Source of the DNA: a virus
Lineage: Duplodnaviria; Caudoviricetes
Reading direction: 5' to 3' (one strand)
IMG/VR virus record: IMGVR_UViG_3300047550_001096
Location: 1 to 61,162 of that record
DNA: 61,162 nt
How positions within the stretch are numbered: position 1 is the first letter of the stretch; every line of letters begins with the position of its first letter. Below, piece after piece: positions 1-61,162 of this stretch. The position numbers were made by a program, and so were the translations under genes. Below the pieces are notes generated by a model. That model did no database searches. It had not been told where the DNA came from and was given only the letters and a program-made list of their open reading frames with translations.

Positions 1-1040
1 GTTTCTGCTTCACGATCTTTATTATGTATCATGTAGTAGTTATGATCCATTGAATAAGATAGAGCAGAATATTGGTTATGTAAACATTCTCCAAATTTAA
101 ATATATTTTCACCAACGGGGGTCATTGTTTTAAAACTAGTTCTTAGTTCAATAACATTGCCTCCTTTTTTCATATATAAACAATTAGCAATGCCTGAAGA
201 TGTTACAGATATTAAAGTTTTTACTTCTGTCATAAATTTTATTTGTTCTGCAATAGATTCAAAATCATTTTCTGGAATAACTATCTCAAAACCATTATCT
301 TTTAAAAACTCTTCAAGCATTGTTTCATTTACCATTCTTGGTTTCAATGGATCTTTAACTGGAAAATTAGAATGATCTGGATTTGATTGCCAATAGTTTA
401 TTACGTTTTTATCCTTTTCAGATCTTCCAATATACACTTTTCTAAATGGTTCAATGTCGCTTCCGTAATTATCTTGTATAAATTGATTAAAGTCAAGCAA
501 AGAATTTTCAGTTTGTTTAAGCTGAGAAGAATAATCTTGATATAAAATAAAGTTATTTACTAAAACATAATCATAATTATTTGAATCAATAATCTTATAA
601 TCAATGTTATTTAAATTAAAGAATTTTTCATAAAGATTAACAAAGCTGTTCATTCCATATCTATTTATATTAGCAATATCCAACACCAATTGAACATCTT
701 TATTTGACAATAAATGCTGAATTCTATAAAAACAAATAAAAGAATCAGTAACTACATGAAACATTCCTAAACCAACGGCCATAACTATTTTTTTCTTATC
801 TGATCTTATGTCTATTCCAACTTTGTTTGGTGGAATTTCGCAAGGTCGTTCACATTTATGTTCAGTTGGATTACTATAACCAGAGCAATTCCCAATTACT
901 TGATTGATATGATCATGTCTATAAAAATGTCCAAAGTCTTGAAACAATAAAGCTATATCTTGATCACTAAAATCTTTATCAGTTAAAGTTTCATATTTGT
1001 CATCAGGAAACTCTGTATATAGATCAGTGATCGTAAACAT
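1..1040 (-). CDS. Glycosyltransferase family 61 (DUF563-like) protein, 3' end runs off the window
   Basis: Not in the ORF track; hand-translated from ATG at 1040 (TAATG overlap with the upstream stop) and open to base 1. Contains RKVYIGR...RMVNETMLEEFLKDNGFEIVIPE...EQIKFMTEVKTLISVTSSGIANCLYM..GGNVIEL, the typical GT61 core pattern. Confidence 0.8.
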   Translation of the reverse strand, partial: MFTITDLYTEFPDDKYETLTDKDFSDQDIALLFQDFGHFYRHDHINQVIGNCSGYSNPTEHKCERPCEIPPNKVGIDIRSDKKKIVMAVGLGMFHVVTDSFICFYRIQHLLSNKDVQLVLDIANINRYGMNSFVNLYEKFFNLNNIDYKIIDSNNYDYVLVNNFILYQDYSSQLKQTENSLLDFNQFIQDNYGSDIEPFRKVYIGRSEKDKNVINYWQSNPDHSNFPVKDPLKPRMVNETMLEEFLKDNGFEIVIPENDFESIAEQIKFMTEVKTLISVTSSGIANCLYMKKGGNVIELRTSFKTMTPVGENIFKFGECLHNQYSALSYSMDHNYYMIHNKDREAE

Positions 1041-1291
1041 TAGTTATGACTTCCAACTAATCTATTTTCAATTAGACGATCTCTTTCATCAACTATTTCA
1101 AGCATAAAGGCCATCATTTTAGTATAAGAGTCTGGATTATTCATAATTTTTTCATAATGGTGTCCACAAAACATTAGTTCTCCTGTAGATCCTTTTACTA
1201 ATACATAGGCCTGAGCACTACACCTATCACATCTATCAACTGCTTTTAAAATATACTCTTTAGGACTACTTTCTTCAAGTGTAGTATTCAT
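1040..1291 (-). CDS. Small Cys/His (probable zinc-binding) protein of a type conserved in actinobacteria
   Basis: DRCDRCSAQAYV...GELMFCGHH motif; TATAAT 6 nt upstream of the ATG. Confidence 0.7.
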   Translation of the reverse strand: MNTTLEESSPKEYILKAVDRCDRCSAQAYVLVKGSTGELMFCGHHYEKIMNNPDSYTKMMAFMLEIVDERDRLIENRLVGSHN

Positions 1292-1304
1292 ATCTTAATT
1301 ATAT

Positions 1305-1478
1305 CTACTTTCTGTTGTCTGTTGAATAAAAACCACTACCCTTAAATTGTACACCAAATGATCCCCATTGTCTAATCATGTTTGTGTTACAACATGTTGG
1401 CTCTCTATCTTCTCCAAATCCCCTTTCAAATTCTATTTGTGTAGAACATATGCCACACTTATAGTCATATTTTGGCAT
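1305..1478 (-). CDS. FmdB-family zinc-ribbon protein (57 aa)
   Basis: Below the ORF-track cutoff; hand translation MPKYDYKCGICSTQIEFERGFGEDREPTCCNTNMIRQWGSFGVQFKGSGFYSTDNRK has the MPxYxYxCxxC start and FKGSGFYxTD end. Confidence 0.85.
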   Translation of the reverse strand: MPKYDYKCGICSTQIEFERGFGEDREPTCCNTNMIRQWGSFGVQFKGSGFYSTDNRK

Positions 1479-2077
1479 TATTTAACCTGTTGTGTTTTTC
1501 CAGCGCCACCTGCAGTTTTCTTTTTAGATGACTTTTTTTCATATGCTGTTTTTGCTGCATCTGCAGTTTTATATACAGCGCCATAGTTTGGTCTGCCCCA
1601 TCCAACAACTGCATTTACTAATCCTTTTCCATTCTTTTTCTCATATGCACGAGTTTTACGAAGAACCATTCCGCCATTTCTTTGATCACCTTTAGGACCA
1701 GATGTGTTTCCTTCAATTGTATCTATTGTTCCATCGCCATTATTTTTTACTACAATTCCTACATGGGATATTCTTGCTACCCCGTCATCTGGAAAATCAA
1801 AGTAAACTATGTCCCCTGGAATTGGATCATCTTTTCTGGCATCAAACCAACGCCCCATTTTTTTAAACGCCTGTGCACCAGCAACTGTAGATACAGTGTT
1901 TGGTATCTTTACTCCAGCCTGGTTAGCACACCACATAACAAAGCTACCACACCATGGTTGAAAATTTACGCCAGTAAACTTTCCATATTTTGTTTCATTA
2001 TCTTTAGGACCTTCAATAGTTCCTACTTCTTTTTTTGCAACTTCAATTAATAAAGCTGCAGTATTTTTTCCTGCCAT
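1478..2077 (-). CDS. CHAP-domain peptidoglycan hydrolase (endolysin)
   Basis: PWCGSFVMWC, PGDIVYF, SHVGIV and IEGNT motifs (catalytic Cys/His). Start moved to MAGK (2077) behind the RBS AAAGGAG. Confidence 0.85.
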   Translation of the reverse strand: MAGKNTAALLIEVAKKEVGTIEGPKDNETKYGKFTGVNFQPWCGSFVMWCANQAGVKIPNTVSTVAGAQAFKKMGRWFDARKDDPIPGDIVYFDFPDDGVARISHVGIVVKNNGDGTIDTIEGNTSGPKGDQRNGGMVLRKTRAYEKKNGKGLVNAVVGWGRPNYGAVYKTADAAKTAYEKKSSKKKTAGGAGKTQQVK

Positions 2078-2108
2078 AATATCTCCTTTAGACATATCAA
2101 TTATAGCA

Positions 2109-2384
2109 TTAAGCTGTCTTTTTGCTTAATCTAAAATGTGTTCTTATTCTATGGCAATTTGCACATACAACTTCACATTTAGCAATCTCTTTTAATATTG
2201 CTTTCCAAGAAAATCCATCATGAATCATTCTTGAAACATTATACTTTTTATCTTTTAAATGATCAAAATCTAAAACAATATGATTTTTAATTCCGCAGTC
2301 CACACATCCACTTGCCTCTTTAATTTCTCTAAGGCGTTTTTTATATTGCTGCTTAGTCTTTTGTGCTAATTCTTTTTCAGTCAT
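2109..2384 (-). CDS. HNH-family endonuclease
   Basis: CVDC...LDFDH...CEVVCANCHRIRT. Confidence 0.8.
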   Translation of the reverse strand: MTEKELAQKTKQQYKKRLREIKEASGCVDCGIKNHIVLDFDHLKDKKYNVSRMIHDGFSWKAILKEIAKCEVVCANCHRIRTHFRLSKKTA

Positions 2385-2413
2385 AGCAATTAATATTATA
2401 TCAAATAATTATT

Positions 2414-2495
2414 AAGCCCCGCATGGGAATTCAAGCACAATGGCCCGATTTATAAAATGGGTAACTAATCCATCCCAAGGCCCATGCGGGGACTT
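2414..2495 (-). ncRNA. Candidate structured small RNA (~80 nt), family unknown
   Basis: Perfect 11-bp terminal stem CCCCGCAUGGG/CCCAUGCGGGG with two internal hairpins. TATAAT at 2498-2503 lies just upstream. No ORF. Confidence 0.55.
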
Positions 2496-2508
2496 CTATT
2501 ATATCGCT

Positions 2509-2931
2509 TTACTTGATCTTAATAGTTTTAGGTTTCTTCTCTTCTGGAAGAATCCTATCTACATGAATGTGTAACATGCCATCTTTCATCTCAGCACCAG
2601 TTACTTCCATGTATTCTCCAAGAGCAAATGTACGAGTAAACTTACGAGTTGCAATACCCTTGTGGATAACTTTCTCTTCAGTTTCATCAGTTACAATTTC
2701 ACCCTTAACAATAAGAGTTCCATCTTCAACTTTAACCTCTACATCATCTTTAGAGAAACCAGCAACAGCAACTGATACACGATATGTATCATCATCAATT
2801 TTGACAATATCATAAGGTGGATATGATTGCTTTATTGCATGTGTGTGTATATTATTTAAACGCTCCAATTCACGATTGAAGCCAATAAAAAAAGGATCTT
2901 TGAAAAGATCCATAGCAAATGAACTTACCAT
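2509..2931 (-). CDS. Small heat-shock protein (Hsp20/IbpA-like)
   Basis: YPPYDI, VAVAGF, HKGIATRKFTRTF and AEMKDGML alpha-crystallin motifs. Start placed at MVSSF (2931) behind AAGGAG. Confidence 0.95.
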   Translation of the reverse strand: MVSSFAMDLFKDPFFIGFNRELERLNNIHTHAIKQSYPPYDIVKIDDDTYRVSVAVAGFSKDDVEVKVEDGTLIVKGEIVTDETEEKVIHKGIATRKFTRTFALGEYMEVTGAEMKDGMLHIHVDRILPEEKKPKTIKIK

Positions 2932-2998
2932 TTTATTCTCCTTTTCAGCGAGTTTCATTTATGTACCCCCTTTTGGCAGGTACATATTTATTATAGCA
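2932..2998 (-). promoter_or_regulatory. hsp20 promoter (TGCTATAAT) and ROSE-like 5' UTR
   Basis: Extended -10 at 2990-2998; hairpin UAUGUACC/GGUACAUA; CUC(G)CU-GAAA-AGGAG hairpin sequestering the SD. Confidence 0.65.
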
Positions 2999-3003
2999 TA
3001 TAG

Positions 3004-3204
3004 CTATGCAAGTTTCAACTTAACACATACCATGCATGGATCTCCACCATCTTCCCATGCCTGAGACTCTTCCTCAGTCATGTATGGGTCTCCATCATGG
3101 GTGCTGCAAAATGGCTCAGTGACCCAACCACGATCAATCCCATTTTGAAGCCATATTTCAAATTCTTTTACTTCTGTATCAATTCTAAATTCTTCATCAA
3201 ACAT
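3004..3204 (-). CDS. Hypothetical protein (Cys/His-containing)
   Basis: Fills the gap in gene order; TATAAT 6 nt upstream of the ATG; FCSTHDGDP...DPC. Confidence 0.75.
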   Translation of the reverse strand: MFDEEFRIDTEVKEFEIWLQNGIDRGWVTEPFCSTHDGDPYMTEEESQAWEDGGDPCMVCVKLKLA

Positions 3205-3219
3205 ATTAAAATTATACCT

Positions 3220-3741
3220 TTATTTGCTCAAAAAGTCAATAGGATACAAACAATGTGGGCTATATAAAATAGCAGCATCTAAAGCTGAAATCAGCCTACG
3301 CTTTGGATCTTTATAGTTTTGGGTAGCATGTAAAGAACCCATTGCGTAGGCCGATCCAGAACCTATGGCAGCAAAATTTGTGTCATAGGAAATCATTGTT
3401 AAATTGACTGATTCGTGTTCATACATTCTGCCTTTAACACATATCAATAATGTTAAATCAGAATCTTTTTCTGCTGGCATACCCCATTTTTCATAAAACT
3501 TTTTAATTTCTTCAAGGAATTTACCACGCATAAATTTATCAATATTGCCCTCTGGCTTTGGGGGTATAAAATTATTTTGAATTATCTGACCTTCAAGAGT
3601 TCCACAATATCCAAATAAATAGTCTCCAGATTTCCATATTTTTGGAATATCTGATTTCATTTGTTGTGATTCATCTACAACGGCTCTTTCACCAGCCATA
3701 TAAGCTTTACCGTCTTTTATTATTGCAGCAATACAAGTCAT
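3220..3741 (-). CDS. HslV/proteasome-beta-like Ntn-hydrolase
   Basis: N-terminal M-T-C-I-A (Thr nucleophile position), PKI, and AAIGSGSAYAMGSL. Confidence 0.75.
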   Translation of the reverse strand: MTCIAAIIKDGKAYMAGERAVVDESQQMKSDIPKIWKSGDYLFGYCGTLEGQIIQNNFIPPKPEGNIDKFMRGKFLEEIKKFYEKWGMPAEKDSDLTLLICVKGRMYEHESVNLTMISYDTNFAAIGSGSAYAMGSLHATQNYKDPKRRLISALDAAILYSPHCLYPIDFLSK

Positions 3742-3762
3742 GCTTACCCCTTTGACTTATAT

Positions 3763-3791
3763 AGTATACCGTAAGATTTAGTGTCTGTCAA
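3763..3791 (-). promoter_or_regulatory. Housekeeping-sigma-type promoter for the Ntn-protease gene
   Basis: TTGACA-17 nt-TATACT on the minus strand. Confidence 0.75.
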
Positions 3792-3822
3792 AAGAGAAAG
3801 GGAGCAGATTTCTCCGCTCCCC
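3790..3822 (-). terminator. Intrinsic terminator after the surface-protein gene
   Basis: GGGAGCGG-AGAAAU-CUGCUCCC followed by UUUCUCUUUU. Confidence 0.75.
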
Positions 3823-3840
3823 ATCTCATATATTGAGATT

Positions 3841-4959
3841 TTATGCTACAGGCTTGAACTTATATTTCTTAGCCATAACATTATATTTCTTCTTCAAGGC
3901 AATTAGAGCCTTATTAAGAGAATCAATTTGTGCAGTCAGGCTAGCCATGGCAACCTTAGCATCTGCTAGAGCCTTCTCAGAGTCAGCAAGAGCCTTATCT
4001 GAGGCAACCTTAGCAACTACGGCTTCTGCCTTTAGCTTGGCAATTTCTGCGTTAGCTACTACAAGATCAGAAGCAGCCTTTGCAGCAGCAGTATCAGCAG
4101 CAACCTTATCAGCAGCACGTGCAGCCTTTTCAGCAGCAAGTGCATCTTGTGCAGCCTTCAGTTCTGCCAAGAGATCACGAACTGCAACAGTCTTAATTAC
4201 AAGACCTACAGGCGATGTAAGACCAAGATATGCTGGAGCTACAGTTGCAGTAGCAACTAGCGTAACTGTTCCAGATGCTGGAATTACAATGTCAGTTGAC
4301 TTAGTTCCAATAACTGTTGTAGCAGTTGTTGAACTATCAGTAGTCAATGCAGTTGATGTTGATGTAGTTGTAATAACTTGTAGGTTAATAACAGATCCAC
4401 CCTTTGGATTTCCAAATACGTCAAATCCTGCTACTGTTACCTTTTCATTGGTTCCTGCAGCAGCAGTTGCTGGAGCAGTCAAAGTAATTGAGTTAAGGGC
4501 ACCTGCGGTAGCCTTAAAATAATATGTTGTTGTATTACCAGCAATAGAAACAGATACAGAACCATCAGTTGCTAGAGTTGTAAATACATAAAAATCAAGA
4601 GTTGTTCCTGTACCAGTATTTAGCGAAAGTGATGAAGAACCACTTGAAGCAGTTACTGGAACAGTTGATGTGGCAAGTGCTGAAACAATACGACCATTTG
4701 TTGCTGTAGCTGTTGCTACTGTATTGTTAAGCAAACCACTAATAGAAATTTGCAAAGCATCAGCAGAGTCTACACTGTTATCTGCTGGTACTGGCAATGA
4801 GGCTGGATTAGCAGCCGTTAGCCCTACGCCTGCACCAAGAGATGATCCGCCAACCTTTAGAGTTGCGGTTCCACTTGTTGCATTGGCAGGAATTACTGTC
4901 AATGTGCCCAATGTCATGGTTGCAACCACAGCAAGAGCTACCTTCTTAAATGAATTCAT
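3841..4959 (-). CDS. Secreted/cell-surface protein (signal peptide, Thr/Ala-rich Ig-like region, C-terminal coiled coil)
   Basis: MNSFKKVALAVVATMTLGTLTVIPANA signal peptide with AxA site; DVFGNP Ig-like turn; A/K/D heptad coil and basic tail. RBS AAGGAG before 4959. Confidence 0.75.
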   Translation of the reverse strand: MNSFKKVALAVVATMTLGTLTVIPANATSGTATLKVGGSSLGAGVGLTAANPASLPVPADNSVDSADALQISISGLLNNTVATATATNGRIVSALATSTVPVTASSGSSSLSLNTGTGTTLDFYVFTTLATDGSVSVSIAGNTTTYYFKATAGALNSITLTAPATAAAGTNEKVTVAGFDVFGNPKGGSVINLQVITTTSTSTALTTDSSTTATTVIGTKSTDIVIPASGTVTLVATATVAPAYLGLTSPVGLVIKTVAVRDLLAELKAAQDALAAEKAARAADKVAADTAAAKAASDLVVANAEIAKLKAEAVVAKVASDKALADSEKALADAKVAMASLTAQIDSLNKALIALKKKYNVMAKKYKFKPVA

Positions 4960-4986
4960 TTTTCTCCTTGTTTGTATATTCATTAT

Positions 4987-6771
4987 TTATATTAATTTAT
5001 ATTCCCCAAGATATTCCTGAACATCGTCAGGAATTTTCTTAGAATCTAATTCTACCATAGCCCTTTGCTTTTCTGCAAGTCGGCTAGCAGAACTCCAAGT
5101 ATGAACGTCTATTTCTATATTAGAATCTCTACTTGTATGTGATATTGCTCCGAATACCGCCCCACAAACGGCATCTGCTAAGTCCTTAGATTTTTTACGT
5201 GGATGATCTACCCTTTTACCATTGTCTGTTATTTTTAATTCTGACATTTCTTCTAGTAAAAGAGGAATCATAGGTATAGCAATTCTTTCTTCATATATCA
5301 TCATTGCTAAATCTTCATAATGTTTTTTAGCAACTGATACGGTATCTGTTCTTATTCCTACCGCCTTTAATTCCTGCTGAATATCAAAGGACTGCCAGCG
5401 GTCAAATGTAACCATACCAATATTGAAACCTTCTCTACGAAGATTAATAATCCAGTTTTTAACTTCAGATAGATTTACTGGACCCTCTACCTTTGGCTCC
5501 CACCAAACAACTGCATCCACAACAACTATAGGAGCAACCTGGTTATAATCTTTAATTACCTGAACATTTACCCATCTTTCAACATGTGCAATTGAAACAG
5601 CACACTTGTCATGTTTTTGTGCAAGGTCAGCGTGGATATAGTAAACTTTTTCTGGATCTGGTTTAAAAGCTGGATCAAATCTTTTATGATTATCAATAGG
5701 GTTCCTAAGAGTCATACATTTTTCTAATTTTTCTTTTTGTTTAAAAAAAGCATCTGAAGAATATGTTGGGGTACATAAGAAACGCATCATTGCATCACCC
5801 ATATCATTTAAAAATGCAATTTTAAAATCATCAATCTTTCTAGTAGGATTTACTTCCCATGTAGGTCTTTTTAGTGCAAACATTTTAGGATATTTATATG
5901 AATTAATATGGTCTTCTTCCCATACTATTTCAAACTCATTATCTGGACCCTCTGGCAATTCTTCATTAATAATAAACTTATGTCGTCTTTCTATTACTTC
6001 TTTATCCATGATTACTTCTTCATACCGTTTTGAAATGAAGTCACCATTATAGCGAGGAAATGATAGTAAAACTATTTTGCCAAGATCTGGAAAACGAGAA
6101 TCTACAGTGCCACGAAACGCTTTATATATGTTATCTGCAGTCTTGCCTTGATCATTTCCTGTTCCCACCTCTGTAGCAAATCCAGAAATTTCATCAAGCA
6201 CTGCCATAAATAAGTTAAGACCCTCATGAGATTCTCGTTCTGAATGACCAGAATATACAGTAATTGATTTATTAAAACCAATAGAGTTTACTTTTGGATC
6301 ATATTTACCTGCAAACCATGGAGATTTTTCAATCTTTGTTTTAAATCCTTTAAAGAAAACATTTTTTGCTTGTTCTGCGTTAATAGCTACGTTAATAATA
6401 TCAATAGCATCTCCAGATGGTTTACCATAATATCTAGCAGGATCTTTTAAACAAAGCAGTTTATAAACAACATATGCACAAGCTACTGTTGATGTAAAAT
6501 CTTTTCCGCTGCCTTTTCCAAGCTGTAAGATAATTTCATTTTTTGTATATTTAGTATAATGTCTTTCTCCAGACTCTGTGCCCATGAACATTTGTAAATC
6601 TTCTTTGCGATAAATCTGACTCATAGCTTCAACAATGTCATACTGTATATTAGACAGTGGTGGCTGTCCTAAATAGTCTGGAGACTCAACAAATGTTTTT
6701 ACATCTACTGGATTCTCTTCAAATGGATTATCCTGAAGTGCTTCAAGAAAATCATTGAACATTGTGGACAA
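4987..6771 (-). CDS. terL: Terminase large subunit
   Basis: Walker A GKGSGKD, Walker B AVLDE, RNase H-like motifs HADLA, TFDRW and KDLADAV. Confidence 0.9.
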   Translation of the reverse strand: MSTMFNDFLEALQDNPFEENPVDVKTFVESPDYLGQPPLSNIQYDIVEAMSQIYRKEDLQMFMGTESGERHYTKYTKNEIILQLGKGSGKDFTSTVACAYVVYKLLCLKDPARYYGKPSGDAIDIINVAINAEQAKNVFFKGFKTKIEKSPWFAGKYDPKVNSIGFNKSITVYSGHSERESHEGLNLFMAVLDEISGFATEVGTGNDQGKTADNIYKAFRGTVDSRFPDLGKIVLLSFPRYNGDFISKRYEEVIMDKEVIERRHKFIINEELPEGPDNEFEIVWEEDHINSYKYPKMFALKRPTWEVNPTRKIDDFKIAFLNDMGDAMMRFLCTPTYSSDAFFKQKEKLEKCMTLRNPIDNHKRFDPAFKPDPEKVYYIHADLAQKHDKCAVSIAHVERWVNVQVIKDYNQVAPIVVVDAVVWWEPKVEGPVNLSEVKNWIINLRREGFNIGMVTFDRWQSFDIQQELKAVGIRTDTVSVAKKHYEDLAMMIYEERIAIPMIPLLLEEMSELKITDNGKRVDHPRKKSKDLADAVCGAVFGAISHTSRDSNIEIDVHTWSSASRLAEKQRAMVELDSKKIPDDVQEYLGEYKLI

Positions 6772-7291
6772 CTGTGATTACCTCACCCTCTCTAGCAATT
6801 GTAGATAATCTTTGCATAATTAAATCACGAACTTCTGGATGCGTTGACGCAATGTCACGAAGAATACCAACCAAAACTTCCTGTCTATGTTCAATTTCAA
6901 CCATTTCTTCAGCTAGCTCTTTATTTTCCAATAATCCCGCTTTTTGCAGCATATCAATTCGTCTTGCCTCAATATCCATTACAAGCTTAATTGCTGCAGT
7001 TTTAGCAGGTAGATTAGCGGTAGTTGTAGCATCATCTATAACTTCATATGCTTGTTGAATTAATTTTGTATAGTGTGCATCAGCTCCTACTAATGCGTCT
7101 TTTGCTCTTGCTCTAATAGCATCATTGGCAGATGCCATAGCCTTCCACTCGTTAAGGTGTGCAACAACACGAGTTCTTGGCAATGTAAGTGTCTTAGCAA
7201 TCTTTGTTGGATCATTTCCTTTAAGGTATTCTTCAACAACCTTATTAACCTCATCAAGATGTTTTACAAGTTCAATTTCTGTATCACTCAT
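6752..7291 (-). CDS. Probable terminase small subunit
   Basis: N-terminal HTH-like segment plus helical body; overlaps terL. Confidence 0.6.
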   Translation of the reverse strand: MSDTEIELVKHLDEVNKVVEEYLKGNDPTKIAKTLTLPRTRVVAHLNEWKAMASANDAIRARAKDALVGADAHYTKLIQQAYEVIDDATTTANLPAKTAAIKLVMDIEARRIDMLQKAGLLENKELAEEMVEIEHRQEVLVGILRDIASTHPEVRDLIMQRLSTIAREGEVITVVHNVQ

Positions 7292-7550
7292 ATTTTCCCT
7301 CTAGTCTATTTATTTCATCTTGAATATAAAACATAGCTTTTTTTAAATCTTCAATATGCTTATCTTCATTTTTTAAACCTGCTCTCCAAAGATATTTGAA
7401 AGCATTTCCAATATTAAAATTACGATGACGAGTAATCTGAATGCACTCTACACCAGATGGATCTGTAGTATAGTGCTCTGGATGATTTACCTGATCAACA
7501 CTAGTAACTAACTTTGTTGATTTATTCTTGTTCATCTTCATCCTCATCAA
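7284..7550 (-). CDS. DUF3310 (SaV-like) protein
   Basis: VNHPEHY...ECI...GNAFKYLWRAGLK...EDLKKAMFYI. Confidence 0.85.
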   Translation of the reverse strand: MMRMKMNKNKSTKLVTSVDQVNHPEHYTTDPSGVECIQITRHRNFNIGNAFKYLWRAGLKNEDKHIEDLKKAMFYIQDEINRLEGKYE

Positions 7551-7656
7551 AAAAATCTATTTCTTCTAATGATTTAGCAAAACTTAAAATGGTATAAGTA
7601 ACACCAATTGAAGATGCTAATAGCAATACTGAAAAAATCTTAGCAAGCTTTTTCAT
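7522..7656 (-). CDS. Small membrane protein (44 aa)
   Basis: Hand translation MKKLAKIFSVLLLASSIGVTYTILSFAKSLEEIDFFDEDEDEQE; ATGA coupling to the upstream gene. Confidence 0.6.
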   Translation of the reverse strand: MKKLAKIFSVLLLASSIGVTYTILSFAKSLEEIDFFDEDEDEQE

Positions 7657-7808
7657 CGTTTTGACTTCCTTAGTCCAAATTTAGCAAGGTATACATAGAT
7701 TGTCTCCACGCTTACCCCACATTCTTTAGCAATATCCTCTGGACTCTTTTTATCCATATGATAACGCTTTTTAAGCCATACTTCATTTGTATATAGTTTA
7801 CCAGCCAT
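7653..7808 (-). CDS. Small HTH DNA-binding protein (51 aa)
   Basis: Hand translation MAGKLYTNEVWLKKRYHMDKKSPEDIAKECGVSVETIYVYLAKFGLRKSKR; RBS AAGGAG. Confidence 0.8.
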   Translation of the reverse strand: MAGKLYTNEVWLKKRYHMDKKSPEDIAKECGVSVETIYVYLAKFGLRKSKR

Positions 7809-7810
7809 GG

Positions 7811-8395
7811 CTACTCCTTGTCAAACTTTACTGCTTTATCCCAGTTATTTATGGCCCAATGACCAATTCCTGCAGCATCCGCTACATCATAATCATCTAT
7901 TTTTTTATCATATGTTATTTCTAGTAGTTTAATAGTTCTTTTTTTCCTAAAGTCACGCTCATATGATTTATACCAAGATAATGATTTACCAGGATTAGCT
8001 GATCTAATTTGTAATTGTTCTTCTTTAGAGAGCTTTTTATTACCTAGATAGTTTTGCCATGTTATTGGCGATACCCTGCCAATTACAGAAATGTTAGCAA
8101 GCCCAGCACCACCAAGAATACCACCTTGAACTAAAGCTAAATCTGCTGCAGTTTTGGGGGAATTCATAAAAACGGTATGCTCAATAACAATAGCATTAAT
8201 CATATTATAATGATCAAACAAGGCTTTTGTTTTAGCAGTAGCGTCTTGAACTTTTTCATAAATATTATTTCCATTAAAAGTAATTTTCCCATACCCAGTC
8301 AAATTCTTATATGTATAAAATGCAAAAGCAAGACTATTTGTACTAGCATCAATGGCACATATATGGCTTGGTTGATCAGTCTTGTTCATAATCAA
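7811..8395 (-). CDS. RuvC-like Holliday junction resolvase
   Basis: AIDAS, IVIEH, SPITWQ and DVADAAGI RNase H-fold acidic motifs. Confidence 0.75.
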   Translation of the reverse strand: MIMNKTDQPSHICAIDASTNSLAFAFYTYKNLTGYGKITFNGNNIYEKVQDATAKTKALFDHYNMINAIVIEHTVFMNSPKTAADLALVQGGILGGAGLANISVIGRVSPITWQNYLGNKKLSKEEQLQIRSANPGKSLSWYKSYERDFRKKRTIKLLEITYDKKIDDYDVADAAGIGHWAINNWDKAVKFDKE

Positions 8396-8666
8396 AGTAT
8401 CCTTTTACTTCTTTTAAAAGTTTATCTACAGCCTTTTTACTAACATTACAATTTGCACAAAATCCAGAATCATTATATATGGAAAGTTTAGTTCCGCATC
8501 CGCCTAAACAGTTTCTTATTTTACCCTTTCGCTTTTGACGACGAGTTATCTGGTATCTTTCATGAATTTTTTCTCTAGTAGCATCATCTCTACATTTTTG
8601 ACTACAGTAGATTTGATAACTTACTTTAGGCTTAAATCTATTCTCACATCTTTCACATTGCTTCAC
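8376..8666 (-). CDS. Zinc-finger protein
   Basis: CERC...YCSQKC...CLGGC...CANC. Confidence 0.7.
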   Translation of the reverse strand: MKQCERCENRFKPKVSYQIYCSQKCRDDATREKIHERYQITRRQKRKGKIRNCLGGCGTKLSIYNDSGFCANCNVSKKAVDKLLKEVKGYFDYEQD

Positions 8667-9486
8667 TTAATGCCTCCAGAGGTGCTATCTTAATTACCCC
8701 TGGCTCTGCTATTGCACATGCATTTTTTAAAGGACAACCCTTACATATTTTAGAGTTTGACCTATAGTTTTTTTGAGGAATGGTTTTGTCTTTCCATGCC
8801 TTGCGAACAGTGCGGAGCCATTCAAAAGTATTCTTTATCCAAGCAATATATACATCATTTACCTGAATAGGAAAAACCAGAAGCTCATGATTATTTTTAT
8901 TTTCATATATCATTACACCTTTTGGCTTATCAAGAATTTTCATATAAATAAGTAATTGCATTAGGTGTCCAATTTTAGGTTTGCCTAATGTTTTAAAATA
9001 TTCAAAGGCATCGCTTGGCATAGTTTTAATTTCGCCAACTATTTCTTCGCCTTCCCATTTAATCATTGCATCGCCGTAACCATATATTGGTGGATCATTG
9101 TTTATAACTTTAAACTCTGTTGTATAAACAGTTTCTCCAGCCTTCTTTGTCTCTTCTTCATCAATATATGGAACAGCAATTTCTGCATCAAGCATAGCTT
9201 GCTGAATTCTATCGTGAGATTTTGTTCCAGAAGTCATATTTGCTACACCATAAGGAGTATCGTTAGGCTCAAAAACATTGCCTTCAAAAGCTAAATACCA
9301 ATATCTAGCACACTCTCCATGACTCCAAACTAATGTGGATGGGGCAAAAGTTTTTTTAACTTGATGTTTTGGCACCCTTTTTACAACATATCCAGAATTA
9401 ATTTTATCTATTAAAGCCTGCGTATCTAGTATTTGTAAGCCATTGTCTGGCTTAAACATAATCTGTTTTAGTAAATTTTTTGTCAT
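8653..9486 (-). CDS. Cas4-like PD-(D/E)XK exonuclease
   Basis: N-terminal Cys (ECARY), GYGD...EIKT, QLLIYM and C-terminal CKGCPLKNAC (4Fe-4S pattern). Confidence 0.8.
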   Translation of the reverse strand: MTKNLLKQIMFKPDNGLQILDTQALIDKINSGYVVKRVPKHQVKKTFAPSTLVWSHGECARYWYLAFEGNVFEPNDTPYGVANMTSGTKSHDRIQQAMLDAEIAVPYIDEEETKKAGETVYTTEFKVINNDPPIYGYGDAMIKWEGEEIVGEIKTMPSDAFEYFKTLGKPKIGHLMQLLIYMKILDKPKGVMIYENKNNHELLVFPIQVNDVYIAWIKNTFEWLRTVRKAWKDKTIPQKNYRSNSKICKGCPLKNACAIAEPGVIKIAPLEALSEAM

Positions 9487-9512
9487 GGTTTCCTTTTTAT
9501 ATATTATACCAG

Positions 9513-9833
9513 TTACCGCATTATATATTTCAATGCAGATACTAGATCATTAATTGCTTCCGCTGCAGTATAGTAAATATTTTTTTTGTTTCTATCACTC
9601 TTATCTACATTTGTCATCCATGTAGCCTTAAAAGCCATTTTTGCTGCTATTGCCTGTAGTCTAACTATTTCTACCGTTGCAACATTAAGAGGTATATCAG
9701 GCTTAATAATAATTTTAGCAATAAAGGTTAATGCAGTTGTTAACTCCTCATCTTGCATATAGTCGGCTATTTCTGATAGCCCATTTACCATCTCAATGGT
9801 AGTTTTATTCCCATGCTGATCTTTTTGTTCCAT
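9513..9833 (-). CDS. Hypothetical protein
   Basis: In-operon ORF; no motif recognised. Confidence 0.7.
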   Translation of the reverse strand: MEQKDQHGNKTTIEMVNGLSEIADYMQDEELTTALTFIAKIIIKPDIPLNVATVEIVRLQAIAAKMAFKATWMTNVDKSDRNKKNIYYTAAEAINDLVSALKYIMR

Positions 9834-10128
9834 TATTTTTTGCCTCCCATGTTAACTGATCAAGTAAATCAAATTCAATAATAGCAAGTCTAACCTTTTT
9901 ATTACCTTCACCAAGTATTACAACTATCGCTGGCGATTTATCTGTGCCAGCTTTTATTGAGTCGGTTACTGCCTTTGCCCATACTTCTTGATTAATAGTA
10001 AAAGATTTTGCAGACTCTTTAAAATCAACAATAAAATCACGCCATGTAGCATCTCCCTTTTTGGTATTTCTACCAGAGTTTTTATGCTGCTTGGCACCTA
10101 TCCTTTTACTTTCGTTTTTCTCGCTCAT
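9805..10128 (-). CDS. Hjc-like PD-(D/E)XK resolvase/nuclease
   Basis: E...NSG...KGD...VDFK pattern. Confidence 0.6.
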   Translation of the reverse strand: MSEKNESKRIGAKQHKNSGRNTKKGDATWRDFIVDFKESAKSFTINQEVWAKAVTDSIKAGTDKSPAIVVILGEGNKKVRLAIIEFDLLDQLTWEAKNNGTKRSAWE

Positions 10129-10291
10129 AATCCCTCTTTGTTTTAACTAATGCTGCTTTTGATAAATGTTTTTTACTACACATCCAAGTAAGTTCTAATG
10201 TTTCTCTCCATAATCTTAATGATAGAACTTCTTCCTTACAAGTATGACATGGAAATTTACCATTGTAAACAGAAAATTTTGGTTCAGCCAT
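10106..10291 (-). CDS. Small zinc-binding hypothetical protein
   Basis: CHTC...CSKKH; overlaps neighbouring genes. Confidence 0.65.
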   Translation of the reverse strand: MAEPKFSVYNGKFPCHTCKEEVLSLRLWRETLELTWMCSKKHLSKAALVKTKRDYEREKRK

Positions 10292-11300
10292 TTGATAGCT
10301 TGTTCCTTAATGATTCTTGTAGATCTAAATCTTCTTTTACTCTATTAATTAATCCATCCCTACCCTGGACTTTAGTGCCATCTTCTAGCTGATACCATGC
10401 TCCAGTTCTTGCTATATACCCAGCCAATTCAGCGGTATCAACAAGATCGCCAATAGTATCAACGCCAAGACTATCACCTCTAAAATAGAAATCATATTCG
10501 CCATTTTGGAAGGCAGGCGAAGTTTTAGAGAATTGTAATTCCCAACGAACTTTGCGACCAATTTTTTCTTCAATAAGTTTATCTCCAACATTAATTTTTC
10601 CTTTGATTGCTTGATTGTCTGACTCTGATGAAAATAGTTTTATCACCGTAGAGGAATAAAATTTAGTAGCCTGACCACCCGTAGGCTGCTGGCTAGTATA
10701 CATAGCACTGATATTATTACGAGACTGGCTTATAAGAATAAGCAAAGTAGGTTTTACTTTATTATTTGCATAGTTAAGCATCTTCCAAGCATTACTAAAA
10801 TCTCTTGATTCTGCACCAATTTGTTTAGTATTTTCAAGCTGTTTAAGTTCATCAGAATCTTTTTCAAAATAAATAGCTGGAAGTAAAGATGTAATACTAT
10901 CAACAACAATAATATCAACTCCAGCTTCCATTAGGTTTACACCTATATCAACCATTTCATTTATAGTTCTTGCCTGAGAAACAATTAATTTTGATGTATC
11001 AACACCAAGTTTTTCTGCCCAAGTTTTATCATATGACATTTCTGCATCAATCCATGCACAGATCTTGCCTTCTTTTTGTGCTAATGCAATTGTTTGAAGG
11101 CACATAGAGGACTTAGCGCTTGACTTACTTCCCCAAATTAATACTTGACGACCATACGGTAGTCCACCATTAAGGGCACGATTAAGACCAAAGCTTGGTG
11201 TTTCTGCATATTGAGTTTCTGGAACAGAATCACCAGACATAACGCTTTTACGTAATTTTGGATTTAGTTGTGATAATACATCTTCTATAGTTACAGTCAT
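10284..11300 (-). CDS. recA: RecA-family recombinase
   Basis: TPSFGLNRALNGGLPYGR, WIDAE, IIVVDSI, GGQATKFYSS, GAWY; variant Walker A GSKSSAKS. Confidence 0.9.
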   Translation of the reverse strand: MTVTIEDVLSQLNPKLRKSVMSGDSVPETQYAETPSFGLNRALNGGLPYGRQVLIWGSKSSAKSSMCLQTIALAQKEGKICAWIDAEMSYDKTWAEKLGVDTSKLIVSQARTINEMVDIGVNLMEAGVDIIVVDSITSLLPAIYFEKDSDELKQLENTKQIGAESRDFSNAWKMLNYANNKVKPTLLILISQSRNNISAMYTSQQPTGGQATKFYSSTVIKLFSSESDNQAIKGKINVGDKLIEEKIGRKVRWELQFSKTSPAFQNGEYDFYFRGDSLGVDTIGDLVDTAELAGYIARTGAWYQLEDGTKVQGRDGLINRVKEDLDLQESLRNKLSNG

Positions 11301-11617
11301 TAGAATCTTACTCCATGTTTTTCTGGTCTAGTTTTGTTATATCCCATTTTATGCTGTAAGGCATAGTCTAAGGATACTGTTGTATATCCATGTTGAACTA
11401 ACCCATCATAAAGATCTAAAGTTCTAATAAGTATATCTGCAGTTTCCAAAGCAACTTCTTGTTCGCCCTTATCTTTACGTATTGCTTCCATTAATTCTGT
11501 TACCTCAGAAACAATCATCATGCATTGCTTTGCAATAAAAATATCATCAACCTCTTCAGGCCAAAATCCTTTTTCTTTTGCTACACTATGTAATTCCATT
11601 GCTAAATCATCCAACAT
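11300..11617 (-). CDS. MazG-like NTP pyrophosphohydrolase
   Basis: SEVTELMEA...ETADILIRTLD...KMGYNKTRPEKHG. Confidence 0.8.
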   Translation of the reverse strand: MLDDLAMELHSVAKEKGFWPEEVDDIFIAKQCMMIVSEVTELMEAIRKDKGEQEVALETADILIRTLDLYDGLVQHGYTTVSLDYALQHKMGYNKTRPEKHGVRF

Positions 11618-14600
11618 TTGCTACATCCTCCATTATTACTGTTCCATCTTTTGTTTTACTAAAGGTAAATCTATATATATTTCCTGGCTCTACATTCATA
11701 TATGCTTTTGGAAATGCTGTCGGAAATACAGTAACGGCATGTAATTCACGACCTGCATCTGCAAGCGTTAATGATGCCATTTTCTTACCAGCTTTTGTTG
11801 TTCTTGGTTTAAAAGAAACAACAAACATTTCATCATCTTTGTATGGCAACATTTTATAATTTAAAAACTTTACTAGTGGATCTTTGGATTCTTTTATTTC
11901 ATCAACAGGAACTGCAGATACAACCCTATTATCATTTGCAAGAATAATATAAGAACGACCAGCTTCAACAGTGGTATTTTCTTCATCAAATATTCCCACG
12001 CTTCCAGTTTTATCTAGCAACTCTACTCTTGACCACCCTTTAGATCTCTTAATTGATTTTACCATACCCATCAAAATGAACGCACCCTTTTCTTCATATT
12101 CTTCAATATCATTAATATATGCATAATAGTGCTGTGGTATTGAAATATTAAATTCAGGAAGATTTAGATACTCGTATAGATTTTCTTTAACCTTAACCTG
12201 ATCTGTTGGGTTGTCTTGGAATGTAAGTGCACCAATAGCATTCATTGCTTGAAGTGCACGACTATTTACTCCGTTTCCTTTTGTAAAAGTAAACTCTTCA
12301 ACCTCTTTATACGAATTGAAAGGTCTTGCGCTAATATATCTTTCCCCAATTTTTTCGGAGATGAATTTAATTGCGCTAAGACCAAATCTAATTCCCTTAC
12401 CTTCAATTTTAAAATCAATATCAGAATCGTTAATGTGCGGTAATTTAATTGATATCCCCATTCGCTTTGCTTCAATAAGGTATTCAGTTCTAGCATCTTT
12501 GTCCTTTTCATTTTTTAATAGTGCAAACATAAACTCAATTGGATAATAATATTTTAACCACGCCGTCCAATACGAGAGCGTAGAATAAGCAACCGCATGA
12601 CTCTTGTTGAACGAATATCCCGCATGCGCTTCAAAGTCATGCCATAAATCAAGAGCATCGTTAGGAGCAATATACTGAGAAGCCCCTTTAATAAACTTAT
12701 CTTTGAATACATCAAATTCCTTTGCATCTTTTTTCTTTCCAATAATTTTACGTACTTTATCTGCTTCAGCCATAGTCATATTACCTAGCTGTACGCAAGC
12801 CTGCATAACTTGCTCCTGATACAAAATACATCCATATGTTTCTTCTGTAAATGGCTTTAATATTTGATGTAAGTAATCAATATTTTGACGACCATGTTTA
12901 CGAGCAATATAGTCTTTTCCAATTGTATTCATAGCACCTGGACGAACTAAAGCATTTGATGCTGCTAGTTCAGCAAGATTTTTAACACCCATTTTTACCA
13001 ATAGGTTTGTATATGGCGTTGCTTCACATTGGAAAACACCTTTTGTGTATCCATCAGAAAGCATTTGATAAACATTTTTATCATCCATATCAATATTCAA
13101 TAGATCTATTTTTTTGCCATATCTATCTTCAACAATATCAAGAGTATCTTTAAGAACACTAAGGGTTTTTAATCCAAGAGCGTCTATTTTAATTAGCCCT
13201 ATTCTCTCAGCTTCTTCCATATCTACCGCCACAACTGGGATACGATCATCAGCCCCTGTCACATTACGAGTTTCCATAGGAGCATACTTAAATATAGGCT
13301 CCTTGCTTGTTACAACACCAGCAGCATGAATACCAGTACCACGAATACGCCCACGCAACTGCTCTCCATACATCACAACTTCTGGATATTTCTCACGAAA
13401 CCAAGCAGAATTTTTTGAAGTACAAAAATCATCCCAAGTATCAACAGTCTTTAATACTTTGTTTACATCTGGCAATGGAATATTAAGTGCACGAGCAACA
13501 TCTCTTACAACACCTTTATCTTTAAATTCTAAGAATGTTGCAATAGAAGCAACGTGGCGATACTGTCTAACAAGATAATCTTTAACCTCATCACGACGAG
13601 AGTCTTGAATATCTGTATCAATATCTGGAAAGTCATTACGCTCTGGATTAATAAATCGGAAAAACAAAAGACCATGTTGAATTGGATCAATATCAGTAAT
13701 GCCTATTAGATAACACAGCAATGAACCAGCTGAAGATCCACGACCTGGACCTACCATGATTCCTTCTTTCTTTGCCCAGTTAATCATATTTCGTACTACA
13801 AGAAAGTATGGTCCAAAGTTCTTTTCGCCAATAATATTTAATTCTTCTTCAAGTCTTACTTCATAAATATCATTTCCAAGCCATGAAGATGTTAAATGTT
13901 TTTCTTCTAATGATTCCCATGCTAATTTGCGTAACTCTTCCATAGGATTTCTATATTGAACTGGTAGTAAATTAAGTCCAGATTTAATATCATAATCCTC
14001 TATCTTATTAAAGATATCCATAGTGCTAGCAAACATTTCTTCATTTTCTATACCCTGCTTTGCCATAGAAGATTTCATCTCTTCATATGAAAGAAGATGG
14101 ATATCAAATGAGCGGAAAGACATTTGACGATCTGCGCCATATAGATAATCTAGGCGCTCCATTATATCTTTATACTTTTTTGACTTATCATATGTAACAT
14201 CTTTTTGTAATTTTGCATGAGTATTTAGAATAAGCATCAACTCTTGAATCTCTTTTTGAGTTGTATCGGAATGATGACAATCTGGAGTAACAACTACCCT
14301 TACATCCATAGATTTAGCTAATTCAATTAATCCTTTATTTACATTCTCAGGATTATGTGGCATTACTTCAATATAATAATCATCTTTAAAGGTATCTTTA
14401 AACCATTTAATATGTTTCTTAGCAATAGCAAGTTCATCTAATTCTACCGCCTTTGCAACCCATCCACTCAAACATGCGGAGGTTACAATAAGGCCCTCTT
14501 TATATTTTTCTAGTGTTGCAAAATCAAATCTTGGCTTACTAAAAAATCCATCAGTCCAAGCAATTTCATTAATCTTATTAAGATTTTCTAAACCTTGTTG

Positions 14601-14897
14601 GTTTTTGGCAAGAAGGACTATATGATGATAATTTTGATCAAGAGGATCAGTGCGGTCTGCCTTTGCTCTCTTGTCAGCCATATCGCTTGTCATATAGCCT
14701 TCTATGCCTAATATGGGCTTAATGCCAGCCTCTTTAGCAATACGGTACATCTCACGGTGCCCAGACAGGGTTCCGTGGTCTGTAATGGCAATTCCTGGCA
14801 TTCCAAGTTCAACTGCCCTATTTACATATTCCTGCGGAGTAGCCACACCGTCCATTAGAGAATAATGGGTGTGGACATGAAGCCCAATATAATTCAT
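11607..14897 (-). CDS. dnaE: DNA polymerase III alpha subunit
   Basis: PHP domain (HVHTHYS, TDHG), GPGRGSSAGS, PDIDTD, IHAAGVV, KIDALGL, YSFNKSHA. Confidence 0.95.
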   Translation of the reverse strand: MNYIGLHVHTHYSLMDGVATPQEYVNRAVELGMPGIAITDHGTLSGHREMYRIAKEAGIKPILGIEGYMTSDMADKRAKADRTDPLDQNYHHIVLLAKNQQGLENLNKINEIAWTDGFFSKPRFDFATLEKYKEGLIVTSACLSGWVAKAVELDELAIAKKHIKWFKDTFKDDYYIEVMPHNPENVNKGLIELAKSMDVRVVVTPDCHHSDTTQKEIQELMLILNTHAKLQKDVTYDKSKKYKDIMERLDYLYGADRQMSFRSFDIHLLSYEEMKSSMAKQGIENEEMFASTMDIFNKIEDYDIKSGLNLLPVQYRNPMEELRKLAWESLEEKHLTSSWLGNDIYEVRLEEELNIIGEKNFGPYFLVVRNMINWAKKEGIMVGPGRGSSAGSLLCYLIGITDIDPIQHGLLFFRFINPERNDFPDIDTDIQDSRRDEVKDYLVRQYRHVASIATFLEFKDKGVVRDVARALNIPLPDVNKVLKTVDTWDDFCTSKNSAWFREKYPEVVMYGEQLRGRIRGTGIHAAGVVTSKEPIFKYAPMETRNVTGADDRIPVVAVDMEEAERIGLIKIDALGLKTLSVLKDTLDIVEDRYGKKIDLLNIDMDDKNVYQMLSDGYTKGVFQCEATPYTNLLVKMGVKNLAELAASNALVRPGAMNTIGKDYIARKHGRQNIDYLHQILKPFTEETYGCILYQEQVMQACVQLGNMTMAEADKVRKIIGKKKDAKEFDVFKDKFIKGASQYIAPNDALDLWHDFEAHAGYSFNKSHAVAYSTLSYWTAWLKYYYPIEFMFALLKNEKDKDARTEYLIEAKRMGISIKLPHINDSDIDFKIEGKGIRFGLSAIKFISEKIGERYISARPFNSYKEVEEFTFTKGNGVNSRALQAMNAIGALTFQDNPTDQVKVKENLYEYLNLPEFNISIPQHYYAYINDIEEYEEKGAFILMGMVKSIKRSKGWSRVELLDKTGSVGIFDEENTTVEAGRSYIILANDNRVVSAVPVDEIKESKDPLVKFLNYKMLPYKDDEMFVVSFKPRTTKAGKKMASLTLADAGRELHAVTVFPTAFPKAYMNVEPGNIYRFTFSKTKDGTVIMEDVANVG

Positions 14898-14900
14898 TGA

Positions 14901-15554
14901 TTACCAGTCAATGTTTGTTGAAGTTACAGATGGAGTATCAAATCCAAAATAAAATGCTTCTTGTTCTGGATACGGCACCTCACGAACTACTTTTTCTAGA
15001 TTAAAGAATTCTTTACTATCCCACTTAAATGGTTCAGAATCTGGTGTGGATGGAATAAGGGTATAGTTTGTTTCTGTTCCCTGTCCATTACGCTTTAGCT
15101 TCCATACCAAATTTGAAATGCTACCAGTCTCTAGTGCATATTCACGAATTGTATTAAATGCAGACTGCTTGCTAATTCCTTGTGACCATACTGCAACATA
15201 TGGATCTTCTGTACCATCATCTACTAGTACATTTGTATAGAAACGAAGACGTGCCCTCCAACCGCTTTTTGGTTCTTTACGTGCCATTTCACAACCAAAG
15301 CAACGGCCCTCAGTCTCTTGTGTACAAGCTGCTTTACGCTTGTAGTCTTTAGGATTTGTATGCTCTGATACTACAACAGCAAGACCACGATCTTCACTAT
15401 AATTTGCTGAGTCTGAGTCTAATTCATTTACAAAACGAATTTTTGCTGCTTGTCCGTCAGCTAGTTTTACCCAACGGATTTTTGTTCCAGTGTTTTCATA
15501 TTTTGGCTTTTCAACTAATGCGTTGATGTTTTTAAGCCCTTTTACTATTGTCAT
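14901..15554 (-). CDS. Single-stranded DNA-binding protein (gp32-like)
   Basis: Lies between primase and polymerase; KIRF, C..CFGC, LKRNGQGTETNY, acidic C-terminus. Confidence 0.65.
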   Translation of the reverse strand: MTIVKGLKNINALVEKPKYENTGTKIRWVKLADGQAAKIRFVNELDSDSANYSEDRGLAVVVSEHTNPKDYKRKAACTQETEGRCFGCEMARKEPKSGWRARLRFYTNVLVDDGTEDPYVAVWSQGISKQSAFNTIREYALETGSISNLVWKLKRNGQGTETNYTLIPSTPDSEPFKWDSKEFFNLEKVVREVPYPEQEAFYFGFDTPSVTSTNIDW

Positions 15555-15577
15555 TTTTTCTCCTTATATAAGTTTTT

Positions 15578-16501
15578 CTATTTTAGCATAGCAATGATAG
15601 AGTTGTCAAATGAGTATTCAAGTTGTCTAATAGCATCATCATTCATATCGCCAATGTCTTTATATTGTTTATCTAATTTGATTACTGTTATTAGTGACCC
15701 TAATTTCTCAGTTAGGCGGTCAGCCATAATTGAGCCTGCTTCATCATTATCTGCTACAAGTACAACATTGTTGAAGTACTTTTCTAATAGTTTCATCTGA
15801 CTTGATGAAACATTAGCACCCAGCGTAGCTACTGCTGGGAATCCTACTTGATCCAATCTGATTGCATCAAAAGATGATTCAACAACATATACAACCTTTG
15901 ATGATTTTATTCTATGTAGATTAAATAATATTTTACTCTTTGGTAGTCCTGGAGTATTTTTAAATTCTTTTCCTTCTATTGTTCTTGCAACAAATCCTAT
16001 TGTCATACCGTCTGGAGATTGCATTGGAATAACAACAGAGTCTTGCTTTTCTGAGTATCCTAAATCAAATTTAATTATAGACTCTTTTGTAATTCTTCTT
16101 CCTTCAAAATATGATATAGCACGTGGAGATTCTATTGCCTGCTTGTTAAGTCTTTTTATAAGTAGCTCATCATACTGAACAAAATCAGGGGCAGCATAAA
16201 GAGCTTTGTTAACTACCGCTTCAAGATCAGTCTCAATCTCTTTGCTTTTAATATATCTAATAGATTCAAAATATGTTCTGCCTGTAGTATGCATAATTAA
16301 CTCTGTTAGATTTTTTGTTGTTTGACAACCAAAACAAAAAAACAGTCCAGATTCTTTTGATACTTCTCCAGCAGGTGTGCGATTATTATTATGATATGGA
16401 CAAAATATGATATAGTCAGTTCCGTATTCTGCTTCTACATCTATTCCTGCGCCTGTTAATACTCTGTGTATTTGCTGTGTTGTATATATATCTTTAAACA
16501 T
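15578..16501 (-). CDS. dnaG: DNA primase (CHC2 zinc finger + TOPRIM)
   Basis: CPYH...CFGC, VVESSFD, ADNDEAG, KDIGD. Start moved to MFKDIY (16501). Confidence 0.9.
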   Translation of the reverse strand: MFKDIYTTQQIHRVLTGAGIDVEAEYGTDYIIFCPYHNNNRTPAGEVSKESGLFFCFGCQTTKNLTELIMHTTGRTYFESIRYIKSKEIETDLEAVVNKALYAAPDFVQYDELLIKRLNKQAIESPRAISYFEGRRITKESIIKFDLGYSEKQDSVVIPMQSPDGMTIGFVARTIEGKEFKNTPGLPKSKILFNLHRIKSSKVVYVVESSFDAIRLDQVGFPAVATLGANVSSSQMKLLEKYFNNVVLVADNDEAGSIMADRLTEKLGSLITVIKLDKQYKDIGDMNDDAIRQLEYSFDNSIIAMLK

Positions 16502-17720
16502 TTTTATCTTCGTAATCTTTGTATTTGTAATATCCTTTGTCAAAGTCTGCTTGTATTAAAAAGTCTCCCATAAATCCGTTACGATTTTTTCTAAATGCAC
16601 ATTCAATTATATCACTATTGGTTGCCCTGCCTAATGCCAAAACCCAGTCAGCATCATAGGCAATTTGTCTTGACCAAGCAGTTTGACCTAGAGTTGGAAC
16701 AGTGCTCATATTAGTAACATCATCTGGAGTAGCAGACGAAATTGCAATAATAGGAACCTCTTCACTAATTGACATAAGTTTTAACTCACGAGAAAGATTC
16801 TTCATACGTACAGTTTCATTATCAGACTTTTGGTTTGGTGCCATTAGTTGTAGATAATCTACTACAACAAAGTCTGGGCGGTACTGATCAATCTTTCCAC
16901 GAATAACTGATGGATTAATTTCTCCACCACTATCATTTGAAATAATATGAAAAGGTGGCTTTCCAACAATTCTACTTTCATGCCATTTCTTTAACATATC
17001 TATTTCAATATCACCATTTGATATTTTACGATGTGACCATAAACCTTCGCCCATAATTGCAAATACACGATTACGAACTTCTGTCTCTGACATTTCTAAG
17101 CTTATGATCATTGGTGTCTTGCCCTGTTTCCATGCTTGTACAGCAAAGTAAAGAGCAAGCCAGGATTTGCCAATACCTGGATATGCCAGGAAGATACCTA
17201 GTTGACCTGGCATAATTCCTGAAGGAAGGTAATTGTCAAACCCTGGCAAGCCTGTTTTAATTCCAATCTTACCAAGTTCTTGTTGCTTTTTTACATTTTC
17301 AAAATATGCAATAGCAGAGTCTATATCTGTTGCATCAATATCACGAATAGCAGATGTATTCTTTTTTAGTTCTGATGTTTTTGTAATTAATTGCTCTAAA
17401 GCTTTTACTCCCTGACCACCCTGAACCTCTGTAGCAGCATTGCGAATAATATCTTTGAGGCTATCGTTTAGATAGTCTGACTGTAATTCTTCTAAGTGAT
17501 GTTTTGTAGTTCCAACACCCTGTACTGGAACAAAGTCTCTAAATTTTTCTACGACCAAGGTAACTGGAGGCACTGTTCCATTTGTTTCTGCATAACGCTT
17601 AATAAAATTCCATACATCATTATGTGTTCTAAGAATGCCATCTATATTGGCCTGTAATAAAACATGTACTTGTTTATCCTCAAGTACCGCAGATATAACT
17701 TTTGCCTCTGTATTACTCAC
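16494..17720 (-). CDS. dnaB: Replicative helicase
   Basis: AYPGIGKS, SLEM, VVVDYLQL, IAYDAD, KNRNG. Confidence 0.9.
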   Translation of the reverse strand: MSNTEAKVISAVLEDKQVHVLLQANIDGILRTHNDVWNFIKRYAETNGTVPPVTLVVEKFRDFVPVQGVGTTKHHLEELQSDYLNDSLKDIIRNAATEVQGGQGVKALEQLITKTSELKKNTSAIRDIDATDIDSAIAYFENVKKQQELGKIGIKTGLPGFDNYLPSGIMPGQLGIFLAYPGIGKSWLALYFAVQAWKQGKTPMIISLEMSETEVRNRVFAIMGEGLWSHRKISNGDIEIDMLKKWHESRIVGKPPFHIISNDSGGEINPSVIRGKIDQYRPDFVVVDYLQLMAPNQKSDNETVRMKNLSRELKLMSISEEVPIIAISSATPDDVTNMSTVPTLGQTAWSRQIAYDADWVLALGRATNSDIIECAFRKNRNGFMGDFLIQADFDKGYYKYKDYEDKNV

Positions 17721-18021
17721 TTAACCACTTCCTAGCCAACTTTCTACGCTCTTGTCTTTCTTTAATATCTTCCTGTATAGCATTTTTGCTATTAAAAAGT
17801 TCATGTGCCTTATATGCAAAGATGCTCCACGATGGTGTTGTTGATATACTAAAATAAAAATCTAATAAATCATAACATACTGGAAGCCCATATGACTCAA
17901 CGAGTGCATCAGCAGCCCATTGTTCAACATTTAAATTGAGATTAGACTTTTGCTCGTATCTCTGCAAATGAAGCTTATTGTAGCGACTGAGCAAAGCCAT
18001 ACGGTCTTTGCGGTCTGCCAT
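17713..18021 (-). CDS. Hypothetical protein
   Basis: In-operon ORF with RBS GAGGAG. Confidence 0.7.
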   Translation of the reverse strand: MADRKDRMALLSRYNKLHLQRYEQKSNLNLNVEQWAADALVESYGLPVCYDLLDFYFSISTTPSWSIFAYKAHELFNSKNAIQEDIKERQERRKLARKWLSE

Positions 18022-18023
18022 AA

Positions 18024-18251
18024 TTACTCCTCAGCGATCTCTGATTTTGCTTCTTGAACCTTTTCAACAACCTTAGCTTCAACAAAATCGTATACACGAT
18101 TCATTGCATCGTTTGTTGTTTCTCCATCACGAACATGATCTACAATTCCAAGATCAACTCTCAAAGATTGAAAGTTACCTAGATTAAGTGTATATCCAAG
18201 TGTTACAGATACCTTTGTTTCATTTCTTTCTTCCACCACTGCCTCCTTCAT
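18024..18251 (-). CDS. Conserved phage hypothetical protein
   Basis: TLNLGNFQSLRVD motif; GGAGG RBS suggests an internal GTG start. Confidence 0.7.
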   Translation of the reverse strand: MKEAVVEERNETKVSVTLGYTLNLGNFQSLRVDLGIVDHVRDGETTNDAMNRVYDFVEAKVVEKVQEAKSEIAEE

Positions 18252-18254
18252 AGG

Positions 18255-18800
18255 CTAATTAATGCTCTCTCCCCAAACAGGTATAAACCTGCCGTCTTCA
18301 GTTTTTGTATAAATTAGTATACCACTGCCAGTTCTCCTTGTCAACTCTTGGCTTGTAGGAGTTAAATTATTTGTTATTAAATTATCTTTTCTTGGTTTAC
18401 CAATATGTATACTTGCCAGTATATCACGTATCTCTTTTACTTGCGATTCGGAATAATATGCTCTTATTTGCCATTCTCTTGTACCGCCAACTTGTGCGCC
18501 CATAGGTGGAGGAATGACTCCTCGTTTAATTAGTGATGGAAAATATTTACGATGCCTATTGACAAGTTTTGAAGTTTCTGATACAGTATATGCTTTTTCT
18601 CTATGTTTTCTAAAATCAGAACGCAAGCATGTTTCTAATCTATCTTTTGTAATATTATAAACAGTTACCATACCAGTTGATCTTGAACTATGGTGAAATC
18701 TAACTAAGTCACCATTTAAAAACCAAATTTTTTTATTACCAGATATTATAGGCTGGTTATTGTAGTCTTTGCTCTCAAGTTTTCTTGGTCCAAAAGCCAT
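18255..18800 (-). CDS. Putative MerR-like HTH DNA-binding protein
   Basis: YTVSETSKLVNRH...RGVIP...RAYYSESQV. Confidence 0.55.
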   Translation of the reverse strand: MAFGPRKLESKDYNNQPIISGNKKIWFLNGDLVRFHHSSRSTGMVTVYNITKDRLETCLRSDFRKHREKAYTVSETSKLVNRHRKYFPSLIKRGVIPPPMGAQVGGTREWQIRAYYSESQVKEIRDILASIHIGKPRKDNLITNNLTPTSQELTRRTGSGILIYTKTEDGRFIPVWGESIN

Positions 18801-18937
18801 AAACCCTCCAAACTCTCAGAAGGTGGATGATAAAAAGTTCTTGATCCACACTGAATACAATATGTTTCTAGATGCATGATTGTTGAATATTGTCTATCAA
18901 CAAACATTCTACCCCTACACTTTTTACAATTTAGCAC
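18746..18937 (-). CDS. Zinc-ribbon protein
   Basis: CKKC...CIQCG. Confidence 0.65.
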   Translation of the reverse strand: MLNCKKCRGRMFVDRQYSTIMHLETYCIQCGSRTFYHPPSESLEGLWLLDQENLRAKTTITSL

Positions 18938-18948
18938 AGTTAGCCTTC

Positions 18949-19392
18949 TTAGTTTGGTATACCAATAGCAATTAGGTTAACTGCTAAAGACAAATCTCCC
19001 GATGCATTAAACCTTACAATACCGTCAATCTTTGATGTTGTAACGCTTCTTAAAATAACTGTAACATTTTGTCCTGCTGGTGTACCGCCAATATTAACAG
19101 CAGTTGCTGTAACAATTGGGGCATATTTAAAATCAGATGGAAAGTCATAGGAGAATGTTTTATCATTTCCAGCGCTTACAGTAGAGTTGTTAGCAACCTG
19201 TACATATCCTCCAATAACACGCATATCTGATGTTTTAATATTTTGCTTTCCTGCGCTAACAGTTTCAATGCTAGCGTAGTTAAAGGTAGCCGAAGATACC
19301 TGTGTAGCTATATTATTTATACTTTCAGCTAGCTGATAGATATATGTAACATCTAAAGGCTGACCTCGTTCTGGTAGTGGTACTATTGCCAT
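18949..19392 (-). CDS. Putative tail-associated beta-sandwich protein
   Basis: F.Y.FP..FKYAPIVTAT...NLIAIG C-terminus typical of fibre-tip domains; last gene of the tail block. Confidence 0.55.
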   Translation of the reverse strand: MAIVPLPERGQPLDVTYIYQLAESINNIATQVSSATFNYASIETVSAGKQNIKTSDMRVIGGYVQVANNSTVSAGNDKTFSYDFPSDFKYAPIVTATAVNIGGTPAGQNVTVILRSVTTSKIDGIVRFNASGDLSLAVNLIAIGIPN

Positions 19393-19427
19393 TTTTCTCC
19401 TTTATTATATTATACTATATATAATGC

Positions 19428-21290
19428 CTATGCCGTTAAATTTGACGACAATATTTTTGCTACAGATGCTCCACTAAACATATAGAATTTTCCATTATTA
19501 TATACACCTGAATACCATGGATTGTTTAGTCCACCAATAGCATTTGTTGTATTAAAGTCTGATGGATTCATTTGTATTGAACTCCAGGTTGATCCATTTG
19601 TTGAAAATGCACAAGATATAGACAATTCTTCACTAACTGTTACTTCTGCTTGTGACATAATTAAAAATTTCCCGTCTCCAAATGCTATAGCTCCACGATT
19701 ATTCCATTCTCCAAAATATCCAAATGAATAATAGTTTGTTTCATCATATATATTTTGGAATGTAAATGGATTTTCAATAACTGTCCAAGTGTCTCCATCT
19801 GCTGATGTAGCAAACTCAGAGTGCCCTATCATTAAAAATATACCATTACCAAAAATAATTCTTGGACATGAATATATTTCATTTGTATCACCACTAACAC
19901 TTCCTGTTAATGGGGAATTAAATGCTGTCCAATTTATTGCATCAGTAGATTTTAAACATGAATTAAAACCACGAGATACTGCAATAAAAACTCCATTGCC
20001 ATAAGCAACAGCATTTGGAAAAGCAGCATAAGCATTAGGATCTGGGTACGATAAAGAAGTTGACAATGTCCAGGTGTCGCCGTCTGCTGAATATGCAACA
20101 CACTCATTATTTGAAGATTTATTTACTGCTACAAAATTGCTACCTCCATATGTAATGGATCCCCAGTTAATTCCAGGATATATGCTATATATACTAGAAG
20201 AATCGCTCCAAGTTTCTCCATCTGCAGAATATCCACCTCCATATTTAGCAACAGCAGCAAAAGTTCCAGATCCATTAACTACAGACTGCCATCCATAACC
20301 AGGAAATCCTGGACCATAAGCTGGAACTGTTCCGTTAGTCCAATTTTCTCCATCTGTTGATACTATGCAATAGCTATCGCCATTATTTGCATTTCCAAGC
20401 AGAACAAATTTATTTTCTGCATATGTTGAATACCATCCCTCAAAAACATCATTATTCCCAGAAGTATCTACTGGTAAAGATCCTATTGTCCAAGGACTCC
20501 ATTGTGCATATAAAGTAAATCCATCAGCAACAACAACTTCGTCTCCAGGAAAATAAGTTGTACCAGTGCCATCAGAAGATGTATTCCAACTTAAAAATGT
20601 ATAATCTGTTTTAACTAGTGTATCTCCTGAAGGAATAATTATTGTTGAACCAGCTAGTGCTATATCTGATGATGGTGTAGATCCAGATGTATTTCCATTT
20701 CCATTAAATTGTATTGTATAGTTGGCTGCTCCAGATATAGATTGATATAATTTTAATAATGGTGAACCTGGATCTCCTGGTATACCTTCTCCTCTTTGAA
20801 TTGGATAACCAGCAGCGTAAACCTCTACGCTAAATCTATCTGGAGGAAGTGGCTGGACCTCTTCATTTTTTACATAAAAAGCTGGTACTGGAAAAGAAGA
20901 TGTATTATTTGGAATTCTACCTTTATAAGACCATTCCCCATTTGGATCATCAACTCTATCCCATTTTATCCAAAGATCATATTGCTTAATTTCATTAACA
21001 GTAGAATTTCTTATATATATCCCAGGTGGGGATACTTGCTCTAAAGTTATATTTGTATTATTTTTATAATAACTAAATGTATTTGTAGTAACAGATATAA
21101 TTTCATATGTACCGTCAAATATAGCGTCTACATCCTGAATAGTTACCCAGTCTCCCTTAGCCATATAGTGAGCACCAGATGTAGTTAATGTAGCTAAATT
21201 AGATGTAAGTTCTTTATTTATAATATCAGTTACGCTATCAGCGTTTTTTAAAACTATTGAAGGATCCCAGCTTATATTAATAATTGGCAT
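19428..21290 (-). CDS. Putative receptor-binding/tail protein with InlB B-repeat and Asp-box beta-propeller
   Basis: YTIQFNGNG...YTFLSWNTSSDGTGTTY...TLYAQW (B-repeat); six S-x-D/N-G/A-x-x-W boxes with YGNG.F repeats. Confidence 0.7.
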   Translation of the reverse strand: MPIINISWDPSIVLKNADSVTDIINKELTSNLATLTTSGAHYMAKGDWVTIQDVDAIFDGTYEIISVTTNTFSYYKNNTNITLEQVSPPGIYIRNSTVNEIKQYDLWIKWDRVDDPNGEWSYKGRIPNNTSSFPVPAFYVKNEEVQPLPPDRFSVEVYAAGYPIQRGEGIPGDPGSPLLKLYQSISGAANYTIQFNGNGNTSGSTPSSDIALAGSTIIIPSGDTLVKTDYTFLSWNTSSDGTGTTYFPGDEVVVADGFTLYAQWSPWTIGSLPVDTSGNNDVFEGWYSTYAENKFVLLGNANNGDSYCIVSTDGENWTNGTVPAYGPGFPGYGWQSVVNGSGTFAAVAKYGGGYSADGETWSDSSSIYSIYPGINWGSITYGGSNFVAVNKSSNNECVAYSADGDTWTLSTSLSYPDPNAYAAFPNAVAYGNGVFIAVSRGFNSCLKSTDAINWTAFNSPLTGSVSGDTNEIYSCPRIIFGNGIFLMIGHSEFATSADGDTWTVIENPFTFQNIYDETNYYSFGYFGEWNNRGAIAFGDGKFLIMSQAEVTVSEELSISCAFSTNGSTWSSIQMNPSDFNTTNAIGGLNNPWYSGVYNNGKFYMFSGASVAKILSSNLTA

Positions 21291-21298
21291 TTATAATC

Positions 21299-21496
21299 CT
21301 ATGTTAATACTATTTCTATATTTCCAGAAGCAAAAGTATAAGCTGGTATTAGTGTATATATTGGAGACCAATGAGACAATCTATTTTTATCTTCAGATAC
21401 AAACCTATAACGAAGAATAAATGCTTGATTATTAATATTTAATGGAGGTAATTCTGAAGCTGGAACTCTAAGTTTTTTAACAACTTCATCTGCCAT
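21299..21496 (-). CDS. Small tail-region protein
   Basis: In-operon, TAATG coupling; LRYRFVSEDKNRLSHWSP. Confidence 0.65.
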   Translation of the reverse strand: MADEVVKKLRVPASELPPLNINNQAFILRYRFVSEDKNRLSHWSPIYTLIPAYTFASGNIEIVLT

Positions 21497-22662
21497 TATG
21501 AAACTCCTATGTTAAATCTAAACTCAATATAATTATTAGTATTTGGGTTTTTTATAATTGTTGTAGCATCATCATTTTTAATAACAGAATATCCAGTAAG
21601 ACCGTATAATGAATTGGTTTTAGCAATATTTTCTAATCTTAAAGCATCAAACGCTATATAATATTGATCTGACGGAGATCCAGCATCTATAATTGATGCA
21701 TATATTTTTACAACTGTTACAGAGTTCCAAGTAAATCCTTGTGTTTGATATAAATTTTGTAATTGTGTTGTTGCAATATAATATCTATTATTAGCAAAAT
21801 CATATGTTCCACCAGTACCGTCTCCATTTTCCATATTTATTTCAAACCTTGCAAACTCACCAACGCTTTGTTCATCTGTTGATGCAAAGTCAACTAATAT
21901 TTTTACTGTTTCTGGTACGCTTATTGAATCTCCATCTTTACTAATAAGAGAAAAAGCCAATCTTAATTCATCTATTGGAGAATTTTTTGATAGATCTATA
22001 TTTGGTGAGGTTAGATGTATGTGATTTGAAGGAACTCCAACAGAAACATCTTCTATTAAAAAGTGTCCTTGAGAAGGTCCAGGATTTGTATCTACTACTA
22101 GGTTAGCATCATCTCCTCTAACCAATATCATATTATTTAAAAATCTACAACGTTCATATCTATCTGCACGGCTTGGATTAAAGAATATTAAGTTGTCTGC
22201 ATTAGTCTGAAACACTTTGTTGGTTGTTGCAATTACATTATCCCCAAGAGGATCATCTAATGGTTCTGGTATTGATGGTATTGCTACCGCCGTTGTTTCT
22301 GTATGGTATTGCCAGTTTTCTCCCTGAGTAAATGCCAGTAATGTTTTGCTATCATATGCGCCAGCAGACGGATTGGACCCAGCTGAATATATTCCTATTT
22401 CTGTTATTTCATATCTTTCTTCTGTAGGCATCTGTGCCGTAAAAACTATTTTCTCTATTCCTGCATCATTCACAAATCCACGTGATGAAATAGGAATTCT
22501 AAACATTTCAAAGTCAAGATTTTCTTTATTTGAGTAATCTCCATATGGCTCTATGGTGGGTAATGGTTTTGGTCCACAGCCTACGGCTATATAGGAAGCA
22601 TAAGCGGGAGCCTGACCAAGCAGGTATTTACCAATTATATTTTTACCAGTATTCGTAATCAT
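21496..22662 (-). CDS. Tail/baseplate structural protein
   Basis: MITNTGK...YIAVGCG...L.FEMFR...ITEIGIYS pattern of baseplate-anchoring domains; position. Confidence 0.6.
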   Translation of the reverse strand: MITNTGKNIIGKYLLGQAPAYASYIAVGCGPKPLPTIEPYGDYSNKENLDFEMFRIPISSRGFVNDAGIEKIVFTAQMPTEERYEITEIGIYSAGSNPSAGAYDSKTLLAFTQGENWQYHTETTAVAIPSIPEPLDDPLGDNVIATTNKVFQTNADNLIFFNPSRADRYERCRFLNNMILVRGDDANLVVDTNPGPSQGHFLIEDVSVGVPSNHIHLTSPNIDLSKNSPIDELRLAFSLISKDGDSISVPETVKILVDFASTDEQSVGEFARFEINMENGDGTGGTYDFANNRYYIATTQLQNLYQTQGFTWNSVTVVKIYASIIDAGSPSDQYYIAFDALRLENIAKTNSLYGLTGYSVIKNDDATTIIKNPNTNNYIEFRFNIGVS

Positions 22663-23660
22663 AGTTCTACCTCATATATTGTACCATTTATCATAATCTG
22701 TAGCTCTATTTGCTCATCTGCTGCAAGGTTAATAGCCTCTATAACTAAGTCTCCATTATAATCTATATATACATTTGAATCTGATGGACCTGTAGGATTA
22801 GAAGGAATTTTTTGTTCAAATTTAATAGGAAAATTTTCAAAGTATTTATCAGATGTATTTCTTACAATAAGGATATTATTAGGATTATACTCTTGATAAA
22901 CTTGACTTAAATTTTTAATTGGTTGATATATAACAGGTTGACCATTAATAGTATCATTTCTTGCAATGTTTATTAACTCTTCCCCGCCAATATCTTCAAA
23001 TATTAAATCTGCCATAATTTCTACAGGCAAAGCATCCTCTTGATCAAACAAAATGCTATCTATAGATGCGCTTTTAACAGGAACAGGTGGTGGTGGAGGC
23101 GGTGGTGGAGGAGGAGTTGGTGGTTGAGTATATCCACCTCCAGTATATCCACCTCCAGTAAATCCACCTCCAGTAAATCCAGTGGATCCGCCACTTATTC
23201 CTGCAAGATTTGGGAATCTAACTAAAACCCATCGTCCGCTATAATTTGTAGAGGTTGATCCAACATCAGTTCTCCAAACATATTCATATATATAGTTTGC
23301 ATCTGGAGGTGGTGGGGTAGGCTTAATGCCTTGTGCTACGACTATTTGAGCATTATATGCTGCAGTTCTTAATTCAGATCTTTCTGCAACACTAAGAGAA
23401 TACCAAGCATCAGTTCCGTATATTGCTAAATATGAATCTATAAGTTCTTTTGCGCCAACAATTTCTTCATTTGCTGCATTAATAGCATCATTCATTGCTT
23501 TAATAAGATCACTATCTGTAGATGCTGTACTAGTATTTGCTGTGCTAGTATTTGTTTCTCCAGTTATCCCTGTATCTAATAAATTATTGAGATCAATATT
23601 TGCATCTGGATCTCCGCCACCATCAATAAGTTGATTAGTATATATCACTTTACACCTCAC
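22659..23660 (-). CDS. Tail-region protein with Gly/Pro-rich linker
   Basis: Position in the tail block; GGGFT/GGGYT repeats and poly-Pro. Confidence 0.6.
   Translation of the reverse strand: MRCKVIYTNQLIDGGGDPDANIDLNNLLDTGITGETNTSTANTSTASTDSDLIKAMNDAINAANEEIVGAKELIDSYLAIYGTDAWYSLSVAERSELRTAAYNAQIVVAQGIKPTPPPPDANYIYEYVWRTDVGSTSTNYSGRWVLVRFPNLAGISGGSTGFTGGGFTGGGYTGGGYTQPPTPPPPPPPPPPVPVKSASIDSILFDQEDALPVEIMADLIFEDIGGEELINIARNDTINGQPVIYQPIKNLSQVYQEYNPNNILIVRNTSDKYFENFPIKFEQKIPSNPTGPSDSNVYIDYNGDLVIEAINLAADEQIELQIMINGTIYEVEL
23133..23183. repeat. 15-bp tandem repeat (ccacctccagta[t/a]at), about 3 copies
   Basis: Seen directly; encodes TGGG(F/Y) units next to the poly-Pro tract. Confidence 0.8.
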
Positions 23661-26600
23661 TCAAAAACAGTGTCATTTTAGGACCTTCCAAAGATCTTGC
23701 ATACTCCATATTATATACTATAAACCTAGTTGTGTCTGGAACTACCAAATCTAATCCATCTTCATTTTTATAGTTAATAGTTACTATATCTCCAAGCTGT
23801 ATTGTTGGAATTGCAAAAAGATCAATACCTATTGATTTTTTAGGCACCATTGTTTTATCAATTAGCCATCCCATTAAAGCATCTGCATCATCTTGTGTCT
23901 GTATATAAATACTATCTAAAGAAAACTCACTAGTTCCATAATTTAATCTACTTAATCTAATTTTGTCATACTTTTCTTTTTCTACTAGTGGAGATGTAAT
24001 CAGAGAACTTCCTTGTAACTCAGGGTCTGAGAAGCTGCTCTTTTTATTAAAATATTGATCTACCGTTAGTTCGTATGAAGTATCTTGTGTAAAGGTTACT
24101 CCCTGTATTCTTAAATAATTTCCAGTTGTTTCATCTAAGTTTAAAGCTGTATCTGTAGCATTAAATATTAAAAATTCTGCGCCATATGAATCAGCTTGGA
24201 ATCCAGAAACGGTGTATCCTTTAATTCTATTAAAAGTAGGAGATAGTTTTGCATATAAGGCTGGATATGATCTATCATATTTAATATCAAAATAAGAACA
24301 TTCACGCATGATTGTTCCAAACTCATCAAAATAAATATTATATTTTGGTGGTTGTTGTGCACTTATTCCAGATAGGTATGTTGACTGAACAACACCACTC
24401 ATTGCATATTTTCTAAATGATTCATTAACATTTATTTCATTACTTCCCCAACGCTCATCATTTTTATAATAAGTTTTAGATTCCTGAGTTCTACCAAATA
24501 CATCTGATATAACTGGAGAAACTGTTGCTACAGTATTTTGTGAATAGTTTGCAGCAATTGCATATATATGTTCAAACATACATCTTGAAGATCCACGAAC
24601 AAATAAAGCCATGTTATTATAAATTGGAAGTGGATCCGTATCATCTACTACCTGAATTAATTTATTATTTAAATATAAAAAGAATCTTCGTGTTGATCCA
24701 ACATCTTCGTATTCTACTGATAAATCATATACTGTTGGTTTTTCTTCACCAACAAACCTATACTGTCCAGTAAACCTTCCATCATCAACAATTATATTGG
24801 CAAGTCCGCCCCATAATTTAATTGGAATTGCTTCATTGTTTGATTGATTCTTTTTAATTTTATAAAATACAACGTTATTGATTTGAATTGTTCCCTGACC
24901 AGTTTGATCTAAGTTTAAATATGAGTCAATATTAGTTTCTGTTAGTGCTGTTATTTCAAAATAATATCCATTATTTGTTTCTGGATTTAATAAAACAGCA
25001 AGACCACCAGACCCTCCACCTATGCTAATATTTTTATCAGGTGATGACCCAGTAACTTGATAATACGGTGTACTGCCTATTGGCGTTTGAACTCTGTTCT
25101 CATCAGTCTCTATCTTGCCAATTATTCTCATTCTTGTACCAAAAGTTTTATATGCATTATTTAAAGATTTATAAACATAAGAAACAAAATTTAGTGGATT
25201 AGTATTTGTTTTAAAAGATGGTCCATTCATTACTAATGCAGAAGATTGAACCGTTGCTGTTTGTGTTGACTTTAATTTATTAACATCTCCATCAGACAAA
25301 TAACTTGTTGCCATAAAGTTTTTAATAATTCCATTACGTGTCATTTCTTTTGCTGTGGCTGGATCTGTTGCTGCGTCTCCAGCATATCCTATTGTTGTTG
25401 CTGGAAGCTTAGAAAAATTAACTGTTGTGCCAGAAAGTGGTACTGTTGGAGCAACATCTATTGTTACAGAATATAATTTTGTTACTGGATCTGGTATTGT
25501 ATTAATAGCAGTAACTGTTGTAGTACCACCCAATTCTCCTGGGCCTGCTACTATCTTAACGTACTGTCCTATTTCAAGACCTGCAATATCTAACATAGTT
25601 AAAATTGCTCCACTTGAGGATACTCCAGTTATATTAAAATCTAAATTAAACTTAGTATAAAACAATAGATCTGATCTCATTGTACATCCTCGTACATAAC
25701 TATTATTAGACCAATAATCATTTAAGCCAGCTGAATGATTAACAACTGGTGTTCCAAACTGTCCACGACCATGCTTTTCAACAGCTCCTGACTGAAGTCT
25801 ATCAATTCCATCAACTGTTTCATAGAAAGGTACAGAGTAAATTCTTACCAATCCAGTTGGATATATCTTTCCATTAAATGGAAGAGAAGCAAAGTATTTT
25901 TGATATTCTTGATTGCTACTAATCCAAACATTGCCAGTGCCAGTAATATTAAATTGTGCAGCATCATATCTTATTACTTCTCCGTTTGCATAAAAATATC
26001 CATTATATCTAGTAAGCCAATATACGTTTTCTCCAAGATCAATAACATTATTTTTAACTACTCCATTTTCTACAAAAGGAACAGCATTAGTTAAATCCGA
26101 ATTAATTGGCATCGCACCTAACACATAATTGCCCTGCTGTGCAGCAACCTCATTTATTGTTTTTGTATATTCCGTTCCTGAAACTTCCCATAAAAGTGCT
26201 GGCTTATATATCCAAGTTTTTTCTGCATCTACCATCAAGGCTTGTCGTAAATTACCATAAGACCTTTGAATATATCTAGTTGTAAAATTAATTCTTCCAT
26301 CATTATAAACTTTTTTATCTTGAGATGCGATAGATAAAATATTTGGAATATTATTAGAAGGATTATTTTCTACTACTCCAGTATCTGATTGATTATTGTT
26401 TCCTAATAAAACAAAATCTATGGGCCTATCTCCCTCCCCTGGCAATAAATAGTTTTTACTCATCACAACAAAATTATTATATTCATCAAAGAACATTGCA
26501 GACTGAGTTGCTAAGGCTAGTTGGTTAAGAACCTGTGCTACGTTTTGATCTGGAGCAACAAAGAAGTATGGAATAATTGGATCTAATTCTACTACCTGTA

Positions 26601-28299
26601 ATAGTCCTTGGTTGGTTAATCTTTTAAATGTATAATTAGAAAAACCGATATAGTCTAACAAAGTTGAAACCGCCATACTTAAAGATGTATTAGTCATTAA
26701 TAATCTTGGAGCTGGCATTGATTCTAAAAAGAAATAAAAATCTCTAAGGCTTATTGCAAGTGTTCCAGCAGTAAAGTCTGCCTGTGGAAAACCATTTGAG
26801 TACAAAGTTTTAATTGGTACATAATAATCAAATCCACTTACATTTATAATTATTTCATAAAAATTAAACTTAATATTTTTATCTACATATTTAGATATTA
26901 TGCTATTAGTATTATTTTGATTAAACGCTTGATCATCATCAAAAATCTGTATTTCTCCATTTGATGCCAATAGTTGTCCAACTGGCAATGAAGAAGATGA
27001 TAAGTCAGACAATATCTTAGTAATTCTATAGTCAACAACTTTATCGGATATGTTTGCTATTAGTCTTGGAGAAAACTCAATAAGATCAAAGCATGAATTA
27101 ATTTTATTCATAGTATCTACTACTATACGAATACCACGAATATATTCAAATTCTCTATATACCGTTTTTGGAGTAGGAGCATCAATACCACCAAGTACAC
27201 CTGGACCAGCCTGCTCACTTATAAATTTTTTAGGAGAAGTAAAGTCTGTTACATAATTTGTGTTTCTATTGATTTCTCCTTCAACAAGAGACCACCCATA
27301 TGTTGGTATAAAAGACTCATAGGTATCTCCGTTCCATATATAAAATGCTCCAACATCATTTTCATTATCTATCACTAAGTATGAATAACCTATTATAGAT
27401 GATTCTGGTAAAAGAGTAGTTGACGATAGAGTTTCAGCAAATACAAATATATTTTCATATTGTTCTGGAATTATTAAACCATATTGAAGTTCTACATATC
27501 CATCTGATTCAATAATAGGGGTTCCATCTGATCTAGTTGTGTTCTCATTAAAAGAATATAAATCGGACCAAGTATTGTTAACTAACTTTTGAATTTTCCA
27601 TCTTGATGGAGTAGTCTTATTTTGATTACCAAATAATGGATCTGCAATTTGACCACTCTGAGTGCTAAATGGTCCAAGATCAACAGATCCTATATTTGTT
27701 TGCATTTTAACTACAAGTCTATTTGTTGGAACATTTTCTTTATATACTACAAAAGGAACAGCATCATCTATATAATATAAATCATTAACTATGTTTTTAG
27801 CTATGCCACGTTCAACATTGTTTTCAGTTCTATATGAACTCCAATACTTAAATTGATCGTACCTAGAAGGCATATAATATCTAGGTCGTTCTGATATTCT
27901 TTCTCCAGAATTTGCTAAAAACTTTCCATCTAAATATAAGGCTTTATTAATTCCAGAGCGAGGTCTAAATGGTTTTGTACAGTCATCTAAAGAATATAGT
28001 AGTTTATTTTTTTCTTTAGGAAGTGTAAATAACTGTGGAGTATTTTCATCAGTAACTCCTCCAACTATTGTAACATCGGCGTCTGTTCCACCAGTATAAT
28101 AGTTACCAATATCTAATGGATCAAATGATTGTGGAAGATTATAATATATAGAACTCTGAGTAGTTGGTCGGTATCTATAGTTGCCAAGTTTATATATATT
28201 ATCTGGTATATTCATATTCCATTCTGCAAGAACTAAAGAATTTAATCTAACAGTTGCAGAAGTTTCAAAATGGGTTTTCAATGCTTCACTAATAAACAT
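23650..28299 (-). CDS. Large tail-tip/hub protein
   Basis: 1549 aa, two genes after the tape measure; MFFDEYNNFVV and PTIQLGDIVTI hub-like motifs. Confidence 0.7.
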   Translation of the reverse strand: MFISEALKTHFETSATVRLNSLVLAEWNMNIPDNIYKLGNYRYRPTTQSSIYYNLPQSFDPLDIGNYYTGGTDADVTIVGGVTDENTPQLFTLPKEKNKLLYSLDDCTKPFRPRSGINKALYLDGKFLANSGERISERPRYYMPSRYDQFKYWSSYRTENNVERGIAKNIVNDLYYIDDAVPFVVYKENVPTNRLVVKMQTNIGSVDLGPFSTQSGQIADPLFGNQNKTTPSRWKIQKLVNNTWSDLYSFNENTTRSDGTPIIESDGYVELQYGLIIPEQYENIFVFAETLSSTTLLPESSIIGYSYLVIDNENDVGAFYIWNGDTYESFIPTYGWSLVEGEINRNTNYVTDFTSPKKFISEQAGPGVLGGIDAPTPKTVYREFEYIRGIRIVVDTMNKINSCFDLIEFSPRLIANISDKVVDYRITKILSDLSSSSLPVGQLLASNGEIQIFDDDQAFNQNNTNSIISKYVDKNIKFNFYEIIINVSGFDYYVPIKTLYSNGFPQADFTAGTLAISLRDFYFFLESMPAPRLLMTNTSLSMAVSTLLDYIGFSNYTFKRLTNQGLLQVVELDPIIPYFFVAPDQNVAQVLNQLALATQSAMFFDEYNNFVVMSKNYLLPGEGDRPIDFVLLGNNNQSDTGVVENNPSNNIPNILSIASQDKKVYNDGRINFTTRYIQRSYGNLRQALMVDAEKTWIYKPALLWEVSGTEYTKTINEVAAQQGNYVLGAMPINSDLTNAVPFVENGVVKNNVIDLGENVYWLTRYNGYFYANGEVIRYDAAQFNITGTGNVWISSNQEYQKYFASLPFNGKIYPTGLVRIYSVPFYETVDGIDRLQSGAVEKHGRGQFGTPVVNHSAGLNDYWSNNSYVRGCTMRSDLLFYTKFNLDFNITGVSSSGAILTMLDIAGLEIGQYVKIVAGPGELGGTTTVTAINTIPDPVTKLYSVTIDVAPTVPLSGTTVNFSKLPATTIGYAGDAATDPATAKEMTRNGIIKNFMATSYLSDGDVNKLKSTQTATVQSSALVMNGPSFKTNTNPLNFVSYVYKSLNNAYKTFGTRMRIIGKIETDENRVQTPIGSTPYYQVTGSSPDKNISIGGGSGGLAVLLNPETNNGYYFEITALTETNIDSYLNLDQTGQGTIQINNVVFYKIKKNQSNNEAIPIKLWGGLANIIVDDGRFTGQYRFVGEEKPTVYDLSVEYEDVGSTRRFFLYLNNKLIQVVDDTDPLPIYNNMALFVRGSSRCMFEHIYAIAANYSQNTVATVSPVISDVFGRTQESKTYYKNDERWGSNEINVNESFRKYAMSGVVQSTYLSGISAQQPPKYNIYFDEFGTIMRECSYFDIKYDRSYPALYAKLSPTFNRIKGYTVSGFQADSYGAEFLIFNATDTALNLDETTGNYLRIQGVTFTQDTSYELTVDQYFNKKSSFSDPELQGSSLITSPLVEKEKYDKIRLSRLNYGTSEFSLDSIYIQTQDDADALMGWLIDKTMVPKKSIGIDLFAIPTIQLGDIVTINYKNEDGLDLVVPDTTRFIVYNMEYARSLEGPKMTLFLSEV

Positions 28300-28938
28300 T
28301 TAAACCTCTTCCAGAGATACCGTTATATTCCAAAAGTCAAAGTTGCTACCGCCCCTTTTTACAACAGAATAATTAAAGTCAGCAAAATATACTTGAATAA
28401 TTTGGCTATACTTATTTAAATTTTCGTATGCACTGTTAGTTGTACCAAAGTTAGAGTATTTATCGTATGAAAGATACATCCAAAATGGTCCTTTATGATT
28501 TTCATACCAATCTAATATTTGAACTCCTCCTGCGCCACCGTCTGCAGTATATTCTTCATTGCTTTTATTAAAATATTGAGATTTACCTTCTTCATCAAAT
28601 TCAGCATTTTCAAAATAAGATCTTGATGGTAAATTATTCCATGCCCAAGATATTGTTAATTTATCTGCAATATGATAAGATCTCATTCTTCCATTTATTG
28701 TTCTTTGACGCTGTTCTAACCTCTGTGTTTGAAAATTAATTTCTCCTCTATTGTGGTCAGACAATATTAAAAATTGATTAGTCAATATCGGATCTGTATT
28801 TTCTGGAATTGCAGCGCCTATTTCATACCCATTTGGAACATAAAATCCATCTGTTAGTGTCCCTGAATTTTCAGACCAGAGAACTGCTTGAGGTCTTTGG
28901 TACCTTTTTCTTCCAAGCATGTACGCCGATGTTGTCAT
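28300..28938 (-). CDS. Distal tail (Dit-like) protein
   Basis: Directly follows the tape measure; RQRTINGRMR...WNITVSLEEV. Confidence 0.6.
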   Translation of the reverse strand: MTTSAYMLGRKRYQRPQAVLWSENSGTLTDGFYVPNGYEIGAAIPENTDPILTNQFLILSDHNRGEINFQTQRLEQRQRTINGRMRSYHIADKLTISWAWNNLPSRSYFENAEFDEEGKSQYFNKSNEEYTADGGAGGVQILDWYENHKGPFWMYLSYDKYSNFGTTNSAYENLNKYSQIIQVYFADFNYSVVKRGGSNFDFWNITVSLEEV

Positions 28939-31900
28939 TATGACCTTATGCTCCTAATTCTTTGAGAGTCTGCATATTTAATTTCATCTATTACGGCCCT
29001 AGCAATTGATTGTGCATCAACTGAGGTTCCTGCAACATTTACTCCAACACTATAATTATACACGTTGTTGCTGCTGTTTGTTATAGGTGATGTATTTATA
29101 GCAGTATTTGATATAGTAGTTGGAGAAAGAGTAGAATATTTTGGTTCAACAAATGTAGTATTGGCCATTGGTAACTGTACCATTGTTCTTGGCTTCATAT
29201 CTTTTGCCATGGCGCTTACAGCTCCGCCAATGCCACCCTTACCTTTATCTAAACCTCTTACAACCTGTCCAAAATTATTTTTAAACGATGTTGGCATATT
29301 TCTATTTGTTGCTACTGATCCACCATCGCTGAAATTCTTAGAAAGTATTGATGGGAACTTACTATTATTAATAGCATTTAATAATGGATAAAATTCTTTA
29401 GATGCTGCTTTATTAATTACAAATTCCCCTGGAGTTAGCATTGCTGGGACGGTATCTGATCCAATTGGCTTATATGAAATTAATTTTCCATTATTATAAT
29501 ATGAAGCTTTACCACCATAATTAAAGTTCTTTATCTTTCCACCATACATACTTCCAGGGACAGCGCCAATTCCTGGTCCCTGATTTAAATACTTATATTC
29601 AACTTCTATTACGTGTCTAGTTGTTACAGTTGTATCCCATGATTGTATTTCTTTTGTAATTGCAGATACCGCTGCAAATGCGGCCTCTAATTCTCCAGCT
29701 AATGTTGCTACTATACCTTGAATTGTAGTGATAGTATTTGTAAATACACTACCCTGTGAAACCAGAGAAGTAAAGGCTTTGTCAGTTCTTTCTGTATCTG
29801 TTGCAATATTTTCTAATGGGGTTTCTAGGCCAGCTATTGCATCTTTGAATGCCTGCACTTGTGGGGTAAGGGTATCAAATAGGGCAGAAAGTTCTTGTAT
29901 TGTAGTTAATATTGTTTCTGCATCTTCTCTTATTAAATCCCAATTTTCTACAATTTCTTCTACATCTTCTCTAATCTCTTCAAAATAATCTCTAACAAAT
30001 CTCATTTTTTCTTCAAAAAACTTTATTTCTATGTTTAGTTCTTTAAACATTACAGTAATTGGCTTTTTGTCTCCAGTTAGCGATGCTGGCCGTTTAAACT
30101 CTTCTGGTCTTCCTTGTGGGAATCTTGCTTGTATTGTTTCTAAGAATTGAGCTTTTCTGTCAACGTTTGCATCGCTGCCTCCTGGCATAGCATTATATTC
30201 AGCCATTAATTTATCATATTCTGCAATTAAAGCCTTACGATCTTGTTGCATTTTATCTAGTTGTTTTTCATCTATTGGATCTAGTACTCCAGTATCAATA
30301 GCAACTTTTGCACTCATATTTAATAGCTGTACAGAGTCACTAACTTTCTTTAAAGCATCATCCATTGATAATACAGCAGCTGCTGTTTTCTTCAATGTCT
30401 GCTTATATTTGTCTAGCGCTATCTGTGCCTTTTCCCATTCAAGTTTTCTTTTCTCAATGGCATCAAGCTCTTTCTTCAAAAGATCTTCTTCTGCTTTCAA
30501 CCTGTCTTCTAAATCCTTTAATCTTTTTTCTGCATCAGCAAGTTCTTCTTTTCGTAGTCTATCTATCTCTACTTCATGTTCTCTTATTGCAAGAGTTGCT
30601 TGCTCTCTTAATTCTTGTCTACGATATAGGTCATCTTCAAGTTTAAGAATTTCTGCTTGATTAATCTTTCTTTGTTGCTCAAGATCAAATATCTTTTGGC
30701 TAATCTTAAATTGCTCTTCTTCAATCTGCCTTCTTGTCATACCGCTTGAAGAGCGAAGATTTTCAATTTCAGCTTTACGAGATGCAGCTAAAACATCTCC
30801 AGCTGTTCTTGATGCTGCATCTGCAGCTTGAGCCCTCATATCCTGTGCAAGCTTTGCAGCAGCAGAAATATCTCCCTGTGTTAATGCATCAGCCAATCCA
30901 ATTTGAGACTTCTGCTGATTAATAATATCCTGATTAATTTGTGATATTTTATTAAGAGCTTCTTCTTGTTTGTCATACTTTTCATTAATTGCTTCAGCAG
31001 CTTTATCCATTATTGCAAGATCATTTGAAAGAACAGACGATCTATCTTGTAATGCAGATATTGGTCTGTCAAACTGTTCTTCAATTACTCTTTGTGCATC
31101 ACTTATACGCTCTCTTAAGTCTTCAAGTACATAGTCTCCAAATTGTGGATCATATTTGATCTTAAGATTAATGTCATCAATCTTGTCTTGTTCAGCCTGA
31201 ATTTTTTCATTAATTCTATTGACAGCATCACGGGCACCTTCAATATCTATCTTTAGCTGGAATGTTCTAAGATCAAATGCATTCTGCAATTCTCTTGCTT
31301 GCAAGTCTAATGCAGCAAGGTTTTCATCAATTTGTTCTTGTAATAGATCTGTTTGTGATTTTGTTTTTTGAGCAACTACATCAAGAAGATCTAGGTATCT
31401 TTGTGTTTTACTAATAATATCATCAATGCCTTGACCAGTAACTACTGCATTTACAAAGTTTTGATTTTTTAATACTTCTAAAATGACCTTTTGCTCTACT
31501 TGTTTTTTAGCCAAAATATCATATGCTTCAACCTGTGATTCAAGATTATCAATTTGCTTATCTAAAGATACTAAAGATTCTTCAGACTTTAGTCTTATAG
31601 TCTTTAAAATTTCAGCATTGAGATCTTTTCTTTCCGATACTGAAATACTTAAAAATCCTTGGTCAGCAATCATTCCAGCCATAGTAGCGTCTGAAAGAAT
31701 TCTCTCTATTTCAAGCTGAGAATATTTAGCATCTTTTAATATCTTATAGGCTGTTACTTGATTTTGAATTTCTTTATTTTCTTGCTTAGTCCTATCAATT
31801 AACTCTCCAGCAGTAAGAGTTCTTAGGGCAGCATTAATTTTAAGGAAGTCATCTTTAAGACCAGTAATTCTTCCCTTTTTACCAAGGGTAAATAATTGTT

Positions 31901-34900
31901 TTGACCACAGATTAAACTGCTCTGGATCCATACCCTTTAGTATTCCAATAAAATCTTCATTTAATACAATACCTGCTTTTTTAGCTGCAGCCCTTATTTG
32001 ATCAATAGCCCCAGCTTGTTCTGCAAGCATTGGATTAACATTATCTTTTGTTCCATAAAACTTTCTAATTTCTGAAAGAGCCTTTGTTGCATCTAGACTG
32101 CTTTCTTTAACAAGTTTTAGTCTTTGTGCAATGTCTTCTAGCCAAGAAGTATCTCTCTTTGTTTTTCCTGCTCCACTATCGCTACCGTTTCCATTTTTCT
32201 CTGTTCCAGAAAGTGCAGTTCCAAAAATTTGAGTTAAAGCAGCTTCTTCGGCCTTTTTCTTTATGTCTGGATTTGCTGCTGCAAATGCATCAAGGGTAGA
32301 TTTTGTTACTCTTCTTGCTGTTGGATTTGTTTTTTTATAGGCTGCAGCAATCTCTCTTTGAACAATGGTATCAAACGACTCTGATGTTTTTAATGTAGAT
32401 AGAGTAATCATTGCTTGGAACTGTAATTGTTTAGGAAGCTTAGATAAAATATCCCATTGTTTAATAGCATTATCTAATGTAAGATTTGTTCCCTTACCAA
32501 TATCTTCTTGAACCTTTGTTAAAGCCTCCAGAGTAATTTGGCCATCTGGGAACTTTTTCTTTAAATCTCCAACTTCTTTACCAAGCTTCATTAATTTAGG
32601 AAGAGCATCTGGATTAGTTTCTAGATCAATACTAATTCCAATAAACTCTGGTATTTTAATTATTTCTTCTAATCCAGCTAGAGTTGCGTCTGCCTGTGCT
32701 TTATTTTTACTTGCTATATCAACAACTAGATCTTTTTTATTTTTTTCTCCAGGTATTAGAGTTAATACGGTGCTTAATCTTTGTAGTCCTTCTGTTCCTT
32801 GGGTTTTTACTATAGTATCTATTGTTTTCTTTGGTGGCATACCCGCTTTTGTTAGTGTAGAGAGAAGAACTGATGCTTCGTTTGGAGTTAAAACATCAGA
32901 TGTTACTAAAGTAGATATTTTAATAGTAAGTTTATCGTCTTTCATTTTATCAAGTGTATCTTGCAAAACTGATGCTTCTGCTGCAAGGCCAGCATTATCT
33001 TTAAACTTTTCTTTCATGCCGACTCTAAAGGCTTCCATATATTTATCACGAACAGCACCACGTCCAGATCCAAGTGGACTTATTCTTTCAAATAATGATT
33101 GTCCAGAAATTTTATCAAGATTTCCAGCTGCATCAGACAGCATCTTGGCTTGTGCCTGTCTAATATCTCTTAATCCGCCCTGTCTTTTTTCTTCTAGCCC
33201 TGCAATTTGATCATCTATATCTGATCTTTCTTTTTCAGTTTTTGCAATCTTTTTCTTCAATTCAAGATTATTAATAGCAGAATCAAATTGAGCGTTAAGC
33301 GCATCAATTCCTTGTTGTGATGCTGCTAAGTTTTGTGTAACAATTCCTTGTAGTTGTCCTGCTGCTTTTCCAACAGCAGCTTTTTCTTTACCCTTTTGCC
33401 AAGACCTTAAAGCAGCCTCAACACCACCAAAAATTATAGTTCCTAAAGCAGCACTTATTAAAGCTGGAACGCCTGCAACTCCGCCAGTTCCAACTGCTGC
33501 TGCAGCAGAGCCAGCCTGAATTGCAACTCTTGCTCCTTTAGCAACGTTTAATGCAGTTTTAAGTTTTCCAGCACCTGAAGCTGCTTTTAACTCTGTTGAT
33601 GCTGATAATGCGCTTTTAATACTTTGTGCTGTTTGCATTGCATTATATGATCTCATGCCAGCATATATTCCTAATCCAGCAGCTGGTATTGCAGCACCAC
33701 CAAGTTGTAATGCCTCTGAACGATTAATACCTCTTTGCTGCATGCCAACCATATTAAGATTCTTTATGGCTGCTTCCTGCATTCTTTGACCACTTGCAAT
33801 TAACTCTACCTGAACTTTAAGAGGATCATTAACAAGATTTTCTCCATTTGGACCAAGCAATTGTATTAATCTACCACGCACATCTAATTCTAGTCTTGCA
33901 TCTTTAAGATCTCTTGTAAGTGCAACTGCTATTGATTCTGCCTGTGCTGCATCTAATATTCCCTGAGATACTGCTGTAGCAAGTTGATTTGATAATGATT
34001 CTGCTGCTGTGCCTGCACCAAATGTTGACATTGTTTGATTAAAACTTGCTGCAAGAGATTTTCCAAAATCAGAATTACGAATTATATTTTGACCAAACTC
34101 CATACTAACTGGAGTTATTTCAGTAGTTCTTCCAGCTCTTTGTGCTGCTGCAACTTGTGTAATTGATACTTTTCCAGTTATTGATCCAAGCTCTTCAAGT
34201 CTCTTTGTTGTCATAGTCATAGACTCAGCTTGCTTTTGTCCTTCAACTATATTATTTTTAATAGTAGATGCTTGAGCTTTAAATACCGCAATAAGTCCAA
34301 CTGCGGTTGCAGCTAACATTTTTAATGGACTATTGAGCATAGGCAATAACATTGTTAACATAGAAATCATCATAATGAGATCCATGCTTTTTGCTATTGC
34401 ACTATCTGGGTTCTTTTGAGCATACATTCCAGCAGCCATGGGAGCTGCCATTCCAACCATTTGAAGTGGCATTGCTCTTTGTGTAAAATTCATTCTATTT
34501 AATTGACGCATATTGGTGCGCTCTGCTGGAGTAGCTAGTCTTTGTTGCCCAGTTGCTTCATCTGTTACTGTATTAGCAACTCCACCGTAACCACGAAGGA
34601 ATCCAGTAAATCCTCTTGTCTTATCTTTTCCTAAAGCCTCTGATGCATTATTTGCTGCAATATCTGTACCCTTAAATGAATTAGCAAGTTTTGTGGTAAC
34701 TTTTCTTAATGTACTCATTGAAGCTGCAGCAGCTTTAGTTTCTTTTTCAATACTAGATTTATTTGGTATAAATAATCCAGAGGGGGTTTGCCTATATCCA
34801 GCTGGATCATTTCCTTCAATAAAACCAGGAACTCTATCTGACATTATTGAACTAATTAATGGTGCATATTTAGCACTTTGTCTTGCTGGAATTACCGCTT

Positions 34901-37900
34901 CTCCTGGTGAAAGCATTGCAGGTTGAATATCTCCTGCACCTCTTGGACCAGGTACTGAAAGAATTCCACCTGCTAAACCAAGAATATCTTTGTCAACAAA
35001 TTTAAACTCATCATAATAAGTGTTTGGTTGTCTATTAACTCTATACCTTAGTGCTTCTCTTAATGCCAACTGAGAATCTGAAATATTTGTTAAGCTATCT
35101 AGTTGTCTTATAATTTGCAGTGCCTGTTGTGAATTAACTGGATGTGCTCCACTTACTCCATTAATAGATGTTCCTCTTAATCCTAAATTTAACCAGCTCC
35201 AGTCTCTTGCTATTTTTTCTTCTGTCCAAGAAGCCTTTCCTCTTTTTTTGCCAACTGGAGTAAGATGACTTGGGGTATCTTTTTTATCCCAGTTTAGCCT
35301 AGAAGATATTCCAGGGCGCAACCTTTCTAAGTTATTTTGAAGTATTGCTTTTTCTTCATTTTCATAATAACTCATAAGACGTATTGCATTAGGATTATTT
35401 CTACTTAAAATCTCTTTCCATCTTTTTTCTGCAACACTTTGTTTTCCAACTCTATTTTTAAGAGTGTCCCATTTTTGAAGTCTTCCATATATATCGCTAA
35501 GTCTGGTTATTTTTCTACCTTGAAGTTCTGGACTTCTAACTTTTAATAAATAGTATAACTTTCCTTCAGTTGTATTTTCCCAAGATTCACCTTTGCGTGT
35601 ACTAGTTCTTCCATGCTTTGCTGTTCTTGTTGGATCACCCATTGTTAAAAATCGTTCATTTTTTTGCAAAGCAATTTTTAAATCTTTTTTAGATGCTTTT
35701 GGAATTGAAAAAGAAACGTCTTTTAATTGAATTATTAAATCATCACCTTGTTCTCTATATAGTATATTTGATAAACCTTTTGCTTCTGTCCCAAATAATG
35801 ATTTAAATCCAGCAGCAGACCTTCCAGGCACTGATACTGGCAATAAAGGCGTCTTTCTTGATCCACCAGTTGCCTGCACCGTACTACGTGCAGCACCAAA
35901 CATTAAATCATCAAAATTAGTTGCAAATGATGTTCTTGCAAATGGATTTATACCAGTTGCAAATCCTGGCACCTTATCCTGAATAATTTGACTAATAAAT
36001 CCTGAATACTTTTGTGACTGTTTTGCTGGAATAACTGCTTCTCCAGGAGAAAGCATTGATGGCACAACATCTCCAGCTCCTCTTGGACCAGGAACTGATG
36101 TAGTTCCATCTGCAAACCTCTTTGGAGCTTTCCCTCTTCCAGGAAGGAATAGTCCTGGGTTATTAGCAGCGAATCCTCCCATTGCAACATTTGCTTGAGA
36201 ATATGTTCCGATCAAAGAACTAAGAGCTGCCTGCTCAAGTCTATATGCAGCAGAAAGTTGTTCATGCTTTGAATATAAAGCATTAGTAATAGATACGTTT
36301 TCTAATTCTTCCTGTGTTAGATATTGTGTTTTTAATGCAACGTCAGACGATCCATAAGCTAGCTGCTGGTATCCCTTACGAAGCATATTAACGCCCTTTA
36401 AGGAGTTAGCTACAGCGTTTGCTATTAAACCAAAAGTCATTAAGAAAATTGGACCAATACCGCCAACAACACCAATTATAATAGCAATAGCTTTTTTAAT
36501 ACCATCTGGCAAATTATTAAACTTCTCCGCTATTTTTCCAATATATTCTAGTACTGGAGTTAATATTTCAGCAAAAAGTTTTCCAATCGGAGCTATGGCA
36601 ACTTTTAATTTTTCAATTGATGCAGCAAGCTTATTCATTGGAGAATCTGCTTGAATTTTTAACTCTCGCTTACTCAAAATTGCAAGTTCTTCAGCAGATG
36701 CATTTGTTAGCTGCAAAACACGTGCAGCCTGCGTTCCTTCTTTTCCAATATTATTTAATAATGCAGAAATTCTAGCAAACTGATATTTTCCAAATATCTT
36801 TTCAATTATTTGTGTTCTTTGCAAATCTGTTAATGGTTGTAGTGATTTTGCAAAAGCTGTTACTATGTTTCTTAAATTACCCTGATTTTCTTGAATTATA
36901 CCCTTTAAGTTTATACCAAGATCTGATGCTGCAGCAGCTGCTGCTTTACTTGGATTAATTAATGATGCAAGTCCAGACTTTAGTGCGTTTGCACCTTGTG
37001 CAGCACTAATACCACCTTCTTGCATTGCAGCCATAAAATAAGCAAGATCTTTAACATCTCCACCAAGTTGTTGAATAACTGGTGCTACTCTTGGTACTGC
37101 TTCAGTTAAATCTTCTAGCGCTACAACTGTTTGGTTTTCTACTGCGTTTAAGAAATCAATAGTGCCAGATAGTTGACTCTCGTCAATCTGAAATGCATTT
37201 CGTAAAGCAATTGTTGTTTCAAGAGCTTTTTCTTGTGTTACTCCACCAAGTACTGCTAATTTGTTTGTTTGCTCTACAAGATTTTCAAGACCTTTGCCAC
37301 TAAAACCAGCAGCTGCTGCATCTGCAGCGGTCTTAATAGTATCTGCTACCTTTAATCCATATTTTGTATATTCATCACCAAGTTCACGAATATTTTTTAA
37401 TGCTTGATCAGTTGCCCCCTGATCTGTAAAAATATCTCCATAAACCTTTTTGAATCTAATTACTTGTGTTTCAATTTCTTTGAATGTTCTAATTGCCTGT
37501 GTTCCAAATATTGCTAATGGTATAGTAAAACCAACCATAAGCTGACGACCAGCCCATTGTGTATTTTTACCAAAATTTAAAAGTTTTGTTGCTCCATCAT
37601 CCATCAACTTATTAAATATTTGTTGACGTTGAGTTGCTAGCATTAATTGAGTTGTTACATCTCTATAATTTAATGCTTTTGGAGTAAATTTAAGTGCATT
37701 CATTGCACCCTGAGCATCACGGCCTAGCTGTACATATTGTTGCTGTAGAGTCTTTACTCTTTTATCTACTAACTTACTTACTGTGTCAAATTCATTACCA
37801 AATACCCTGCCAAAAGTACGAGTAGATGCAACACCATATCTAAAATATTCCTTAAGAGATAATTTTGATTTATCTAGAGCAGTAGCAAATTGTTCTGTTG

Positions 37901-38120
37901 CCGTCTTCATTCTAGTCATGGACGCTGTCCACTGACCAGTTGCGTTTACATTATGAAGTAGTGATTGTGCATACTTAGACTGAGCCTGAGTAGCAGTTTT
38001 TGTTCCAACAATAAGAGCACGGTTAAGGGCAGTAATTTCTTTTTCCAAGGCACGAAGTTGTGCCATAGCCTGAGACGTATCAATATTTATAAAAATATTG
38101 CTATTTGTATCTCCTGCCAT
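28938..38120 (-). CDS. Tail tape measure protein (3060 aa) with internal cargo domain
   Basis: TP901-type core (A+GANALKS.LASL.NP), hydrophobic segments, long coiled coils, three D.(V/Q)P.ML(S/T)PGE.VI motifs; follows the chaperone genes. Confidence 0.92.
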   Translation of the reverse strand: MAGDTNSNIFINIDTSQAMAQLRALEKEITALNRALIVGTKTATQAQSKYAQSLLHNVNATGQWTASMTRMKTATEQFATALDKSKLSLKEYFRYGVASTRTFGRVFGNEFDTVSKLVDKRVKTLQQQYVQLGRDAQGAMNALKFTPKALNYRDVTTQLMLATQRQQIFNKLMDDGATKLLNFGKNTQWAGRQLMVGFTIPLAIFGTQAIRTFKEIETQVIRFKKVYGDIFTDQGATDQALKNIRELGDEYTKYGLKVADTIKTAADAAAAGFSGKGLENLVEQTNKLAVLGGVTQEKALETTIALRNAFQIDESQLSGTIDFLNAVENQTVVALEDLTEAVPRVAPVIQQLGGDVKDLAYFMAAMQEGGISAAQGANALKSGLASLINPSKAAAAAASDLGINLKGIIQENQGNLRNIVTAFAKSLQPLTDLQRTQIIEKIFGKYQFARISALLNNIGKEGTQAARVLQLTNASAEELAILSKRELKIQADSPMNKLAASIEKLKVAIAPIGKLFAEILTPVLEYIGKIAEKFNNLPDGIKKAIAIIIGVVGGIGPIFLMTFGLIANAVANSLKGVNMLRKGYQQLAYGSSDVALKTQYLTQEELENVSITNALYSKHEQLSAAYRLEQAALSSLIGTYSQANVAMGGFAANNPGLFLPGRGKAPKRFADGTTSVPGPRGAGDVVPSMLSPGEAVIPAKQSQKYSGFISQIIQDKVPGFATGINPFARTSFATNFDDLMFGAARSTVQATGGSRKTPLLPVSVPGRSAAGFKSLFGTEAKGLSNILYREQGDDLIIQLKDVSFSIPKASKKDLKIALQKNERFLTMGDPTRTAKHGRTSTRKGESWENTTEGKLYYLLKVRSPELQGRKITRLSDIYGRLQKWDTLKNRVGKQSVAEKRWKEILSRNNPNAIRLMSYYENEEKAILQNNLERLRPGISSRLNWDKKDTPSHLTPVGKKRGKASWTEEKIARDWSWLNLGLRGTSINGVSGAHPVNSQQALQIIRQLDSLTNISDSQLALREALRYRVNRQPNTYYDEFKFVDKDILGLAGGILSVPGPRGAGDIQPAMLSPGEAVIPARQSAKYAPLISSIMSDRVPGFIEGNDPAGYRQTPSGLFIPNKSSIEKETKAAAASMSTLRKVTTKLANSFKGTDIAANNASEALGKDKTRGFTGFLRGYGGVANTVTDEATGQQRLATPAERTNMRQLNRMNFTQRAMPLQMVGMAAPMAAGMYAQKNPDSAIAKSMDLIMMISMLTMLLPMLNSPLKMLAATAVGLIAVFKAQASTIKNNIVEGQKQAESMTMTTKRLEELGSITGKVSITQVAAAQRAGRTTEITPVSMEFGQNIIRNSDFGKSLAASFNQTMSTFGAGTAAESLSNQLATAVSQGILDAAQAESIAVALTRDLKDARLELDVRGRLIQLLGPNGENLVNDPLKVQVELIASGQRMQEAAIKNLNMVGMQQRGINRSEALQLGGAAIPAAGLGIYAGMRSYNAMQTAQSIKSALSASTELKAASGAGKLKTALNVAKGARVAIQAGSAAAAVGTGGVAGVPALISAALGTIIFGGVEAALRSWQKGKEKAAVGKAAGQLQGIVTQNLAASQQGIDALNAQFDSAINNLELKKKIAKTEKERSDIDDQIAGLEEKRQGGLRDIRQAQAKMLSDAAGNLDKISGQSLFERISPLGSGRGAVRDKYMEAFRVGMKEKFKDNAGLAAEASVLQDTLDKMKDDKLTIKISTLVTSDVLTPNEASVLLSTLTKAGMPPKKTIDTIVKTQGTEGLQRLSTVLTLIPGEKNKKDLVVDIASKNKAQADATLAGLEEIIKIPEFIGISIDLETNPDALPKLMKLGKEVGDLKKKFPDGQITLEALTKVQEDIGKGTNLTLDNAIKQWDILSKLPKQLQFQAMITLSTLKTSESFDTIVQREIAAAYKKTNPTARRVTKSTLDAFAAANPDIKKKAEEAALTQIFGTALSGTEKNGNGSDSGAGKTKRDTSWLEDIAQRLKLVKESSLDATKALSEIRKFYGTKDNVNPMLAEQAGAIDQIRAAAKKAGIVLNEDFIGILKGMDPEQFNLWSKQLFTLGKKGRITGLKDDFLKINAALRTLTAGELIDRTKQENKEIQNQVTAYKILKDAKYSQLEIERILSDATMAGMIADQGFLSISVSERKDLNAEILKTIRLKSEESLVSLDKQIDNLESQVEAYDILAKKQVEQKVILEVLKNQNFVNAVVTGQGIDDIISKTQRYLDLLDVVAQKTKSQTDLLQEQIDENLAALDLQARELQNAFDLRTFQLKIDIEGARDAVNRINEKIQAEQDKIDDINLKIKYDPQFGDYVLEDLRERISDAQRVIEEQFDRPISALQDRSSVLSNDLAIMDKAAEAINEKYDKQEEALNKISQINQDIINQQKSQIGLADALTQGDISAAAKLAQDMRAQAADAASRTAGDVLAASRKAEIENLRSSSGMTRRQIEEEQFKISQKIFDLEQQRKINQAEILKLEDDLYRRQELREQATLAIREHEVEIDRLRKEELADAEKRLKDLEDRLKAEEDLLKKELDAIEKRKLEWEKAQIALDKYKQTLKKTAAAVLSMDDALKKVSDSVQLLNMSAKVAIDTGVLDPIDEKQLDKMQQDRKALIAEYDKLMAEYNAMPGGSDANVDRKAQFLETIQARFPQGRPEEFKRPASLTGDKKPITVMFKELNIEIKFFEEKMRFVRDYFEEIREDVEEIVENWDLIREDAETILTTIQELSALFDTLTPQVQAFKDAIAGLETPLENIATDTERTDKAFTSLVSQGSVFTNTITTIQGIVATLAGELEAAFAAVSAITKEIQSWDTTVTTRHVIEVEYKYLNQGPGIGAVPGSMYGGKIKNFNYGGKASYYNNGKLISYKPIGSDTVPAMLTPGEFVINKAASKEFYPLLNAINNSKFPSILSKNFSDGGSVATNRNMPTSFKNNFGQVVRGLDKGKGGIGGAVSAMAKDMKPRTMVQLPMANTTFVEPKYSTLSPTTISNTAINTSPITNSSNNVYNYSVGVNVAGTSVDAQSIARAVIDEIKYADSQRIRSIRS

Positions 38121-38145
38121 TAACCGTTACTCCTATATTAATTTA

Positions 38146-38472
38146 TTAGTCTTGTGACGCTAGAGCAAGAAGAGCTGATTCTGAAAGGTTAATTCCAGAT
38201 GCAGCCTCAATGATTGAATAAACTGTAGGAAGATCAATAAGTTCTTCTAGTTTTTCAACACTGTCCCCAAGCTCTGGCTTATACTGTTGCATTGCAATCT
38301 GAACACATTCAATCAAAAGCGTCATAGACTTGTCATTATCATCTTGGACTGCTGTTAGTCCTTCAAACTTCTTCATAAACTGACGAAGAAGAGAGATTTT
38401 TAGTGGTCTAACTTTGATTTTTGTGCCATCAATTAGAGAAATTTCTTTCTCTTCATGCACGGATGTAGCCAT
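38146..38472 (-). CDS. Tail assembly chaperone (short, gpG-like)
   Basis: Lies between the tail tube and tape measure genes; own TGCTATAAT and strong RBS AAGGAGGAG. Confidence 0.7.
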   Translation of the reverse strand: MATSVHEEKEISLIDGTKIKVRPLKISLLRQFMKKFEGLTAVQDDNDKSMTLLIECVQIAMQQYKPELGDSVEKLEELIDLPTVYSIIEAASGINLSESALLALASQD

Positions 38473-38515
38473 TACTCCTCCTTAATTAAGTTATGTCAAT
38501 TATAGCATAAAGGCT

Positions 38516-39244
38516 TTATTTTTTCATAAGGCTAGGATCTCTTAAATCTGTGTAATCTAAGCCCATTCCTATACCAAATCCAGATTTTCTTGCATTTTGT
38601 CCTTGAAGCGCCAGCACGTCATTGCTGTCTGTTGCCTTGCCTTTACTAAATACCCTGGCCTTCATATCTTCCCATTCTTTTTGACCTTTTACCTTACCGC
38701 CAGAGTTTGCCTTATCTGCATCTATATCAATACCCTGAATGGCTGCTAAAAATTTCTTTTCTTGATAATCTAGTTCTCTTAATGATGATAATGTTGCCAA
38801 TAATTCTGGCATAGAAAGATTTTCCTCTAGCTCTTTATAATCTTTCCATATGCCTATTAAAAATACTTCTGATTCTAATTTTGCTAAATCTAGGCTATCC
38901 CAATTACTTCCACCTTCTTTTGAGTTTGCCTGTTCTTTAATTGACTCTTCAGAATCTTTTTCTATTTTAATACTTCCTGCTATATTTACTATTTTATATA
39001 CCGTTGGCAAATCAACTTGATCTTCAAATTCTGCTAATGTTTTTATTTTAGGATAATATTGTTGCATAGCAAGAAATCCACACTTTGATAGCAATGTAAG
39101 AGATTCCTCATCATCTTTAGCATTTTTTATTTTATTAAATACCGTCATAAAATAACGCAAGTATTTAATTTTCAATGGATAGATTTCTATTCTTGTTCCA
39201 TTTAATAAATAAATAACATCTGTTTTATATACTGCCGTTGCCAT
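38516..39244 (-). CDS. Tail assembly chaperone (long, gpG-T-like)
   Basis: First ~100 aa are paralogous to 38146..38472; ~140-aa C-terminal extension. Confidence 0.7.
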   Translation of the reverse strand: MATAVYKTDVIYLLNGTRIEIYPLKIKYLRYFMTVFNKIKNAKDDEESLTLLSKCGFLAMQQYYPKIKTLAEFEDQVDLPTVYKIVNIAGSIKIEKDSEESIKEQANSKEGGSNWDSLDLAKLESEVFLIGIWKDYKELEENLSMPELLATLSSLRELDYQEKKFLAAIQGIDIDADKANSGGKVKGQKEWEDMKARVFSKGKATDSNDVLALQGQNARKSGFGIGMGLDYTDLRDPSLMKK

Positions 39245-39261
39245 TTTATCTATTCTATCAT

Positions 39262-39296
39262 AACAACAAAGCCCACCGCTAGGGTGGGCCTGTTGC
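39262..39296 (-). terminator. Intrinsic terminator after the major tail gene
   Basis: GGCCCACC-CUAGC-GGUGGGCU followed by UUGUUGUU. Confidence 0.75.
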
Positions 39297-39311
39297 TAAT
39301 CTAGTTAAAGA

Positions 39312-39965
39312 TTATGCTGATGCTGGGGTCCAAGTACGATCTATGATCTTACCATATGATCCAGAAACGTCTTCAGGTAGAAGACGGAAAGAAACTTCAA
39401 ACATTGAAGCCTCATCACGCTTTGCAGATACTGTTACGTTCTCAATTGAGAGCGCACGGTATGCAGCGTAAACACGCTCTACATATGCAGAGTCTGCACA
39501 GTCTCCTGTGCCAGGTCCAACTGCAACAATACCACGCTCAACTGGGCACTCACCAATATCTCCTGCGGAGAGATTTAGTGCTTGTCCTGCTGAAGTAGCT
39601 TTATCTACTTCTGGGTCTAGTTGATCGTCGTTGTAAGCAAGAGCCAAGAGAAGATTCTCAAGAGTAGCTTCAGCAAAAGCGGTTGCAAGATTTACCTGCA
39701 TTCCTTGCTTATACAATTTAGCAACGTCAAGAATTTGGTCAACCTGTACTTCACCGAAGTCTGGCTGGAACTGCAATTCAAGACCGTTCATTGTATAACC
39801 AACATTTTTAAAATCTTCATCAACTGGTGATGTTGAAAGTGTGTCTTTGTAAGACTCATCAGTTTCAAAGCCAGGTAGTGAAGCCTCATCTAGTGTGCCG
39901 TTAGCTACGAAAAGAGCTGCTGCACCAACGATGATGTTTGTTGACGTACCACGAGTGTATGCCAT
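39312..39965 (-). CDS. Major tail (tube) protein
   Basis: NIIVGAA, VGYTMNG, VDQ, AEATLENL siphovirus tube pattern; strong RBS, own promoter and terminator. Confidence 0.85.
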   Translation of the reverse strand: MAYTRGTSTNIIVGAAALFVANGTLDEASLPGFETDESYKDTLSTSPVDEDFKNVGYTMNGLELQFQPDFGEVQVDQILDVAKLYKQGMQVNLATAFAEATLENLLLALAYNDDQLDPEVDKATSAGQALNLSAGDIGECPVERGIVAVGPGTGDCADSAYVERVYAAYRALSIENVTVSAKRDEASMFEVSFRLLPEDVSGSYGKIIDRTWTPASA

Positions 39966-40041
39966 TATTATTTCACCTCTACTTTCAATAGAATATATAT
40001 TAAGTTTTGGCGGGTTTCCTCAAGGCAAGTATATCAGCCTT

Positions 40042-40659
40042 TTAAACGATTTCTTTTTCAGCCAAATGCTCTGGTTGCCAGTCTGAATACATCACTTTAT
40101 CTGTATTACCCGTCCTGTTTGATGGATCTATAGGGGTTTGATGATAGTCAAACTCTACAATAAGTTTGTTTCCGCCATAGGTTCTTACTGAGCCAAAATC
40201 AAGTATATCTCTTGTTTCTTCTAACTGGTATACCTTAAAGTTATGAAAGTAAAAAATATTATCTATTAGATTTGGTGTTTGGGAGGTTCCAAGATTGATT
40301 CTTCTATTTGCACACCAGTTATTGAGCTCTTCTGCAGACTCATCAAATCTATCTAAAAGTCTGTAAACTATCTCAGTCACCTGTATCATATTTGGTATAG
40401 TGTTTTGTTCTGTAGCATAAAAATAGTAAAACATCTGTTCACATTTTATATGTGGAAAAGGTTTTTTGTTTATTTTAAAAAGTCTATCGTATGTAGACAT
40501 TACGCCTTCATTTGACGGAAAGCTTTGTGTTAGTGCATCTATGGTTGATGGAACAGATGGGAAAAAAGGAATTGAACTAAATCCAAAACTAGATAGCTTA
40601 TATTGTAAATATTTGTTTACCCAAACTATTGGAGTATTTAGTGGTGTGTCATTTGCCAT
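40042..40659 (-). CDS. Putative tail terminator/completion protein
   Basis: Synteny only: immediately before the tail tube gene. Confidence 0.5.
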   Translation of the reverse strand: MANDTPLNTPIVWVNKYLQYKLSSFGFSSIPFFPSVPSTIDALTQSFPSNEGVMSTYDRLFKINKKPFPHIKCEQMFYYFYATEQNTIPNMIQVTEIVYRLLDRFDESAEELNNWCANRRINLGTSQTPNLIDNIFYFHNFKVYQLEETRDILDFGSVRTYGGNKLIVEFDYHQTPIDPSNRTGNTDKVMYSDWQPEHLAEKEIV

Positions 40660-41336
40660 TATTGTATTACTCCTGCATTTGCTATCCAGGCATATCCTGT
40701 TGATATACCTTTTGCTCTTCCGCTCTTTTTACCAAACGAAAGATTCTTTTTATATAATACTGGATTATTTAAATAATTTAAAATTCCACTTGATCTCATA
40801 AAAGCTTGAGAAAAATAGTTATTGAAAAATAAATCTATTGTTTTTTCAAAAGATCCTTGAGTTCTTGTTCCTCCAGGGCTGTCTACGAGTACTGGGGACT
40901 TTGTAAATACAGTTTCACCATTGTCTTCAAAAACTAAAACATCTGAATTAACTGGTTCTATTCTTACTGAAATTCCTTCTTCCATAATTCTTGCTTTATC
41001 ATAAAATGGAACCCTTGAACCATCCTTAATAGTTGAAGATTGTCTAAAGTTTGTATAAAAAGAAAGTCCATTATTGCTAATAGTATATTTTATATCAAAA
41101 AGTCTTGCAGATGGACTTCCAGTTTTATACCATTCATAAACATGGTGTAAAGCTTCTGGGTCCATCTTTGCGCTAGTATCAACAAACTTACCTAGTAGTT
41201 CGGAAAGCAACTCTCCCATATTTCTAAAAAATACGCTTTTCCCTTTTTGTACTCCTTCTAAAAATCCAAAAGAATATTCAACAATATTTTTCATATCTTT
41301 TCTAAACTGATTACTATTTATACTAAGTTTAATCAT
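40659..41336 (-). CDS. Putative neck/tail-completion protein
   Basis: Synteny within the head-tail block. Confidence 0.5.
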   Translation of the reverse strand: MIKLSINSNQFRKDMKNIVEYSFGFLEGVQKGKSVFFRNMGELLSELLGKFVDTSAKMDPEALHHVYEWYKTGSPSARLFDIKYTISNNGLSFYTNFRQSSTIKDGSRVPFYDKARIMEEGISVRIEPVNSDVLVFEDNGETVFTKSPVLVDSPGGTRTQGSFEKTIDLFFNNYFSQAFMRSSGILNYLNNPVLYKKNLSFGKKSGRAKGISTGYAWIANAGVIQ

Positions 41337-41779
41337 AGATCTGACGCCTGATTCTCTGATCTTCGTATTACTAATTTATAATGTTCTACACCGCCGAATG
41401 GCCCAACTATTGGCTCATTAGAGGCTAACTCAAAAAGAGTAGATTTTCCAGATCTTGGTCCAGATGTTTCTAAATATACTAGGGTGTTATCTGCTGTTCT
41501 AATATTTGCTATTACAATATTAACCATTGCTTCTTTATTTTCTTTTGAACTAATTCTTATATCGTCTTTAGTTCTACCAAGAAGAGTTAACTCAGTATTA
41601 ATTTTCATATTTGGTTTTACTTCTTCTTCCCATGCAGTTCCAGCAGTAGCAAAATTACAAAGAATAGTTCTATCAAATACCCACTGTTTATTTAAATTTC
41701 CATATGCCCCTTGCTCAACTATTGGATAATATATATCAGCTTTCAATGGAAAAATAAAGTCTGGGGTATCGCATAACAC
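41333..41779 (-). CDS. Putative head-closure protein
   Basis: Synteny; beta-rich 148 aa. Confidence 0.5.
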   Translation of the reverse strand: MLCDTPDFIFPLKADIYYPIVEQGAYGNLNKQWVFDRTILCNFATAGTAWEEEVKPNMKINTELTLLGRTKDDIRISSKENKEAMVNIVIANIRTADNTLVYLETSGPRSGKSTLFELASNEPIVGPFGGVEHYKLVIRRSENQASDL

Positions 41780-42690
41780 TATAATAATCCAATCTTTGTA
41801 ATACTCTTTAGATATTTACTAAGTATTTTATCCACAATCATATTACCAGTTCCGTCTAGAACAGATTTATCAAATTGAATCTTATACTGATCAGTGCTAT
41901 AAGATGTTACATATCTCTTGTAGTAATCAAGCTTTCCACATTTAAGATCTTCAATTAATAGTTTTGTTGCATATTCAATATCTGGTGGAATAGCTTTATA
42001 TCCAACATCTAAAACAAATAAGAAATCACATAAAACTGGGAATGTGCCAGATCTCATTCCTGTACTTGCAATATCTCCTGCTGCTGGCTGTAATCCAAGT
42101 GGCTGAGATTGTAGTCTATCAAATGGTCCATCTTCAATACGAATAATTGCTGTATTATCAAGAGTAATTGTATATGTTTCTTTATTATCTTCTGGATTTT
42201 CTGCATCAACATCAAATATTAATTCATTATCACGATATACCTTTAGTACCTTATTAACATCTTCCCATATTGGAAAATAATCTGATCCAGTACCGTTTGT
42301 TTCAACTATATGTTTATTATTATAAAATCCTTCACTAACAACTGAGTCTATAATCCCTCTAGCAACAAGCTCAAGCATTTTATATTCTTGTATTTCAGAC
42401 GCTGTGGTACCTAAATTTCTATAATCAATATATGGTCTAATAATGTCTAAATTGCTATCTAAAACAATAGTTCCGCTAGTATCTAAAATTCTAAAAAGAA
42501 ATATTCTGTCAAACTGTGCTTTTGCTTGTGTAATTGTATATGTTATTTTAGAACTAGAATCTGACGTTACATCTTGTGTTTCAACAGAGTGATCAACAAG
42601 ATCTTCAATATATAGTTGATATTCCGTATTAGGACTTGGAACATCCCACTTTGTTTCTATTGGATATGGGGGTAATCGTAATACTTCCAT
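41779..42690 (-). CDS. Head-tail adaptor protein
   Basis: GYKAIPPDIEYAT and TGNMIVDKILSKY adaptor-like motifs. Confidence 0.65.
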   Translation of the reverse strand: MEVLRLPPYPIETKWDVPSPNTEYQLYIEDLVDHSVETQDVTSDSSSKITYTITQAKAQFDRIFLFRILDTSGTIVLDSNLDIIRPYIDYRNLGTTASEIQEYKMLELVARGIIDSVVSEGFYNNKHIVETNGTGSDYFPIWEDVNKVLKVYRDNELIFDVDAENPEDNKETYTITLDNTAIIRIEDGPFDRLQSQPLGLQPAAGDIASTGMRSGTFPVLCDFLFVLDVGYKAIPPDIEYATKLLIEDLKCGKLDYYKRYVTSYSTDQYKIQFDKSVLDGTGNMIVDKILSKYLKSITKIGLL

Positions 42691-43046
42691 TAAATTTTAC
42701 CGTAATGTTTGGCTACCTCTTGAGGCGTCGCTTCACGAACATTCTTGCGAGTAAGCCACTTAACGGATTCCTCCTTTGTGACAATGTTATATCCTTTTTC
42801 AAGGGTCCCCACGCCATTCCAATGAATATTGCCTATTGAAAAAAGAGCTACTTTTTCTTTTGGCTTTTTAGTTTCTTTTTCTTTTGCCTTTGCTTCTTCA
42901 GTTGGAACAAAAGGCAGAATAGCTTCTAGTATTTCTATTTTTGTATTTGCGCCTAATAGATCAATGTTATTTTTCTTTGCATATGATTTTAATTGTGGAA
43001 CAGTCTTTTTATTAAACTGTTCAACTACTTCTTTTGTTGTTGCCAT
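42690..43046 (-). CDS. Hypothetical protein with Rho-N/HeH-like helix-extension-helix
   Basis: KTVPQLKSYAKKNNIDL...KIEILEAI. Start moved to MATTK (43046) behind GGAGGA and a TGATATAAT box. Confidence 0.65.
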   Translation of the reverse strand: MATTKEVVEQFNKKTVPQLKSYAKKNNIDLLGANTKIEILEAILPFVPTEEAKAKEKETKKPKEKVALFSIGNIHWNGVGTLEKGYNIVTKEESVKWLTRKNVREATPQEVAKHYGKI

Positions 43047-43077
43047 TATATCCTCCACTGCTATTATATCAGAATTG

Positions 43078-43290
43078 CTATTTATAAAGACTTTGTGGTT
43101 TTTTAACTCCCGCTGGAGTTCCACTCATTATTATATTTTCACCAAAGTTTGCTGTAGGAATACAACCCATGGCAAATCTTTGTGTAATTATTCCATTTGG
43201 TCCACTTATTACAGTGCCAATGCCACCCGCAGCAATTGCACCTTGTCCACCATGTTGGTGTTGAACTGTTGGATTTCCTGGATATGACAT
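43078..43290 (-). CDS. 70-aa stand-alone paralog of the major capsid protein N-terminal arm
   Basis: YPGNPTVQHQHGGQGAIAAGGIG matches MCP YPGAPTVSHQHGGDGAFASGDIG; own RBS AGGAG. Confidence 0.8.
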   Translation of the reverse strand: MSYPGNPTVQHQHGGQGAIAAGGIGTVISGPNGIITQRFAMGCIPTANFGENIIMSGTPAGVKKPQSLYK

Positions 43291-43300
43291 TTGTTCTCCT

Positions 43301-43341
43301 AATGACTAAGGAGGACAGTTTTACCTGCCCTCCTTATCATT
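43301..43341 (-). other. Long RNA hairpin between the MCP gene and the N-arm gene (no U-tract)
   Basis: AAUGA-UAAGGAGGGCAG-GUAAAA-CUGUCCUCCUUA-G-UCAUU, ending directly before the next SD. Confidence 0.7.
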
Positions 43342-43354
43342 TAGTTTTTACAAA

Positions 43355-44494
43355 CTATGCGGTTGGGTCAACTGCTGCATCCGCATAAGCGACTGCATCA
43401 AGCTCTTCCCATTGAATACCAAAGCGTACAAATACTGTGTACTCAATTGTATCCTTCTTTGGCTTGTACTCACGGTTTACCGTGATATCACGCTGGAAGC
43501 CCCATACACGGTTAGCAGGGAATGTTAGATCAACATAATCTGCTGGGTAGTAAGGAACTTCTTGTACATCAATTCCAAGGACACGTGTAGTACGTGCTCC
43601 TCCGAATGTCTGTGCAGCACCATCAAGATATGCTTGACGGTTCTGTGCTGTACCAGCAACACGTGGTGCAAATGCTTCTGCAATTGCATCAGCAAGTGTA
43701 CCGTTATTCTTTACGATACCCTGGAATGCATCAGTACCAGCATAGAACTTAAGATTGGTCTTAAGTGCACGATACTTACGTGGCATTGCTAGGATAATAT
43801 CCTGCATTACCTCTGTTGTCCAGTTATCATCAGTAACGGTAACGGCTGCTTCATGAGCATCGCCAGTTGTCGTAACTTTGTGTACGAAACCTTCCATGAT
43901 TGAAAGGAAGTCGCCAGTTGAACCATCGCCATTAATAGCAAGGTCTTCAATATCATTAGCAAATGCATTGGTCATCAAGCGAACTAGATGATCTTCCAAC
44001 GCACCTCCTTCAATATTGTCTTCTAGTGCTTCAGTTGAAACTTCCCAGTCAAGACGAATCTTTTTGGTAGTAAGTTCAACCTTAGTAAATGTAGCACCTG
44101 CGTTTGTATAATCAGAGCTTGCTTGTGCAGCAGCACGGATTACACGCTCACCAACGTTAACTTTCTCAAGTTCCATGGTGTTTGCTCGCATTGTAACTCT
44201 ACGACCATCTTTGGCGAGAACTGTTGCATCCCACACGTAGTCGATGAAGCGGCGAGCCTGCTCTGGAAGGAGGATACCACCTGGTGCGCCAGTAGGATTT
44301 ACTGCGTTTGGACCAGTTGTAACACCCCATTCAGGTGTAGCGATATTACCCAATTGTGCACCAATATCAGATGTGGTTGGGCTTGTAGCCGTTGCACCTC
44401 CGATATCACCAGATGCGAATGCACCATCTCCACCATGCTGATGTGAGACTGTTGGTGCTCCTGGATAATTCTTTACGATTTCTTGTTCCGACAT
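43355..44494 (-). CDS. Major capsid protein (HK97 fold)
   Basis: GGILLPEQARRFI, STEALEDNIEG, AFANDIEDLAINGD; follows protease/scaffold. Start at MSEQE behind AGGAGGTG. Confidence 0.92.
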   Translation of the reverse strand: MSEQEIVKNYPGAPTVSHQHGGDGAFASGDIGGATATSPTTSDIGAQLGNIATPEWGVTTGPNAVNPTGAPGGILLPEQARRFIDYVWDATVLAKDGRRVTMRANTMELEKVNVGERVIRAAAQASSDYTNAGATFTKVELTTKKIRLDWEVSTEALEDNIEGGALEDHLVRLMTNAFANDIEDLAINGDGSTGDFLSIMEGFVHKVTTTGDAHEAAVTVTDDNWTTEVMQDIILAMPRKYRALKTNLKFYAGTDAFQGIVKNNGTLADAIAEAFAPRVAGTAQNRQAYLDGAAQTFGGARTTRVLGIDVQEVPYYPADYVDLTFPANRVWGFQRDITVNREYKPKKDTIEYTVFVRFGIQWEELDAVAYADAAVDPTA

Positions 44495-44522
44495 ATTGTT
44501 CACCTCCTAGTGAATTTGTACC

Positions 44523-45818
44523 TTAATTAAATAGGTCGGCATTTGTGAGGAAACGTCCGCCCCATAGGGATTTTTGAACCTGTTTTACAACAGGCTCCTG
44601 CACGATCTCGCCTAGATCGCCAGACTTGCGGAAAGCTGTATCTTTTTCAACAAGATCAACTCGCTTTCCAAACTCATTAAAAGTACCCTTTACTTGGCTT
44701 ACCTCACTTGCTACAGACTTTACTTCGCCTGTAACTGTTTCAAGGGACTTTGTGATTGCATCAACATTAGTCTGTAAAGACTTAACTGTTTCAGCAAGAT
44801 TGCTCAAGGCATTAGTTAGAGATTCTTTAATTTCAGTAACAGACTTAGCAATATCTGCAGCTGTATCAACAACTGCATCAACTGACTTTTCTGCTACATC
44901 TTCAACAGCAGGAGTTTCTGCTGGTGTCTCTTCTGCTGGCTCTGATGCAGGAGCTTCCTCTGCAGGAACTTCTGCTGGAGCCTCTACTGGAGCCTCTGGA
45001 GCAACCTCAACATTGTCAACTACTTCTGGTGTATCTGCAACTGGTGCATCTACAACTTCTGTTGTTTCTTCTGTCATAGGATTTTCCTCCTTTGTCATCT
45101 TAATTGTTCTAATGCCTTTTGCACTATCAACTAAGAACTTTACTGTTTCTGTGTCATTAATATCTTCTACGAATCCAATATTTTTCATCGTACCACTGCA
45201 AGATGGGCAACTTTCTTCTGACTCTTTAGAAAGTCTAACTATGTCGTCAGTATTGCACCAGTAAACAGTATCAATAACAGCTTTAGCAAGATATCCGCTA
45301 ATCTGTCCTTTCTCAATTGAAATGACATTTGCGAATTGATTTGCTGGATTATCAACTAATGATAACTCGTGTAAATCATATTCTTTAATTATGCGAATTG
45401 ATTTATCAATTTTTTCATCATATGTATCATCAGACTTTGTAATATTTCCACCAATTGAAAAACCAGTTAGTGTACCGTCAAGAACTTTTTCCCAAGTATC
45501 TTGAGCCCCCTTTGATACATAAGCTGAAACATAAACACCACTATAGAATTTTTTTGCCTTTGGATCAAAATAACGGTCTTCTTTAAAAGATACAACTTTG
45601 CCAACAGCATTTGGTTGATGCATTTCACGAAGATTTCCACGAAACCTCTTAAATGCATCTATACTTGCTTCAGTTGTGACAATATCGTTTTGCTTGTCTA
45701 CATTGTCTAATGTAGCAAATCCAGATACGATACGACGCTCTTTGTCTACTTTTCCAATAGGCATAGAGAAGCGAACATTGTCGCCATCGGTTGTCCATTG
45801 CGCTTTATTTATGGTCAT
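44523..45818 (-). CDS. Prohead protease fused to scaffold region
   Basis: RIVSGFA, REMH, GFSIGG, ELSLVDNPAN, then an acidic Pro/Ala/Glu linker and coiled coil. Confidence 0.88.
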   Translation of the reverse strand: MTINKAQWTTDGDNVRFSMPIGKVDKERRIVSGFATLDNVDKQNDIVTTEASIDAFKRFRGNLREMHQPNAVGKVVSFKEDRYFDPKAKKFYSGVYVSAYVSKGAQDTWEKVLDGTLTGFSIGGNITKSDDTYDEKIDKSIRIIKEYDLHELSLVDNPANQFANVISIEKGQISGYLAKAVIDTVYWCNTDDIVRLSKESEESCPSCSGTMKNIGFVEDINDTETVKFLVDSAKGIRTIKMTKEENPMTEETTEVVDAPVADTPEVVDNVEVAPEAPVEAPAEVPAEEAPASEPAEETPAETPAVEDVAEKSVDAVVDTAADIAKSVTEIKESLTNALSNLAETVKSLQTNVDAITKSLETVTGEVKSVASEVSQVKGTFNEFGKRVDLVEKDTAFRKSGDLGEIVQEPVVKQVQKSLWGGRFLTNADLFN

Positions 45819-45858
45819 GGCAGATTAATTATATCATTCCTTTATAATGATTTCTCAA

Positions 45859-47505
45859 CTATTGAGAAGATCTTCCTTCTCCTTGTGGATTTCTTCCAGA
45901 AATAGTAGAAGGTGAATCTGAGTTATTATTTGTTCTTTGTGCGTCTCTTTCCCTATTACCCGCCACATTAGCCCTAGCGTCTGTAGCCTGTCTTGGAGAC
46001 ATAACAAATGGCATATTACCATCACCGTCTGGTCTTGGAGGAAGGTCAATAATTTCACGAGCCTCGTCAGGTGTCATAACCTGTGTTTTTACGTATCTTT
46101 CAAGAATTTGAGACTGTGCTATTTCGTCAGTTAAAGTCATTTCATTAAACTTTAATTCAAGAACATCTGTCTTTTCTTTAATTATTTTATTGACAATTTT
46201 CTCTAACTGAGCCTGTGCTGGACGTGCAACCTGTTCCTTAAATGTTCTATCCTGAGACATTGCAGCAGCAATAGCAGCAGAGTCTGATCCACCAAGCTTT
46301 GATATTGGAACTTGATGTGCAACTAAAATATCATCACGATTTTGTTTACGATATTCTTTAAACGATGCTTCCTGAACAGCAGTTTCAACAGGTTCCATAT
46401 TAAACTCAACTTTATTATTATCTGTATCACCAGGAAGCGGAATATATAGAGTTCTATGATTTTGACCCTTTAGGCCAGTTTGCAAAAATCTAAACATTTT
46501 ATCTTCTGCTTCAGCAGAAAGCTTTGCACCTTTTACTGTAATTATATATCTTGGAGCACCTTTGTTTGAAAAATATTCAATGTTGTATTGTGCAGCAAGT
46601 GAATCACCAATTAATGAAGATACAGCAGAAACAATATCTGGAACACCATAATATGTATTTAGTGGAGAATATTCTTTAAGATGAATTATCTCATTAGGTC
46701 TTCCATCTACTGTTATTGGGTTTTGATTTTTTGCCCCAAAATTTCTAAAATAAACAACTTTTTGTCCAATAATCTGAACAAAACCATCACGAAGACGACG
46801 AACACGAATAGTAGGAGCAGGTATATGTCCAACATATCCAATCTCTCCACTAACAGTTCTTCCTATTTCAATAAATCCGTTTCCAGTTGATTGAAGATCT
46901 GTATAAACTTTTTCCATAGTTGTTGTAAAAGAATCATCATCATTTAATGACTCTAGCCAATCACGCATTTGTAACTTCATTCTTTCAATGCGATTACGTG
47001 CACGATCAACAGCGCCTTCGTCTTCACTATTTTCAAATTTTAACATTGTGCGATCTGTAATATCAAAACGGTATCCAAGACCAACAACATTTTCTACCTT
47101 TGCGTCAATAGCAGCATGATTTGCAAATGACGTATCGTAATAACTTGCTAATTCATAAAGATTATATGGAGGTGTAATAACATCAAACAATCCATAGCCA
47201 TTTCTATAAACAGAACCAGTGCTAATTTGTTTTGATCCAGTACCGTCTTGTCCTGTTGGAATAGCTCCTGCATTTTCTAAGTATGCGTTTGTTGGTTCAA
47301 CATTACTATAACCATATACTTTAGATACGCTTCTAGTAGTTCTTCGTTTAAAGTTTTGATCTAGTCCAGAAAAGTCTTTAAGCAAATTCCAATCTTTATT
47401 AAATGGATCTTGATGTTTAAAAATATTATCTGGCTCTTCTTGTGTTCTTAAGCTAGCCTGTATATAATCGTATTCTTTACTCAATTTCGTATGCCTCTCT
47501 ACCAT
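45859..47505 (-). CDS. Portal protein
   Basis: TGNGFIEIGR, EIIHL, YYGVPD, YFSNKGAP, AHQVP, MTPDEARE. True start may be TTG at 47484. Confidence 0.9.
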   Translation of the reverse strand: MVERHTKLSKEYDYIQASLRTQEEPDNIFKHQDPFNKDWNLLKDFSGLDQNFKRRTTRSVSKVYGYSNVEPTNAYLENAGAIPTGQDGTGSKQISTGSVYRNGYGLFDVITPPYNLYELASYYDTSFANHAAIDAKVENVVGLGYRFDITDRTMLKFENSEDEGAVDRARNRIERMKLQMRDWLESLNDDDSFTTTMEKVYTDLQSTGNGFIEIGRTVSGEIGYVGHIPAPTIRVRRLRDGFVQIIGQKVVYFRNFGAKNQNPITVDGRPNEIIHLKEYSPLNTYYGVPDIVSAVSSLIGDSLAAQYNIEYFSNKGAPRYIITVKGAKLSAEAEDKMFRFLQTGLKGQNHRTLYIPLPGDTDNNKVEFNMEPVETAVQEASFKEYRKQNRDDILVAHQVPISKLGGSDSAAIAAAMSQDRTFKEQVARPAQAQLEKIVNKIIKEKTDVLELKFNEMTLTDEIAQSQILERYVKTQVMTPDEAREIIDLPPRPDGDGNMPFVMSPRQATDARANVAGNRERDAQRTNNNSDSPSTISGRNPQGEGRSSQ

Positions 47506-47875
47506 GTTTATTTAAAGTTTGTTGTGCAGCATGCCATGCACCAAGATCGTTCATTGAAGGAATGAGTCCCTGCTTCATACGATCTAATTGTTCAGAATAT
47601 TCTTCGTCAGTAATCCTTGTAAGGCCAGGAACAAATACTGCCTCTCCATCTCCATCATCTCCGTAGTATCTTGCTGCATCTTTAAGTTTAGCTATTTGAG
47701 CAATATCTCCACGTGTAGACTCAATATTTAATACATTACCTTCACCGTCTGTAAACCATTTTCCATTTGATTTTTTATAAACGTAAAGTCCCCAATTATA
47801 TTTTTTTTCAATAACCTGACGACGCACATTTCCTACAATGGGTTTACCAGTTTTTGGATTAATTAAAGGATTCAT
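47477..47875 (-). CDS. Conserved hypothetical protein upstream of the portal
   Basis: Intact ORF; TGGTATACT 7 nt upstream of the ATG. Confidence 0.75.
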   Translation of the reverse strand: MNPLINPKTGKPIVGNVRRQVIEKKYNWGLYVYKKSNGKWFTDGEGNVLNIESTRGDIAQIAKLKDAARYYGDDGDGEAVFVPGLTRITDEEYSEQLDRMKQGLIPSMNDLGAWHAAQQTLNKHGREAYEIE

Positions 47876-47893
47876 GTACTAAAGTATACCAGA

Positions 47894-50800
47894 TTATACT
47901 GGTGTTCCTACCTTTGTTTCCCAAACAATGTCAATATATGCGCTAAGATTGCTAGAAGATACCTCTATACCCTGATTATCATCAACAATAACCTTGTTTG
48001 TTCCTATATATGTTTCATATATTATTGAAGGATCAACTCCATAAATATCTGTAGAGCCAATTATTAATACATCTTCCCAGTCAGTAGTACCCTGGTTCCA
48101 ACTATCCCAGGTAAAGTCTGTTATTCCCTCAGAAAGTACGTCTGCCCAAGGTCTTGTTAAGACTCCCTGTATTTGTTGAAGATTATTTGCCTGATAAAAT
48201 GCAACATTATTAAATACTAGTGGACCATTTAGATTTATTTCTCCAATAAATGCATCAAAGTCTAAAGCTGGAGCAAATTTTATTCCAAGAGCACCCCATT
48301 CTTTAGTTGTTATAAAAGGTTCTCTCACTGGATTACCATTCCAATAATAAGATATTCCCTTATATTCTTCGCCAGTTTTTGTGCTTATGGCATATATTTT
48401 TGCCCTGTTACTTGCTGTTCCTATTGACTGCATATAAAACTTTATTACATCTCGTTTTGTTGATATTTCAAATACTTTAACTGGGTTAGCACTAATTGTA
48501 TTTAAATTACTTTTAATCCACATTTGAACTGCACTTATTTTATAGTCTTCAACTAGGTTAGTATTTATTGGAACAGCAATACCTCTATTTATTGATGGAG
48601 AAATAACTCCCCTAACTTCTATTCCAGAAGTATTGGTTAGATATAAGTATGGTGTACTTCCTTTATAAATGCTATATGGATTTTTTGATTTATAATCATA
48701 ATATATACCGACTTTTTTATATGGATAAACATCTATACCAAATCGTGTTCCAACTGGATTAAAATCAACACTATTAAAAGCTTGTGATGCTATTTGTAAT
48801 TTTTTAATTGCAATTGGTTTTGAAAGTATTCCTTTTACTTTAAACTCTAAACTATATACCATTGCTATTTCGTTAAAGTCTACAGTTTTATCTGGATAAA
48901 TTAGTGTATTATCTAACACTTCAAATCTTGTAATATCCCAGTCAGTGTACTCACTAACATCAAGAACCTTGCCTTCTTTTGCTGGAACATTTATACTAAA
49001 ATAATCTTTTGGTGCATTTGCTCCTTCATCAATATATTGAAATGTTACATAACTACGAACCGACGCATCTTGTGTATCATACTCTAAAAATGATATACTC
49101 TTTTGTGACATTTCTTGATAAGAGTTCCATCCAGTTAATAAGTAATCATCTAATTCTTCATATGTTAGCTGTACAGGAGTAGAATATTCATCTTTTAACT
49201 CGTCGTATGTCCATGTTTGAATATCTCCACCTTGTACTAATTTATTAGATGGTGGATAAGATATATTATACTGTAAAAAGTCTAGATCATAATAGCTATC
49301 TCCAGTTTCTGTTTTTATAAATTGTCCAAAATAAGAAAGTGGCATATAGTCTTGCCAATATCCTGCTACTGATATATCTAAAAAGTAGTTAGAGTAAGAT
49401 TCCATTGGAATCAAGGTATAGCTAGCAACATGGTTTAATAATGTTAATGCGTTTGTTGGCTCATCATATCCACTTGCATATGGATCATCAATTATAACTA
49501 TTCCATTTTCTTCAAAGCTATTTTTTATTTCATTAGAATTATATACAGTACATAATCCAAATGAATAAATTCTTCCAGTAAATTGATTACTTAAATATCC
49601 GTCTCCTCCAACATATATACCCATACCATTCAAATTACCAAAAAATGCTAAAAGGTTTCCGCCAAAAAAATCAACTAGCTGATCTATTTTAATTCCTACT
49701 GCAAATTTTTCATTAGAAAGTATTAGATTGGTTACATGTAAAAGACTTGTTATTCCATTATAAGTAAAATAATATCTTATTTCGTCTGAGTTTCTTTCTA
49801 TTGTAAAAGAATTTCCTGTAATAGAGTTATAAATTTTTATTAATATTTCTGATGATAGTAAGTTATCTGTTGAAAATACTCCATATACTGCATTTACTTT
49901 TGATGATAAAAGATTAAATTTTTGAAAATTAAAATAACAAAGATCTAAATCCCAAAAACTATTTGGTCTAAATGAAATAAATTTATAGTCTGGATCATCT
50001 TGTATATCTTTATTATCTAAATAAAGATCATTTATGTCTCTATTATTAATAAAAATATTTGGTAAAGAATAGCTTGGAGTTGTAATAGATGATGGTGTGG
50101 CAACTAAGTTGTCAAATGTTGCCTGTTGCCATTTTGCAAAATCTGGATAATTATAGTTAGCAGTATAGTCTGCAAATGGATAGTCTATAAATGCTTCTGT
50201 GCCATCATAGGAAGAATTTATTGACTCTGGAGAAATAACTGCTTGTCCATAAACAAATCTTCTTTTAGCTACATTAACTGGAACTGAATAAGGATATATC
50301 GCAACGCAATCTATTTCAAATGGCGACACATCTTCATATGCATAAAAACCAAGCCAGTCCTGTTTTGTTCCAGACTCATTAAATTGAGAAGGAAGATCTA
50401 AAGTATCTGTGTCTATTACCATTGATATAGCCTGAGAACCATTAATAAATACACTAGCAGAGTTTTGAATAACTTTAACCTGTATTAGCATTGGTCTTGA
50501 CCATTCACCAACAAAATATGATGAGAATGATTTGCCAATTGATAAAGTTAAAAATCCTCCTTCTACATATAATCCGTCTGTTGATGTTATAGGACCAAAT
50601 ATTCTTTTTGCTTCATATGTATTTACATCAATACGTGCCCAAAACTCTACGGTATAGTCTTTAAACTGACCAACTTTATTTAAAAATCCTTTTCCTGGAA
50701 CTATTAAAGAAGGATCTCCATTGTTTTGTTTTAACTTAGTTATATTAGATGCACCAAAAACAATTGGAATTCCAGTATTGTTTGATAACATGTAATTATC

Positions 50801-51508
50801 TTTAACTAGATAATACCCTGGATCTTGAGCTAATCCATAGGAGTCTGCTAAAATACAATCAAAACCAGATATTGGAACATCTGCTGGTAAACTCTGTTTT
50901 ACAGCACCTAAAGATACTGCATTAAAATTTTCTGATAATTGTCCTACAGTTATTCCATTGATATAAAATTGATAGTCAGATGATGATGCTCCGCCATCTT
51001 CATAAAAGAATTTTATTAAAACTCTTAAAGATGTATTATCAGCTGGCACTTCAAATGTTCCTGAAATAAAACTCCAAATATTAAAAGAAGTTGTCTCAAA
51101 CTCTTTAAACTGCTGTATATTATTTGACGTTAAAATATCTGTATATTCAAAACCTATTGCTACCTTAGTTATATATGGACTGTTAGAATAAAAATATGCA
51201 CCAATACAAAATGTTTCTATATCTGGATCTAGGGAAGCAAAATTAACTATGTCTGGACTTGTACATAAAAGTGATGTTGGAGATACTGGAACATCTGCTT
51301 CTATAAGACTAATATTGCTATTTGGAAATGGTTGTTTTTCAATATTTGGCGATGCTAAAGCTGTTGCATTTAATAGTGTCCATCCAGTGATATCTCTATC
51401 TGACTCTTGTATTAGACTTAAATATGATATTTCATCGTCCAGCGCCCACATTGATGTTGGGTGCTCTGCAAATATCTTTTCTGCATACAAGTTAGATGGG
51501 GTGGCCAT
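47894..51508 (-). CDS. Large putative virion protein (LamG/carbohydrate-binding-like domains)
   Basis: YAEKIFAEHP..WALDD start; YTVEFWARI and IDCVAIYPY LamG-like motifs. Confidence 0.6.
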   Translation of the reverse strand: MATPSNLYAEKIFAEHPTSMWALDDEISYLSLIQESDRDITGWTLLNATALASPNIEKQPFPNSNISLIEADVPVSPTSLLCTSPDIVNFASLDPDIETFCIGAYFYSNSPYITKVAIGFEYTDILTSNNIQQFKEFETTSFNIWSFISGTFEVPADNTSLRVLIKFFYEDGGASSSDYQFYINGITVGQLSENFNAVSLGAVKQSLPADVPISGFDCILADSYGLAQDPGYYLVKDNYMLSNNTGIPIVFGASNITKLKQNNGDPSLIVPGKGFLNKVGQFKDYTVEFWARIDVNTYEAKRIFGPITSTDGLYVEGGFLTLSIGKSFSSYFVGEWSRPMLIQVKVIQNSASVFINGSQAISMVIDTDTLDLPSQFNESGTKQDWLGFYAYEDVSPFEIDCVAIYPYSVPVNVAKRRFVYGQAVISPESINSSYDGTEAFIDYPFADYTANYNYPDFAKWQQATFDNLVATPSSITTPSYSLPNIFINNRDINDLYLDNKDIQDDPDYKFISFRPNSFWDLDLCYFNFQKFNLLSSKVNAVYGVFSTDNLLSSEILIKIYNSITGNSFTIERNSDEIRYYFTYNGITSLLHVTNLILSNEKFAVGIKIDQLVDFFGGNLLAFFGNLNGMGIYVGGDGYLSNQFTGRIYSFGLCTVYNSNEIKNSFEENGIVIIDDPYASGYDEPTNALTLLNHVASYTLIPMESYSNYFLDISVAGYWQDYMPLSYFGQFIKTETGDSYYDLDFLQYNISYPPSNKLVQGGDIQTWTYDELKDEYSTPVQLTYEELDDYLLTGWNSYQEMSQKSISFLEYDTQDASVRSYVTFQYIDEGANAPKDYFSINVPAKEGKVLDVSEYTDWDITRFEVLDNTLIYPDKTVDFNEIAMVYSLEFKVKGILSKPIAIKKLQIASQAFNSVDFNPVGTRFGIDVYPYKKVGIYYDYKSKNPYSIYKGSTPYLYLTNTSGIEVRGVISPSINRGIAVPINTNLVEDYKISAVQMWIKSNLNTISANPVKVFEISTKRDVIKFYMQSIGTASNRAKIYAISTKTGEEYKGISYYWNGNPVREPFITTKEWGALGIKFAPALDFDAFIGEINLNGPLVFNNVAFYQANNLQQIQGVLTRPWADVLSEGITDFTWDSWNQGTTDWEDVLIIGSTDIYGVDPSIIYETYIGTNKVIVDDNQGIEVSSSNLSAYIDIVWETKVGTPV

Positions 51509-51534
51509 ATTATCTCCTACCCCAATTATAGCAG

Positions 51535-53565
51535 TTAAGACATTTTAATTTCACAAGAGTCGGTGGTGCAATATGCCTCTCCCATAGCCTCTAAATTATT
51601 AGCCCCATCATAAATTGCAGCCCAATTAATCTTTTTAATTTGCCCAATATATGACTCATATTCCTCTTTTGTAATTTGAGTATATGGTTGTTGAGGATAG
51701 GTATGATTTCCCATTGGTAAGAATGACACTGCTTTTAACTGCCCTTCGTACATATGGAGAGCAGATGCAATATGCTTTGATTCAGACTCTTTATCAAATG
51801 AAAGAGTAACAGAAACACCATTGTCTGACCAATATTTTTGAGCAGTAGCAGCAAGTGCTATTTTTTCAAATAATGTTACATCTTTTTCAGAACGAGCATG
51901 GCCAGAATGTACTGGGAAATATACAACTTGTGTATTTGCTGATACTAAATCTTTTTCAACTTTATACCCCGCTGCTTTGAACAAATGAATCATTGGATCT
52001 GTTTCTCCAAAGCGGATTGCACGAAGGAAATATTCTCCTCCTGGTGCCCAGTGAACTCCTGGAGTTGCTCCAGAAAGAATTGAAACAGAGCCAGAAGGTT
52101 TTACAGTTGTGACACGAATTGATTCACGAACACACAACCATTCTGAATATTTGTGATCATAGGCACGAATTGTTTTATATCCTTCATCCATCCATTCACG
52201 AACTGCAGGCAAACCTTTTTGATCTGCAAATGATGCAATTCCAGTTAGTGATGTTCCAATACGACGATTACGCTGCATAATTCCATTTGTTTGTTGCCAA
52301 TGTGTTGGAATAAGAGTAACTGTCTTTCCATATAAATATGCAAATTTTAAAGTACGCAAAAAATCTTCTTTAGAATCGTGACGATTTAAATGAACCTCTA
52401 CAAGTGTACATAGTTCGTATGATTCTAATGGTTGTTCTGCACAAGGATTAAATCCCATAACACGATAATCTTTTCCATCTGCTGGATCTGCAAGACGACC
52501 ATAGTTGCGAGCAACATCAAGCCAAATAAAACCAGGTTCTCCGTTATTTGCAATTAAATCAACATAGTCTTCATATTTTGTTCCTACATTTGCTGATATT
52601 GAATTATTACTCATCCATGCCCAACCTGGTTTTTCTGGATCATACGAATTTCTATCTGGAAAAACCTCTGGGTTTTTAAGATTAATAAAATCATCATCTC
52701 CAGCTGCTCCAAGTGCAAGAGTTGCAGAACGTCGTACATTACCAGCAACAACGCATGTTCCAATTAAATTTACAATATCAACAATTGCACGAGAATCTAG
52801 TTTTTCTCCTGCTCTCCCGCCAATAACTGTACGAATACGATTATGTAAATCAATCAATGGTTGTGGGCCAGATGCGACTCCTCCAAATCCTTTAATAGGA
52901 GCGCCTAATGGACGAATTAGGGAATAATCAAATTCTTGAATTGCTTGATTAGGACGAAGGAATGAATTAATTAGCATTCTTACAGACTCAACCCATCCCT
53001 CACGAGTATCAGGAATTTCATAAGTTACTGAGGGTTCTGTAGGGGAATAAATAGGAAATTCTTTTTCTGCTCCCACAGTATCAAATCCAACACCAATACC
53101 AAGCATCAGTGCATCCATCACCCAAGCAAATAAGGCACCTGGATCATTTTTGTCTAAATCTTTAGTTGAGACCATAGCACAATTTTGAAGTGCTGCTGAG
53201 TTGCGCTTCTCCATAGTCATAGGAGTTCCAAACGCCCACATACCACGTCCTGGAGGAGTCCACTTTAAATTAAACATACGGTCAAAAGCTTCTTGGGCAG
53301 ATTTTTGGGCCTTATTATCATTCCAAGGCAGGCGATTTTCTTTAGCATGATTTTTCTGCACTGAGTACATTCCCTCAATTACACGACGGCAAACTTCATA
53401 CCATCGCTCCTTTGTGCCATCATCTTTCATTCTTGAATATGTGCGAATAAATGTTATTTCTCCAAGGGAGTTGTTGCCTGCATCTGAAAACCCAAATGGT
53501 GGCTCAGTGCTTTTATATTTATTCACAAACTCATCTAGTAAACGGAATGAAAAGATATCTGACAT
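51535..53565 (-). CDS. nrdJ: Class II (adenosylcobalamin-dependent) ribonucleotide reductase
   Basis: RTYSR, PPGRG, LQNC, GNVRRSA, NPCAEQ, TVKPSGSVS, C-terminal CTTDSC; no beta-subunit gene nearby. Confidence 0.92.
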   Translation of the reverse strand: MSDIFSFRLLDEFVNKYKSTEPPFGFSDAGNNSLGEITFIRTYSRMKDDGTKERWYEVCRRVIEGMYSVQKNHAKENRLPWNDNKAQKSAQEAFDRMFNLKWTPPGRGMWAFGTPMTMEKRNSAALQNCAMVSTKDLDKNDPGALFAWVMDALMLGIGVGFDTVGAEKEFPIYSPTEPSVTYEIPDTREGWVESVRMLINSFLRPNQAIQEFDYSLIRPLGAPIKGFGGVASGPQPLIDLHNRIRTVIGGRAGEKLDSRAIVDIVNLIGTCVVAGNVRRSATLALGAAGDDDFINLKNPEVFPDRNSYDPEKPGWAWMSNNSISANVGTKYEDYVDLIANNGEPGFIWLDVARNYGRLADPADGKDYRVMGFNPCAEQPLESYELCTLVEVHLNRHDSKEDFLRTLKFAYLYGKTVTLIPTHWQQTNGIMQRNRRIGTSLTGIASFADQKGLPAVREWMDEGYKTIRAYDHKYSEWLCVRESIRVTTVKPSGSVSILSGATPGVHWAPGGEYFLRAIRFGETDPMIHLFKAAGYKVEKDLVSANTQVVYFPVHSGHARSEKDVTLFEKIALAATAQKYWSDNGVSVTLSFDKESESKHIASALHMYEGQLKAVSFLPMGNHTYPQQPYTQITKEEYESYIGQIKKINWAAIYDGANNLEAMGEAYCTTDSCEIKMS

Positions 53566-53599
53566 TTAATTTTCTGCCTTTCAAGTAAAAAATATTATG

Positions 53600-53772
53600 A
53601 GAGCTTTGCAATTTGCAAAGTACTCCTTAGTATATCATGGCTTTGTAACAAAGACCAAGCTCAATTATAACAATTTTATAAACTATAAAGGTTTAGTATA
53701 GGATAGTACTTTTATATTATAAAAGTTCTTATATATTTTGTAGTATAGAGCTTTGTCTGGTATACTTTTGTT
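53600..53772. promoter_or_regulatory. Divergent promoter region (nrdJ / plus-strand island) with several palindromes
   Basis: Minus strand: TGATATACT at 53629-53637. Plus strand: TTGTAG-17-TATACT at 53738-53766. Inverted repeats at 53604-53620, 53641-53653 and 53708-53726. Confidence 0.65.
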
Positions 53773-54780
53773 GTGGGTAATTTAGTAGAGAAATCAGTGG
53801 AATATGGCGGTAAGTTAGTACCGCTTGTAATTGAAAAAGGATTACATTCTGGAACTGGGTTAATGAATCCTTCCGTATTTATAGATGATGATGGGGATAT
53901 CTTAGTCAATTTGAGGCATATAAACTATACCCTTTGCCATTCAGAAAATACTCAAAGATTTCCAAATAGGTGGGGACCACTATCTTATCTACATCCAGAA
54001 AAAGATCAGACTCTAAGAACTGAAAATTATATATGTAGACTTGATGAAAACCTTTCAATTTCTGAATATTGTCATGTTGAAATGTTAGATCTTCATACCC
54101 CTATTTGGGAATTTATTGGTCTTGAAGATGCTCGTTTGGTCAAATGGGACAATAAATATTTTCTAGTTGGAGTCCGTAGAGACACTACTACAAATGGTCA
54201 AGGTCGTATGGAATATACACATATTGACCTTGATAAAAATAACTGGACTGCCAAAGAAACTAAAAGAGTAAGAATTCCTGCACCAATATCAGATACTTCT
54301 TATTGTGAAAAAAATTGGGTACCAGTTTTAGATAAACCATATCATTTTATTAAATGGTCATATCCTGTTGAAGTAGTAAAAGCTAATTCAGAGGCACCAG
54401 AGTGCGAACAGGTTTCATTAAGAAATGGTGTTATGCCACCAACTGATCAACGTGGTGGATCTCATTTAGTTCGTTGGGGTAATATGTATATATCTATATC
54501 TCATGAGGTTGATTTATTTAAAAATTATTTAGGACAAAAAGATGCATATTATCGCCATAGGCTTTTAGTTTGGGATGATCAATTAAATCTTGTTGGTTTT
54601 TCAAAAAAGTTTTCATTTTTAGATGCAAGAATTGAATTTGTTGCTGGAGCAGCAGTACACAATGGTGATTTACTTATTACTTTTGGATTTCAAGATAATG
54701 CTGCTTTTATTCTTCGTACCCCTAAAATGGTAGTTGAAGACTTAATCCTGGAGGCTTTAAATTATGAACAAAACAATTGA
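53773..54780 (+). CDS. Five-bladed beta-propeller glycosidase/phosphorylase-like protein (GH130/GH43 clan-like)
   Basis: MNPSV, GLEDARL, EKNWVP, RGGS, IEFVAG, FGFQD. Confidence 0.7.
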   Translation: MGNLVEKSVEYGGKLVPLVIEKGLHSGTGLMNPSVFIDDDGDILVNLRHINYTLCHSENTQRFPNRWGPLSYLHPEKDQTLRTENYICRLDENLSISEYCHVEMLDLHTPIWEFIGLEDARLVKWDNKYFLVGVRRDTTTNGQGRMEYTHIDLDKNNWTAKETKRVRIPAPISDTSYCEKNWVPVLDKPYHFIKWSYPVEVVKANSEAPECEQVSLRNGVMPPTDQRGGSHLVRWGNMYISISHEVDLFKNYLGQKDAYYRHRLLVWDDQLNLVGFSKKFSFLDARIEFVAGAAVHNGDLLITFGFQDNAAFILRTPKMVVEDLILEALNYEQNN

Positions 54781-55324
54781 AGATCTTGTAGTTGATTTAT
54801 CAACTGATCCATTTAATCCAGATATAAATTTTCAATGTGCTATTGAATATGAAAAATTAAATCAAACAGCCTCTGCAGTTTCTTTTTATTTACGTGCTGC
54901 AGAATTTGGTATTGATACTCATAAAGACATTGTATATACATCACTGCTTAAAATAGCAGAATGTTTTCAAACACAAAAAGATAGACAGTGGAATGTAACA
55001 AACTATATTCTTCATGCAGTTTCATATATGCCAGAAAGACCAGAGGCGTACTTCTTAATGTCTCAATATTATGAAAGAGAAGGAGCTTGGTTAGAATGCT
55101 ATGTATGGGCACAAATGGGTATAAATGCTAATCATAGTCTTGAGAAGCTTCCTCTATATGTTGGTTATGATGGTTTCTATTGTCTTGAATTTGAAAAAGC
55201 AGTATCTGGTTGGTGGATAGGCCAAAGAAATGAAAGCAAGATGTTGTTTAATAAGATATTAGAAATAGAATCAATTACAGACATATATAGAGAAGCAATT
55301 AAGTTTAACCTAGAAAAGATTTAA
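54764..55324 (+). CDS. TPR-like protein
   Basis: Helical repeats (A..FYLRAAE, PERPEAYFLMSQYY). Confidence 0.65.
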   Translation: MNKTIEDLVVDLSTDPFNPDINFQCAIEYEKLNQTASAVSFYLRAAEFGIDTHKDIVYTSLLKIAECFQTQKDRQWNVTNYILHAVSYMPERPEAYFLMSQYYEREGAWLECYVWAQMGINANHSLEKLPLYVGYDGFYCLEFEKAVSGWWIGQRNESKMLFNKILEIESITDIYREAIKFNLEKI

Positions 55325-55326
55325 TC

Positions 55327-55989
55327 ATGTTATTATTTGATATAGGGGCTAATAGAGGAGATGCTGTACTTGTAGGGTTAAATAAAGGATATAAAGTAGT
55401 TGCATTAGAGCCTGCTCCACATATATATAAAGAACTAGTAAAAAATTTTATTTATAATCCAAACGTAGTACCATTAAAGTTTGCAGTATCAGATAGTAAT
55501 AATCAAACAATAGAATTTTATGAAGCTGATGAAGATGGTTTATCTACTATAAATAAAGAATGGCTTACTTCAGATACCATGCCATATAAGGGTAAAAATT
55601 TTAGAACTATTCAAGCTACAACAATAACAGTTGATTCTTTAGTAGATATTTATGGAATACCAGACTTAATTAAAATTGATGTTGAAGGTGCAGAATGGTC
55701 TGTATTTCGTGGAATAACTAAAAAATATAAAACATTAACTTTTGAATGGACCAATGTTACTATTGGAGAACATCAATCTCAAATAGAATATTTAAAAAAT
55801 CTTGGATATACAGAAATAGGTCCTCAGTTTATTGAACACCATTTACAAGAACCAAAAGAATGGTTCAATATTAATGATCAAAGATTAGATGACTGGATAA
55901 TTGCTAATAAAGATAAATGGGAAGAAAAAGATTGGAAAGAGTCTGGACTTAGACCAACTGCAGATGTTGGAATGTGTTGGATTAAATAA
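55327..55989 (+). CDS. FkbM-family SAM-dependent methyltransferase
   Basis: [26 protein letters not shown]. Confidence 0.9.
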
Positions 55990-56563
55990 TATCTCCCGTA
56001 ACATACCAAACTTCATTTTCTGCTTTAATTAAAGTTAACATACTATATTGAACACGAGTTTTTGGAGCATTAGATGTTGCTGCAGCTGATGCAATTGTAG
56101 TTGTTGCTGGTGTTACAGCATTAATTGTTATCTGTCCTGCTCCAATTTGAACAACATTTATAGCATCGCCTATAGCAAAAGCAACATTTGAATTTGTTGG
56201 AACGCTAAATGTTTGAGCTGATCCGCTATTTCCACGAACTAAGTTATCTTTGTCTGTTAAAACAAAAGTATATGTTGCTCCAGTTTGAGTAGTTACAGCA
56301 TCTACACCTGTTGGTCCTGGTATTCCCTGTATACCCTGAGTTCCTTGTGTTCCTGTGGTTCCTTGAGAACCTGTAGTGCCTTGTGAACCTGTAGTTCCTT
56401 GTGTGCCTGTTATTCCTTGTATTCCTTGAGCACCTGTAGCCCCTGTAACACCTTGAATTGTAGTAGGAACTATAGCCCAAACTGTTCCAGTCCATTGTCT
56501 TGTAATTCCATCAACTGTAAACTGTTGATTTACAGATGGATTATCTGGAAAATTTGCTGGCAT
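55982..56563 (-). CDS. Short collagen-like fibre protein
   Basis: [19 protein letters not shown]-domain, G-X-Y repeats, C-domain ending WYVTGD. Confidence 0.75.
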
Positions 56564-56573
56564 GTCCTACCTC

Positions 56574-57203
56574 CTAATCTATTATATATCCGTACTCTGT
56601 ATCTAAAAATATTAAATTCTGTGGTGTTTCTAAATATGTAGGGCTAGTTGTTCCAGATGTATTAAAGGTTATTGTATATGATGTTCCCATACCTTGTGTA
56701 GCAACATTCCATGCCTCTAATACCAAAAAGTCTCCAGCTTGTGCAGTAACTGCAGATCCTGAAAATGTAACTGTCTGTAGTGTATTTGCAAACTCTACAC
56801 CTATTGTTGTAGCAGAATCTCTAATAAATCCAACGACTGCATTTGTAGATGGTCTATATACATAAACTACTGGGGATAAAAATGCGTTTGCAGCAGCATT
56901 TGATTCATCTGCTAAGTATGCAATTGTCCATGTATTTGCAGAGATTGTTTGTGCTGCTAATTGACTAGAGGAAAACCTTGCTATTACTGCAGATTGCTGT
57001 GTAGATACAGCTGCACTTGAGTATGTTAAAGCAGTTCCCGCTCCAGATGTAGCATTTACTAAAATCATTTCTTGTGACTCATTAAAATCTCCACCATCTG
57101 TTCCAACTGGAAGTGCTGTTGATTTATCTCCAGCAGTTGGAAAATTTTGAGGCTCTCCTGCTGCACCAGCTGTTAAACTTCTAAAAAATAATCTAGTTGC
57201 CAT
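56574..57203 (-). CDS. Putative fibre-associated structural protein
   Basis: Ala/Thr-rich, beta-rich ORF inside the fibre cluster. Confidence 0.55.
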   Translation of the reverse strand: MATRLFFRSLTAGAAGEPQNFPTAGDKSTALPVGTDGGDFNESQEMILVNATSGAGTALTYSSAAVSTQQSAVIARFSSSQLAAQTISANTWTIAYLADESNAAANAFLSPVVYVYRPSTNAVVGFIRDSATTIGVEFANTLQTVTFSGSAVTAQAGDFLVLEAWNVATQGMGTSYTITFNTSGTTSPTYLETPQNLIFLDTEYGYIID

Positions 57204-57552
57204 TTATCCAAACACCTTCAAGAGTGCATATTTCATTTTCATTGATAAAATCTGGCGTCATTGGTATATCTTTACGATTTTCAAATCCTTCTTCTATACA
57301 TGCCCCAGCATTTCCTGGTTCTGCAGACCATATTAATTTTCTTGTCCAAATCTCTTCTGTTCCATCTGTAAAAATTCTTCTATTTTCTTCAATTACTGTG
57401 GAAGGTATTTGTAATGGCTTGTTTTCACATAATCCACATGCTATACATTTTCCATATACCCGCCATTTTTTACCATCAGTATTCTCATATTCTGTATACT
57501 CTTCTGTCTTATCAGTAATTACTGTTGTAGGATCTTCTGTATATTCAATCAT
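57193..57552 (-). CDS. Cys-cluster (CxxCxxC) hypothetical protein
   Basis: GKCIACGLCE plus two distal Cys. Confidence 0.6.
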   Translation of the reverse strand: MIEYTEDPTTVITDKTEEYTEYENTDGKKWRVYGKCIACGLCENKPLQIPSTVIEENRRIFTDGTEEIWTRKLIWSAEPGNAGACIEEGFENRKDIPMTPDFINENEICTLEGVWINGN

Positions 57553-57553
57553 A

Positions 57554-58924
57554 TTAAACCTTTGATACTGATAGTGAAATAGTTGCTTTTGTAACAGATG
57601 TTACGCTATCAACGTTAAATGCAAGAATATCTCCAGAAGATATTGATGTAGTCCAACCAGTTAAGGTTGAACTTTGACCCTTAGTAGCAGTAGTTGTTAA
57701 TGGTTTTGCAGAACCAGTAATTGTATCTGCTACAGTTGGAGGGTAGTTAGCATAAGTATCTTTCCAAATATCAATAGTAATAGAACCAGATACATCATTT
57801 AATACTGTCCACTTTGTAATAGTACATCCAAATGGTATTTCTAAATATCCTTTAAGACCTGTTGTAATTACAGATCCGCCACCATCAATAATAAATGTAA
57901 TAGTTCCATCTGCTACACCTCTTGTACCTTGAATACCAGTTGTGCCTTGTAATCCTTGTAATCCCGTAGTTCCTTGAGTTCCAGTTGAACCCTGTGTACC
58001 AGTTGTGCCTTGTGAACCAGTTGTACCTTGTGGTCCTTGTGTTCCTTGAATACCAGCAACGCTAAATGTCCAGGCTGCAAAAGTACCAGATCCACCGAAA
58101 ACATCAGCGTTAATCGTAATGCTTGTATCTGCAGTAATTGATGTAATAGAACCTTCAACATAGTTAGATGGTGTTGCTGTATTTGCTGCACGAACACGCT
58201 CTCCTAACTGAAATGCACCAGTATTTGAAACTGTAAATGTTTTAGAGCCTGTTCCAATAGCAACAGATGTTGATGATGTAACTCCTAAAAATGAACGACC
58301 TTGGATTCCTTGAGTACCCTGAGTTCCAGTAGAACCCTGAGTTCCTGTAGTTCCTTGAATACCTTGATCCCCAGTTCTAGAAAAAACTACTGATAATGAT
58401 CCAGTATTAGTAGGAAGTGATCCAGAAACATATGAAACTGGTATCTTATAATATCCAGTAGCTCCACCAGTTGGAGTTACTGCTCCAGTAACTGTAAAAA
58501 CATTGAATGTAGTAGAGCCAACACTAGTTCCTAGCAAATATATTGTTCCACGAGTTGCAGTAGTTGTTGAATCATCCCAAGTATCATACCAACCAGTTTG
58601 TGTATTTCCTAAAGAATCAAGATTATCTATATATATAAAACTAACAGAAGACATTGTTCCACTGTTATATCTAATTATTCCATTTCCAGGATCTGAATCA
58701 GTAGTTGTAGTACTAAATGCATATGGGACACCACCGCTACCGCTTGGTCCAACTGTCCCTTGAATACCAGATGCATAGGCTAAAGAATTCCAGCTAGTAG
58801 ACCCATTTCCTACTTTAAATTTACCAGTATCTGTTTCATATCCTGGTTCTCCAGCAGCCAATAATGTATTAGCAGCTGTCCATTGTGCTGCTGTACCTCG
58901 TCTATACTGAATTTGAATTGGCAT
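57554..58924 (-). CDS. Collagen-like tail fibre with Mtd-N-like N-terminal domain
   Basis: IQYRRGTAAQW...LAAGEPGYETDTGKFKVGNG..WNSL.Y; globular domains separated by G-X-Y runs. Confidence 0.8.
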   Translation of the reverse strand: MPIQIQYRRGTAAQWTAANTLLAAGEPGYETDTGKFKVGNGSTSWNSLAYASGIQGTVGPSGSGGVPYAFSTTTTDSDPGNGIIRYNSGTMSSVSFIYIDNLDSLGNTQTGWYDTWDDSTTTATRGTIYLLGTSVGSTTFNVFTVTGAVTPTGGATGYYKIPVSYVSGSLPTNTGSLSVVFSRTGDQGIQGTTGTQGSTGTQGTQGIQGRSFLGVTSSTSVAIGTGSKTFTVSNTGAFQLGERVRAANTATPSNYVEGSITSITADTSITINADVFGGSGTFAAWTFSVAGIQGTQGPQGTTGSQGTTGTQGSTGTQGTTGLQGLQGTTGIQGTRGVADGTITFIIDGGGSVITTGLKGYLEIPFGCTITKWTVLNDVSGSITIDIWKDTYANYPPTVADTITGSAKPLTTTATKGQSSTLTGWTTSISSGDILAFNVDSVTSVTKATISLSVSKV

Positions 58925-58941
58925 TTTTTCTCCTCAACCTA

Positions 58942-61161
58942 TTATACAGTACCTGCATCAATTAGTGACATACCGCCATAATCTGAGTCTGGCGCTCCAC
59001 CATCAAGATTTCCCAAAGTATGAATAGCATTTCCTTGTTCAACCCAGAAATTATCATAATATAAAAATGTTTTAGTAGTATCTGATTCAAACCAAACAGT
59101 TCCTTGTACTGGAGATGAAGGTGGAGTATCTGATACAGTTAGACTTGATCCGCCACTTCCAGAAATACCTTGAGTACCCTGTGATCCAGTTGTTCCCTGT
59201 ATACCAGTTGTACCTTGTGTTCCAGTTCCAGTTAGCCCTTGTGAACCAGTTGTGCCTTGAGAACCTGTTGTACCCTGTGAACCTGTGGATCCCTGTGTTC
59301 CAGTGGTTCCCTGTGAACCCTGTGTTCCAGTTGTTCCTTGGCTTCCTGTAAATCCTTGTGTACCAGTTGAACCCTGTGAACCTGTTGTTCCCTGTGAACC
59401 AGTTGTGCCCTGAGAGCCAGTTGTTCCTTGTGAACCAGTTGTACCTTGAGAGCCAGTCGCACCTTGTGTTCCAGTTGTACCTTGTGAACCTGTGGATCCC
59501 TGTATTCCAGTAGTTCCCTGTGAACCTTGTGTTCCAGTTGTTCCTTGGCTTCCTGTAAATCCTTGTGTACCAGTTGTTCCTTGAGAACCAGTTGCTCCTT
59601 GTGAACCAGTTGTGCCCTGAGAACCAGTTGTTCCTTGAGAACCAGTTGCTCCTTGTGAACCAGTTGTGCCCTGTGCACCTGTAGTACCTTGTGCACCTGT
59701 AGTACCTTGTGCACCTGTAGTACCTTGAGAACCTGTAGTGCCTTGAGAACCTGTAGTGCCTTGAGAACCTGTAGTGCCCTGTATTCCACGTTCACCAGCT
59801 ATTGAAAATGTCCAAGCAGTAAATGTTCCTGATCCACCTGTTAAATCAACATTTACTGTAATACTTGTATTTGCTGTTAATGCAGTAATTTGACCTTCCA
59901 TATAATTGGCAGGAGTACCTGTATTAATTACACGAACACGTTCTCCAATTACATATGCACCTGTTAATGATGTATTAAATACTTTAGATCCAGTACCAAT
60001 AGCTATTGATGTAGTTGATGTGACACCAGAATAACCTGTTCCTTGTATACCCTGCGTTCCTTGTGAACCTGTTGTTCCCTGTGAACCAGTTGTGCCCTGA
60101 GAGCCAGTTGTTCCTTGAGAACCAGTTGTGCCTTGTGAACCAGTTGCACCCTGTGTTCCAGTTGTGCCTTGTGAACCAGTTGCACCCTGTGTTCCAGTGG
60201 TTCCTTGTGAACCCTGTGTTCCAGTTGTTCCTTGGCTTCCTGTAAATCCTTGTGTACCAGTTGAACCCTGTGAACCTGTTGTTCCCTGTGAACCAGTTGT
60301 GCCCTGAGAGCCAGTTGTTCCTTGTGAACCAGTTGTACCTTGAGAGCCAGTTGAACCCTGTGAGCCTGTTGTTCCCTGTGAGCCAGTTGCACCTTGAGAG
60401 CCAGTTGTTCCTTGTGGTCCAGTTGTTCCTTGAATTCCTGTTGTACCTTGAGATCCAGTTGATCCTTGTGCACCTGTATCACCTTTATCACCAACACGAG
60501 CTAAGGTCATTGCACATAATGTGTTATTTGAAAAACTTGAAACTGTACCAGAAACATATGCTACTGGAACTGTATACCATGTTCCATTATCAGTATGTGT
60601 TCCAACTATTTGATAAAAAACATAATTATCTGTATTATTATGATCAGATAATCTAAATGTTCCTTTTATAGTAGAAGTTGAATCGTCAATTGTTTCTAAT
60701 GCTGCAGAAACATTTGCATTATTTGCATCTATATCATCTATATAAAGCTGTGTAGCTGTTGTTAATGTATTATTAAATCTTATATACCCGCTTCCAGGGT
60801 CTGATGCTGTAGTGGTTGTACTATAGTTATAATCGTATGTTTCACCACCAAAATTACCAGTAGGTCCTTGTATTCCTTGTGAACCTGTTGTTCCCTGTCT
60901 TCCTTGTACTCCTTGTGCGCCAGTTGTACCTTGAGAACCAGTTGTACCTTGAGAACCTGTAGAACCTTGAGAACCTGTAGCACCTTGTGAACCTGTAGCA
61001 CCAGTTGTGCCCTGTGCACCAGTTGTACCCTGTGCACCAGTTGTACCTTGTGAACCAGTTGTACCTTGTGCTCCAGTTGTACCCTGTGCACCTACTGTGC
61101 CTTGTGTGCCAGTTGTGCCTTGTGTACCTTGAGATCCAACTGTTCCTTGTGTACCAACACT
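58942..61161 (-). CDS. Long collagen-like fibre protein, 5' end beyond the window
   Basis: The frame of ORF 58942..60510 stays open to the window edge (hand translation: G-X-Y run, then YNYSTTTTASDPGSGYIRFN domain), so Met at 60510 is internal. Confidence 0.85.
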   Translation of the reverse strand, partial: SVGTQGTVGSQGTQGTTGTQGTVGAQGTTGAQGTTGSQGTTGAQGTTGAQGTTGATGSQGATGSQGSTGSQGTTGSQGTTGAQGVQGRQGTTGSQGIQGPTGNFGGETYDYNYSTTTTASDPGSGYIRFNNTLTTATQLYIDDIDANNANVSAALETIDDSTSTIKGTFRLSDHNNTDNYVFYQIVGTHTDNGTWYTVPVAYVSGTVSSFSNNTLCAMTLARVGDKGDTGAQGSTGSQGTTGIQGTTGPQGTTGSQGATGSQGTTGSQGSTGSQGTTGSQGTTGSQGTTGSQGTTGSQGSTGTQGFTGSQGTTGTQGSQGTTGTQGATGSQGTTGTQGATGSQGTTGSQGTTGSQGTTGSQGTTGSQGTQGIQGTGYSGVTSTTSIAIGTGSKVFNTSLTGAYVIGERVRVINTGTPANYMEGQITALTANTSITVNVDLTGGSGTFTAWTFSIAGERGIQGTTGSQGTTGSQGTTGSQGTTGAQGTTGAQGTTGAQGTTGSQGATGSQGTTGSQGTTGSQGATGSQGTTGTQGFTGSQGTTGTQGSQGTTGIQGSTGSQGTTGTQGATGSQGTTGSQGTTGSQGTTGSQGTTGSQGSTGTQGFTGSQGTTGTQGSQGTTGTQGSTGSQGTTGSQGTTGSQGLTGTGTQGTTGIQGTTGSQGTQGISGSGGSSLTVSDTPPSSPVQGTVWFESDTTKTFLYYDNFWVEQGNAIHTLGNLDGGAPDSDYGGMSLIDAGTV
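59291..60351. repeat. 167-bp direct repeat (59291-59457 and 60185-60351, one mismatch) within GTTGSQ-coding repeats
   Basis: Aligned by eye; copies are 894 bp apart (in frame). A partial third copy lies near 59513-59576. Confidence 0.8.
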
Positions 61162-61162
61162 A

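What the first reader, a model, noticed from the sequence alone, without database searches (positions are those of the whole stretch)
2414..2503. Stand-alone ~80-nt structured RNA with its own promoter, between hsp20 and HNH
Seen on the minus strand: TATAAT, then AGAAGU-CCCCGCAUGGG-CCUU-GGGAUGG(AUUAGUUAC)CCAUUUU-AUAAA-UCGGGC(CAUUGU)GCUUGA-AUU-CCCAUGCGGGG-CUU. This gives a perfect GC-rich 11-bp closing stem and two inner hairpins, i.e. a three-way junction. The predicted TSS coincides with the start of the stem, and the next gene has a separate promoter. It is too large-looped for a terminator and has no tRNA, hammerhead or purine-riboswitch consensus that I can see. Inference: an undescribed phage sRNA (decoy, ribozyme or regulator).
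Basis: partly seen in the sequence, partly recalled or inferred. Interest (0 to 1): 0.7.

Follow-up and report, generated by a model that had tools for sequence, protein, structure and literature searches.

The report
Conserved phage small RNA beside HNH
An undescribed, strongly conserved folded RNA gene of about 85 nucleotides in freshwater phages sits just upstream of a small HNH nuclease gene; its job is unknown, but its one invariant loop looks like a key loop of ribosomal RNA.

Summary
On the minus strand (2414-2492) an 11-bp GC-rich stem encloses two hairpins. A covariance model finds one copy here and copies on many related freshwater viral contigs (89 distinct sequences). P1 pairs in every sequence, with compensatory double changes at 10 of 11 pairs; P2 and P3 are also supported. 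G-U pairs and model scores (105 against 25 bits) fix the strand. A -10-like hexamer lies 3-10 nt before the stem in 65 of 69 variants, and a U-rich tail follows it. No Rfam family, tRNA, cultured phage or prokaryote reference genome matches.

The 80 closest HNH relatives all carry the RNA, 78 directly upstream. The HNH gene has its own TATAAT 4-10 nt before the ATG and no Shine-Dalgarno, so it is probably leaderless. In a diverged clade, 20 of 24 copies lack an adjacent HNH, and HNH relatives in cultured actinophages sit in tRNA arrays.

Best reading: a stand-alone trans-acting phage sRNA with a homing-endonuclease neighbour. The invariant loop (UAGUUAC) resembles the 16S rRNA 790 loop, which is an IF3 contact; this is an untested lead. 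Expression is unverified because no RNA data were available.

The parts
2498..2503 (-). -10 promoter-like hexamer TATAAT of the RNA gene
   Evidence: A hexamer matching at least 5 of 6 positions lies 3-10 nt upstream of the 11-bp P1 in 65 of 69 distinct RNA variants. In the other 4 it lies 36-41 nt upstream, before an extra 5' hairpin. It is conserved even where the upstream gene is not hsp20.
2413..2495 (-). Three-way-junction small RNA (covariance-model hit; the likely transcript runs from about 2492 to about 2403-2414)
   Evidence: R1 scores 104.8 bits, E 9e-25, on the minus strand and 24.7 bits on the plus strand. It is the only copy in the window.
2481..2491 (-). P1, 5' strand (CCCCGCAUGGG)
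   Evidence: The helix is 100% paired in 89 distinct sequences, with compensatory double changes at 10 of 11 pairs.
2477..2480 (-). J1/2 (CCUU); CUU is nearly invariant
2470..2476 (-). P2, 5' strand (GGGAUGG)
   Evidence: P2 is 93.6% paired, with double changes at 5 of 7 pairs. It has three G-U pairs in the window.
2461..2469 (-). L2 loop AUUAGUUAC, the invariant core of the family
   Evidence: UAGUUAC is present in 89 of 89 distinct sequences and AUUAGUUAC in 63 of 89. With its closing pairs it is 12 of 13 identical to the 16S rRNA 790-loop hairpin read from L325.
2454..2460 (-). P2, 3' strand (CCAUUUU)
2449..2453 (-). J2/3 (AUAAA)
2431..2448 (-). P3 hairpin (UCGGGC-CAUUGU-GCUUGA)
   Evidence: P3 is 82% paired, with double changes at 3 of 6 pairs. 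The loop is variable apart from its 3' GU. One subgroup has a GCAA tetraloop instead.
2428..2430 (-). J3/1 (AUU)
2417..2427 (-). P1, 3' strand (CCCAUGCGGGG)
2403..2416 (-). U/A-rich tail after P1; with P1 it is a putative terminator (inferred)
   Evidence: In the 12 nt after P1 the mean T fraction is 0.54 and A+T is 0.82, over 69 variants. The simple terminator scan does not call it, because the enclosed 'loop' exceeds 8 nt.
2395..2400 (-). Second -10 hexamer TATAAT, the promoter of the probably leaderless HNH mRNA
   Evidence: It lies 10 nt before the ATG. TATAAT lies 4-10 nt before the start codon in 64 of 65 variants with an HNH-like start. A Shine-Dalgarno-like motif is present in only 1 of 65.
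2109..2384 (-). 91-aa HNH endonuclease gene (P0002), a neighbour and probably a free-standing homing endonuclease
   Evidence: PHROGs phrog_2255 and phrog_3106 at E 2e-22. tblastn finds genes annotated as HNH endonuclease in 181 phage records. 5 of 9 sampled relatives sit in tRNA arrays.
2509..2958 (-). hsp20 gene (P0001), the usual but not obligatory upstream neighbour
   Evidence: Pfam HSP20 at E 5.5e-21. 23 of 80 hsp20-relative loci carry the RNA.

Best explanation
This is a genuine gene for a small structured RNA of about 80-90 nt, carried by a lineage of uncultured freshwater phages and not previously described.

Transcription (inferred): it starts at its own sigma-A-type -10 promoter, so that the 5' end lies 0-3 nt before P1. 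It probably ends at the U-rich tract that follows the 11-bp GC-rich closing helix. That helix therefore serves both as a stability clamp and as a terminator.

Architecture: P1 and P3 are scaffolds, because their sequences drift while their pairing is kept. The business end is the P2 hairpin with its invariant loop (UAGUUAC) and the adjoining J1/2.

Mode of action (inferred): the RNA acts in trans as an accessory, 'moron'-type gene product. Most likely it binds a protein or ribosome-associated factor as a decoy or mimic, rather than pairing with an mRNA.

The HNH gene: the 91-aa HNH gene 30 nt downstream is a separate, probably leaderless transcription unit. It belongs to a family of free-standing homing endonucleases that habitually settle next to small RNA genes (tRNAs in cultured actinophages). 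That habit would explain the tight linkage without requiring a functional partnership.

Shown: structure, strand, conservation, promoter-motif conservation, gene neighbourhoods. Inferred: transcript ends, termination, trans action, the binding partner.
For: Structure:
- The window sequence folds into the three-way junction.
- In 89 distinct sequences P1 is 100% paired with double changes at 10 of 11 pairs, P2 is 93.6% paired (5 of 7), and P3 is 82% paired (3 of 6).
- 0 of 500 shuffles reach the observed covariation, and sliding the partners drops pairing to 29-54%.

Strand:
- The model scores 104.8 against 24.7 bits.
- There are many G-U pairs in P2 and P3.

Own promoter:
- A -10-like hexamer lies 3-10 nt before P1 in 65 of 69 variants. 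In the 4 variants with an extra 5' hairpin it sits before that hairpin.
- It is kept after hsp20, Dps-like, lysin, glutathione-peroxidase-like, membrane-protein and binding-protein genes.

End: a U/A-rich tail follows P1.

Separate HNH unit: TATAAT lies 4-10 nt before the start in 64 of 65 variants. An SD-like motif appears in 1 of 65.

Independence from HNH:
- In the diverged clade 20 of 24 RNA copies have no adjacent HNH.
- L202 (RNA followed by the zinc-ribbon gene) and L183 (RNA, HNH, then the zinc-ribbon gene) look like HNH-minus and HNH-plus alleles of one locus.
- L257 and L277 have another gene between the RNA and HNH.
- Pairwise distances of RNA and HNH correlate weakly: Spearman 0.22, against 0.34 for RNA and hsp20, over 71 loci.

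HNH family beside RNA genes:
- 5 of 9 sampled cultured-phage relatives lie in tRNA arrays. In Wofford, IchabodCrane and Bordeaux a tRNA ends 47-58 nt before the HNH start.
- The L038 paralogue is followed by three tRNAs.
- PMC5966550 (passages read) and PMC13096335 (abstract and section 10 read) report the same habit for HNH endonucleases and for SegB.

Functional core: UAGUUAC is present in 89 of 89 sequences. Its complement is not enriched in the window, with 2 matches against 2.7 expected, one of them the loop itself.
Against: - No transcript has been seen, so the ends, the abundance and even expression itself are inferred.
- The terminator is atypical. It is a branched structure with an interrupted U tract, and the simple scan did not call it.
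- Linkage to HNH in the main clade is extreme: 80 of 80 closest HNH relatives carry the RNA, and 78 have it 22-33 nt upstream. The pair also recurs between different flanking genes. Both points fit a functional RNA-HNH unit as well.
- In L300, L313 and L315 there is no second promoter, and the only in-frame ATGs of the HNH frame lie inside the 3' strand of P1. There the RNA would be a cis leader.
- All three HNH-non-adjacent viruses that were checked still encode an HNH homologue elsewhere.
- Nothing identifies the binding partner.
Confidence: 0.5

Rival explanations
1. The RNA and the HNH nuclease form one functional unit. Either the RNA is a cis leader or regulator that keeps the nuclease gene silent (by termination, or by sequestering the start codon), or it is a trans partner of the minimal 91-aa HNH protein. 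As a partner it could be an inhibitor or antitoxin in the manner of type III toxin-antitoxin systems, or a specificity cofactor.
For: - All 80 of the closest HNH relatives carry the RNA, 78 of them 22-33 nt upstream.
- In an RNA-first sample 32 of 35 copies have HNH directly downstream.
- The promoter-RNA-promoter-HNH block recurs between different flanking genes.
- In L300, L313 and L315 the ancestral ATG reads CTG, there is no second TATAAT, and the only in-frame ATGs lie in the 3' strand of P1.
- A 91-aa HNH has little room for a DNA-recognition domain (inference).
- Three RNA-bearing viruses without an adjacent HNH still encode a homologue elsewhere.
Against: - 20 of 24 copies in the diverged clade lack an adjacent HNH, and 13 of 24 precede other leaderless genes.
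- HNH has its own promoter in 64 of 65 variants.
- RNA and HNH distances correlate weakly, at 0.22.
- HNH relatives elsewhere sit beside tRNAs, not beside this RNA.
- The RNA is single-copy, not a repeat array.
- The loop is invariant, which is not what a variable guide would show.
Confidence: 0.2
2. It is only a transcription terminator or insulator. It would mark the 3' end of the hsp20 unit, or act as a barrier shielding the nuclease gene from upstream transcription, with no function as an RNA product.
For: - A GC-rich 11-bp stem is followed by a U/A-rich tract.
- It begins 17 nt after the hsp20 stop codon.
- Homing endonuclease genes in T-even phages are known to be tightly controlled by promoters and hairpins (established knowledge, recalled).
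Against: - A terminator needs neither two inner hairpins kept by covariation nor a 7-nt loop invariant in 89 of 89 sequences.
- The -10 box sits between the upstream stop codon and the stem, and it follows the RNA into other contexts.
- 57 of 80 hsp20 relatives do without it.
Confidence: 0.08
3. It is a ligand-sensing riboswitch of the purine-riboswitch-like three-way-junction type, or a self-cleaving ribozyme.
For: - The architecture (P1, two hairpins, short junctions) resembles purine-type aptamers.
- The 3' GU of L3 could pair with the AC of L2 (inference).
Against: - No Rfam riboswitch or ribozyme family matches at E<=10.
- No hammerhead core is present.
- The 11-bp GC-rich P1 would form regardless of a ligand, so it cannot act as a switch.
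- The downstream gene has its own promoter and no leader.
- 6 copies (5 of the 24, plus L172) face a convergent gene.
Confidence: 0.04
4. It is a DNA-level element, such as a cruciform, an HNH recognition site or an attachment site, rather than an RNA.
For: - The 11-bp arms are a perfect inverted repeat.
- It sits next to a nuclease gene.
Against: - P2 and P3 rely on G-U pairs that would be A-C mismatches on the other strand.
- The reverse strand scores 25 against 105 bits.
- No match exists in 185,579 reference prokaryote genomes that could serve as an attachment partner: the pattern gave 5 hits and none fits the model.
Confidence: 0.03

Closest known systems
tRNA genes and other small stable RNA genes in phage tRNA clusters flanked by free-standing homing endonucleases (SegB in T-even phages; HNH genes in actinophage and mycobacterial tRNA arrays)
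   Same: - It is a small, highly structured, independently expressed RNA gene in an accessory region, with a homing-type endonuclease gene a few tens of nt away.
- Relatives of this very HNH lie 47-58 nt downstream of tRNAs.
- The literature reports the same habit (PMC13096335, abstract and section 10 read; PMC5966550, passages read).
- T4 also carries two stable non-tRNA RNAs of unknown function in its tRNA cluster. This last point is recalled and was not checked here.
   Different: - It is not a tRNA or tmRNA.
- It has an 11-bp closing stem, three helices, a 9-nt loop and no CCA-type end.
- It is one gene, not an array.
16S rRNA helix 24 '790 loop'
   Same: - Both are hairpins with a 9-nt loop closed by G-G/C-C.
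- The window reads GGAUUAGUUACCC. The 16S gene of L325 reads GGAUUAGAUACCC, so 12 of 13 positions are identical and in the same loop register.
- The matching part is the invariant part of the RNA family.
   Different: - One loop position always differs: U in place of the A at the position equivalent to 792.
- The first two loop positions vary in the family.
- The stems below the two closing pairs are unrelated.
- At the sequence level alone, 30 of 300 shuffles of the RNA also give some 12-mer match with at most one mismatch to this 16S.
- No binding has been tested.
Purine-riboswitch-type three-way-junction aptamers (Rfam RF00167 and kin)
   Same: A closing P1 with two hairpins of 6-7 bp and short junctions.
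   Different: - There is no model match at E<=10.
- There is no expression platform.
- P1 is too stable to switch.
- The next gene has its own promoter.
Type III toxin-antitoxin loci (ToxI/ToxN type)
   Same: The order is promoter, structured RNA, terminator-like hairpin, nuclease gene.
   Different: - The RNA is a single unit, not tandem repeats.
- The protein is an HNH DNase-type fold, not a ToxN/AbiQ endoribonuclease.
- The nuclease has its own promoter.
- The RNA often occurs without the nuclease.
phi29 prohead (packaging) RNA
   Same: A phage-encoded RNA built on a three-way junction with its own promoter (recalled).
   Different: - There is no Rfam pRNA match.
- It is about half the size.
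- It is located among accessory genes, 2.5 kb from the terminase gene.
- No loop-loop complementarity is conserved.
IscB/omega-RNA (HEARO) RNA-guided HNH nucleases
   Same: A structured RNA gene next to a gene with an HNH domain.
   Different: - The protein is 91 aa with an HNH core only and no RuvC domain.
- The RNA is about 85 nt with no variable guide segment.
- No HEARO match was found.

Membership tests
Any Rfam 15 family | Covariance-model match at or near the family's gathering score | tested here: not met
   cmscan at E<=10 on 2000-3000 gave nothing that aligns to the three-way junction; the two rows that reach into it, SAM-III (15.7 bits, gathering 45, 2497-2579, the upstream flank only) and PhrS (12.1 bits, gathering 37, 2450-2610), lie far below gathering. 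At gathering score the whole window and 13 related loci gave only tRNAs, and those were in other loci.
tRNA / tmRNA | Cloverleaf (or tRNA-like domain) recognised by ARAGORN or RF00005 | tested here: not met
   ARAGORN found 0 genes in the window. There was no RF00005 hit at E<=10.
Hammerhead and other known self-cleaving ribozymes | Conserved catalytic core (for the hammerhead, CUGANGA...GAAA around a three-way junction) or a model match | tested here: not met
   The junctions read CCUU, AUAAA and AUU. No ribozyme family matched at E<=10.
Purine riboswitch (RF00167) | Three-way junction with conserved J2/3 and J3/1 ligand pocket, L2-L3 kissing, and P1 coupled to an expression platform | tested here: not met
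   The junction topology is present, but there is no model match. P1 is 11 GC-rich pairs, and the downstream gene has its own promoter.
Intrinsic (factor-independent) terminator | GC-rich stem immediately followed by a U tract | tested here: inconclusive
   The stem requirement is met. The tail is U/A-rich but interrupted, with T fraction 0.54 over 12 nt. The consensus scan does not call it, because the enclosed region exceeds its loop limit. Function was not tested.
Independent sRNA gene | Own promoter and a discrete transcript | tested here: inconclusive
   The promoter motif is conserved in 65 of 69 variants, and in the other 4 it lies before the 5' hairpin. A transcript could not be tested, because no RNA run holds the sequence.
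Conserved structured RNA (general criterion) | Compensatory base changes supporting each helix across diverged homologues | tested here: met
   In 89 distinct sequences, 18 of 24 pairs show double changes, 93.8% of cells are paired, and 0 of 500 shuffles reach the observed score.
Type III toxin-antitoxin RNA antitoxin | Tandem repeats of the antitoxin unit upstream of an endoribonuclease toxin that processes them | tested here: not met
   There is one model hit in the window. The protein matches HNH endonuclease families, not ToxN or AbiQ.
IscB/HEARO omega-RNA | Long omega-RNA with a guide segment, next to a protein of about 400+ aa with RuvC and HNH domains | tested here: not met
   The protein is 91 aa. 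There is no HEARO hit, and the loop is invariant.
Free-standing HNH homing endonuclease (for the neighbouring gene) | HNH catalytic motif | tested here: met
   PHROGs HNH families match at E 2e-22. tblastn hits genes annotated as HNH endonuclease. Pfam's HNH model gives only E 0.26.
Free-standing HNH homing endonuclease (for the neighbouring gene) | Presence/absence polymorphism between conserved flanks, and dispersed copies in phage genomes | tested here: met
   L202 (RNA followed by the zinc-ribbon gene) compares with L183 (RNA, HNH, then the zinc-ribbon gene). Up to 5 places per Streptomyces phage record match.
Free-standing HNH homing endonuclease (for the neighbouring gene) | Site-specific cleavage of HNH-less alleles | not testable with these tools
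   This needs an enzyme assay.
16S rRNA 790-loop mimic | Same loop size, closing pairs and sequence as helix 24 | tested here: inconclusive
   12 of 13 positions are identical, in register. One loop position always differs and two vary. The sequence-only chance level is about 0.1.
16S rRNA 790-loop mimic | Binding of a 790-loop ligand (IF3 C-domain, assembly factors, the 50S bridge B2b partner) | not testable with these tools
   Only the literature link is available. IF3C contacts the 790 loop, and a mutation at G791 lowers IF3 affinity 10-fold (PMC3130014, passages read).

The most novel reading that the evidence does not exclude
The RNA is a ribosomal-RNA mimic. A rigid three-way-junction scaffold displays a copy of the 16S rRNA helix-24 '790 loop', with the same 9-nt loop, the same G-G/C-C closure and 8 of 9 loop bases.

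It would soak up a factor that reads that loop on the 30S subunit. The most attractive candidate is the C-terminal domain of IF3. Because excess IF3 suppresses leaderless mRNAs, titrating it would tilt host translation toward the phage's leaderless genes.

One such gene follows the RNA within about 30 nt in 64 of 65 main-clade variants and in 13 of 24 diverged copies.
Probability: 0.12. Interest if true: 0.9.

Novelty: new variant of a known kind. Interest (0 to 1): 0.68.

Why it matters
Very few phage-encoded non-tRNA small RNAs have a known structure, and almost none come from phages of uncultured freshwater bacteria.

This one is a clean, covariation-proven family (89 distinct sequences). 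It has a defined promoter, a defined functional core, no relative in Rfam and no counterpart in cellular reference genomes. It is therefore ready to become a new RNA family and a tractable experimental target.

Its near-obligate pairing with a minimal HNH nuclease in one clade, and its independence in another, give a natural experiment. The question is whether homing endonucleases merely parasitise RNA genes or co-opt them.

If the ribosomal-loop resemblance is functional, it would be the first viral RNA decoy of a translation-initiation factor site. It would also give a mechanism by which phages favour leaderless translation.

Tried and rejected
- **Expression data.** The look-up of sequencing runs listed 23 runs, none on record as RNA ('no RNA holder listed').
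- **Cultured phages.** Megablast of 12 kb of the window against 50,697 phage records gave no match. blastn of the RNA plus HNH matched only inside the HNH coding part, in 7 records. R1 found nothing in three HNH loci of cultured actinophages.
- **Cellular genomes.** A two-gap pattern over 185,579 species genomes gave 5 hits in unrelated taxa, and none fits the model.
- **Antisense target.** The complement of L2 is not enriched in the window: 2 matches against 2.7 expected, one of them the loop itself. UAGUUAC gives 9 matches against 8.3 expected. The second same-strand copy at 7504 lies in a coding region.
- **RNA-HNH co-inheritance.** Distance correlations are weak in all directions, 0.22 to 0.34, so they decide little.
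- **HNH structure.** No PDB sequence relative was found at E<=1. No fold prediction was made.
- **Earlier findings of this scan.** Three look-ups returned nothing.
- **Literature.** No description of this RNA was found by searches for HNH, structured RNA and freshwater phage, for the loop sequence (the 10 of 174 hits listed were unrelated primer-type matches), for actinophage noncoding RNA, or for rRNA mimic, 790 loop and phage.
- **Small peptide.** The ATG in P1 of the window opens a 6-codon frame that is lost in relatives with other P1 sequences. This reading was rejected.
- **CRISPR-repeat mimicry of the CCCCGC/GCGGGG stem ends.** This was considered from memory and dropped, because the rest of P1 drifts freely.
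Full report
**What is in the window.** The window is a 61,162-base IMG/VR virus record, estimated 54% complete. Related DNA is held by freshwater, lagoon and aquatic metagenome runs.

- TATAAT (2503-2498), then six bases.
- An 11-base arm, CCCCGCAUGGG (2491-2481).
- A hairpin GGGAUGG-AUUAGUUAC-CCAUUUU.
- A second hairpin UCGGGC-CAUUGU-GCUUGA.
- The perfect complement CCCAUGCGGGG (2427-2417).
- A U/A-rich tail.

A second TATAAT (2400-2395) lies 10 nt before the ATG of a 91-codon gene. PHROGs and tblastn identify that gene as an HNH endonuclease. Pfam's own HNH model is weak, at E 0.26.

The minimum-energy fold is the three-way junction (-35.4 kcal/mol, z -2.72). ARAGORN finds no tRNA or tmRNA in the window.

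**Is it more than chance?** The single-sequence statistics are only suggestive. The relatives settle the question.
- The hsp20 protein has at least 596 relatives on IMG/VR contigs. Of the best 80 loci, 23 carry the same element.
- From 21 sequences I built a covariance model, R1.
- R1 finds one copy in the window (104.8 bits), and the opposite strand scores 24.7 bits.
- R1 finds one copy on each positive contig.
- Pooled, there are 91 matches with 89 distinct sequences.

Pair counts over those 89 sequences:

| Helix | Cells paired | Pairs with double changes |
|---|---|---|
| P1 | 100% | 10 of 11 |
| P2 | 93.6% | 5 of 7 |
| P3 | 82% | 3 of 6 |

None of 500 column shuffles reaches the observed covariation. 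Sliding the partners by 1-3 columns drops pairing to 29-54%. This alignment was fitted to the model, which favours the structure. An independent MAFFT and RNAalifold run on 21 sequences gave the same three helices, with 9 covarying pairs. P2 and P3 use many G-U pairs, so only this strand can fold.

**Gene-like features.** The counts below are over 69 main-set variants.
- A hexamer matching TATAAT in at least 5 of 6 positions lies 3-10 nt before the 11-bp P1 in 65 of 69. The other four carry an extra 5' hairpin, and their hexamer sits 36-41 nt upstream, in front of that hairpin.
- The hexamer is kept where the upstream gene is not hsp20. Examples are a Dps-like gene, an amidase, a glutathione-peroxidase-like gene, a membrane protein and a binding protein.
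- After P1 the next 12 nt are 54% T and 82% A+T.
- Of 65 variants with an HNH-type start, 64 have TATAAT 4-10 nt before the start codon. Only one has a Shine-Dalgarno-like motif.

The simplest reading is two transcription units: a short RNA that ends at its own closing helix, and a leaderless HNH mRNA. Both are inferences, because no RNA-seq run holding this sequence was available.

**Where it occurs.**
- It was found only on viral contigs.
- The window has no close relative among 50,697 deposited phage genomes. A sensitive blastn of RNA plus HNH matched only HNH coding sequence.
- A pattern scan of one genome for each of 185,579 prokaryote species gave five hits in unrelated taxa, and none fits the model.
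- Rfam 15 has no matching family, either at E<=10 on the 1-kb region or at gathering score on the whole window and 13 related loci.
- Four literature searches found no description. Supplementary files could not be read.

**Relation to the HNH gene.** The linkage is very tight in one clade and loose in another.

*Main clade.*
- Of the 80 closest HNH relatives (77-89% identity, from at least 579), all 80 have the RNA. In 78 it ends 22-33 nt before the start codon. In two (L257, L277) a further gene lies between them.
- In a sample collected by an RNA pattern, 32 of 35 copies had HNH directly downstream.

*Diverged clade.* A second pattern recovered a clade with a longer J1/2. There only 4 of 24 copies have an adjacent HNH. 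Thirteen of the 24 (the main-type L322 among them, which precedes HNH) precede a gene with a -10 hexamer 6-9 nt before its start, the other twelve being Dps-like and other genes. Five of the 24, and also L172, face a convergent gene.

*Further observations.*
- L202 (RNA followed by a zinc-ribbon gene) and L183 (RNA, HNH, then the zinc-ribbon gene) look like empty and occupied alleles.
- RNA and HNH sequence distances correlate weakly: 0.22, against 0.34 for RNA and hsp20, over 71 loci.
- The HNH protein's relatives in cultured actinophages are annotated as HNH endonucleases, occur in up to five places per genome, and sit inside tRNA arrays in 5 of 9 sampled cases. A tRNA ends 47-58 nt before the HNH start in three of them.
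- A 49%-identical paralogue in a related freshwater contig is followed by three tRNAs.
- This habit is reported for HNH genes in mycobacterial tRNA arrays (PMC5966550, passages read) and for SegB (PMC13096335, abstract and section 10 read).

I therefore read the HNH as a homing endonuclease that settles beside small RNA genes, and the RNA as a gene in its own right.

*Evidence against this reading.*
- The RNA-HNH block recurs between different flanks.
- In L300, L313 and L315 the second promoter is missing, the usual ATG reads CTG, and the only in-frame ATGs lie inside the 3' strand of P1. There the RNA would be a leader that hides the start codon.
- All three non-adjacent viruses that were checked still encode an HNH homologue elsewhere.

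**The functional core.**
- P1 and P3 change sequence freely while keeping their pairing.
- The top of P2, its loop and J1/2 hardly change. UAGUUAC is present in 89 of 89 sequences, and AUUAGUUAC in 63 of 89. The closing pairs are GG with C(C/U) in 87 of 89.
- The complement of the loop is not enriched in the window, which argues against a simple antisense seed aimed at phage mRNAs.
- The same heptamer also closes the loop of a hairpin in a different RNA leader found in 6 of 44 hsp20-downstream leaders of related phages. It therefore looks like a reusable recognition module.

**A lead on what the loop mimics.** With its closing pairs the loop reads GGAUUAGUUACCC. The 16S rRNA gene fetched in L325 reads GGAUUAGAUACCC at helix 24, the '790 loop'. 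The numbering follows PMC4613259 (passages read).

The two are 12 of 13 identical. Both are 9-nt loops closed by G-G/C-C, and this is the only 12-mer match with at most one mismatch between the RNA and that 16S.

Cautions:
- 30 of 300 shuffles of the RNA also give some such 12-mer hit, so sequence alone is worth about p 0.1.
- The added weight comes from the identical loop register and from the match falling on the family's invariant core. That weighting is my inference.
- One loop position always differs, and two vary.

The 790 loop is where the C-domain of IF3 sits, and a mutation at G791 lowers IF3 affinity tenfold (PMC3130014, passages read). Excess IF3 inhibits leaderless mRNAs (PMC9031893, passages read). 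The RNA is followed by a leaderless-type gene in most copies, and the window has 8 candidate leaderless starts against 1.5 in shuffles. This makes an IF3-site decoy a coherent but untested reading. I give it about 0.12.

| Reading | Odds |
|---|---|
| Stand-alone trans-acting RNA whose invariant hairpin binds a factor, with a homing endonuclease as neighbour | 0.5 |
| Functional RNA-HNH unit | 0.2 |
| Mere terminator or insulator | 0.08 |
| Riboswitch or ribozyme | 0.04 |
| DNA-level element | 0.03 |

The remainder is unassigned. The family is new as a family. In kind it is a variant of the small stable RNA genes that phages carry beside homing endonucleases.

Noticed in passing
L015:3448-3545 (+); also just after the hsp20 stop in L013, L025-L029, L033, L037, L053, L065, L072 and others (about positions 3430-3520 of those loci): A second, different conserved RNA motif occupies the same slot downstream of hsp20 in phages that lack the three-way junction. 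It follows a -10 box and looks like an H-type pseudoknot: stem 1 such as GAC/GUC, stem 2 UGAGCA/UGCUCA, covarying to UGGACA/UGUCCA and UGGGUA/UACCCA, with an A-rich linker AUAAAC. A Shine-Dalgarno sequence and a zinc-ribbon (FmdB-like) or CHAP lysin gene come next. There are 44 distinct leaders. No Rfam match was found at E<=10. It is a candidate new cis-regulatory RNA.
   Followed up: partly
L136 (oriented positions about 1110-1240), L300/L313/L315 (just upstream of the RNA): In two groups the pseudoknot motif lies 25-30 nt upstream of the three-way-junction RNA's promoter, with no ribosome-binding site or gene after it. Either the RNA(+HNH) block was inserted between that leader and its gene, or the pseudoknot RNA is not a translational leader.
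   Followed up: no
L039:3439-3481, L048, L192, L209, L249, L257, L268; L012 and L054 downstream of hsp20: An extra 5' hairpin (GUCGGGGGAGACAGCGAC, then AAAUACCUGG) precedes the three-way junction in some contigs and precedes the pseudoknot leader in others. This suggests modular shuffling of RNA elements.
   Followed up: no
L300:1983-1994 (oriented), L313, L315: This is an HNH variant without its own TATAAT. The usual ATG position reads CTG, and the only in-frame ATGs lie inside the 3' strand of P1. The start codon would therefore be sequestered by the RNA structure.
   Followed up: partly
L038:2170-2934: A 49%-identical HNH paralogue is followed directly by tRNA-Gly, tRNA-Glu and tRNA-Thr. 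It is preceded by a tRNA-like stretch that ARAGORN does not call, possibly a tRNA gene disrupted by the HNH insertion.
   Followed up: no
L257:666-1475 and L277:625-1479: A gene of about 270-285 aa, with thiol-peroxidase-like motifs judged by eye, is inserted between the RNA and the HNH gene. Its probable ATG follows a TATAAT directly after the RNA.
   Followed up: no
window 3204, 2384, 1291, 45818, 43124, 24326 (minus strand) and 38850, 49012 (plus strand): Eight ORF starts have a -10-like hexamer 5-10 nt upstream, so they are candidate leaderless genes. Shuffles give a mean of 1.5 and a maximum of 6. This is consistent with an actinobacterial-type host.
   Followed up: partly
window 1-3741 (minus strand): This is an accessory-gene cluster around the RNA. 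It holds an HslV-like peptidase (3223-3741, phrog_1040 E 5e-18), hsp20, HNH, a CHAP-domain lysin (1481-2095), a zinc-ribbon protein (1308-1478) and a DUF7455 protein (1043-1291). The CHAP ORF probably starts at the second ATG, after an AAGGAG.
   Followed up: no
L308: This contig matches the 23-nt J1/2-P2-L2 pattern exactly but has no R1 hit at E<=0.001. It may be a truncated or rearranged copy.
   Followed up: no

Follow-up and report, generated by a model that had tools for sequence, protein, structure and literature searches.

Our analysis suggests that the tape measure protein (TMP) of an uncultured siphophage carries a reiterated motif that delimits a hot spot for exchangeable modules. 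The gene lies in a 61,162-nucleotide stretch of viral DNA (IMG/VR record IMGVR_UViG_3300047550_001096; the whole stretch is referred to here as the window), and we estimate the probability of this reading at roughly 55%. The polymorphic module slot is itself real and is apparently undescribed. TMPs are known as rulers, channel formers and occasional carriers of wall-degrading domains. A first-pass annotation of this DNA had gone further and proposed a slot for effectors; that reading is partly supported, in that the gene encodes a TMP, the insert is predicted to fold and about nine module families occupy the slot.

The TMP gene (28938..38120) is a single open reading frame of 3,060 amino acids on the minus strand, as are all of the features within it described below. 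Pfam family PF10145 (PhageMin_Tail, the TP901-type TMP core) matched aa 243-444 (36789..37394) with an E value of 1e-30, TIGR01760 matched aa 208-557 (E 7e-34), and 12 of the 13 PHROG families matching the frame are annotated as TMP. An Ig-domain protein, a virion structural protein, a protease and a portal are encoded upstream, and a 212-aa frame and a 1,549-aa minor tail protein (phrog_10359) follow downstream, which places the gene between head/tail-tube genes and distal/minor tail protein genes. As in a TP901-type TMP, there are hydrophobic segments, three in this protein, along with a C-terminal motif common to other TMPs. The first segment spans aa 540-571 (36408..36503; Kyte-Doolittle mean up to 2.35 over 19 aa), and the hydropathy scan placed the others at aa 1241-1266 (34323..34400) and aa 1541-1571 (33408..33500). 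These results support the earlier identification of the gene as a TMP and of a cassette between two hydrophobic segments, namely the first and second, with the third farther along.

The cassette is bounded by two copies of a 55-aa motif, M1 (aa 669-723; 35952..36116) and M2 (aa 1049-1103; 34812..34976), that are identical at 37 of 55 positions by BLASTP (67%, E 1e-26), far beyond chance. Exactly 325 aa separate them, matching the duplicated motif and approximate spacing that had been noted by eye. Open reading frame mapping ends M2 at 34976, compared with the ~34980 given previously. A third copy near the C-terminus had also been recognized, and it exists in a shorter form, M3 (aa 2889-2924; 29349..29456), which begins with DTVPAMLTPGEFVI (aa 2889-2902; window 29415-29456), matches positions 16-51 of the motif HMM and shares 14 of 35 residues with M1 (BLASTP, E 3e-8). 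At the nucleotide level M1 and M2 share 114 of 165 positions. Since different codons are used at 16 of their 37 identical residues and their longest exact common run is 14 nt, the duplication is old and maintained at the protein level. Purifying selection acts strongly on the motif copies. An AF2 model gave them no confident structure (pLDDT < 50).

Conservation was assessed across 25 related viral loci with the window as the reference. M1 is 78-93% identical to the window copy in all 25 loci, and M2 is present, at 75-81% identity, in each of the 24 loci whose sequence extends that far; locus L026, which is truncated, aligns to M2 only via its own M1, at 65%. The short C-terminal copy occurs in all 22 loci whose frame reaches the stop. 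In contrast, the cargo between M1 and M2 is only 23-62% identical, with no BLAST hit in eight of the 25 loci, which is the disparity between motifs and insert that the first-pass annotation had suggested looking for. Fast evolution is not unique to the cargo, however, since identity is likewise low (23-39%) toward the far C-terminal end of the TMP. The distance between M1 and M2 is 373-385 aa in the window and four loci and 655-737 aa in 20 loci, and the longer distance represents one added module. This second, kinase-like module is found in most close relatives and is absent from the window; TMPs with one module are 2,861-3,060 aa long, versus 3,140-3,290 aa for those with two. Within the motif core the nucleotide sequences are 82-88% identical, versus 43-65% just downstream, with a sharp drop at the C-terminal edge of the motif. 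This peak and collapse is compatible with the motifs acting as recombination anchors, and the idea, already raised from the window alone, fits the comparison. The nearest relatives also differ by region, being L002-L004 for the cargo and L006, L007, L015 and L022 for the N-terminal region.

The window falls within a large clade of uncultured phages with TMPs of ~3,000 aa (726 protein clusters). Among 125 representatives of at least 2,000 aa, the number of full motif copies is one in 41, two in 79 and three in five, and the inter-motif segments across the wider clade range from 187 to 2,003 aa. A survey of 150 representatives from a 614-protein hit list indicated that the slot holds about nine profile-unrelated module families, single or stacked. 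These derive from 12 defined families compared by hhalign, which linked three pairs only: A with P0047 (93%), P0055 with P0056 (66%) and C with P0047 (60%, over a short stretch of 25 columns). The Pfam and PHROG scan took in ten of the 12 families (all except P0005 and P0007b); eight of these, including family A, had no match, the exceptions being P0004b and B2, and no lysozyme, transglycosylase or peptidase family was matched in any of the ten. One module matched a cytidyltransferase by PHROG (E 2.8e-11), and another gave a sub-threshold match to PI3_PI4_kinase (E 0.01). The commonest module has the pattern K...E...D-K-D-L-x3-N...D, invariant across 13 sequences, and its leads in the Atlas are HipA_2, LepB_N and PI3_PI4_kinase, none of which scored as high as 0.9. 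For modules other than A, the kinase-like and ART-like assignments are drawn from motifs seen by eye or from sub-threshold scores. Family C is apparently low-complexity, and some modules may be spacers, not enzymes. Of the 120 clade TMPs listed, 117 carry PF10145 as their only Pfam family, two carry none and one carries PF08230. Judged by sequence comparison, the modules evolve rapidly and give way to unrelated families in related phages, and this exchange at a conserved peptide takes place in a scaffold whose N-terminal region is 81-87% identical across the related loci.

The window represents the minimal two-copy state, with one family A module (aa 724-1048; 34977..35951) between M1 and M2. 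Its content of Lys, Arg and Trp is 8.6%, 8.6% and 2.2%, versus 8.1%, 4.8% and 0.5% for the whole TMP, in keeping with the earlier description of a Lys/Arg/Trp-rich cargo, and it has no cysteine (0%). AF2 modeling with alignment A1, which comprises 24 family A sequences down to 18% identity, predicted a globular core of mixed strands and helices at aa 770-1048 (34977-35813; query 111-389) with a pLDDT of about 70-96. The model shows a folded domain and not a coiled coil, as had been surmised. Module A occurs in TMPs and nowhere else. It matched no family in Pfam or PHROGs and nothing among PDB sequences or in the Atlas. No Foldseek hit in PDB or BFVD reached E <= 0.001, and VIA scored no higher than Z 3.8, which is not a match; both searches are weakened by the long disordered flanks of the 451-residue model.

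With this in mind, we considered what module A might do. The earlier suggestion of an HNH/beta-beta-alpha site was prompted by the peptide SHLTP (aa 951-955), and its Ser951-His952 (35265..35270) is invariant in 24/24 sequences of alignment A1, at the end of a predicted strand. Asn978 (35187..35189) is likewise invariant, and His993 (35142..35144) is conserved in at least 90% of sequences. In His-Me nucleases the His ends a strand, a second strand comes next and the Asn lies in the following helix. The module A model has the same order, with predicted strands at query 290-293 and 311-314 and a helix at 316-322 that carries the Asn. A conserved His with Asn/His is found across the 24 sequences, a pattern that alone is no proof of catalysis. 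A His-Me type nuclease is our leading but weak guess for this module. The fuller proposal, in which module A would be an injected HNH/His-Me finger nuclease that cleaves the DNA of the host or of competitors, seems unlikely to us. The near-invariance of these residues at such low identity, their predicted placement on strand-strand-helix, the basic character of the module and the hhalign link between family A and the more distant P0047-type module argue for it. Against it, no Pfam HNH family was found in any of the 24 family A members at E <= 5 or for the cargo alone in Pfam or PHROGs, and no nuclease appeared among the Foldseek and VIA rows above noise, although the disordered flanks of the model weaken both. 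The module also lacks cysteines and a second His-rich metal site.

The motif itself extends well beyond this clade. The window carries a long form of a motif present in the TMPs of 613 cultured phage records, and 81 aa around M3 match TMPs in 121 such records. In many TMPs there is one copy, shortly before the C-terminal plug. This status as a general TMP motif of cultured phages is a point absent from the first-pass annotation, as is the second, kinase-like module of most close relatives. Two mycobacteriophage TMPs resemble that of the window in having two motif copies that flank an insert. These are the TMPs of Douge (PDB 8ZDO chain S; copies at 963-1027 and 1409-1483) and LilDestine (GenBank MH779511 gp16; 950-1014 and 1410-1477), and their boundary peptides are of the same PGF/PGY-A-x-G-G type. 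The proteins are about 1,700 aa long versus 3,060 aa in the window, and their insert of about 390 aa has a recognizable domain, an NlpC/P60-RipC-like cell-wall hydrolase unlike the cargo of the window. When searched as a positive control, the LilDestine insert matched NLPC_P60 (E 4e-5) and RipC (E 1.6e-8), while module A matched no peptidoglycan hydrolase family in Pfam or PHROGs. We found no evidence of unrelated modules in the Douge/LilDestine slot. According to the available portion of the Douge structure report, 8ZDO models residues 1,658-1,699 only and does not resolve the motif copies, and the accessible parts of that literature make no mention of a motif duplication.

We propose that the motif copies delimit a hot spot at which globular modules would be inserted, stacked and exchanged by recombination. 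As one section of the TMP trimer, a module would ride inside the tail tube and exit the tail ahead of the DNA. The hydrophobic segments would then enter the membrane and expose the module to the host cytoplasm or periplasm, where it could have enzymatic activity or bind DNA or a target. The constant motif might be an adaptor that makes any module fit TMP assembly or processing, might be a cleavage or docking site and might supply the homology for module exchange. Motif cleavage, cargo ejection and effector activity are steps that we infer. Three copies of a folded 30-kDa domain have no obvious fit in the tail-tube lumen given the dimensions of the tube, which counts against this explanation. 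A more specific version, which we regard as possible but tentative, is that the motif is a processing signal that turns the TMP into a polyprotein. Before the DNA arrives, each module would be set free or made accessible in the cytoplasm, to take over the host or counter its defences, and recombination in the motif would exchange modules between phages, making the system a phage counterpart of polymorphic toxins. The modules in question would be family A here and the kinase-like, PI3/4-kinase-like and cytidyltransferase-like ones elsewhere.

Polymorphic toxins (Rhs, CdiA and others) are said, in work of Zhang et al. from 2012, to combine a constant delivery scaffold with a short conserved peptide that opens the variable part and at which unrelated domains are exchanged. 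In the TMPs studied here, by comparison, the variable parts lie within the protein instead of at its C-terminus, have a boundary at either end and may be stacked, and the scaffold is a virion protein. No cognate immunity gene is to be expected for a lytic phage. The polyvalent proteins of phages and conjugative elements, which Iyer et al. reportedly described in 2017, are large, multi-domain, carry varied enzymes and have been suggested to accompany the DNA into the host; they are described as head or ejection proteins, whereas the protein studied here is a TMP. No link between TMPs and polyvalent proteins is apparent in the accessible portions of the literature that mentions both terms. The Sle1-type effectors of actinobacterial contractile injection systems are also similar, having a TMP-derived scaffold, a transmembrane part and an exchangeable, species-variable domain. 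However, as far as the available part of that report goes (PMC13277306), they are cargo of a bacterium's injection system, the domain that varies lies at the C-terminus and there is no mention of a repeated motif.

The slot could also be explained without any action in the host cytoplasm. The motif may serve very long TMPs for docking or registration (with tube wall, chaperones or tip), with the segments being tolerated spacers or plugs that set tail length or fill the lumen and do nothing to the host. It is normally found just before the C-terminal plug, TMP length shifts by about the length of the added module, module A is confined to TMPs, and module A and seven of nine other scanned families match no enzyme family. 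We nevertheless consider this account improbable, since a globular fold with invariant Ser-His, Asn and His would not be expected of spacers, nor would a cytidyltransferase-type domain or an invariant kinase-like catalytic-loop pattern, and the swapping of unrelated families at a single position is what cargo shaped by conflict typically shows. Alternatively, the modules may be muralytic or membrane-active domains whose site of action is the periplasm or the cell wall and which do not enter the cytoplasm, with module A as a new domain of this type. The hydrolase-like domain between the LilDestine motif copies and the proximity of the cassette to hydrophobic segments agree with such a role. A precedent is T5 pb2, which according to the partial accounts available is cleaved after R1127, between a hydrophobic stretch and the muralytic motif, so that the muralytic domain is separated. 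As described in those accounts, T5 pb2 and lambda gpH combine an enzymatic part in the TMP with a proteolytic cut during tail morphogenesis, but in each a single domain lies at the C-terminus, no repeated motif marks its limits and modules are not exchanged. We judge an envelope role for the clade modules to be the least probable of these explanations: none of the ten scanned modules (0/10) matches a lysozyme, transglycosylase or peptidase family, PF10145 stands alone in nearly all listed clade TMPs, and cytidyltransferase-like and kinase-like modules would presumably need cytoplasmic nucleotides.

If the proposed delivery of modules through the tail is correct, the tail lumen would double as a cargo bay, and its proteins would arrive in the host ahead of all phage gene expression. 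A slot with about nine unrelated families across hundreds of uncultured phages would widen the known roles of TMPs. It would also give a function to a TMP motif that is widespread and, as far as we found, undescribed, provide a simple sequence rule for mining metagenomes for new early-acting phage proteins and point to a natural place at which to insert proteins engineered for phage delivery. Should the modules be only structural, the slot would still account for much of the mosaicism and variable length seen among giant TMPs. The window record is estimated by CheckV to be 54% complete, and the longest contigs related to it are about 105-123 kb.

Our studies have identified a conserved, selected delimiter motif in the tape measure protein (TMP) encoded by the window, and the slot that this motif bounds is a hot spot where modules are exchanged and stacked. 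The TMP ORF (28938-38120, minus strand; 3,060 aa) was recognized by PF10145 at aa 243-444 (Pfam, E 1e-30) and by TIGR01760 (NCBIfam, E 7e-34), the TMP core being the sole NCBIfam match on the protein. Thirteen PHROG families also matched, 12 of them annotated as TMP; 11 of these 13 matches stop before aa 651, with phrog_167 continuing to aa 808 and phrog_28 to aa 1479. Two 55-aa copies of the motif, M1 (aa 669-723; 35952-36116, minus strand) and M2 (aa 1049-1103; 34812-34976, minus strand), are separated by exactly 325 aa, with a third, short copy beginning at aa 2889 (29415-29456, minus strand), so the peptides quoted in the first-pass annotation lie where it had placed them. M1 and M2 are identical at 37 of 55 residues (BLASTP, E 1e-26), and the similarity of M1 to the C-terminal copy extends over 35 aa (E 3e-8). 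The DNA of M1 and M2 is only 69% identical, with different codons at 16 of the 37 identical residues, which shows that the duplication is old and has been maintained by selection on the peptide. A recent duplication or an assembly artefact was rejected on these two values and on the presence of both M1 and M2 in all 24 related loci that extend to M2. The 325-aa cargo between the copies (module A) contains 8.6% Arg and 2.2% Trp, compared with 4.8% and 0.5% in the whole protein, and hydrophobic segments (aa 540-571 and 1241-1266) bracket it. This confirms the initial observation of a basic, Trp-rich cargo enclosed by a duplicated motif between hydrophobic segments.

A scan of viral contigs provided 25 related loci, whose complete TMP ORFs span 2,861-3,290 aa. 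M1 was present in all 25, and the short C-terminal copy in all 22 whose ORF runs to its stop. Identity to the window was 81-87% for the N-terminal 660 aa in the 22 loci covered to 90% or more (75% at 40% coverage and 62% at 3% coverage in the 5′-truncated L003 and L016), 78-93% for M1 and, in 24 loci, 75-81% for M2 (L026, which is truncated, aligned via its M1 at 65%). The cargo, in contrast, was 23-62% identical in 17 loci and had no BLAST match in eight, which agrees with the earlier proposal that the inter-motif segment is hypervariable between conserved flanks. Identity was 35-63% at aa 1104-1700, 39-52% at aa 1701-2600 and 23-39% in the last 460 aa. The cargo is closest to that of L002-L004 (61-62%), whereas the N-terminal region is closest to L006, L007, L015 and L022 (87%), whose cargo is only 28-35% identical; these different nearest relatives show mosaicism. 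In a codon-based alignment, nucleotide identity is highest in the motif core (82-88% at aa 690-719) and falls to 43-65% in the adjoining downstream stretch. A recombination anchor would be expected to leave such a profile, with selection on the peptide also contributing.

By the distance from M1 to M2, the loci divide into a short class of 373-385 aa (the window and four loci) and a long class of 655-737 aa (20 loci). Long-class slots hold an extra module B of ~290 aa after module A, which begins at a degenerate motif start (AGGVVSLGMP...). The module is of type B1 in 19 of the 20 long loci, and a different module, B2, occupies the same place in the remaining one, L014 (5011-6129, plus strand). 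A B2-type module with a G-N-x-D-x-H-x-x-N pattern occurs in both L014 and the listed representative P0100. L014 also retains a leftover half-motif (SMISDSVPGFIRG) that looks like a recombination scar.

The same architecture was followed in a wider clade. A HMMER search of 1.84 billion representatives returned 614 proteins at E <= 0.001; among the best 150 of these 614, nearly all measured 2,000-4,400 aa, and the best-matching stretch was the motif alone for most and spanned the cassette (M1, cargo and M2) only in P0002, P0003 and P0063. A word-based search with M1 gave 726 clusters at E <= 1e-5, and the best 120 of the 726 carried PF10145 only (117), no Pfam family (2) or PF08230 (1). Full motif copies numbered one in 41, two in 79 and three in five of the 125 listed representatives of at least 2,000 aa, with the first copy starting at a median of aa 668. 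Inter-motif segments in the listed representatives (89 in number) ranged from 187 to 2,003 aa, with a median of 329. From 123 excised segments, 12 module families were defined using single-module references. Greedy clustering was set aside because a 2,003-aa reference spans several modules and over-merging was considered, and profile-profile comparison was used instead. Only three pairs of families were linked: family A and the P0047 type (93% across 186 columns), P0055 and P0056 (66%) and, across a mere 25 columns, C and P0047 (60%). Therefore, about nine to ten unrelated module families remain. Of the 98 segments taken from representatives, 40 hold B1 by itself and 21 hold C by itself; family A is found in 16, either singly or in a stack with B1, C or P0056.

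With the exception of one cytidyltransferase type, functional labels for these modules are best regarded as leads. PHROG identifies the P0004 module as a cytidyltransferase (E 2.8e-11), with Pfam CTP_transf_like just under the cut-off (E 1.2e-3). B1 has invariant residues K75, E86, D157-K-D-L, N164 and D172 in 13 sequences, and its ESM Atlas leads (HipA_2, LepB_N and PI3_PI4_kinase) are all under the 0.9 level; we consider it an unverified, putative kinase-like module. B2 has a sub-threshold Pfam match to PI3_PI4_kinase (E 0.01), and an ADP-ribosyltransferase-like R...S-x-S...E-x-E pattern was noticed by eye only in the P0057 module. Six of the scanned families, including A, had no Pfam or PHROG match (P0005 and P0007b were outside the scan). 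In PDB sequence and profile searches, no credible match emerged for the B1 and motif profiles, the window TMP's C-terminus, or the P0004, P0057 and L014 modules.

Module A itself is predicted to fold and has an invariant polar set of residues. Single-sequence AF2 of the cassette gave a pLDDT of 36. An alignment-based prediction of the 451-residue cassette, made with 24 sequences as little as 18% identical to the window, gave pLDDT ~70-96 at query residues 111-389 (TMP aa 770-1048), where the model is a globular domain of mixed strands and helices. The pLDDT was below 50 in the first ~46 cargo residues and in both motifs, and no pairing of M1 with M2 was seen in this model. Across the 24 sequences S951, H952, N978, A1000, L1024, R1027 and Y1036 are invariant and H993 is nearly so. 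In the model, a strand ending at His952 is followed by a second strand and then by a helix with Asn978, an order that we take to be that of a His-Me finger.

The first-pass annotation had likened this site to an HNH nuclease. The invariant Ser-His and Asn and the near-invariant His in a predicted strand-strand-helix uphold the likeness in part, and the database comparisons do not. HNH families in Pfam matched none of the 24 family A members at E <= 5, with only scattered rows at chance level, and module A matched no PHROG family. The cassette profile had no credible relative among PDB sequences, the alignment-based model, run through Foldseek against PDB and BFVD, matched nothing at E <= 0.001, and a VIA comparison with 48,161 chains gave a best Z of 3.8 and none of at least 5, although the disordered flanks of the 451-residue query weaken single-domain matches. 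The ESM Atlas yielded no usable match to the cargo, and the cassette matched neither DNA nor proteins of cultured phages. Based on these observations, we think it unlikely that module A is a nuclease. Word-based, length-limited searches, which are weak evidence of absence outside TMPs, revealed no homologue of the cargo that is free-standing or part of a non-TMP protein; they met one fragment of 258 aa, from a contig of 1.3 kb, and two proteins with PF10145, 860 and 1,575 aa long. Among these sequence matches, module A was confined to TMP-type proteins. It is present at 61% identity in P0261, a TMP-type protein that is just 1,575 aa long and comes from a contig of 122,642 bases; P0261 could be a giant TMP that was split or frameshifted, or a truly shorter form.

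The motif was also traced in cultured phages. The 81 aa around the C-terminal copy match annotated TMPs in 121 cultured phage records, with hosts including Gordonia, Mycobacterium, Nodularia, Streptomyces, Acinetobacter, Burkholderia and Ralstonia; in two records examined, the match ends 54 and 62 residues ahead of the TMP stop codon. The equivalent region of Dinoroseobacter phage R26L matched 613 cultured phage records at 674 places. Among PDB TMP chains it matched mycobacteriophage Douge twice (963-1027 and 1409-1483), JBD30 at 1016-1072, and also T1 and a lambda-type TMP. Judged by these alignments, the motif is a general TMP motif. According to the accessible portions of the structural reports, the motif is resolved in none of the Douge, JBD30, T1 and lambda-type structures; the TMP is modelled only for residues 1,658-1,699 in Douge (8ZDO chain S) and for the last 33 residues in JBD30, whose authors merely speculate on a cut at residue 1066.

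In the TMP of the Douge-like phage LilDestine (L030, 1657-6783), motif copies at aa 950-1014 and 1410-1477 enclose a stretch matching NlpC/P60 (E 4e-5, at the Pfam cut-off) and RipC (E 1.6e-8). The arrangement of motif, domain and motif therefore occurs in cultured phages, where the domain is a wall hydrolase. No mention of the motif duplication was found in the accessible text of the Douge structure paper, and the arrangement is not pointed out in the available parts of the literature surveyed. Several RefSeq mycobacteriophage records (e.g. NC_051624, NC_051591 and NC_028979) call the TMP gene 'endolysin' where the GenBank twin has 'tape measure protein', a label that presumably stems from the embedded hydrolase domain.

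The accessible parts of published work describe TMPs as trimers that fill the tail tube, leave it first and form a trans-envelope conduit, and place cleavage of the T5 TMP between a hydrophobic stretch and the muralytic domain. We infer, as the most likely course, that the cassette, located between hydrophobic segments, would be carried in the tail lumen, leave it before the DNA does and come into contact with the host. The motif may then serve as a constant adaptor for processing or docking, and it may also act as a recombination handle. Two other explanations are live. The modules could have a role in envelope penetration, as known muralytic inserts do; the wall hydrolase of LilDestine is consistent with this, and the cytidyltransferase of P0004, which would need cytoplasmic nucleotides, speaks against it. 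They could also be purely structural spacers or docking elements, a reading against which the exchange of unrelated modules in the slot and the invariant polar residues of the predicted module A fold would count.

TMP-embedded domains and TMP cleavage are already known, as are the conserved delimiters and exchangeable toxin domains of polymorphic toxins. In contrast to the latter, the delimiter here is a reiterated TMP motif and the slot is internal and stackable. It is this combination that appears undescribed, together with slot contents of about nine unrelated, mostly unannotated module families across hundreds of giant-TMP phages. Our search of the full-text literature, subscription papers excepted, found no description of motif-bounded, exchangeable, non-muralytic TMP modules.

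The window (61,162 bases, a metagenomic viral record) has a CheckV completeness of 54% and carries nearly all of its genes on the minus strand. These include terminase, portal, head protease, virion structural protein and tail protein genes; DNA polymerase, ribonucleotide reductase and collagen-like fibre proteins are encoded as well. The four best contig matches lie on contigs labelled as MAGs of Crocinitomicaceae, Flavobacterium, Methylococcus and Bifidobacterium; phage contigs are not reliably binned, and no host was assigned. The two ORFs immediately upstream of the TMP gene (38146-38472 and 38516-39244, both minus strand) match phrog_10504, and the upstream ORF of 242 aa additionally matches phrog_10474. 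This pair looks like a duplicated or split pair of tail assembly chaperones, unlike the usual G/G-T frameshift arrangement. A 1,204-aa ORF adjoining the portal gene (47894-51508, minus strand) has no PHROG match at E <= 1e-5 and is possibly a large head-associated or ejected protein. The collagen-like tail fibre genes (57554-58924 and 58942-60510, both minus strand) lie across the head genes, distant from the main tail module.

Follow-up and report, generated by a model that had tools for sequence, protein, structure and literature searches.

Background

Among recoding events the frameshift that gives rise to the tail assembly chaperones G and G-T is one of the most conserved, and why it has been kept in preference to two separate genes is an old question. 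The proteins concerned in phage lambda are gpG and gpGT, and the -1 frameshift is conserved among long-tailed phages (summarised in PMC5009743 from Levin 1993 and Xu, Hendrix and Duda 2004, 2013, 2014). A different arrangement, with a short gene and a fused long gene and without a frameshift, is reported for T4-like phages (PMC10885494, citing Vladimirov, Gautam and Davidson 2022, Virology 566:9-15).

The locus described here was found in the IMG/VR record IMGVR_UViG_3300047550_001096, an uncultured phage (Caudoviricetes), and the whole stretch of 61,162 nt that was analysed is referred to as the window. With a probability of roughly 0.8 two of its ORFs encode the tail assembly chaperone of a long-tailed phage in its short (G-like) and its long (G-T-like) form, with a separate gene for each form, and that these two genes replace the G/G-T frameshift appears well supported from the comparison with related sequences.

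Results

Organisation of the locus

The chaperone pair is situated on the minus strand, along which the order is major tail protein, long gene, short gene and tape measure protein, as in annotated relatives. The following features were identified:

39312..39965, minus strand: major tail protein gene, 217 aa, directly upstream of the chaperone pair
39269..39291, minus strand: terminator-like hairpin (9 pairs, 6 of them G-C) with a T-rich run, 3' of the major tail protein gene
39252..39260, minus strand: putative extended -10 box TGATAGAAT, 7 nt 5' of the ATG of the long gene, without a Shine-Dalgarno sequence
38516..39244, minus strand: probable gene of the long chaperone (242 aa), with G and T fused in frame by ORF and homology
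38954-39244, minus strand: G domain of the long gene, about residues 1-97
about residues 98-103: linker of the long protein
38519-38935, minus strand: T part of the long gene, about residues 104-242
38499..38527, minus strand: putative σ70-like promoter of the short gene from a sequence scan (ATGAAA, 17 nt, TATAAT)
38507..38499, minus strand: TGCTATAAT, the TG and second hexamer of the short-gene promoter
38475..38483, minus strand: putative Shine-Dalgarno sequence AAGGAGGAG of the short gene
38146..38472, minus strand: probable short chaperone gene, 108 aa, the G equivalent
28938..38120, minus strand: gene of the 3060-aa tape measure protein, which begins 25 nt past the short gene

A preliminary description of this DNA had placed both ORFs, the terminator and the start signals at these positions, and all were found there on the minus strand. 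It had also stated that the first of the two genes is the long one, with an in-frame extension of about 140 residues, that this gene follows a terminator and has a leaderless start, and that the short gene is preceded by TGCTATAAT and AAGGAGGAG, all of which agrees with the present analysis (hairpin and T-run at 39291..39269, box TGATAGAAT 7 nt from the ATG).

The 217-aa ORF matches phrog_2175 (E 2e-31), with the major tail protein family phrog_885 as a weak match, and is both similar to and syntenic with Streptomyces-phage genes that carry the annotation major tail protein. The tape measure ORF gives patches in megablast on genes annotated as tape measure protein in the same phages. A search of the window revealed no match to WhiB and no tRNA genes.

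Paralogy, family matches and predicted structure

Alignment of the 108-aa and 242-aa proteins with BLASTP gave 41 identities out of 100 over residues 1-100 (E 1e-24), far above chance, so that the paralogy proposed from the letters alone holds; the motifs AMQQY.P and DLPTVY.I are present in both proteins. Both match phrog_10504 (E 2e-21 and 3e-25), and residues 132-206 of the long protein match a second family, phrog_10474 (E 1e-14); the two families are matched strongly and neither bears a function label. A Pfam search with the two proteins and their neighbours returned no tail-chaperone family, only sub-threshold noise. Using tblastn, matches were obtained in 129 phage records (127 from Streptomyces phages and two from Rhodococcus phages), and among the 40 matches listed all fall in two pieces, on genes whose annotation reads tail assembly chaperone or hypothetical protein. 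In cultured phages the homologues annotated as tail assembly chaperone are located between the genes for the major tail protein and the tape measure protein. When the best 150 representatives of the G family were inspected, five were found to have at least 200 aa and three of these are complete G-T fusions, which makes the fused form a minority among these 150.

The AlphaFold2 model of the long protein consists of a beta-hairpin and four helices, with a pLDDT of about 85 at residues 10–90, while the model of the short protein is poor (pLDDT 63). Weak matches in BFVD (E 3e-3 to 6e-3) include tail assembly chaperones and the 'Tail assembly protein GT' of phage N15. With VIA the best PDB representative was YqbN (3klu_A, Z 5.3, rmsd 3.6, 85 residues aligned), which we take to be a prophage tail-chaperone-like protein, and the HK97 chaperone 2ob9_B was also matched (Z 3.5); both matches are weak, their Z values lying under the level where a fold match is safe. 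Foldseek against the PDB gave no match at E <= 0.001, HK97 2ob9_A appearing at E 4.4, and no PDB sequence was matched with an E value under 0.39 when a profile was used.

A predicted complex of the T part (residues 105–242) with the major tail protein reached a median score of 0.49 against 0.00 for the best control, which is graded as 'weak support'; contact agreement between the runs was at least 41% and the pLDDT of the partner at least 38. Among 80 solved complexes 58 attain the mark for this score, and among 110 mismatched pairs two do so, counts that hold only roughly since own alignments were used, and passes at or below 0.60 comprise only seven of the 80 solved complexes but both of the passing mismatches.

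Conservation of the two-gene arrangement

Relatives with two genes gave 383 matches in IMG/VR, of which the best 80 were examined. Many of these loci are near-copies, the number of distinct sequences being 56 for the long G domain and 36 for the short protein. A long ORF (231–252 aa) together with a short one (99–112 aa) is found in 76 of the 80, the other four ending too early, and a short length of 77 aa occurs where the contig or the chosen start truncates the gene; one more locus (L087), found in a further scan, has the pair too. The short gene is seen in 73 loci, and wherever its end can be inspected (69 loci) it is intact. The long gene is in every locus seen placed directly before the G and tape measure genes. 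Assembly or sequencing errors are rejected as an explanation, the pair having been found on 76 separate contigs whose sequences have diverged. At this position an ORF of 230–250 aa in front of a paralogue of about 105 aa should be annotated as a complete chaperone pair and not as a mis-assembly.

The frameshift feature of the lambda gpG/gpGT type is absent at these loci, the long ORF being a single frame without a slippery site. The heptamer CCCAAAC was found in none of 82 long genes and in none of 72 short genes, and no other heptamer is conserved in the long gene; A-rich heptamers that are not conserved occur in the linker of 39 of the 82. The ratio pN/pS is 0.38 for the G part of the long gene, 0.24 for its T part and 0.27 for the short gene, and the T part contains an invariant W115 and a C-terminal GFGIG motif.

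Relatives that keep the frameshift

The preliminary description had proposed a search for relatives with a single G and a slippery site whose T frame matches the extension, and such relatives were found. One group of them is a sister clade of uncultured phages with 148 relatives in IMG/VR, of which the best 80 were examined. In 77 of the 80 loci, as classified by BLAST, a single G is followed by a T in the -1 frame with an overlap of 40–67 nt, and all 77 contain the slippery heptamer C CCA AAC in the frame of G. Residues 1–94 of the long protein show 47% identity to the sister-clade G (E 2e-26) and residues 104–231 show 56% identity to its T frame (E 2e-51), while residues 1–105 of the short protein are 58% identical to the same G (E 3e-40) with the C-terminal tail of the G frame included. 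This homology to both frames of frameshifting relatives supports the earlier claim that G and G-T are here encoded by duplicated genes instead of by a programmed frameshift.

In the Streptomyces phages Coruscant, Circinus and MulchMansion T is likewise open in the -1 frame and overlaps the end of G, with no start codon upstream of its conserved part, and the T ORFs annotated as separate genes in such records are probably frameshift extensions. A CTGGGA sequence near the stop of G in the Streptomyces phages was considered as the frameshift site and rejected, being conserved but without a slippery pattern. The better candidate is a heptamer located where the overlap starts, at codons for a conserved NDPN, and there Coruscant and MulchMansion have C CCG GAA alone.

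Transcription and translation signals

When analysing the region upstream of the long gene, a stable hairpin was identified at the same place in all 79 related sources with enough upstream sequence, the sequences of the stems varying between loci while the pairing is kept. A box of the type TGnTAnnnT precedes the ATG in all 79, at a distance of 7 nt in 59, 8 nt in six, 9 nt in ten and 12 nt in four, and no Shine-Dalgarno-like motif was found before the long gene in any of them. A -10 box 7 nt from the ATG together with the lack of a Shine-Dalgarno sequence predicts a leaderless or near-leaderless mRNA for the long gene. A search for sequencing runs that contain this sequence listed no RNA run and a single other run, probably of DNA, with a word fraction of 0.08. 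Leaderless-type starts, with an extended -10 box 6–9 nt from the ATG and no Shine-Dalgarno sequence, precede at least three other ORFs in the window. One of these is a prohead protease/scaffold-like gene at 45818, and a start of this type need therefore not be weak.

For the short gene, a Shine-Dalgarno-like motif was found in 73 of 73 loci and TGnTATAAT between the two genes in 68 of 73. The same type of box and a Shine-Dalgarno sequence are also situated before the single G of the sister clade (21 of 21 loci) and of Coruscant. The TAGAAT box of the long gene, called weaker in the preliminary description, is preceded by TG, which makes it an extended -10, and as both genes have extended -10 boxes their promoters cannot be ranked. 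It is plausible, as that description proposed, that the ratio of short to long protein would be set by the strength of promoter and ribosome binding site. Seen against the frameshift form, the two-gene form points to a loss of the Shine-Dalgarno sequence before the long copy, with the ancestral promoter and Shine-Dalgarno sequence kept before the short one.

Phylogeny of the G domains

A quick tree search with long G domains, short G proteins and G of Streptomyces phages placed each in one group (SH-aLRT 84, 96 and 97, respectively). When the sister clade is included, its canonical single G joins the short G proteins (SH-aLRT 95) and the long G domains fall outside, a placement that is unsafe due to long-branch warnings. 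The major tail protein is 56% identical to its sister-clade counterpart, and it is thus the G domain of the long gene that is the fast-evolving part. Its position outside the short and canonical G would fit faster change after a local duplication, and would fit as well a long gene that is older or came from elsewhere.

Discussion

Proposed function and origin of the two genes

The ancestor of the locus may have had one G gene with T overlapping its 3' end in the -1 frame, reached by slippage at C CCA AAY. A duplication of this G/T locus would then have been followed by the merging of G and T into one reading frame in the upstream copy and by the loss of T from the downstream copy, the slippery site disappearing from both. 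By analogy with lambda, the tape measure protein would be coated by the short protein, present in many copies, and by the G domain of the long protein. The long molecules would be few, their T part would recruit the major tail protein, and neither chaperone would be expected in the virion. The amounts of the two proteins would be set by separate expression signals and not by the efficiency of frameshifting: the long gene would be read from its own extended -10 promoter, just past the terminator, as a leaderless message, and the short gene would keep the ancestral promoter and a strong Shine-Dalgarno sequence, with transcripts that start at the long gene probably covering the short gene as well.

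Tentatively, a recent and independent switch from recoding to duplication can be envisaged, at the frameshift site that is the most conserved in tailed phages. In this switch each copy was cut down to one frameshift product, the stoichiometry formerly given by the efficiency of slippage was encoded anew as a leaderless start for the long gene against a Shine-Dalgarno start for the short one, and the long G domain sped up, perhaps in adapting to a site of its own on the tape measure protein. If this were true the clade and its sister clade would constitute a natural pair in which to ask why most phages hold on to the frameshift so firmly.

A different history, in which the long gene was imported by recombination from a distant phage with a fused or fusable G-T, would leave the function unchanged. 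It draws on the tree, where the short G joins the single G of the sister clade and the long G domains do not, and on the lower identity of the long G domain to the sister G (47%, against 58% for the short protein). The tree placement is that affected by the long-branch warnings, the T part and the major tail protein are equally near to their sister-clade counterparts (56% in both cases), as would be expected if T was inherited vertically and the G domain attached to it changed faster, and no donor lineage with a closer G domain appears among the 150 representatives listed; import is for these reasons considered unlikely.

Two other explanations concern function, and both are regarded as very improbable. 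The short gene could be a redundant leftover, with the long gene working alone or giving a G-like fragment by proteolysis or premature termination, and the A-rich heptamers in the linker (39 of 82 long genes, not conserved) could in principle cause ribosomes to drop off. This is difficult to reconcile with a short gene that is intact in all 69 loci with a visible end, that changes more slowly than the G domain of the long gene (pN/pS 0.27 against 0.38, and 36 against 56 distinct sequences) and that has retained its Shine-Dalgarno sequence in 73 of 73 loci and a promoter of the ancestral type in 68 of 73, and the long gene shows no conserved heptamer. The long protein could on the other hand have taken on a new role, for instance as a tail component of the virion or as an accessory for tail length or host range, in place of a G-T-type chaperone; a G domain evolving faster than its short paralogue and the lack of a match to a curated chaperone family would agree with this. 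Against it stand a T part that is strongly conserved and homologous over its full length to the frameshift-encoded T, W115 and GFGIG included, and a position before the G and tape measure genes that is kept in every locus seen. A pair of chaperones, one short and one long, each from its own gene, is the preferred reading.

Comparison with known systems

The preliminary description had regarded the two-gene solution as an alternative to a near-universal recoding step, and its novelty was there overrated, a short gene with a fused long gene having been reported in T4-like phages (PMC10885494). The two-gene exception is for this reason not a new principle. The T4-like chaperones, as reported, share with this locus the two genes, the long one being a fusion with an N-terminal paralogue of the short one, and the absence of a frameshift. 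They differ in that T4-like phages have contractile tails, while the module described here is of the siphovirus type, with tandem genes on the same strand at the classical position, flanked by the major tail protein and tape measure genes, and in that its close relatives still use the frameshift. That the nearest relatives do so points to an origin independent of the T4 pair. A literature search (supplements aside) gave no siphovirus with a duplicated G and a fused G-T, the report on T4-like phages being the only such case that it turned up. The chaperone locus of an actinophage group also departs from the frameshift rule; as described in the source, its two ORFs are expressed separately and there is no short gene with a fused long paralogue.

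With lambda gpG/gpGT the locus shares the position of the genes and the presence of a short and a long product with a common N-terminal domain, and the roles to be expected by analogy would be the same, the G part binding the tape measure protein and the T part the major tail protein. Unlike in lambda there is neither an overlapping frame nor a slippery site, the long product comes from a normal in-frame gene and G is encoded twice.

The closest likeness in sequence is to the Stanwilliamsviridae Streptomyces phages (Coruscant, Circinus/BillNye, MulchMansion) and the sister clade, in which homologues of G, T, the major tail protein and the tape measure protein follow in the same order, and which have before G the same promoter type and Shine-Dalgarno sequence as the short gene of the window. 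They differ in having one G with a T in the -1 frame and no second copy of G, and the heptamer at the start of their overlap is C CCG GAA in Coruscant and MulchMansion and otherwise C CCA AAC or C CCA AAT. To the T4-like case the locus adds what is probably a second, independent origin in a siphovirus-type module and a clear comparison of before and after, between a two-gene form (383 matches, the best 80 examined) and a frameshift form (148, the best 80 examined) whose tail proteins are homologous. The comparison suggests that two frameshift products can be divided cleanly between duplicates, and swap experiments could build on it in relatives that can be cultivated, the Streptomyces phages among them.

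Results

The window, an IMG/VR virus record, is linear (61,162 bases, G+C 35%, completeness estimate 54%) and its chaperone region is part of a minus-strand structural module.

Genes of the structural module
(-), portal gene (Phage_portal, E 7e-31)
start 45818, (-), prohead-protease/scaffold-like gene, 431 aa (Peptidase_S78, E 4e-7)
(-), capsid gene, after the prohead-protease/scaffold-like gene
(-), several unnamed genes between the capsid and major tail protein genes
39965..39312, (-), major tail protein gene, 217 aa
39244..38516, (-), long chaperone ORF, 242 aa
38472..38146, (-), short chaperone ORF, 108 aa
38120..28938, (-), tape measure gene, 3060 aa

The tape measure protein (28938-38120, -) is very long, and its translation contains the motif P..ML(S/T)PGE.VI three times, two of the copies lying inside near-identical stretches of ~45 residues.

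The sequence details listed in the preliminary description are all present in the window. The short and long proteins are paralogues (41 of 100 residues identical, E 1e-24) and both match phrog_10504, residues 132-206 of the long protein matching a second family, phrog_10474. A search with a G-domain profile against 1.84 billion representatives gave 352 proteins at E <= 0.001; only five of the best 150 reach 200 aa, three of which are complete G-T fusions. Two representatives, P0004 and P0101 (295 and 286 aa), consist of G-T followed by unrelated C-terminal sequence, which might be explained by run-on gene calls or by chimeric contigs.

Through one short representative of the family the locus L086, of an uncultured sister clade, was reached. 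Its order is a terminator, a TGTTATAAT box with AGGAGG, a 111-aa G, a -1-frame T that is open from the conserved NDPN codons, and the tape measure gene. Scanning with the G of L086 gave 148 relatives, and among the best 80 of these G is followed by a -1-frame T in 77 (overlap 40, 49 or 67 nt), all 77 with C CCA AAC in the G frame inside the overlap; G alone was seen in the remaining three, and neither a fused gene nor a second G was found in any of the 80.

When aligned with the sister clade, residues 1-94 of the long protein match G residues 1-97 (47% identity, E 2e-26) and residues 104-231 match residues 2-122 of the T frame (56%, E 2e-51), and residues 1-105 of the short protein match G over residues 1-106, the C-terminal tail of the G frame included (58%, E 3e-40). 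The long gene thus corresponds to the frameshifted product in one frame and the short gene to the unshifted product. The major tail proteins of the two clades are 56% identical (E 1e-82). CCCAAAC occurs in none of 82 long and none of 72 short genes of the window's clade, nor was any other conserved heptamer found in these genes; the slippery heptamer is gone from the clade. The proposal in the preliminary description, that G and G-T are made from duplicated genes instead of by a programmed frameshift, is supported by the paralogy, the matches to both sister frames and the missing heptamer, and the relatives it had pointed to as a check, with a single G, a slippery site and a T frame matching the extension, exist in the sister clade. 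The two genes are almost certainly G and G-T chaperones, hard-wired as duplicates, and the frameshift lost in the window's clade is retained in its nearest relatives.

In cultured phages a tblastn search with the long protein gave 129 records (127 Streptomyces and 2 Rhodococcus phages), all below 60% identity. Among the 40 matches listed the long protein always matches in two pieces, under two adjacent genes annotated as 'tail assembly chaperone' or 'hypothetical protein'. In the Streptomyces phages Coruscant, Circinus and MulchMansion the chaperone genes are flanked by those for the major tail protein and the tape measure protein, the first being a G of ~115 aa and the second piece being in the -1 frame, which is open from a point within the 3' end of G, with the conserved part of T beginning upstream of any start codon. 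This is the classical G/T layout, and the T frame of these phages can be aligned to the extension that the long protein carries in frame. At the codons matching the sister-clade heptamer Circinus has C CCA AAT, and Coruscant and MulchMansion have C CCG GAA.

In GenBank the T of these three phages is annotated as a separate gene from an internal ATG (L001:2788-3144, L002:2797-3159 and L003:2788-3144 in Coruscant, Circinus and MulchMansion, respectively). The conserved part starts upstream of the annotated ATG, in the -1 frame relative to the G that it overlaps, the C CCA AAT of Circinus standing in frame in this overlap, and the annotated genes are probably frameshift extensions not recognised as such.

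An IMG/VR scan with the long protein gave 383 relatives. Among the best 80 of these a long in-frame ORF (231–252 aa) is followed by a short paralogue (99–112 aa when complete) in 76, and in the other four (L042, L045, L071, L080) the contig stops 40–186 nt past the long gene; a more distant locus, L087, carries the same pair. In the relative L079 a gene for a 209-aa SAM-dependent methyltransferase (L079:4742-5371; Methyltransf_25, E 8e-16) is inserted between the two, widening the gap to 776 nt.

The survey of expression signals covered 81 sources (the window and 80 loci; the long gene of the relative L017 was missed by the regular expression), of which 79 have at least 90 nt upstream of the long gene. 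In each of these 79 a stable hairpin with a T-run stands just 3' of the major tail protein gene, the stems varying in sequence between loci with the pairing kept, and the end of an extended -10 box (TGnTAnnnT) lies 7 nt (59), 8 nt (6), 9 nt (10) or 12 nt (4) from the long ATG; a Shine-Dalgarno-like motif was found in none. Homology fixes this ATG, MAT being the first residues of every paralogue and canonical G protein, and with the -10 box so close by the long message is predicted to have no leader or almost none. In front of the short gene TGnTATAAT is present in 68 of 73 loci and a Shine-Dalgarno sequence in all 73. The promoter is absent, with the Shine-Dalgarno sequence kept, in L041, L049, L058, L064 and L067 and, by eye, in L017, so that the short gene of these six relatives must be read from the transcript of the long gene; the gap between the two genes is only 26–28 nt there. 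As the same promoter and Shine-Dalgarno layout precedes the single G in L086, in 21 of 21 sister loci and in Coruscant, the ancestral signals have been retained by the short gene, the leader having apparently been lost from the long one.

These signals fit a low output of the long and a high output of the short protein, the short gene presumably being covered also by transcripts starting at the long gene. Other ORFs of the window, at 45818 (-), 47875 (-), 53773 (+) and 2913 (-), likewise start 6–9 nt past an extended -10 box without a Shine-Dalgarno sequence, and this phage seems to use leaderless-type starts regularly. One of them precedes the prohead protease/scaffold-like gene (45818), so such a start need not be weak. 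The signal differences are no proof of the ratio, and the idea in the preliminary description that it is set by promoter and ribosome binding site strength is testable but unproven.

An AlphaFold2 model of the long protein (alignment of 24 sequences) is confident for the G domain (residues 10-90, pLDDT ~85), which is formed by a beta-hairpin together with four helices; the T part is helical with lower confidence and the C-terminus disordered. Among the BFVD matches was an unnamed 215-aa viral protein (E 6e-13), and proteins named tail assembly chaperone and the 'Tail assembly protein GT' of phage N15 were also matched (E 3e-3 to 6e-3). PDB matches were weak, the top VIA row being YqbN (3klu_A; Z 5.3, rmsd 3.6, 85 residues aligned), with the HK97 chaperone 2ob9_B at Z 3.5 (VIA). 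A predicted complex of the T part and the major tail protein received 'weak support' (median 0.49, best control 0.00); of the 80 solved complexes only 7 passed with a score of 0.60 or lower, as did both of the passing mismatches. Partner pLDDT was at least 38 and runs agreed in at least 41% of contacts. These predictions are compatible with the chaperone reading, which does not rest on them.

Discussion

Orthologues in the related loci are far closer to one another than to the paralogue. Identity to the window's short protein is 64–85% for short orthologues and 38–49% for long G domains, and to the window's long G domain 40–48% and 48–60%, respectively. A branch sets off each of the three groups, long, short and Streptomyces G, in a quick maximum-likelihood tree built from 95 distinct sequences (SH-aLRT 84, 96 and 97, respectively). 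The pN/pS values, from 55 pairs of 11 sequences with synonymous sites near saturation, are 0.27 (short), 0.38 (long G) and 0.24 (T), all three being under purifying selection. This selection and the clade-wide grouping of orthologues argue that the duplication predates the clade and that both copies are maintained.

The simplest reading of tree and identities is that a G/T unit was duplicated locally, that the G and T frames were fused in the upstream copy and T was lost from the downstream one, and that the G domain of the long copy then changed faster. With the sister clade added to the tree, canonical G and the short G form a group (SH-aLRT 95) that does not include the long G, a placement that would also be expected had the long gene been imported from elsewhere; this tree carries long-branch warnings, which leave import a small probability, and local duplication is the reading we prefer.

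According to a review of the lambda system, G and GT are made at about 30:1, the tape measure protein is bound by the G part and the major tail protein by the T part, and neither G nor GT is present in virions; the review describes the frameshift as conserved among long-tailed phages 'except T4' (PMC5009743). Two chaperone ORFs are seemingly expressed separately in Microbacterium cluster EA phages (PMC7302621), and T4-like phages are reported to have a short gene and a fused long gene with no frameshift (PMC10885494, citing Vladimirov, Gautam and Davidson 2022). In the main texts of the open-access articles searched, a tandem pair of a short and a fused long gene in a siphovirus-type module was not found described. 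The window locus shares the two-gene solution with the T4-like phages but has it as a tandem pair in a siphovirus-type module. Since the principle has been published before, for T4-like phages, this locus adds a further case, apparently an independent one, and its clade together with the frameshifting nearest relatives offers a clean evolutionary comparison.

Follow-up and report, generated by a model that had tools for sequence, protein, structure and literature searches.

Next to its major capsid protein (MCP) gp23, phage T4 encodes the vertex protein gp24, which is a paralog of gp23 over the full length and has the HK97 fold. It sits at special positions of the capsid lattice, and bypass mutants do without it. 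CpmB of SaPI1, which is encoded by a satellite, mimics a scaffold rather than an MCP, namely the C-terminus of the 80alpha scaffold, and its role in size redirection is proven. The delta domain of HK97 gp5 is helical, plays a scaffold role and is cleaved off. Very small accessory capsid proteins have been described in the phages Adjutor and Patience. Adjutor gp4 has a size of 6.2 kDa, and Patience gp4, a random coil in its free state, becomes ordered only on the capsid lattice, where it sits in the hexamer chasm and contacts only MCP, and is optional across related phages (PMC11965321).

The locus analysed here lies in a window of 61,162 nucleotides (the whole stretch of DNA that was studied) and carries, directly behind an MCP gene, a small ORF of 70 aa that resembles the N-terminal extension of this MCP. 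It has in common with T4 gp24 the origin by duplication of an MCP and the adjoining gene position, the role as a capsid accessory being only proposed here. Unlike gp24, it copies only ~70 N-terminal residues outside the HK97 core. The likeness to CpmB is that of a short protein resembling only a docking end, which would compete for or fill the same site. Like the HK97 delta domain and other N-terminal pro-regions of MCPs, which are linked to assembly, the MCP extension precedes the HK97 core, but it is Gly/Pro-rich with no predicted helix, and a scaffold-like coiled coil is found on the protease instead. Patience and Adjutor gp4 are similar in being very small, disordered and optional, and the passages on gp4 do not present it as an MCP paralog (PMC11965321).

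The gene order portal, small gene, protease/scaffold, MCP and HeH-like protein is the same in the Stanwilliamsviridae (Streptomyces phages Comrade and BillNye), whose MCP core is 39-44% identical to that of the window. Their MCP has 331 aa and is without the 57-aa insertion described below, and their MCP gene is followed by the HeH-like gene with no small ORF in between. The features of the locus are as follows, in the order of transcription.

44523-45818, minus strand: prohead protease (S78) with a C-terminal acidic linker and coiled coil, scaffold-like (PF04586, PF14550, phrog_9427 1.6e-120)
43355-44494, minus strand: MCP gene, HK97 fold, 379 aa (PF05065 1.2e-6, phrog_1623 3.6e-73)
44261-44470, minus strand: MCP residues 9-78, the Gly/Pro-rich extension and first N-arm residues (tblastn/HMM match to the small ORF)
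43308-43335, minus strand: 11-bp stem-loop (AAGGAGGGCAG / CTGTCCTCCTT) in the MCP 3' spacer, no U-tract
43296-43300, minus strand: Shine-Dalgarno sequence (SD; AGGAG) of the small ORF, read from the sequence
43078-43290, minus strand: small ORF, 70 aa, free-standing paralog of the MCP extension, C-terminal tail basic
43063-43071, minus strand: extended -10-like element TGATATAAT, directly after the small ORF and ~17 nt before the start of the next gene
42690-43046, minus strand: next gene, 118 aa, HeH/SAP/Rho_N-like N-terminal domain (weak Rho_N/SAP matches)

The MCP gene is preceded by those for the portal and the S78 protease. The start of MCP was assigned to the ATG at 44494 because the relatives all begin with MSEQ, and its stop codon is the TAG at 43355-43357; the GTG at 44503, an alternative start giving a 382-aa ORF, falls within the SD of MCP. 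The PF05065 match of 28.6 bits exceeds the gathering cut-off of 24.2 and assigns the protein to the HK97 fold. This match begins at residue 75 and that of phrog_1623 at residue 72, which marks the onset of the HK97 core, and the identity of 39-44% to the MCPs of Streptomyces phages likewise extends from residue 75 onward. Neither sequence nor profile searches found a relevant relative of this MCP in the PDB. Ahead of the canonical N-arm, between 'MSEQEIVKN' and 'GGILLPEQ', the MCP carries a clade-specific Gly-rich insertion of ~57 aa. The Stanwilliamsviridae-like MCPs in our alignment A4 (n=70) have 324-335 aa as compared with 379 aa for the MCP of the window, and none of them contained the insertion among the rows listed (one in four of the 70). 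The segment copied into the small ORF comprises mostly this insertion and roughly the first ten residues of the N-arm. Thus, the small ORF is not a copy of the canonical HK97 N-arm, as the initial annotation had it, but mainly of an insertion that is absent from Streptomyces-phage-like MCPs.

The small ORF starts with the ATG at 43290-43288 and ends with the TAG at 43080-43078. It has an SD of its own, as had been claimed, with a spacing of 5 nt between AGGAG and the ATG. Among the related loci, an SD-like core was present in all 34 distinct 20-mers upstream of the small ORFs, and the start codon was ATG at 60 loci and GTG at one out of 61. The protein contains 13 Gly and 6 Pro in 70 residues. 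No membrane segment was predicted; the maximum KD19 was only 1.22, which ruled out a reading as a membrane protein. An ORF on the + strand (42829-43287) that overlaps the small ORF found no support, and no overlapping element on the opposite strand was evident.

BLASTP aligned the small protein with MCP at 25/70 identities (E 5e-11); its residues 2-66 were paired with 12-81 in the numbering of the 382-aa ORF, or 9-78 in that of the 379-aa MCP. When the small protein was shuffled 300 times, the best score was 25.4 bits, as compared with 43.1 bits observed. HHalign of the small-ORF family against the MCP-extension family gave a probability of 99.1% and an E value of 1.5e-18 over 70 columns, and the small-family profile matched the MCP N-terminus in 4/4 relatives' records with E values of 2e-12 to 2e-20. 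These results agree with the initial annotation in that the whole 70-aa protein aligns to the MCP N-terminus and that the aligned segment, MCP 9-78, stops at the onset of the HK97 core. The two proteins have a Gly/Pro/aromatic skeleton in common (YPG, G-x-G, LG-I-T--FG, GTP-G---P-Q). Judged by these alignments, the small ORF is a true paralog of MCP residues 9-78. The proposed divergence at the DNA level was also found, the identity over the first 50 aligned codons being 53% and that of third positions 48%. In a phylogenetic tree, 48 distinct small ORFs were placed on one side of a branch and 70 distinct MCP extensions on the other (SH-aLRT 99.6). This single clade of small ORFs indicates one old duplication, in which the 5' part of the MCP gene was copied and after which the small ORF evolved separately from the MCP copy.

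A longer variant of the small protein keeps the segment GPNAVNP[ST]GTP, which is nearly invariant in MCP, with its synonymous sites scrambled, and the type found in the window has lost the GPNAVNP segment. The DNA identity of this segment was 0.64 to the MCP of the same locus and 0.67 to other MCPs. Since the segment is no closer to its own MCP, recent gene conversion between the copies was ruled out. The DNA identity of 53%, the presence of an SD, start and stop of its own, and purifying selection likewise ruled out a silent recombination cassette or a template of a diversity-generating (DGR) type. At its centre (VISGPNGIIT, with a conserved Cys), the small protein exceeds the MCP copy in hydrophobicity, and this may hint at a function of its own.

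The small-ORF family comprises 39 database clusters of about 70 aa with 57-100% identity. A profile search of 1.84 billion representatives returned seven matches, of which five belong to the small-ORF family, one is a frameshifted MCP fragment and one a spurious repeat protein. The frame was open over the match in 78/78 related viral loci, three of which are cut by contig ends, and MCP lay directly upstream in 77 of them, the 78th having only 35 nt of upstream DNA. For 46 unique loci among the 61 that hold both the small ORF and MCP whole, dN/dS (NG86) was 0.16-0.27 for the small ORF, as compared with 0.09-0.13 in the core and 0.12-0.23 in the extension of MCP; the longer small-ORF type gave 0.40 (8 distinct sequences). 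The length is kept at 69-75 aa, or at 79-92 aa in the second type, and the identity bottoms at 57% despite nearly saturated synonymous sites. Deviating copies were few: one cluster of the 39 (P0038) is shortened by a frameshift to 51 aa on 5 contigs, two clusters have foreign N-termini, and at one locus (L147) a 250-nt deletion has truncated the copy. The initial annotation had described the frame as intact and had named a decaying partial duplication, absent or disrupted in relatives, as the counter-case. Absence from many relatives was indeed found; where the ORF is present, its frame is intact and under the constraint given above. By these measures, the small ORF is a genuine accessory gene that selection maintains.

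The co-variation of the small ORF with its cognate MCP extension was weak overall and provides only 1-2 phylogenetically independent contrasts. The identity of the small ORF to its own MCP extension was 43.4%, as compared with 42.3% to others. A naive permutation reached this difference in 1 of 2000 trials, the effect being one percentage point and confounded by shared ancestry. The state of an HxH motif matched between the small ORF and MCP in 78/79 loci, the exception being the truncated copy at L147, and this agreement reduces to a single independent contrast. Co-variation was dropped as evidence for these reasons.

The small ORF was missing from 45/124 related loci whose MCP bears the extension. 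In a 100%-complete genome of 114 kb with an extension-bearing MCP, the sole match of the small-family profile was MCP itself. In the records of four relatives, one of them 100% complete (107.7 kb), the profile had just two matches each, the small ORF and the MCP extension, and in this complete 107.7-kb relative no second full-length HK97-fold MCP paralog of the T4 gp24 type was found. The absence from the 45 loci and from the complete 114-kb genome indicates that the gene is dispensable and no obligatory part of the capsid. On a tree of the MCP core, the presence of the small ORF switches at least 6-7 times. Two loci, L150 with and L149 without the cassette, share 99.6% identity in the final 285 nt of MCP. 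L149 is a recombinant locus from which the small ORF is absent and in which the hairpin is still there. In the 45 loci without the small ORF, the 118-aa gene is the direct neighbour of MCP; it starts at the ATG at 43046 with the SD GGAGGA, and gp29 occupies the homologous position in Comrade. Seen across the aligned loci, the small ORF is a discrete cassette, consisting of its own SD and ORF, between the MCP 3' stem-loop and the extended -10-like element. Such a patchy presence also fits accessory, conditionally useful genes, for example those of counter-defence.

A hairpin ahead of the small ORF had been noted as potentially lowering its expression. The stem-loop at 43308-43335 was kept in 36/36 distinct spacers with dG of -22 to -31 kcal/mol, and the RNAalifold consensus contained 11 pairs, with compensatory changes at 5. 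An Rfam search of 42500-44700 gave only a match at chance level (E 0.91). The -10-like motif TGnTAWAAT was present in 91/91 distinct downstream regions, 63 of which contained the exact 9-mer, and its distance from the MCP stop was 53-66 nt without the small ORF versus 143-325 nt (median 292) with it. Since the small ORF lacks a separate promoter-like element, its expression probably depends on read-through of the MCP transcript, at levels well below those of MCP. A contig of 586 nt from an RNA library spans the whole small ORF and the spacer at ~84% identity, for which DNA carry-over is a possible source. In metatranscriptome contigs (four runs, four studies), the summed depth was hundreds to thousands over MCP and 0-17 over the spacer and small ORF, in runs that were found via the conserved MCP and with a measure, contig depth, that cannot rank genes. 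For these two reasons, the drop in depth was set aside as evidence for termination at the hairpin.

AF2 predicted no autonomous fold for the small protein (mean pLDDT 46, alignment of 50 rows), and the model of MCP, based on a shallow alignment of 39 rows, had a pLDDT of 30; the quality of both models is too low for a fold search. DSSP on these low-confidence models assigned no helix to the small protein or to MCP residues 1-76. A helical coiled coil resembling a scaffold or delta domain was accordingly not found in the small protein, whose composition is rich in Gly and Pro. A complex prediction of two copies of MCP residues 79-379 with the small protein, run with custom alignments A4 and A2 and without controls, gave ipSAE values of 0.00 and 0.00, which speak neither for nor against binding. 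The small ORF matched nothing in Pfam (E up to 0.1) or PHROG (E up to 0.01), including an HK97 core, and a search of the ESM Atlas with the small protein gave no usable match. Membership in the described decoration families (gpD, Soc, Dec, Psu/gp87, Ig-like Hoc) was not found in Pfam/PHROG or the ESM Atlas. GenBank phages showed neither a DNA match to the region nor a tblastn match to the small ORF. A full-text literature search, with subscription journals outside its coverage, found no description of such a free-standing MCP-extension gene.

We tentatively favour the reading that the small protein is a low-copy, disordered and optional capsid accessory that mimics the arm of MCP. The peptide would bind where MCP's own extension normally sits, either on the capsid lattice or on an MCP subunit. 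Its copy number would be low, with sites for example near the portal or pentons where a neighbouring arm is missing, and it could act there as an optional reinforcement or assembly aid. The mimicry of an arm is suggested by the lack of a fold of its own, the shared Gly/Pro/aromatic skeleton, the basic tail and the retention of GPNAVNP[ST]GTP in the longer variant. The role is regarded as optional because the small ORF is absent from closely related phages whose MCP has the same extension. A wider version, which we consider possible but rather doubtful, is that the gene represents a new route to accessory proteins, in which the N-arm segment alone was duplicated, is expressed at a low level behind a hairpin and, as an exchangeable cassette gained and lost among related phages, would in trans either fill empty arm sites (for example at the portal vertex or next to pentons) or shield the arm from host factors by masking it or serving as its decoy.

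Other readings of the gene were weighed against the optional arm mimic. The peptide could be a regulator of the assembly phase that is not part of the virion and transiently takes the partner site of the MCP extension on MCP, the protease-scaffold fusion or the portal; it could thereby delay premature polymerisation of MCP, adjust nucleation or the size of the shell, or act as a competing substrate of the protease. Such a regulator would resemble SaPI CpmB. The position of the gene within the head-assembly module, beside a protease with a scaffold-like coiled coil, is consistent with this, as are the lack of a predicted fold, the conserved contact motifs common to the MCP extension, the low expression implied by the place behind the hairpin, and the dispensability in relatives, which suits a tuning factor. 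However, the motif MSEQEIVKN at the extreme N-terminus, which is common to this MCP and the Streptomyces-phage MCPs and is the most plausible scaffold-docking piece, is missing from the small protein, and we consider a regulator unlikely. It is less probable that the free peptide is a counter-defence decoy, which would titrate a host sensor or protease recognising the exposed MCP extension and so protect assembly or avert abortive infection. Its cassette-like spread, with repeated gains or losses on the MCP-core tree and recombinant loci such as L149, and its faster evolution than that of MCP would suit a decoy; the apparent late, low-level co-expression with MCP speaks weakly for it, early expression being better suited. 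The gene lies in a structural operon behind a hairpin and not among early genes, it matches no defence or anti-defence family in Pfam or PHROGs, and a decoy made far below the level of its target would be inefficient, so that this reading appears improbable.

We regard it as very unlikely that the small protein has been neofunctionalised to a role unrelated to the capsid, its resemblance to MCP being purely historical. The hydrophobic conserved centre with its Cys and the loss of the GPNAVNP segment in the window's type are in line with such a change of role, whereas the place directly behind the MCP gene in 77/78 loci and the retained Gly/Pro skeleton argue against it; moreover, no membrane segment was predicted, and no family match was found in Pfam, PHROGs, the profile search or the ESM Atlas. 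That the ORF is a decaying partial duplication or spurious seems extremely improbable. Its absence from many relatives, the frameshifted cluster P0038 and the 250-nt deletion at L147 could be taken as signs of decay, but the selection data already contradict this: the frame is open in all 78 loci, dN/dS is 0.16-0.27, the SD, start codon and length are conserved, and the identity has fallen to only 57% with synonymous sites near saturation.

More than 3,300 clusters matched MCP at E <= 1e-5, and the RNA-library contigs of the clade came from runs of four studies labelled freshwater or aquaculture metagenome. A conserved gene in the head module of abundant freshwater phages is worth assigning. 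The near-identical MCP genes with and without the cassette (L150/L149) represent a natural experiment on the role of the small ORF, open to direct test as soon as a phage of this clade is brought into culture or its head genes can be expressed. If the small protein is indeed a trans-acting arm, capsid lattices would be able to gain a minor protein from a mere copy of a flexible contact element of MCP instead of a whole domain, and this would bear on how HK97-type shells deal with symmetry mismatches and on the origin of stabilising accessories.

The 70-aa protein encoded directly behind the major capsid protein (MCP) gene is a paralog of the N-terminal segment of the MCP. The genes and signals of this region are as follows.

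45859-47505, minus strand, portal gene of the head module
44523-45818, minus strand, S78 prohead protease gene of the head module, with a C-terminal acidic linker and coiled coil
43355-44494, minus strand, HK97-fold MCP gene of the head module
43308-43335, minus strand, 11-bp stem-loop after the MCP gene, in a 64-nt spacer
43078-43290, minus strand, small ORF of 70 aa, between the MCP gene and the HeH-like gene
43063-43071, minus strand, extended -10-like element TTCTGATATAAT, just upstream of the Shine-Dalgarno sequence (SD) of the HeH-like gene
42690-43046, minus strand, gene with a HeH/SAP/Rho_N-like N-terminal domain (HeH-like gene), next after the small ORF

BLASTP aligned the small protein with the MCP N-terminus, as the initial annotation had described (25 identities in 70 residues, E 5e-11), and the 43.1 bits of this match were not approached by 300 shuffled sequences, the best of which reached 25.4 bits. 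Profile-profile comparison of the two families gave 99.1% probability (E 1.5e-18, 70 columns). When the small-family profile was searched against the records of four relatives, including one 100%-complete 107.7-kb genome, it had two matches per record and no more: the small ORF and, at E 2e-12 to 2e-20, the N-terminus of the MCP. The match ends at MCP residues 72-75, where the Pfam and PHROG capsid profiles start, which agrees with the claim that it stops at the HK97 core. The divergence noted at the DNA level was also found, with only 53% identity between the small ORF and the MCP segment and 48% at third positions. Y-P-G, several Gly and the G-x-P-x-G of the GTP-G motif do not vary in either paralog. 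An H-x-H motif was invariant in the 42 small-ORF/MCP pairs compared, all from the first scan; in several lineages found later, LNGEG/INGDG-type sequences occupy its position in the MCP extension. H-x-H is absent from the MCP extension in 48 of 124 loci and changed state at least six times on the MCP-core tree, and a metal-binding feature, if both His bind metal, would not be universal.

The closest named relatives of the MCP belong to Stanwilliamsviridae (Streptomyces phages; 39-44% identity), and most of them match only from residue 75 on. Aligned with 70 Streptomyces-phage-like MCPs (324-335 aa), the MCPs of the window's clade have an insertion of ~57 aa. On its N-terminal side is a motif common to both groups (MSEQEIVKN in this clade, MSNELLEKV in the other MCPs), and behind it comes the shared GGILLPEQARRFIDY stretch, the opening of the canonical N-arm and core. 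Since the Streptomyces-phage-like MCPs lack this insertion, the bulk of the duplicated segment is a Gly/Pro-rich extension that is peculiar to the clade and precedes the arm. The initial annotation had taken the segment for the capsid N-terminal arm, which holds for about ten residues at its end. The mechanical ORF call placed the MCP start at GTG 44503, but this GTG falls within the AGGAGG SD; MSEQ is the N-terminus of every relative's MCP, at the ATG equivalent to 44494. In the Stanwilliamsviridae phages Comrade and BillNye, unlike in the window, the MCP gene is followed directly by the gene for a 134-aa HeH-like protein (gp29 in Comrade, the counterpart of 42690-43046), and there is no small ORF between them. 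The window's HeH-like product carries, besides its N-terminal domain, the conserved C-terminal motif VALYS-KNL-W-GVG-L-KGYNIV..., and in some relatives the HeH domain is gone and a 61-72-aa C-terminal version is left.

The small ORF is a gene under purifying selection. It is represented by 39 clusters of ~70 aa in a large protein database (identity down to 57%) and by 78 loci in an IMG/VR scan. The reading frame, which had been called intact in the window, is open across the whole match in all 78 loci, three of which are cut by contig ends. In 77 of them the gene immediately upstream, in the same orientation, encodes an MCP core; the remaining locus has only 35 nt of upstream DNA. In the 61 loci with both genes complete (window included), the spacer is 63-71 nt long and the small ORF opens with ATG (60 loci) or GTG (one). 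The SD noted in the window is AGGAG, 5 nt ahead of the ATG, and an SD-like core is kept in 34 of 34 distinct upstream 20-mers. By the Nei-Gojobori method (46 unique loci), the small ORF had a dN/dS of 0.16-0.27, compared with 0.12-0.23 in the MCP extension and 0.09-0.13 in the MCP core; a longer type of small ORF (79-92 aa) gave about 0.40, from eight distinct sequences with dS near saturation. It had been proposed that a decaying partial duplication would be absent or disrupted in relatives, with dN/dS near 1. Absence was indeed observed (45 of 124 loci); however, the open frames, the low dN/dS and the retained SD-like cores mean that decay is essentially excluded. Three of the 39 clusters are aberrant, namely P0038, a frameshifted 51-aa form on five contigs, and P0037 and P0039, which have foreign N-termini and come from very short contigs. 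One locus (L147) differs from another (L150) by a 250-nt deletion between 100% identical flanks, which reaches from ~33 codons before the end of the MCP gene, across the hairpin, through codon 28 of the small ORF; the locus is probably a defective variant or a product of misassembly.

The hairpin noted ahead of the small ORF is the 11-bp stem-loop at 43308-43335. It was present in 36 of 36 distinct spacers (dG -22 to -31 kcal/mol), with compensatory changes in 5 of its 11 pairs (RNAalifold), and loci that lack the small ORF retain it as well. It has no U-tract, which rules out a textbook intrinsic terminator. On the other side, all 91 distinct downstream regions contain TGnTAWAAT, with or without the small ORF, usually as TTCTGATATAAT (the exact 9-mer in 63 of 91), and it precedes the SD of the HeH-like gene in each of the ten loci displayed. 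In sequence it resembles an extended -10 promoter serving the next gene, and it may act as a late promoter of the head-completion genes. It lies 53-66 nt past the MCP stop without the small ORF and at a median of 292 nt with it. Because the element stays near the HeH-like gene in this way, the small ORF and its SD are a discrete insert between the stem-loop and the -10-like element. The small ORF would be transcribed by read-through of the MCP message, and the hairpin may lower its output below that of the MCP. A 586-nt RNA-library contig spans the small ORF and spacer, for which DNA carry-over is possible. Contig depth in metatranscriptomes is not a valid expression measure; with that limit, the highest summed depth in two of the four RNA-library contig sets (X1 and X4) was at the junction of the protease 3' end and MCP 5' end (44487-44708), up to 13,564 in X1.

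A profile search of 1.84 billion representatives returned, besides the small-ORF family, only a fragment of a frameshifted MCP and a repeat protein, and GenBank phages gave no DNA-level match for the region and no protein-level match for the small ORF. The repeat protein, P0161 (1659 aa, not encoded in the window), is built of a tandem repeat of roughly 68 aa; it matched profile positions 50-66 in 24 stretches and was judged a spurious low-complexity match. P0162 (82 aa) is an intermediate form retaining the MCP-like TSGPNAVNPTGTP segment, and as a query it yielded 79 further loci. Of 158 loci, 124 combined a full-length MCP with 450 nt or more of downstream sequence (L159 and truncated loci were dropped); of these, 79 had the small ORF and 45 did not. 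In those 45, the MCP extension is present and the HeH-like gene directly follows the MCP. In five long records without an adjacent small ORF, one of them a 100%-complete 114-kb genome, the family profile matched the MCP only. The small ORF is thus dispensable in relatives and demonstrably optional.

The MCP-core tree, in which many forks are unresolved and recombination is evident, requires at least 6-7 switches between presence and absence of the small ORF. In a joint tree, 48 distinct small ORFs, both of the window type (69-75 aa) and of the longer type, fell on one side of a branch against 70 distinct MCP extensions (SH-aLRT 99.6), indicating that the duplication happened once, early. Loss or exchange of the cassette, rather than duplication on several occasions, therefore accounts for the patchiness. 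In the 3'-terminal 285 nt of the MCP gene that were compared, L149 shows 99.6% identity to L150 until roughly ten codons before the end; from there on it has a downstream region of the type lacking the small ORF, a switch that marks a site of recombination at the MCP 3' end or in the hairpin. Recent gene conversion left no trace, since DNA identity in the GPNAVNP segment was 0.64 to the own MCP and 0.67 to other MCPs. Synonymous positions there differ freely between the small ORF and the MCP, and conservation of the peptide without DNA identity suggests a shared constraint on both copies.

The small protein contains 13 Gly and 6 Pro in 70 residues, and both types have a basic C-terminal tail in the sequences displayed (KKPQSLYK, RRPQTLRR, ...SRRRR). 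It has no predicted membrane segment (maximum KD19 1.22), no Pfam or PHROG family match and no usable match in the ESM Atlas. AF2 with 50 sequences gave only a tentative three-strand meander (pLDDT 46), and this low confidence would fit a protein ordered only on a partner. The AF2 model of the MCP reached pLDDT 30, and no related solved structure was found by sequence or profile. We tentatively favor a capsid accessory protein that mimics the MCP extension: it would dock at the site used by the extension itself and, at a restricted set of lattice positions, may optionally stabilize the shell or aid its assembly. A regulator that acts transiently during assembly, without becoming part of the virion, is unlikely. 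A decoy against a host factor recognizing the MCP extension suits the patchy cassette pattern but not the presumed late, low expression, and is improbable; an unrelated new function is quite improbable.

In T4, duplication of an MCP gene gave rise to a special-position capsid protein (gp24, from gp23). There the whole fold was duplicated, whereas here only the N-terminal segment was. CpmB of SaPI mimics only the docking end of the 80alpha scaffold, an assembly protein. Full-text searches of open-access papers and bioRxiv yielded no free-standing paralog of the MCP N-terminal extension alone. For Patience gp4 and Adjutor gp4, one study documents accessory proteins of very small size that lack order before binding and have the MCP as their sole contact (PMC11965321).

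Elsewhere in the window, the regions 11607-14897, 51535-53565 and 57554-60510 encode a DnaE-type Pol III alpha subunit (PHP, NTPase, finger and HHH domains), ribonucleotide reductase and two collagen-repeat proteins, of which the one with an Mtd_N domain is probably a fiber. A 1204-aa ORF (47894-51508, minus strand) between the ribonucleotide reductase gene and a portal-proximal small gene matched no PHROG at E ≤ 0.001 and no Pfam family at E ≤ 1e-5. No terminase was identified in the annotated part of the window, a 61,162-bp IMG/VR virus record with an estimated completeness of 54%.

More than 3,300 clusters matched the MCP at E ≤ 1e-5, and the RNA-library contigs came from four studies labelled freshwater or aquaculture; the clade thus looks like an abundant aquatic phage group. 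The small ORF is a real and well-conserved gene in this apparently abundant group, yet an optional one.
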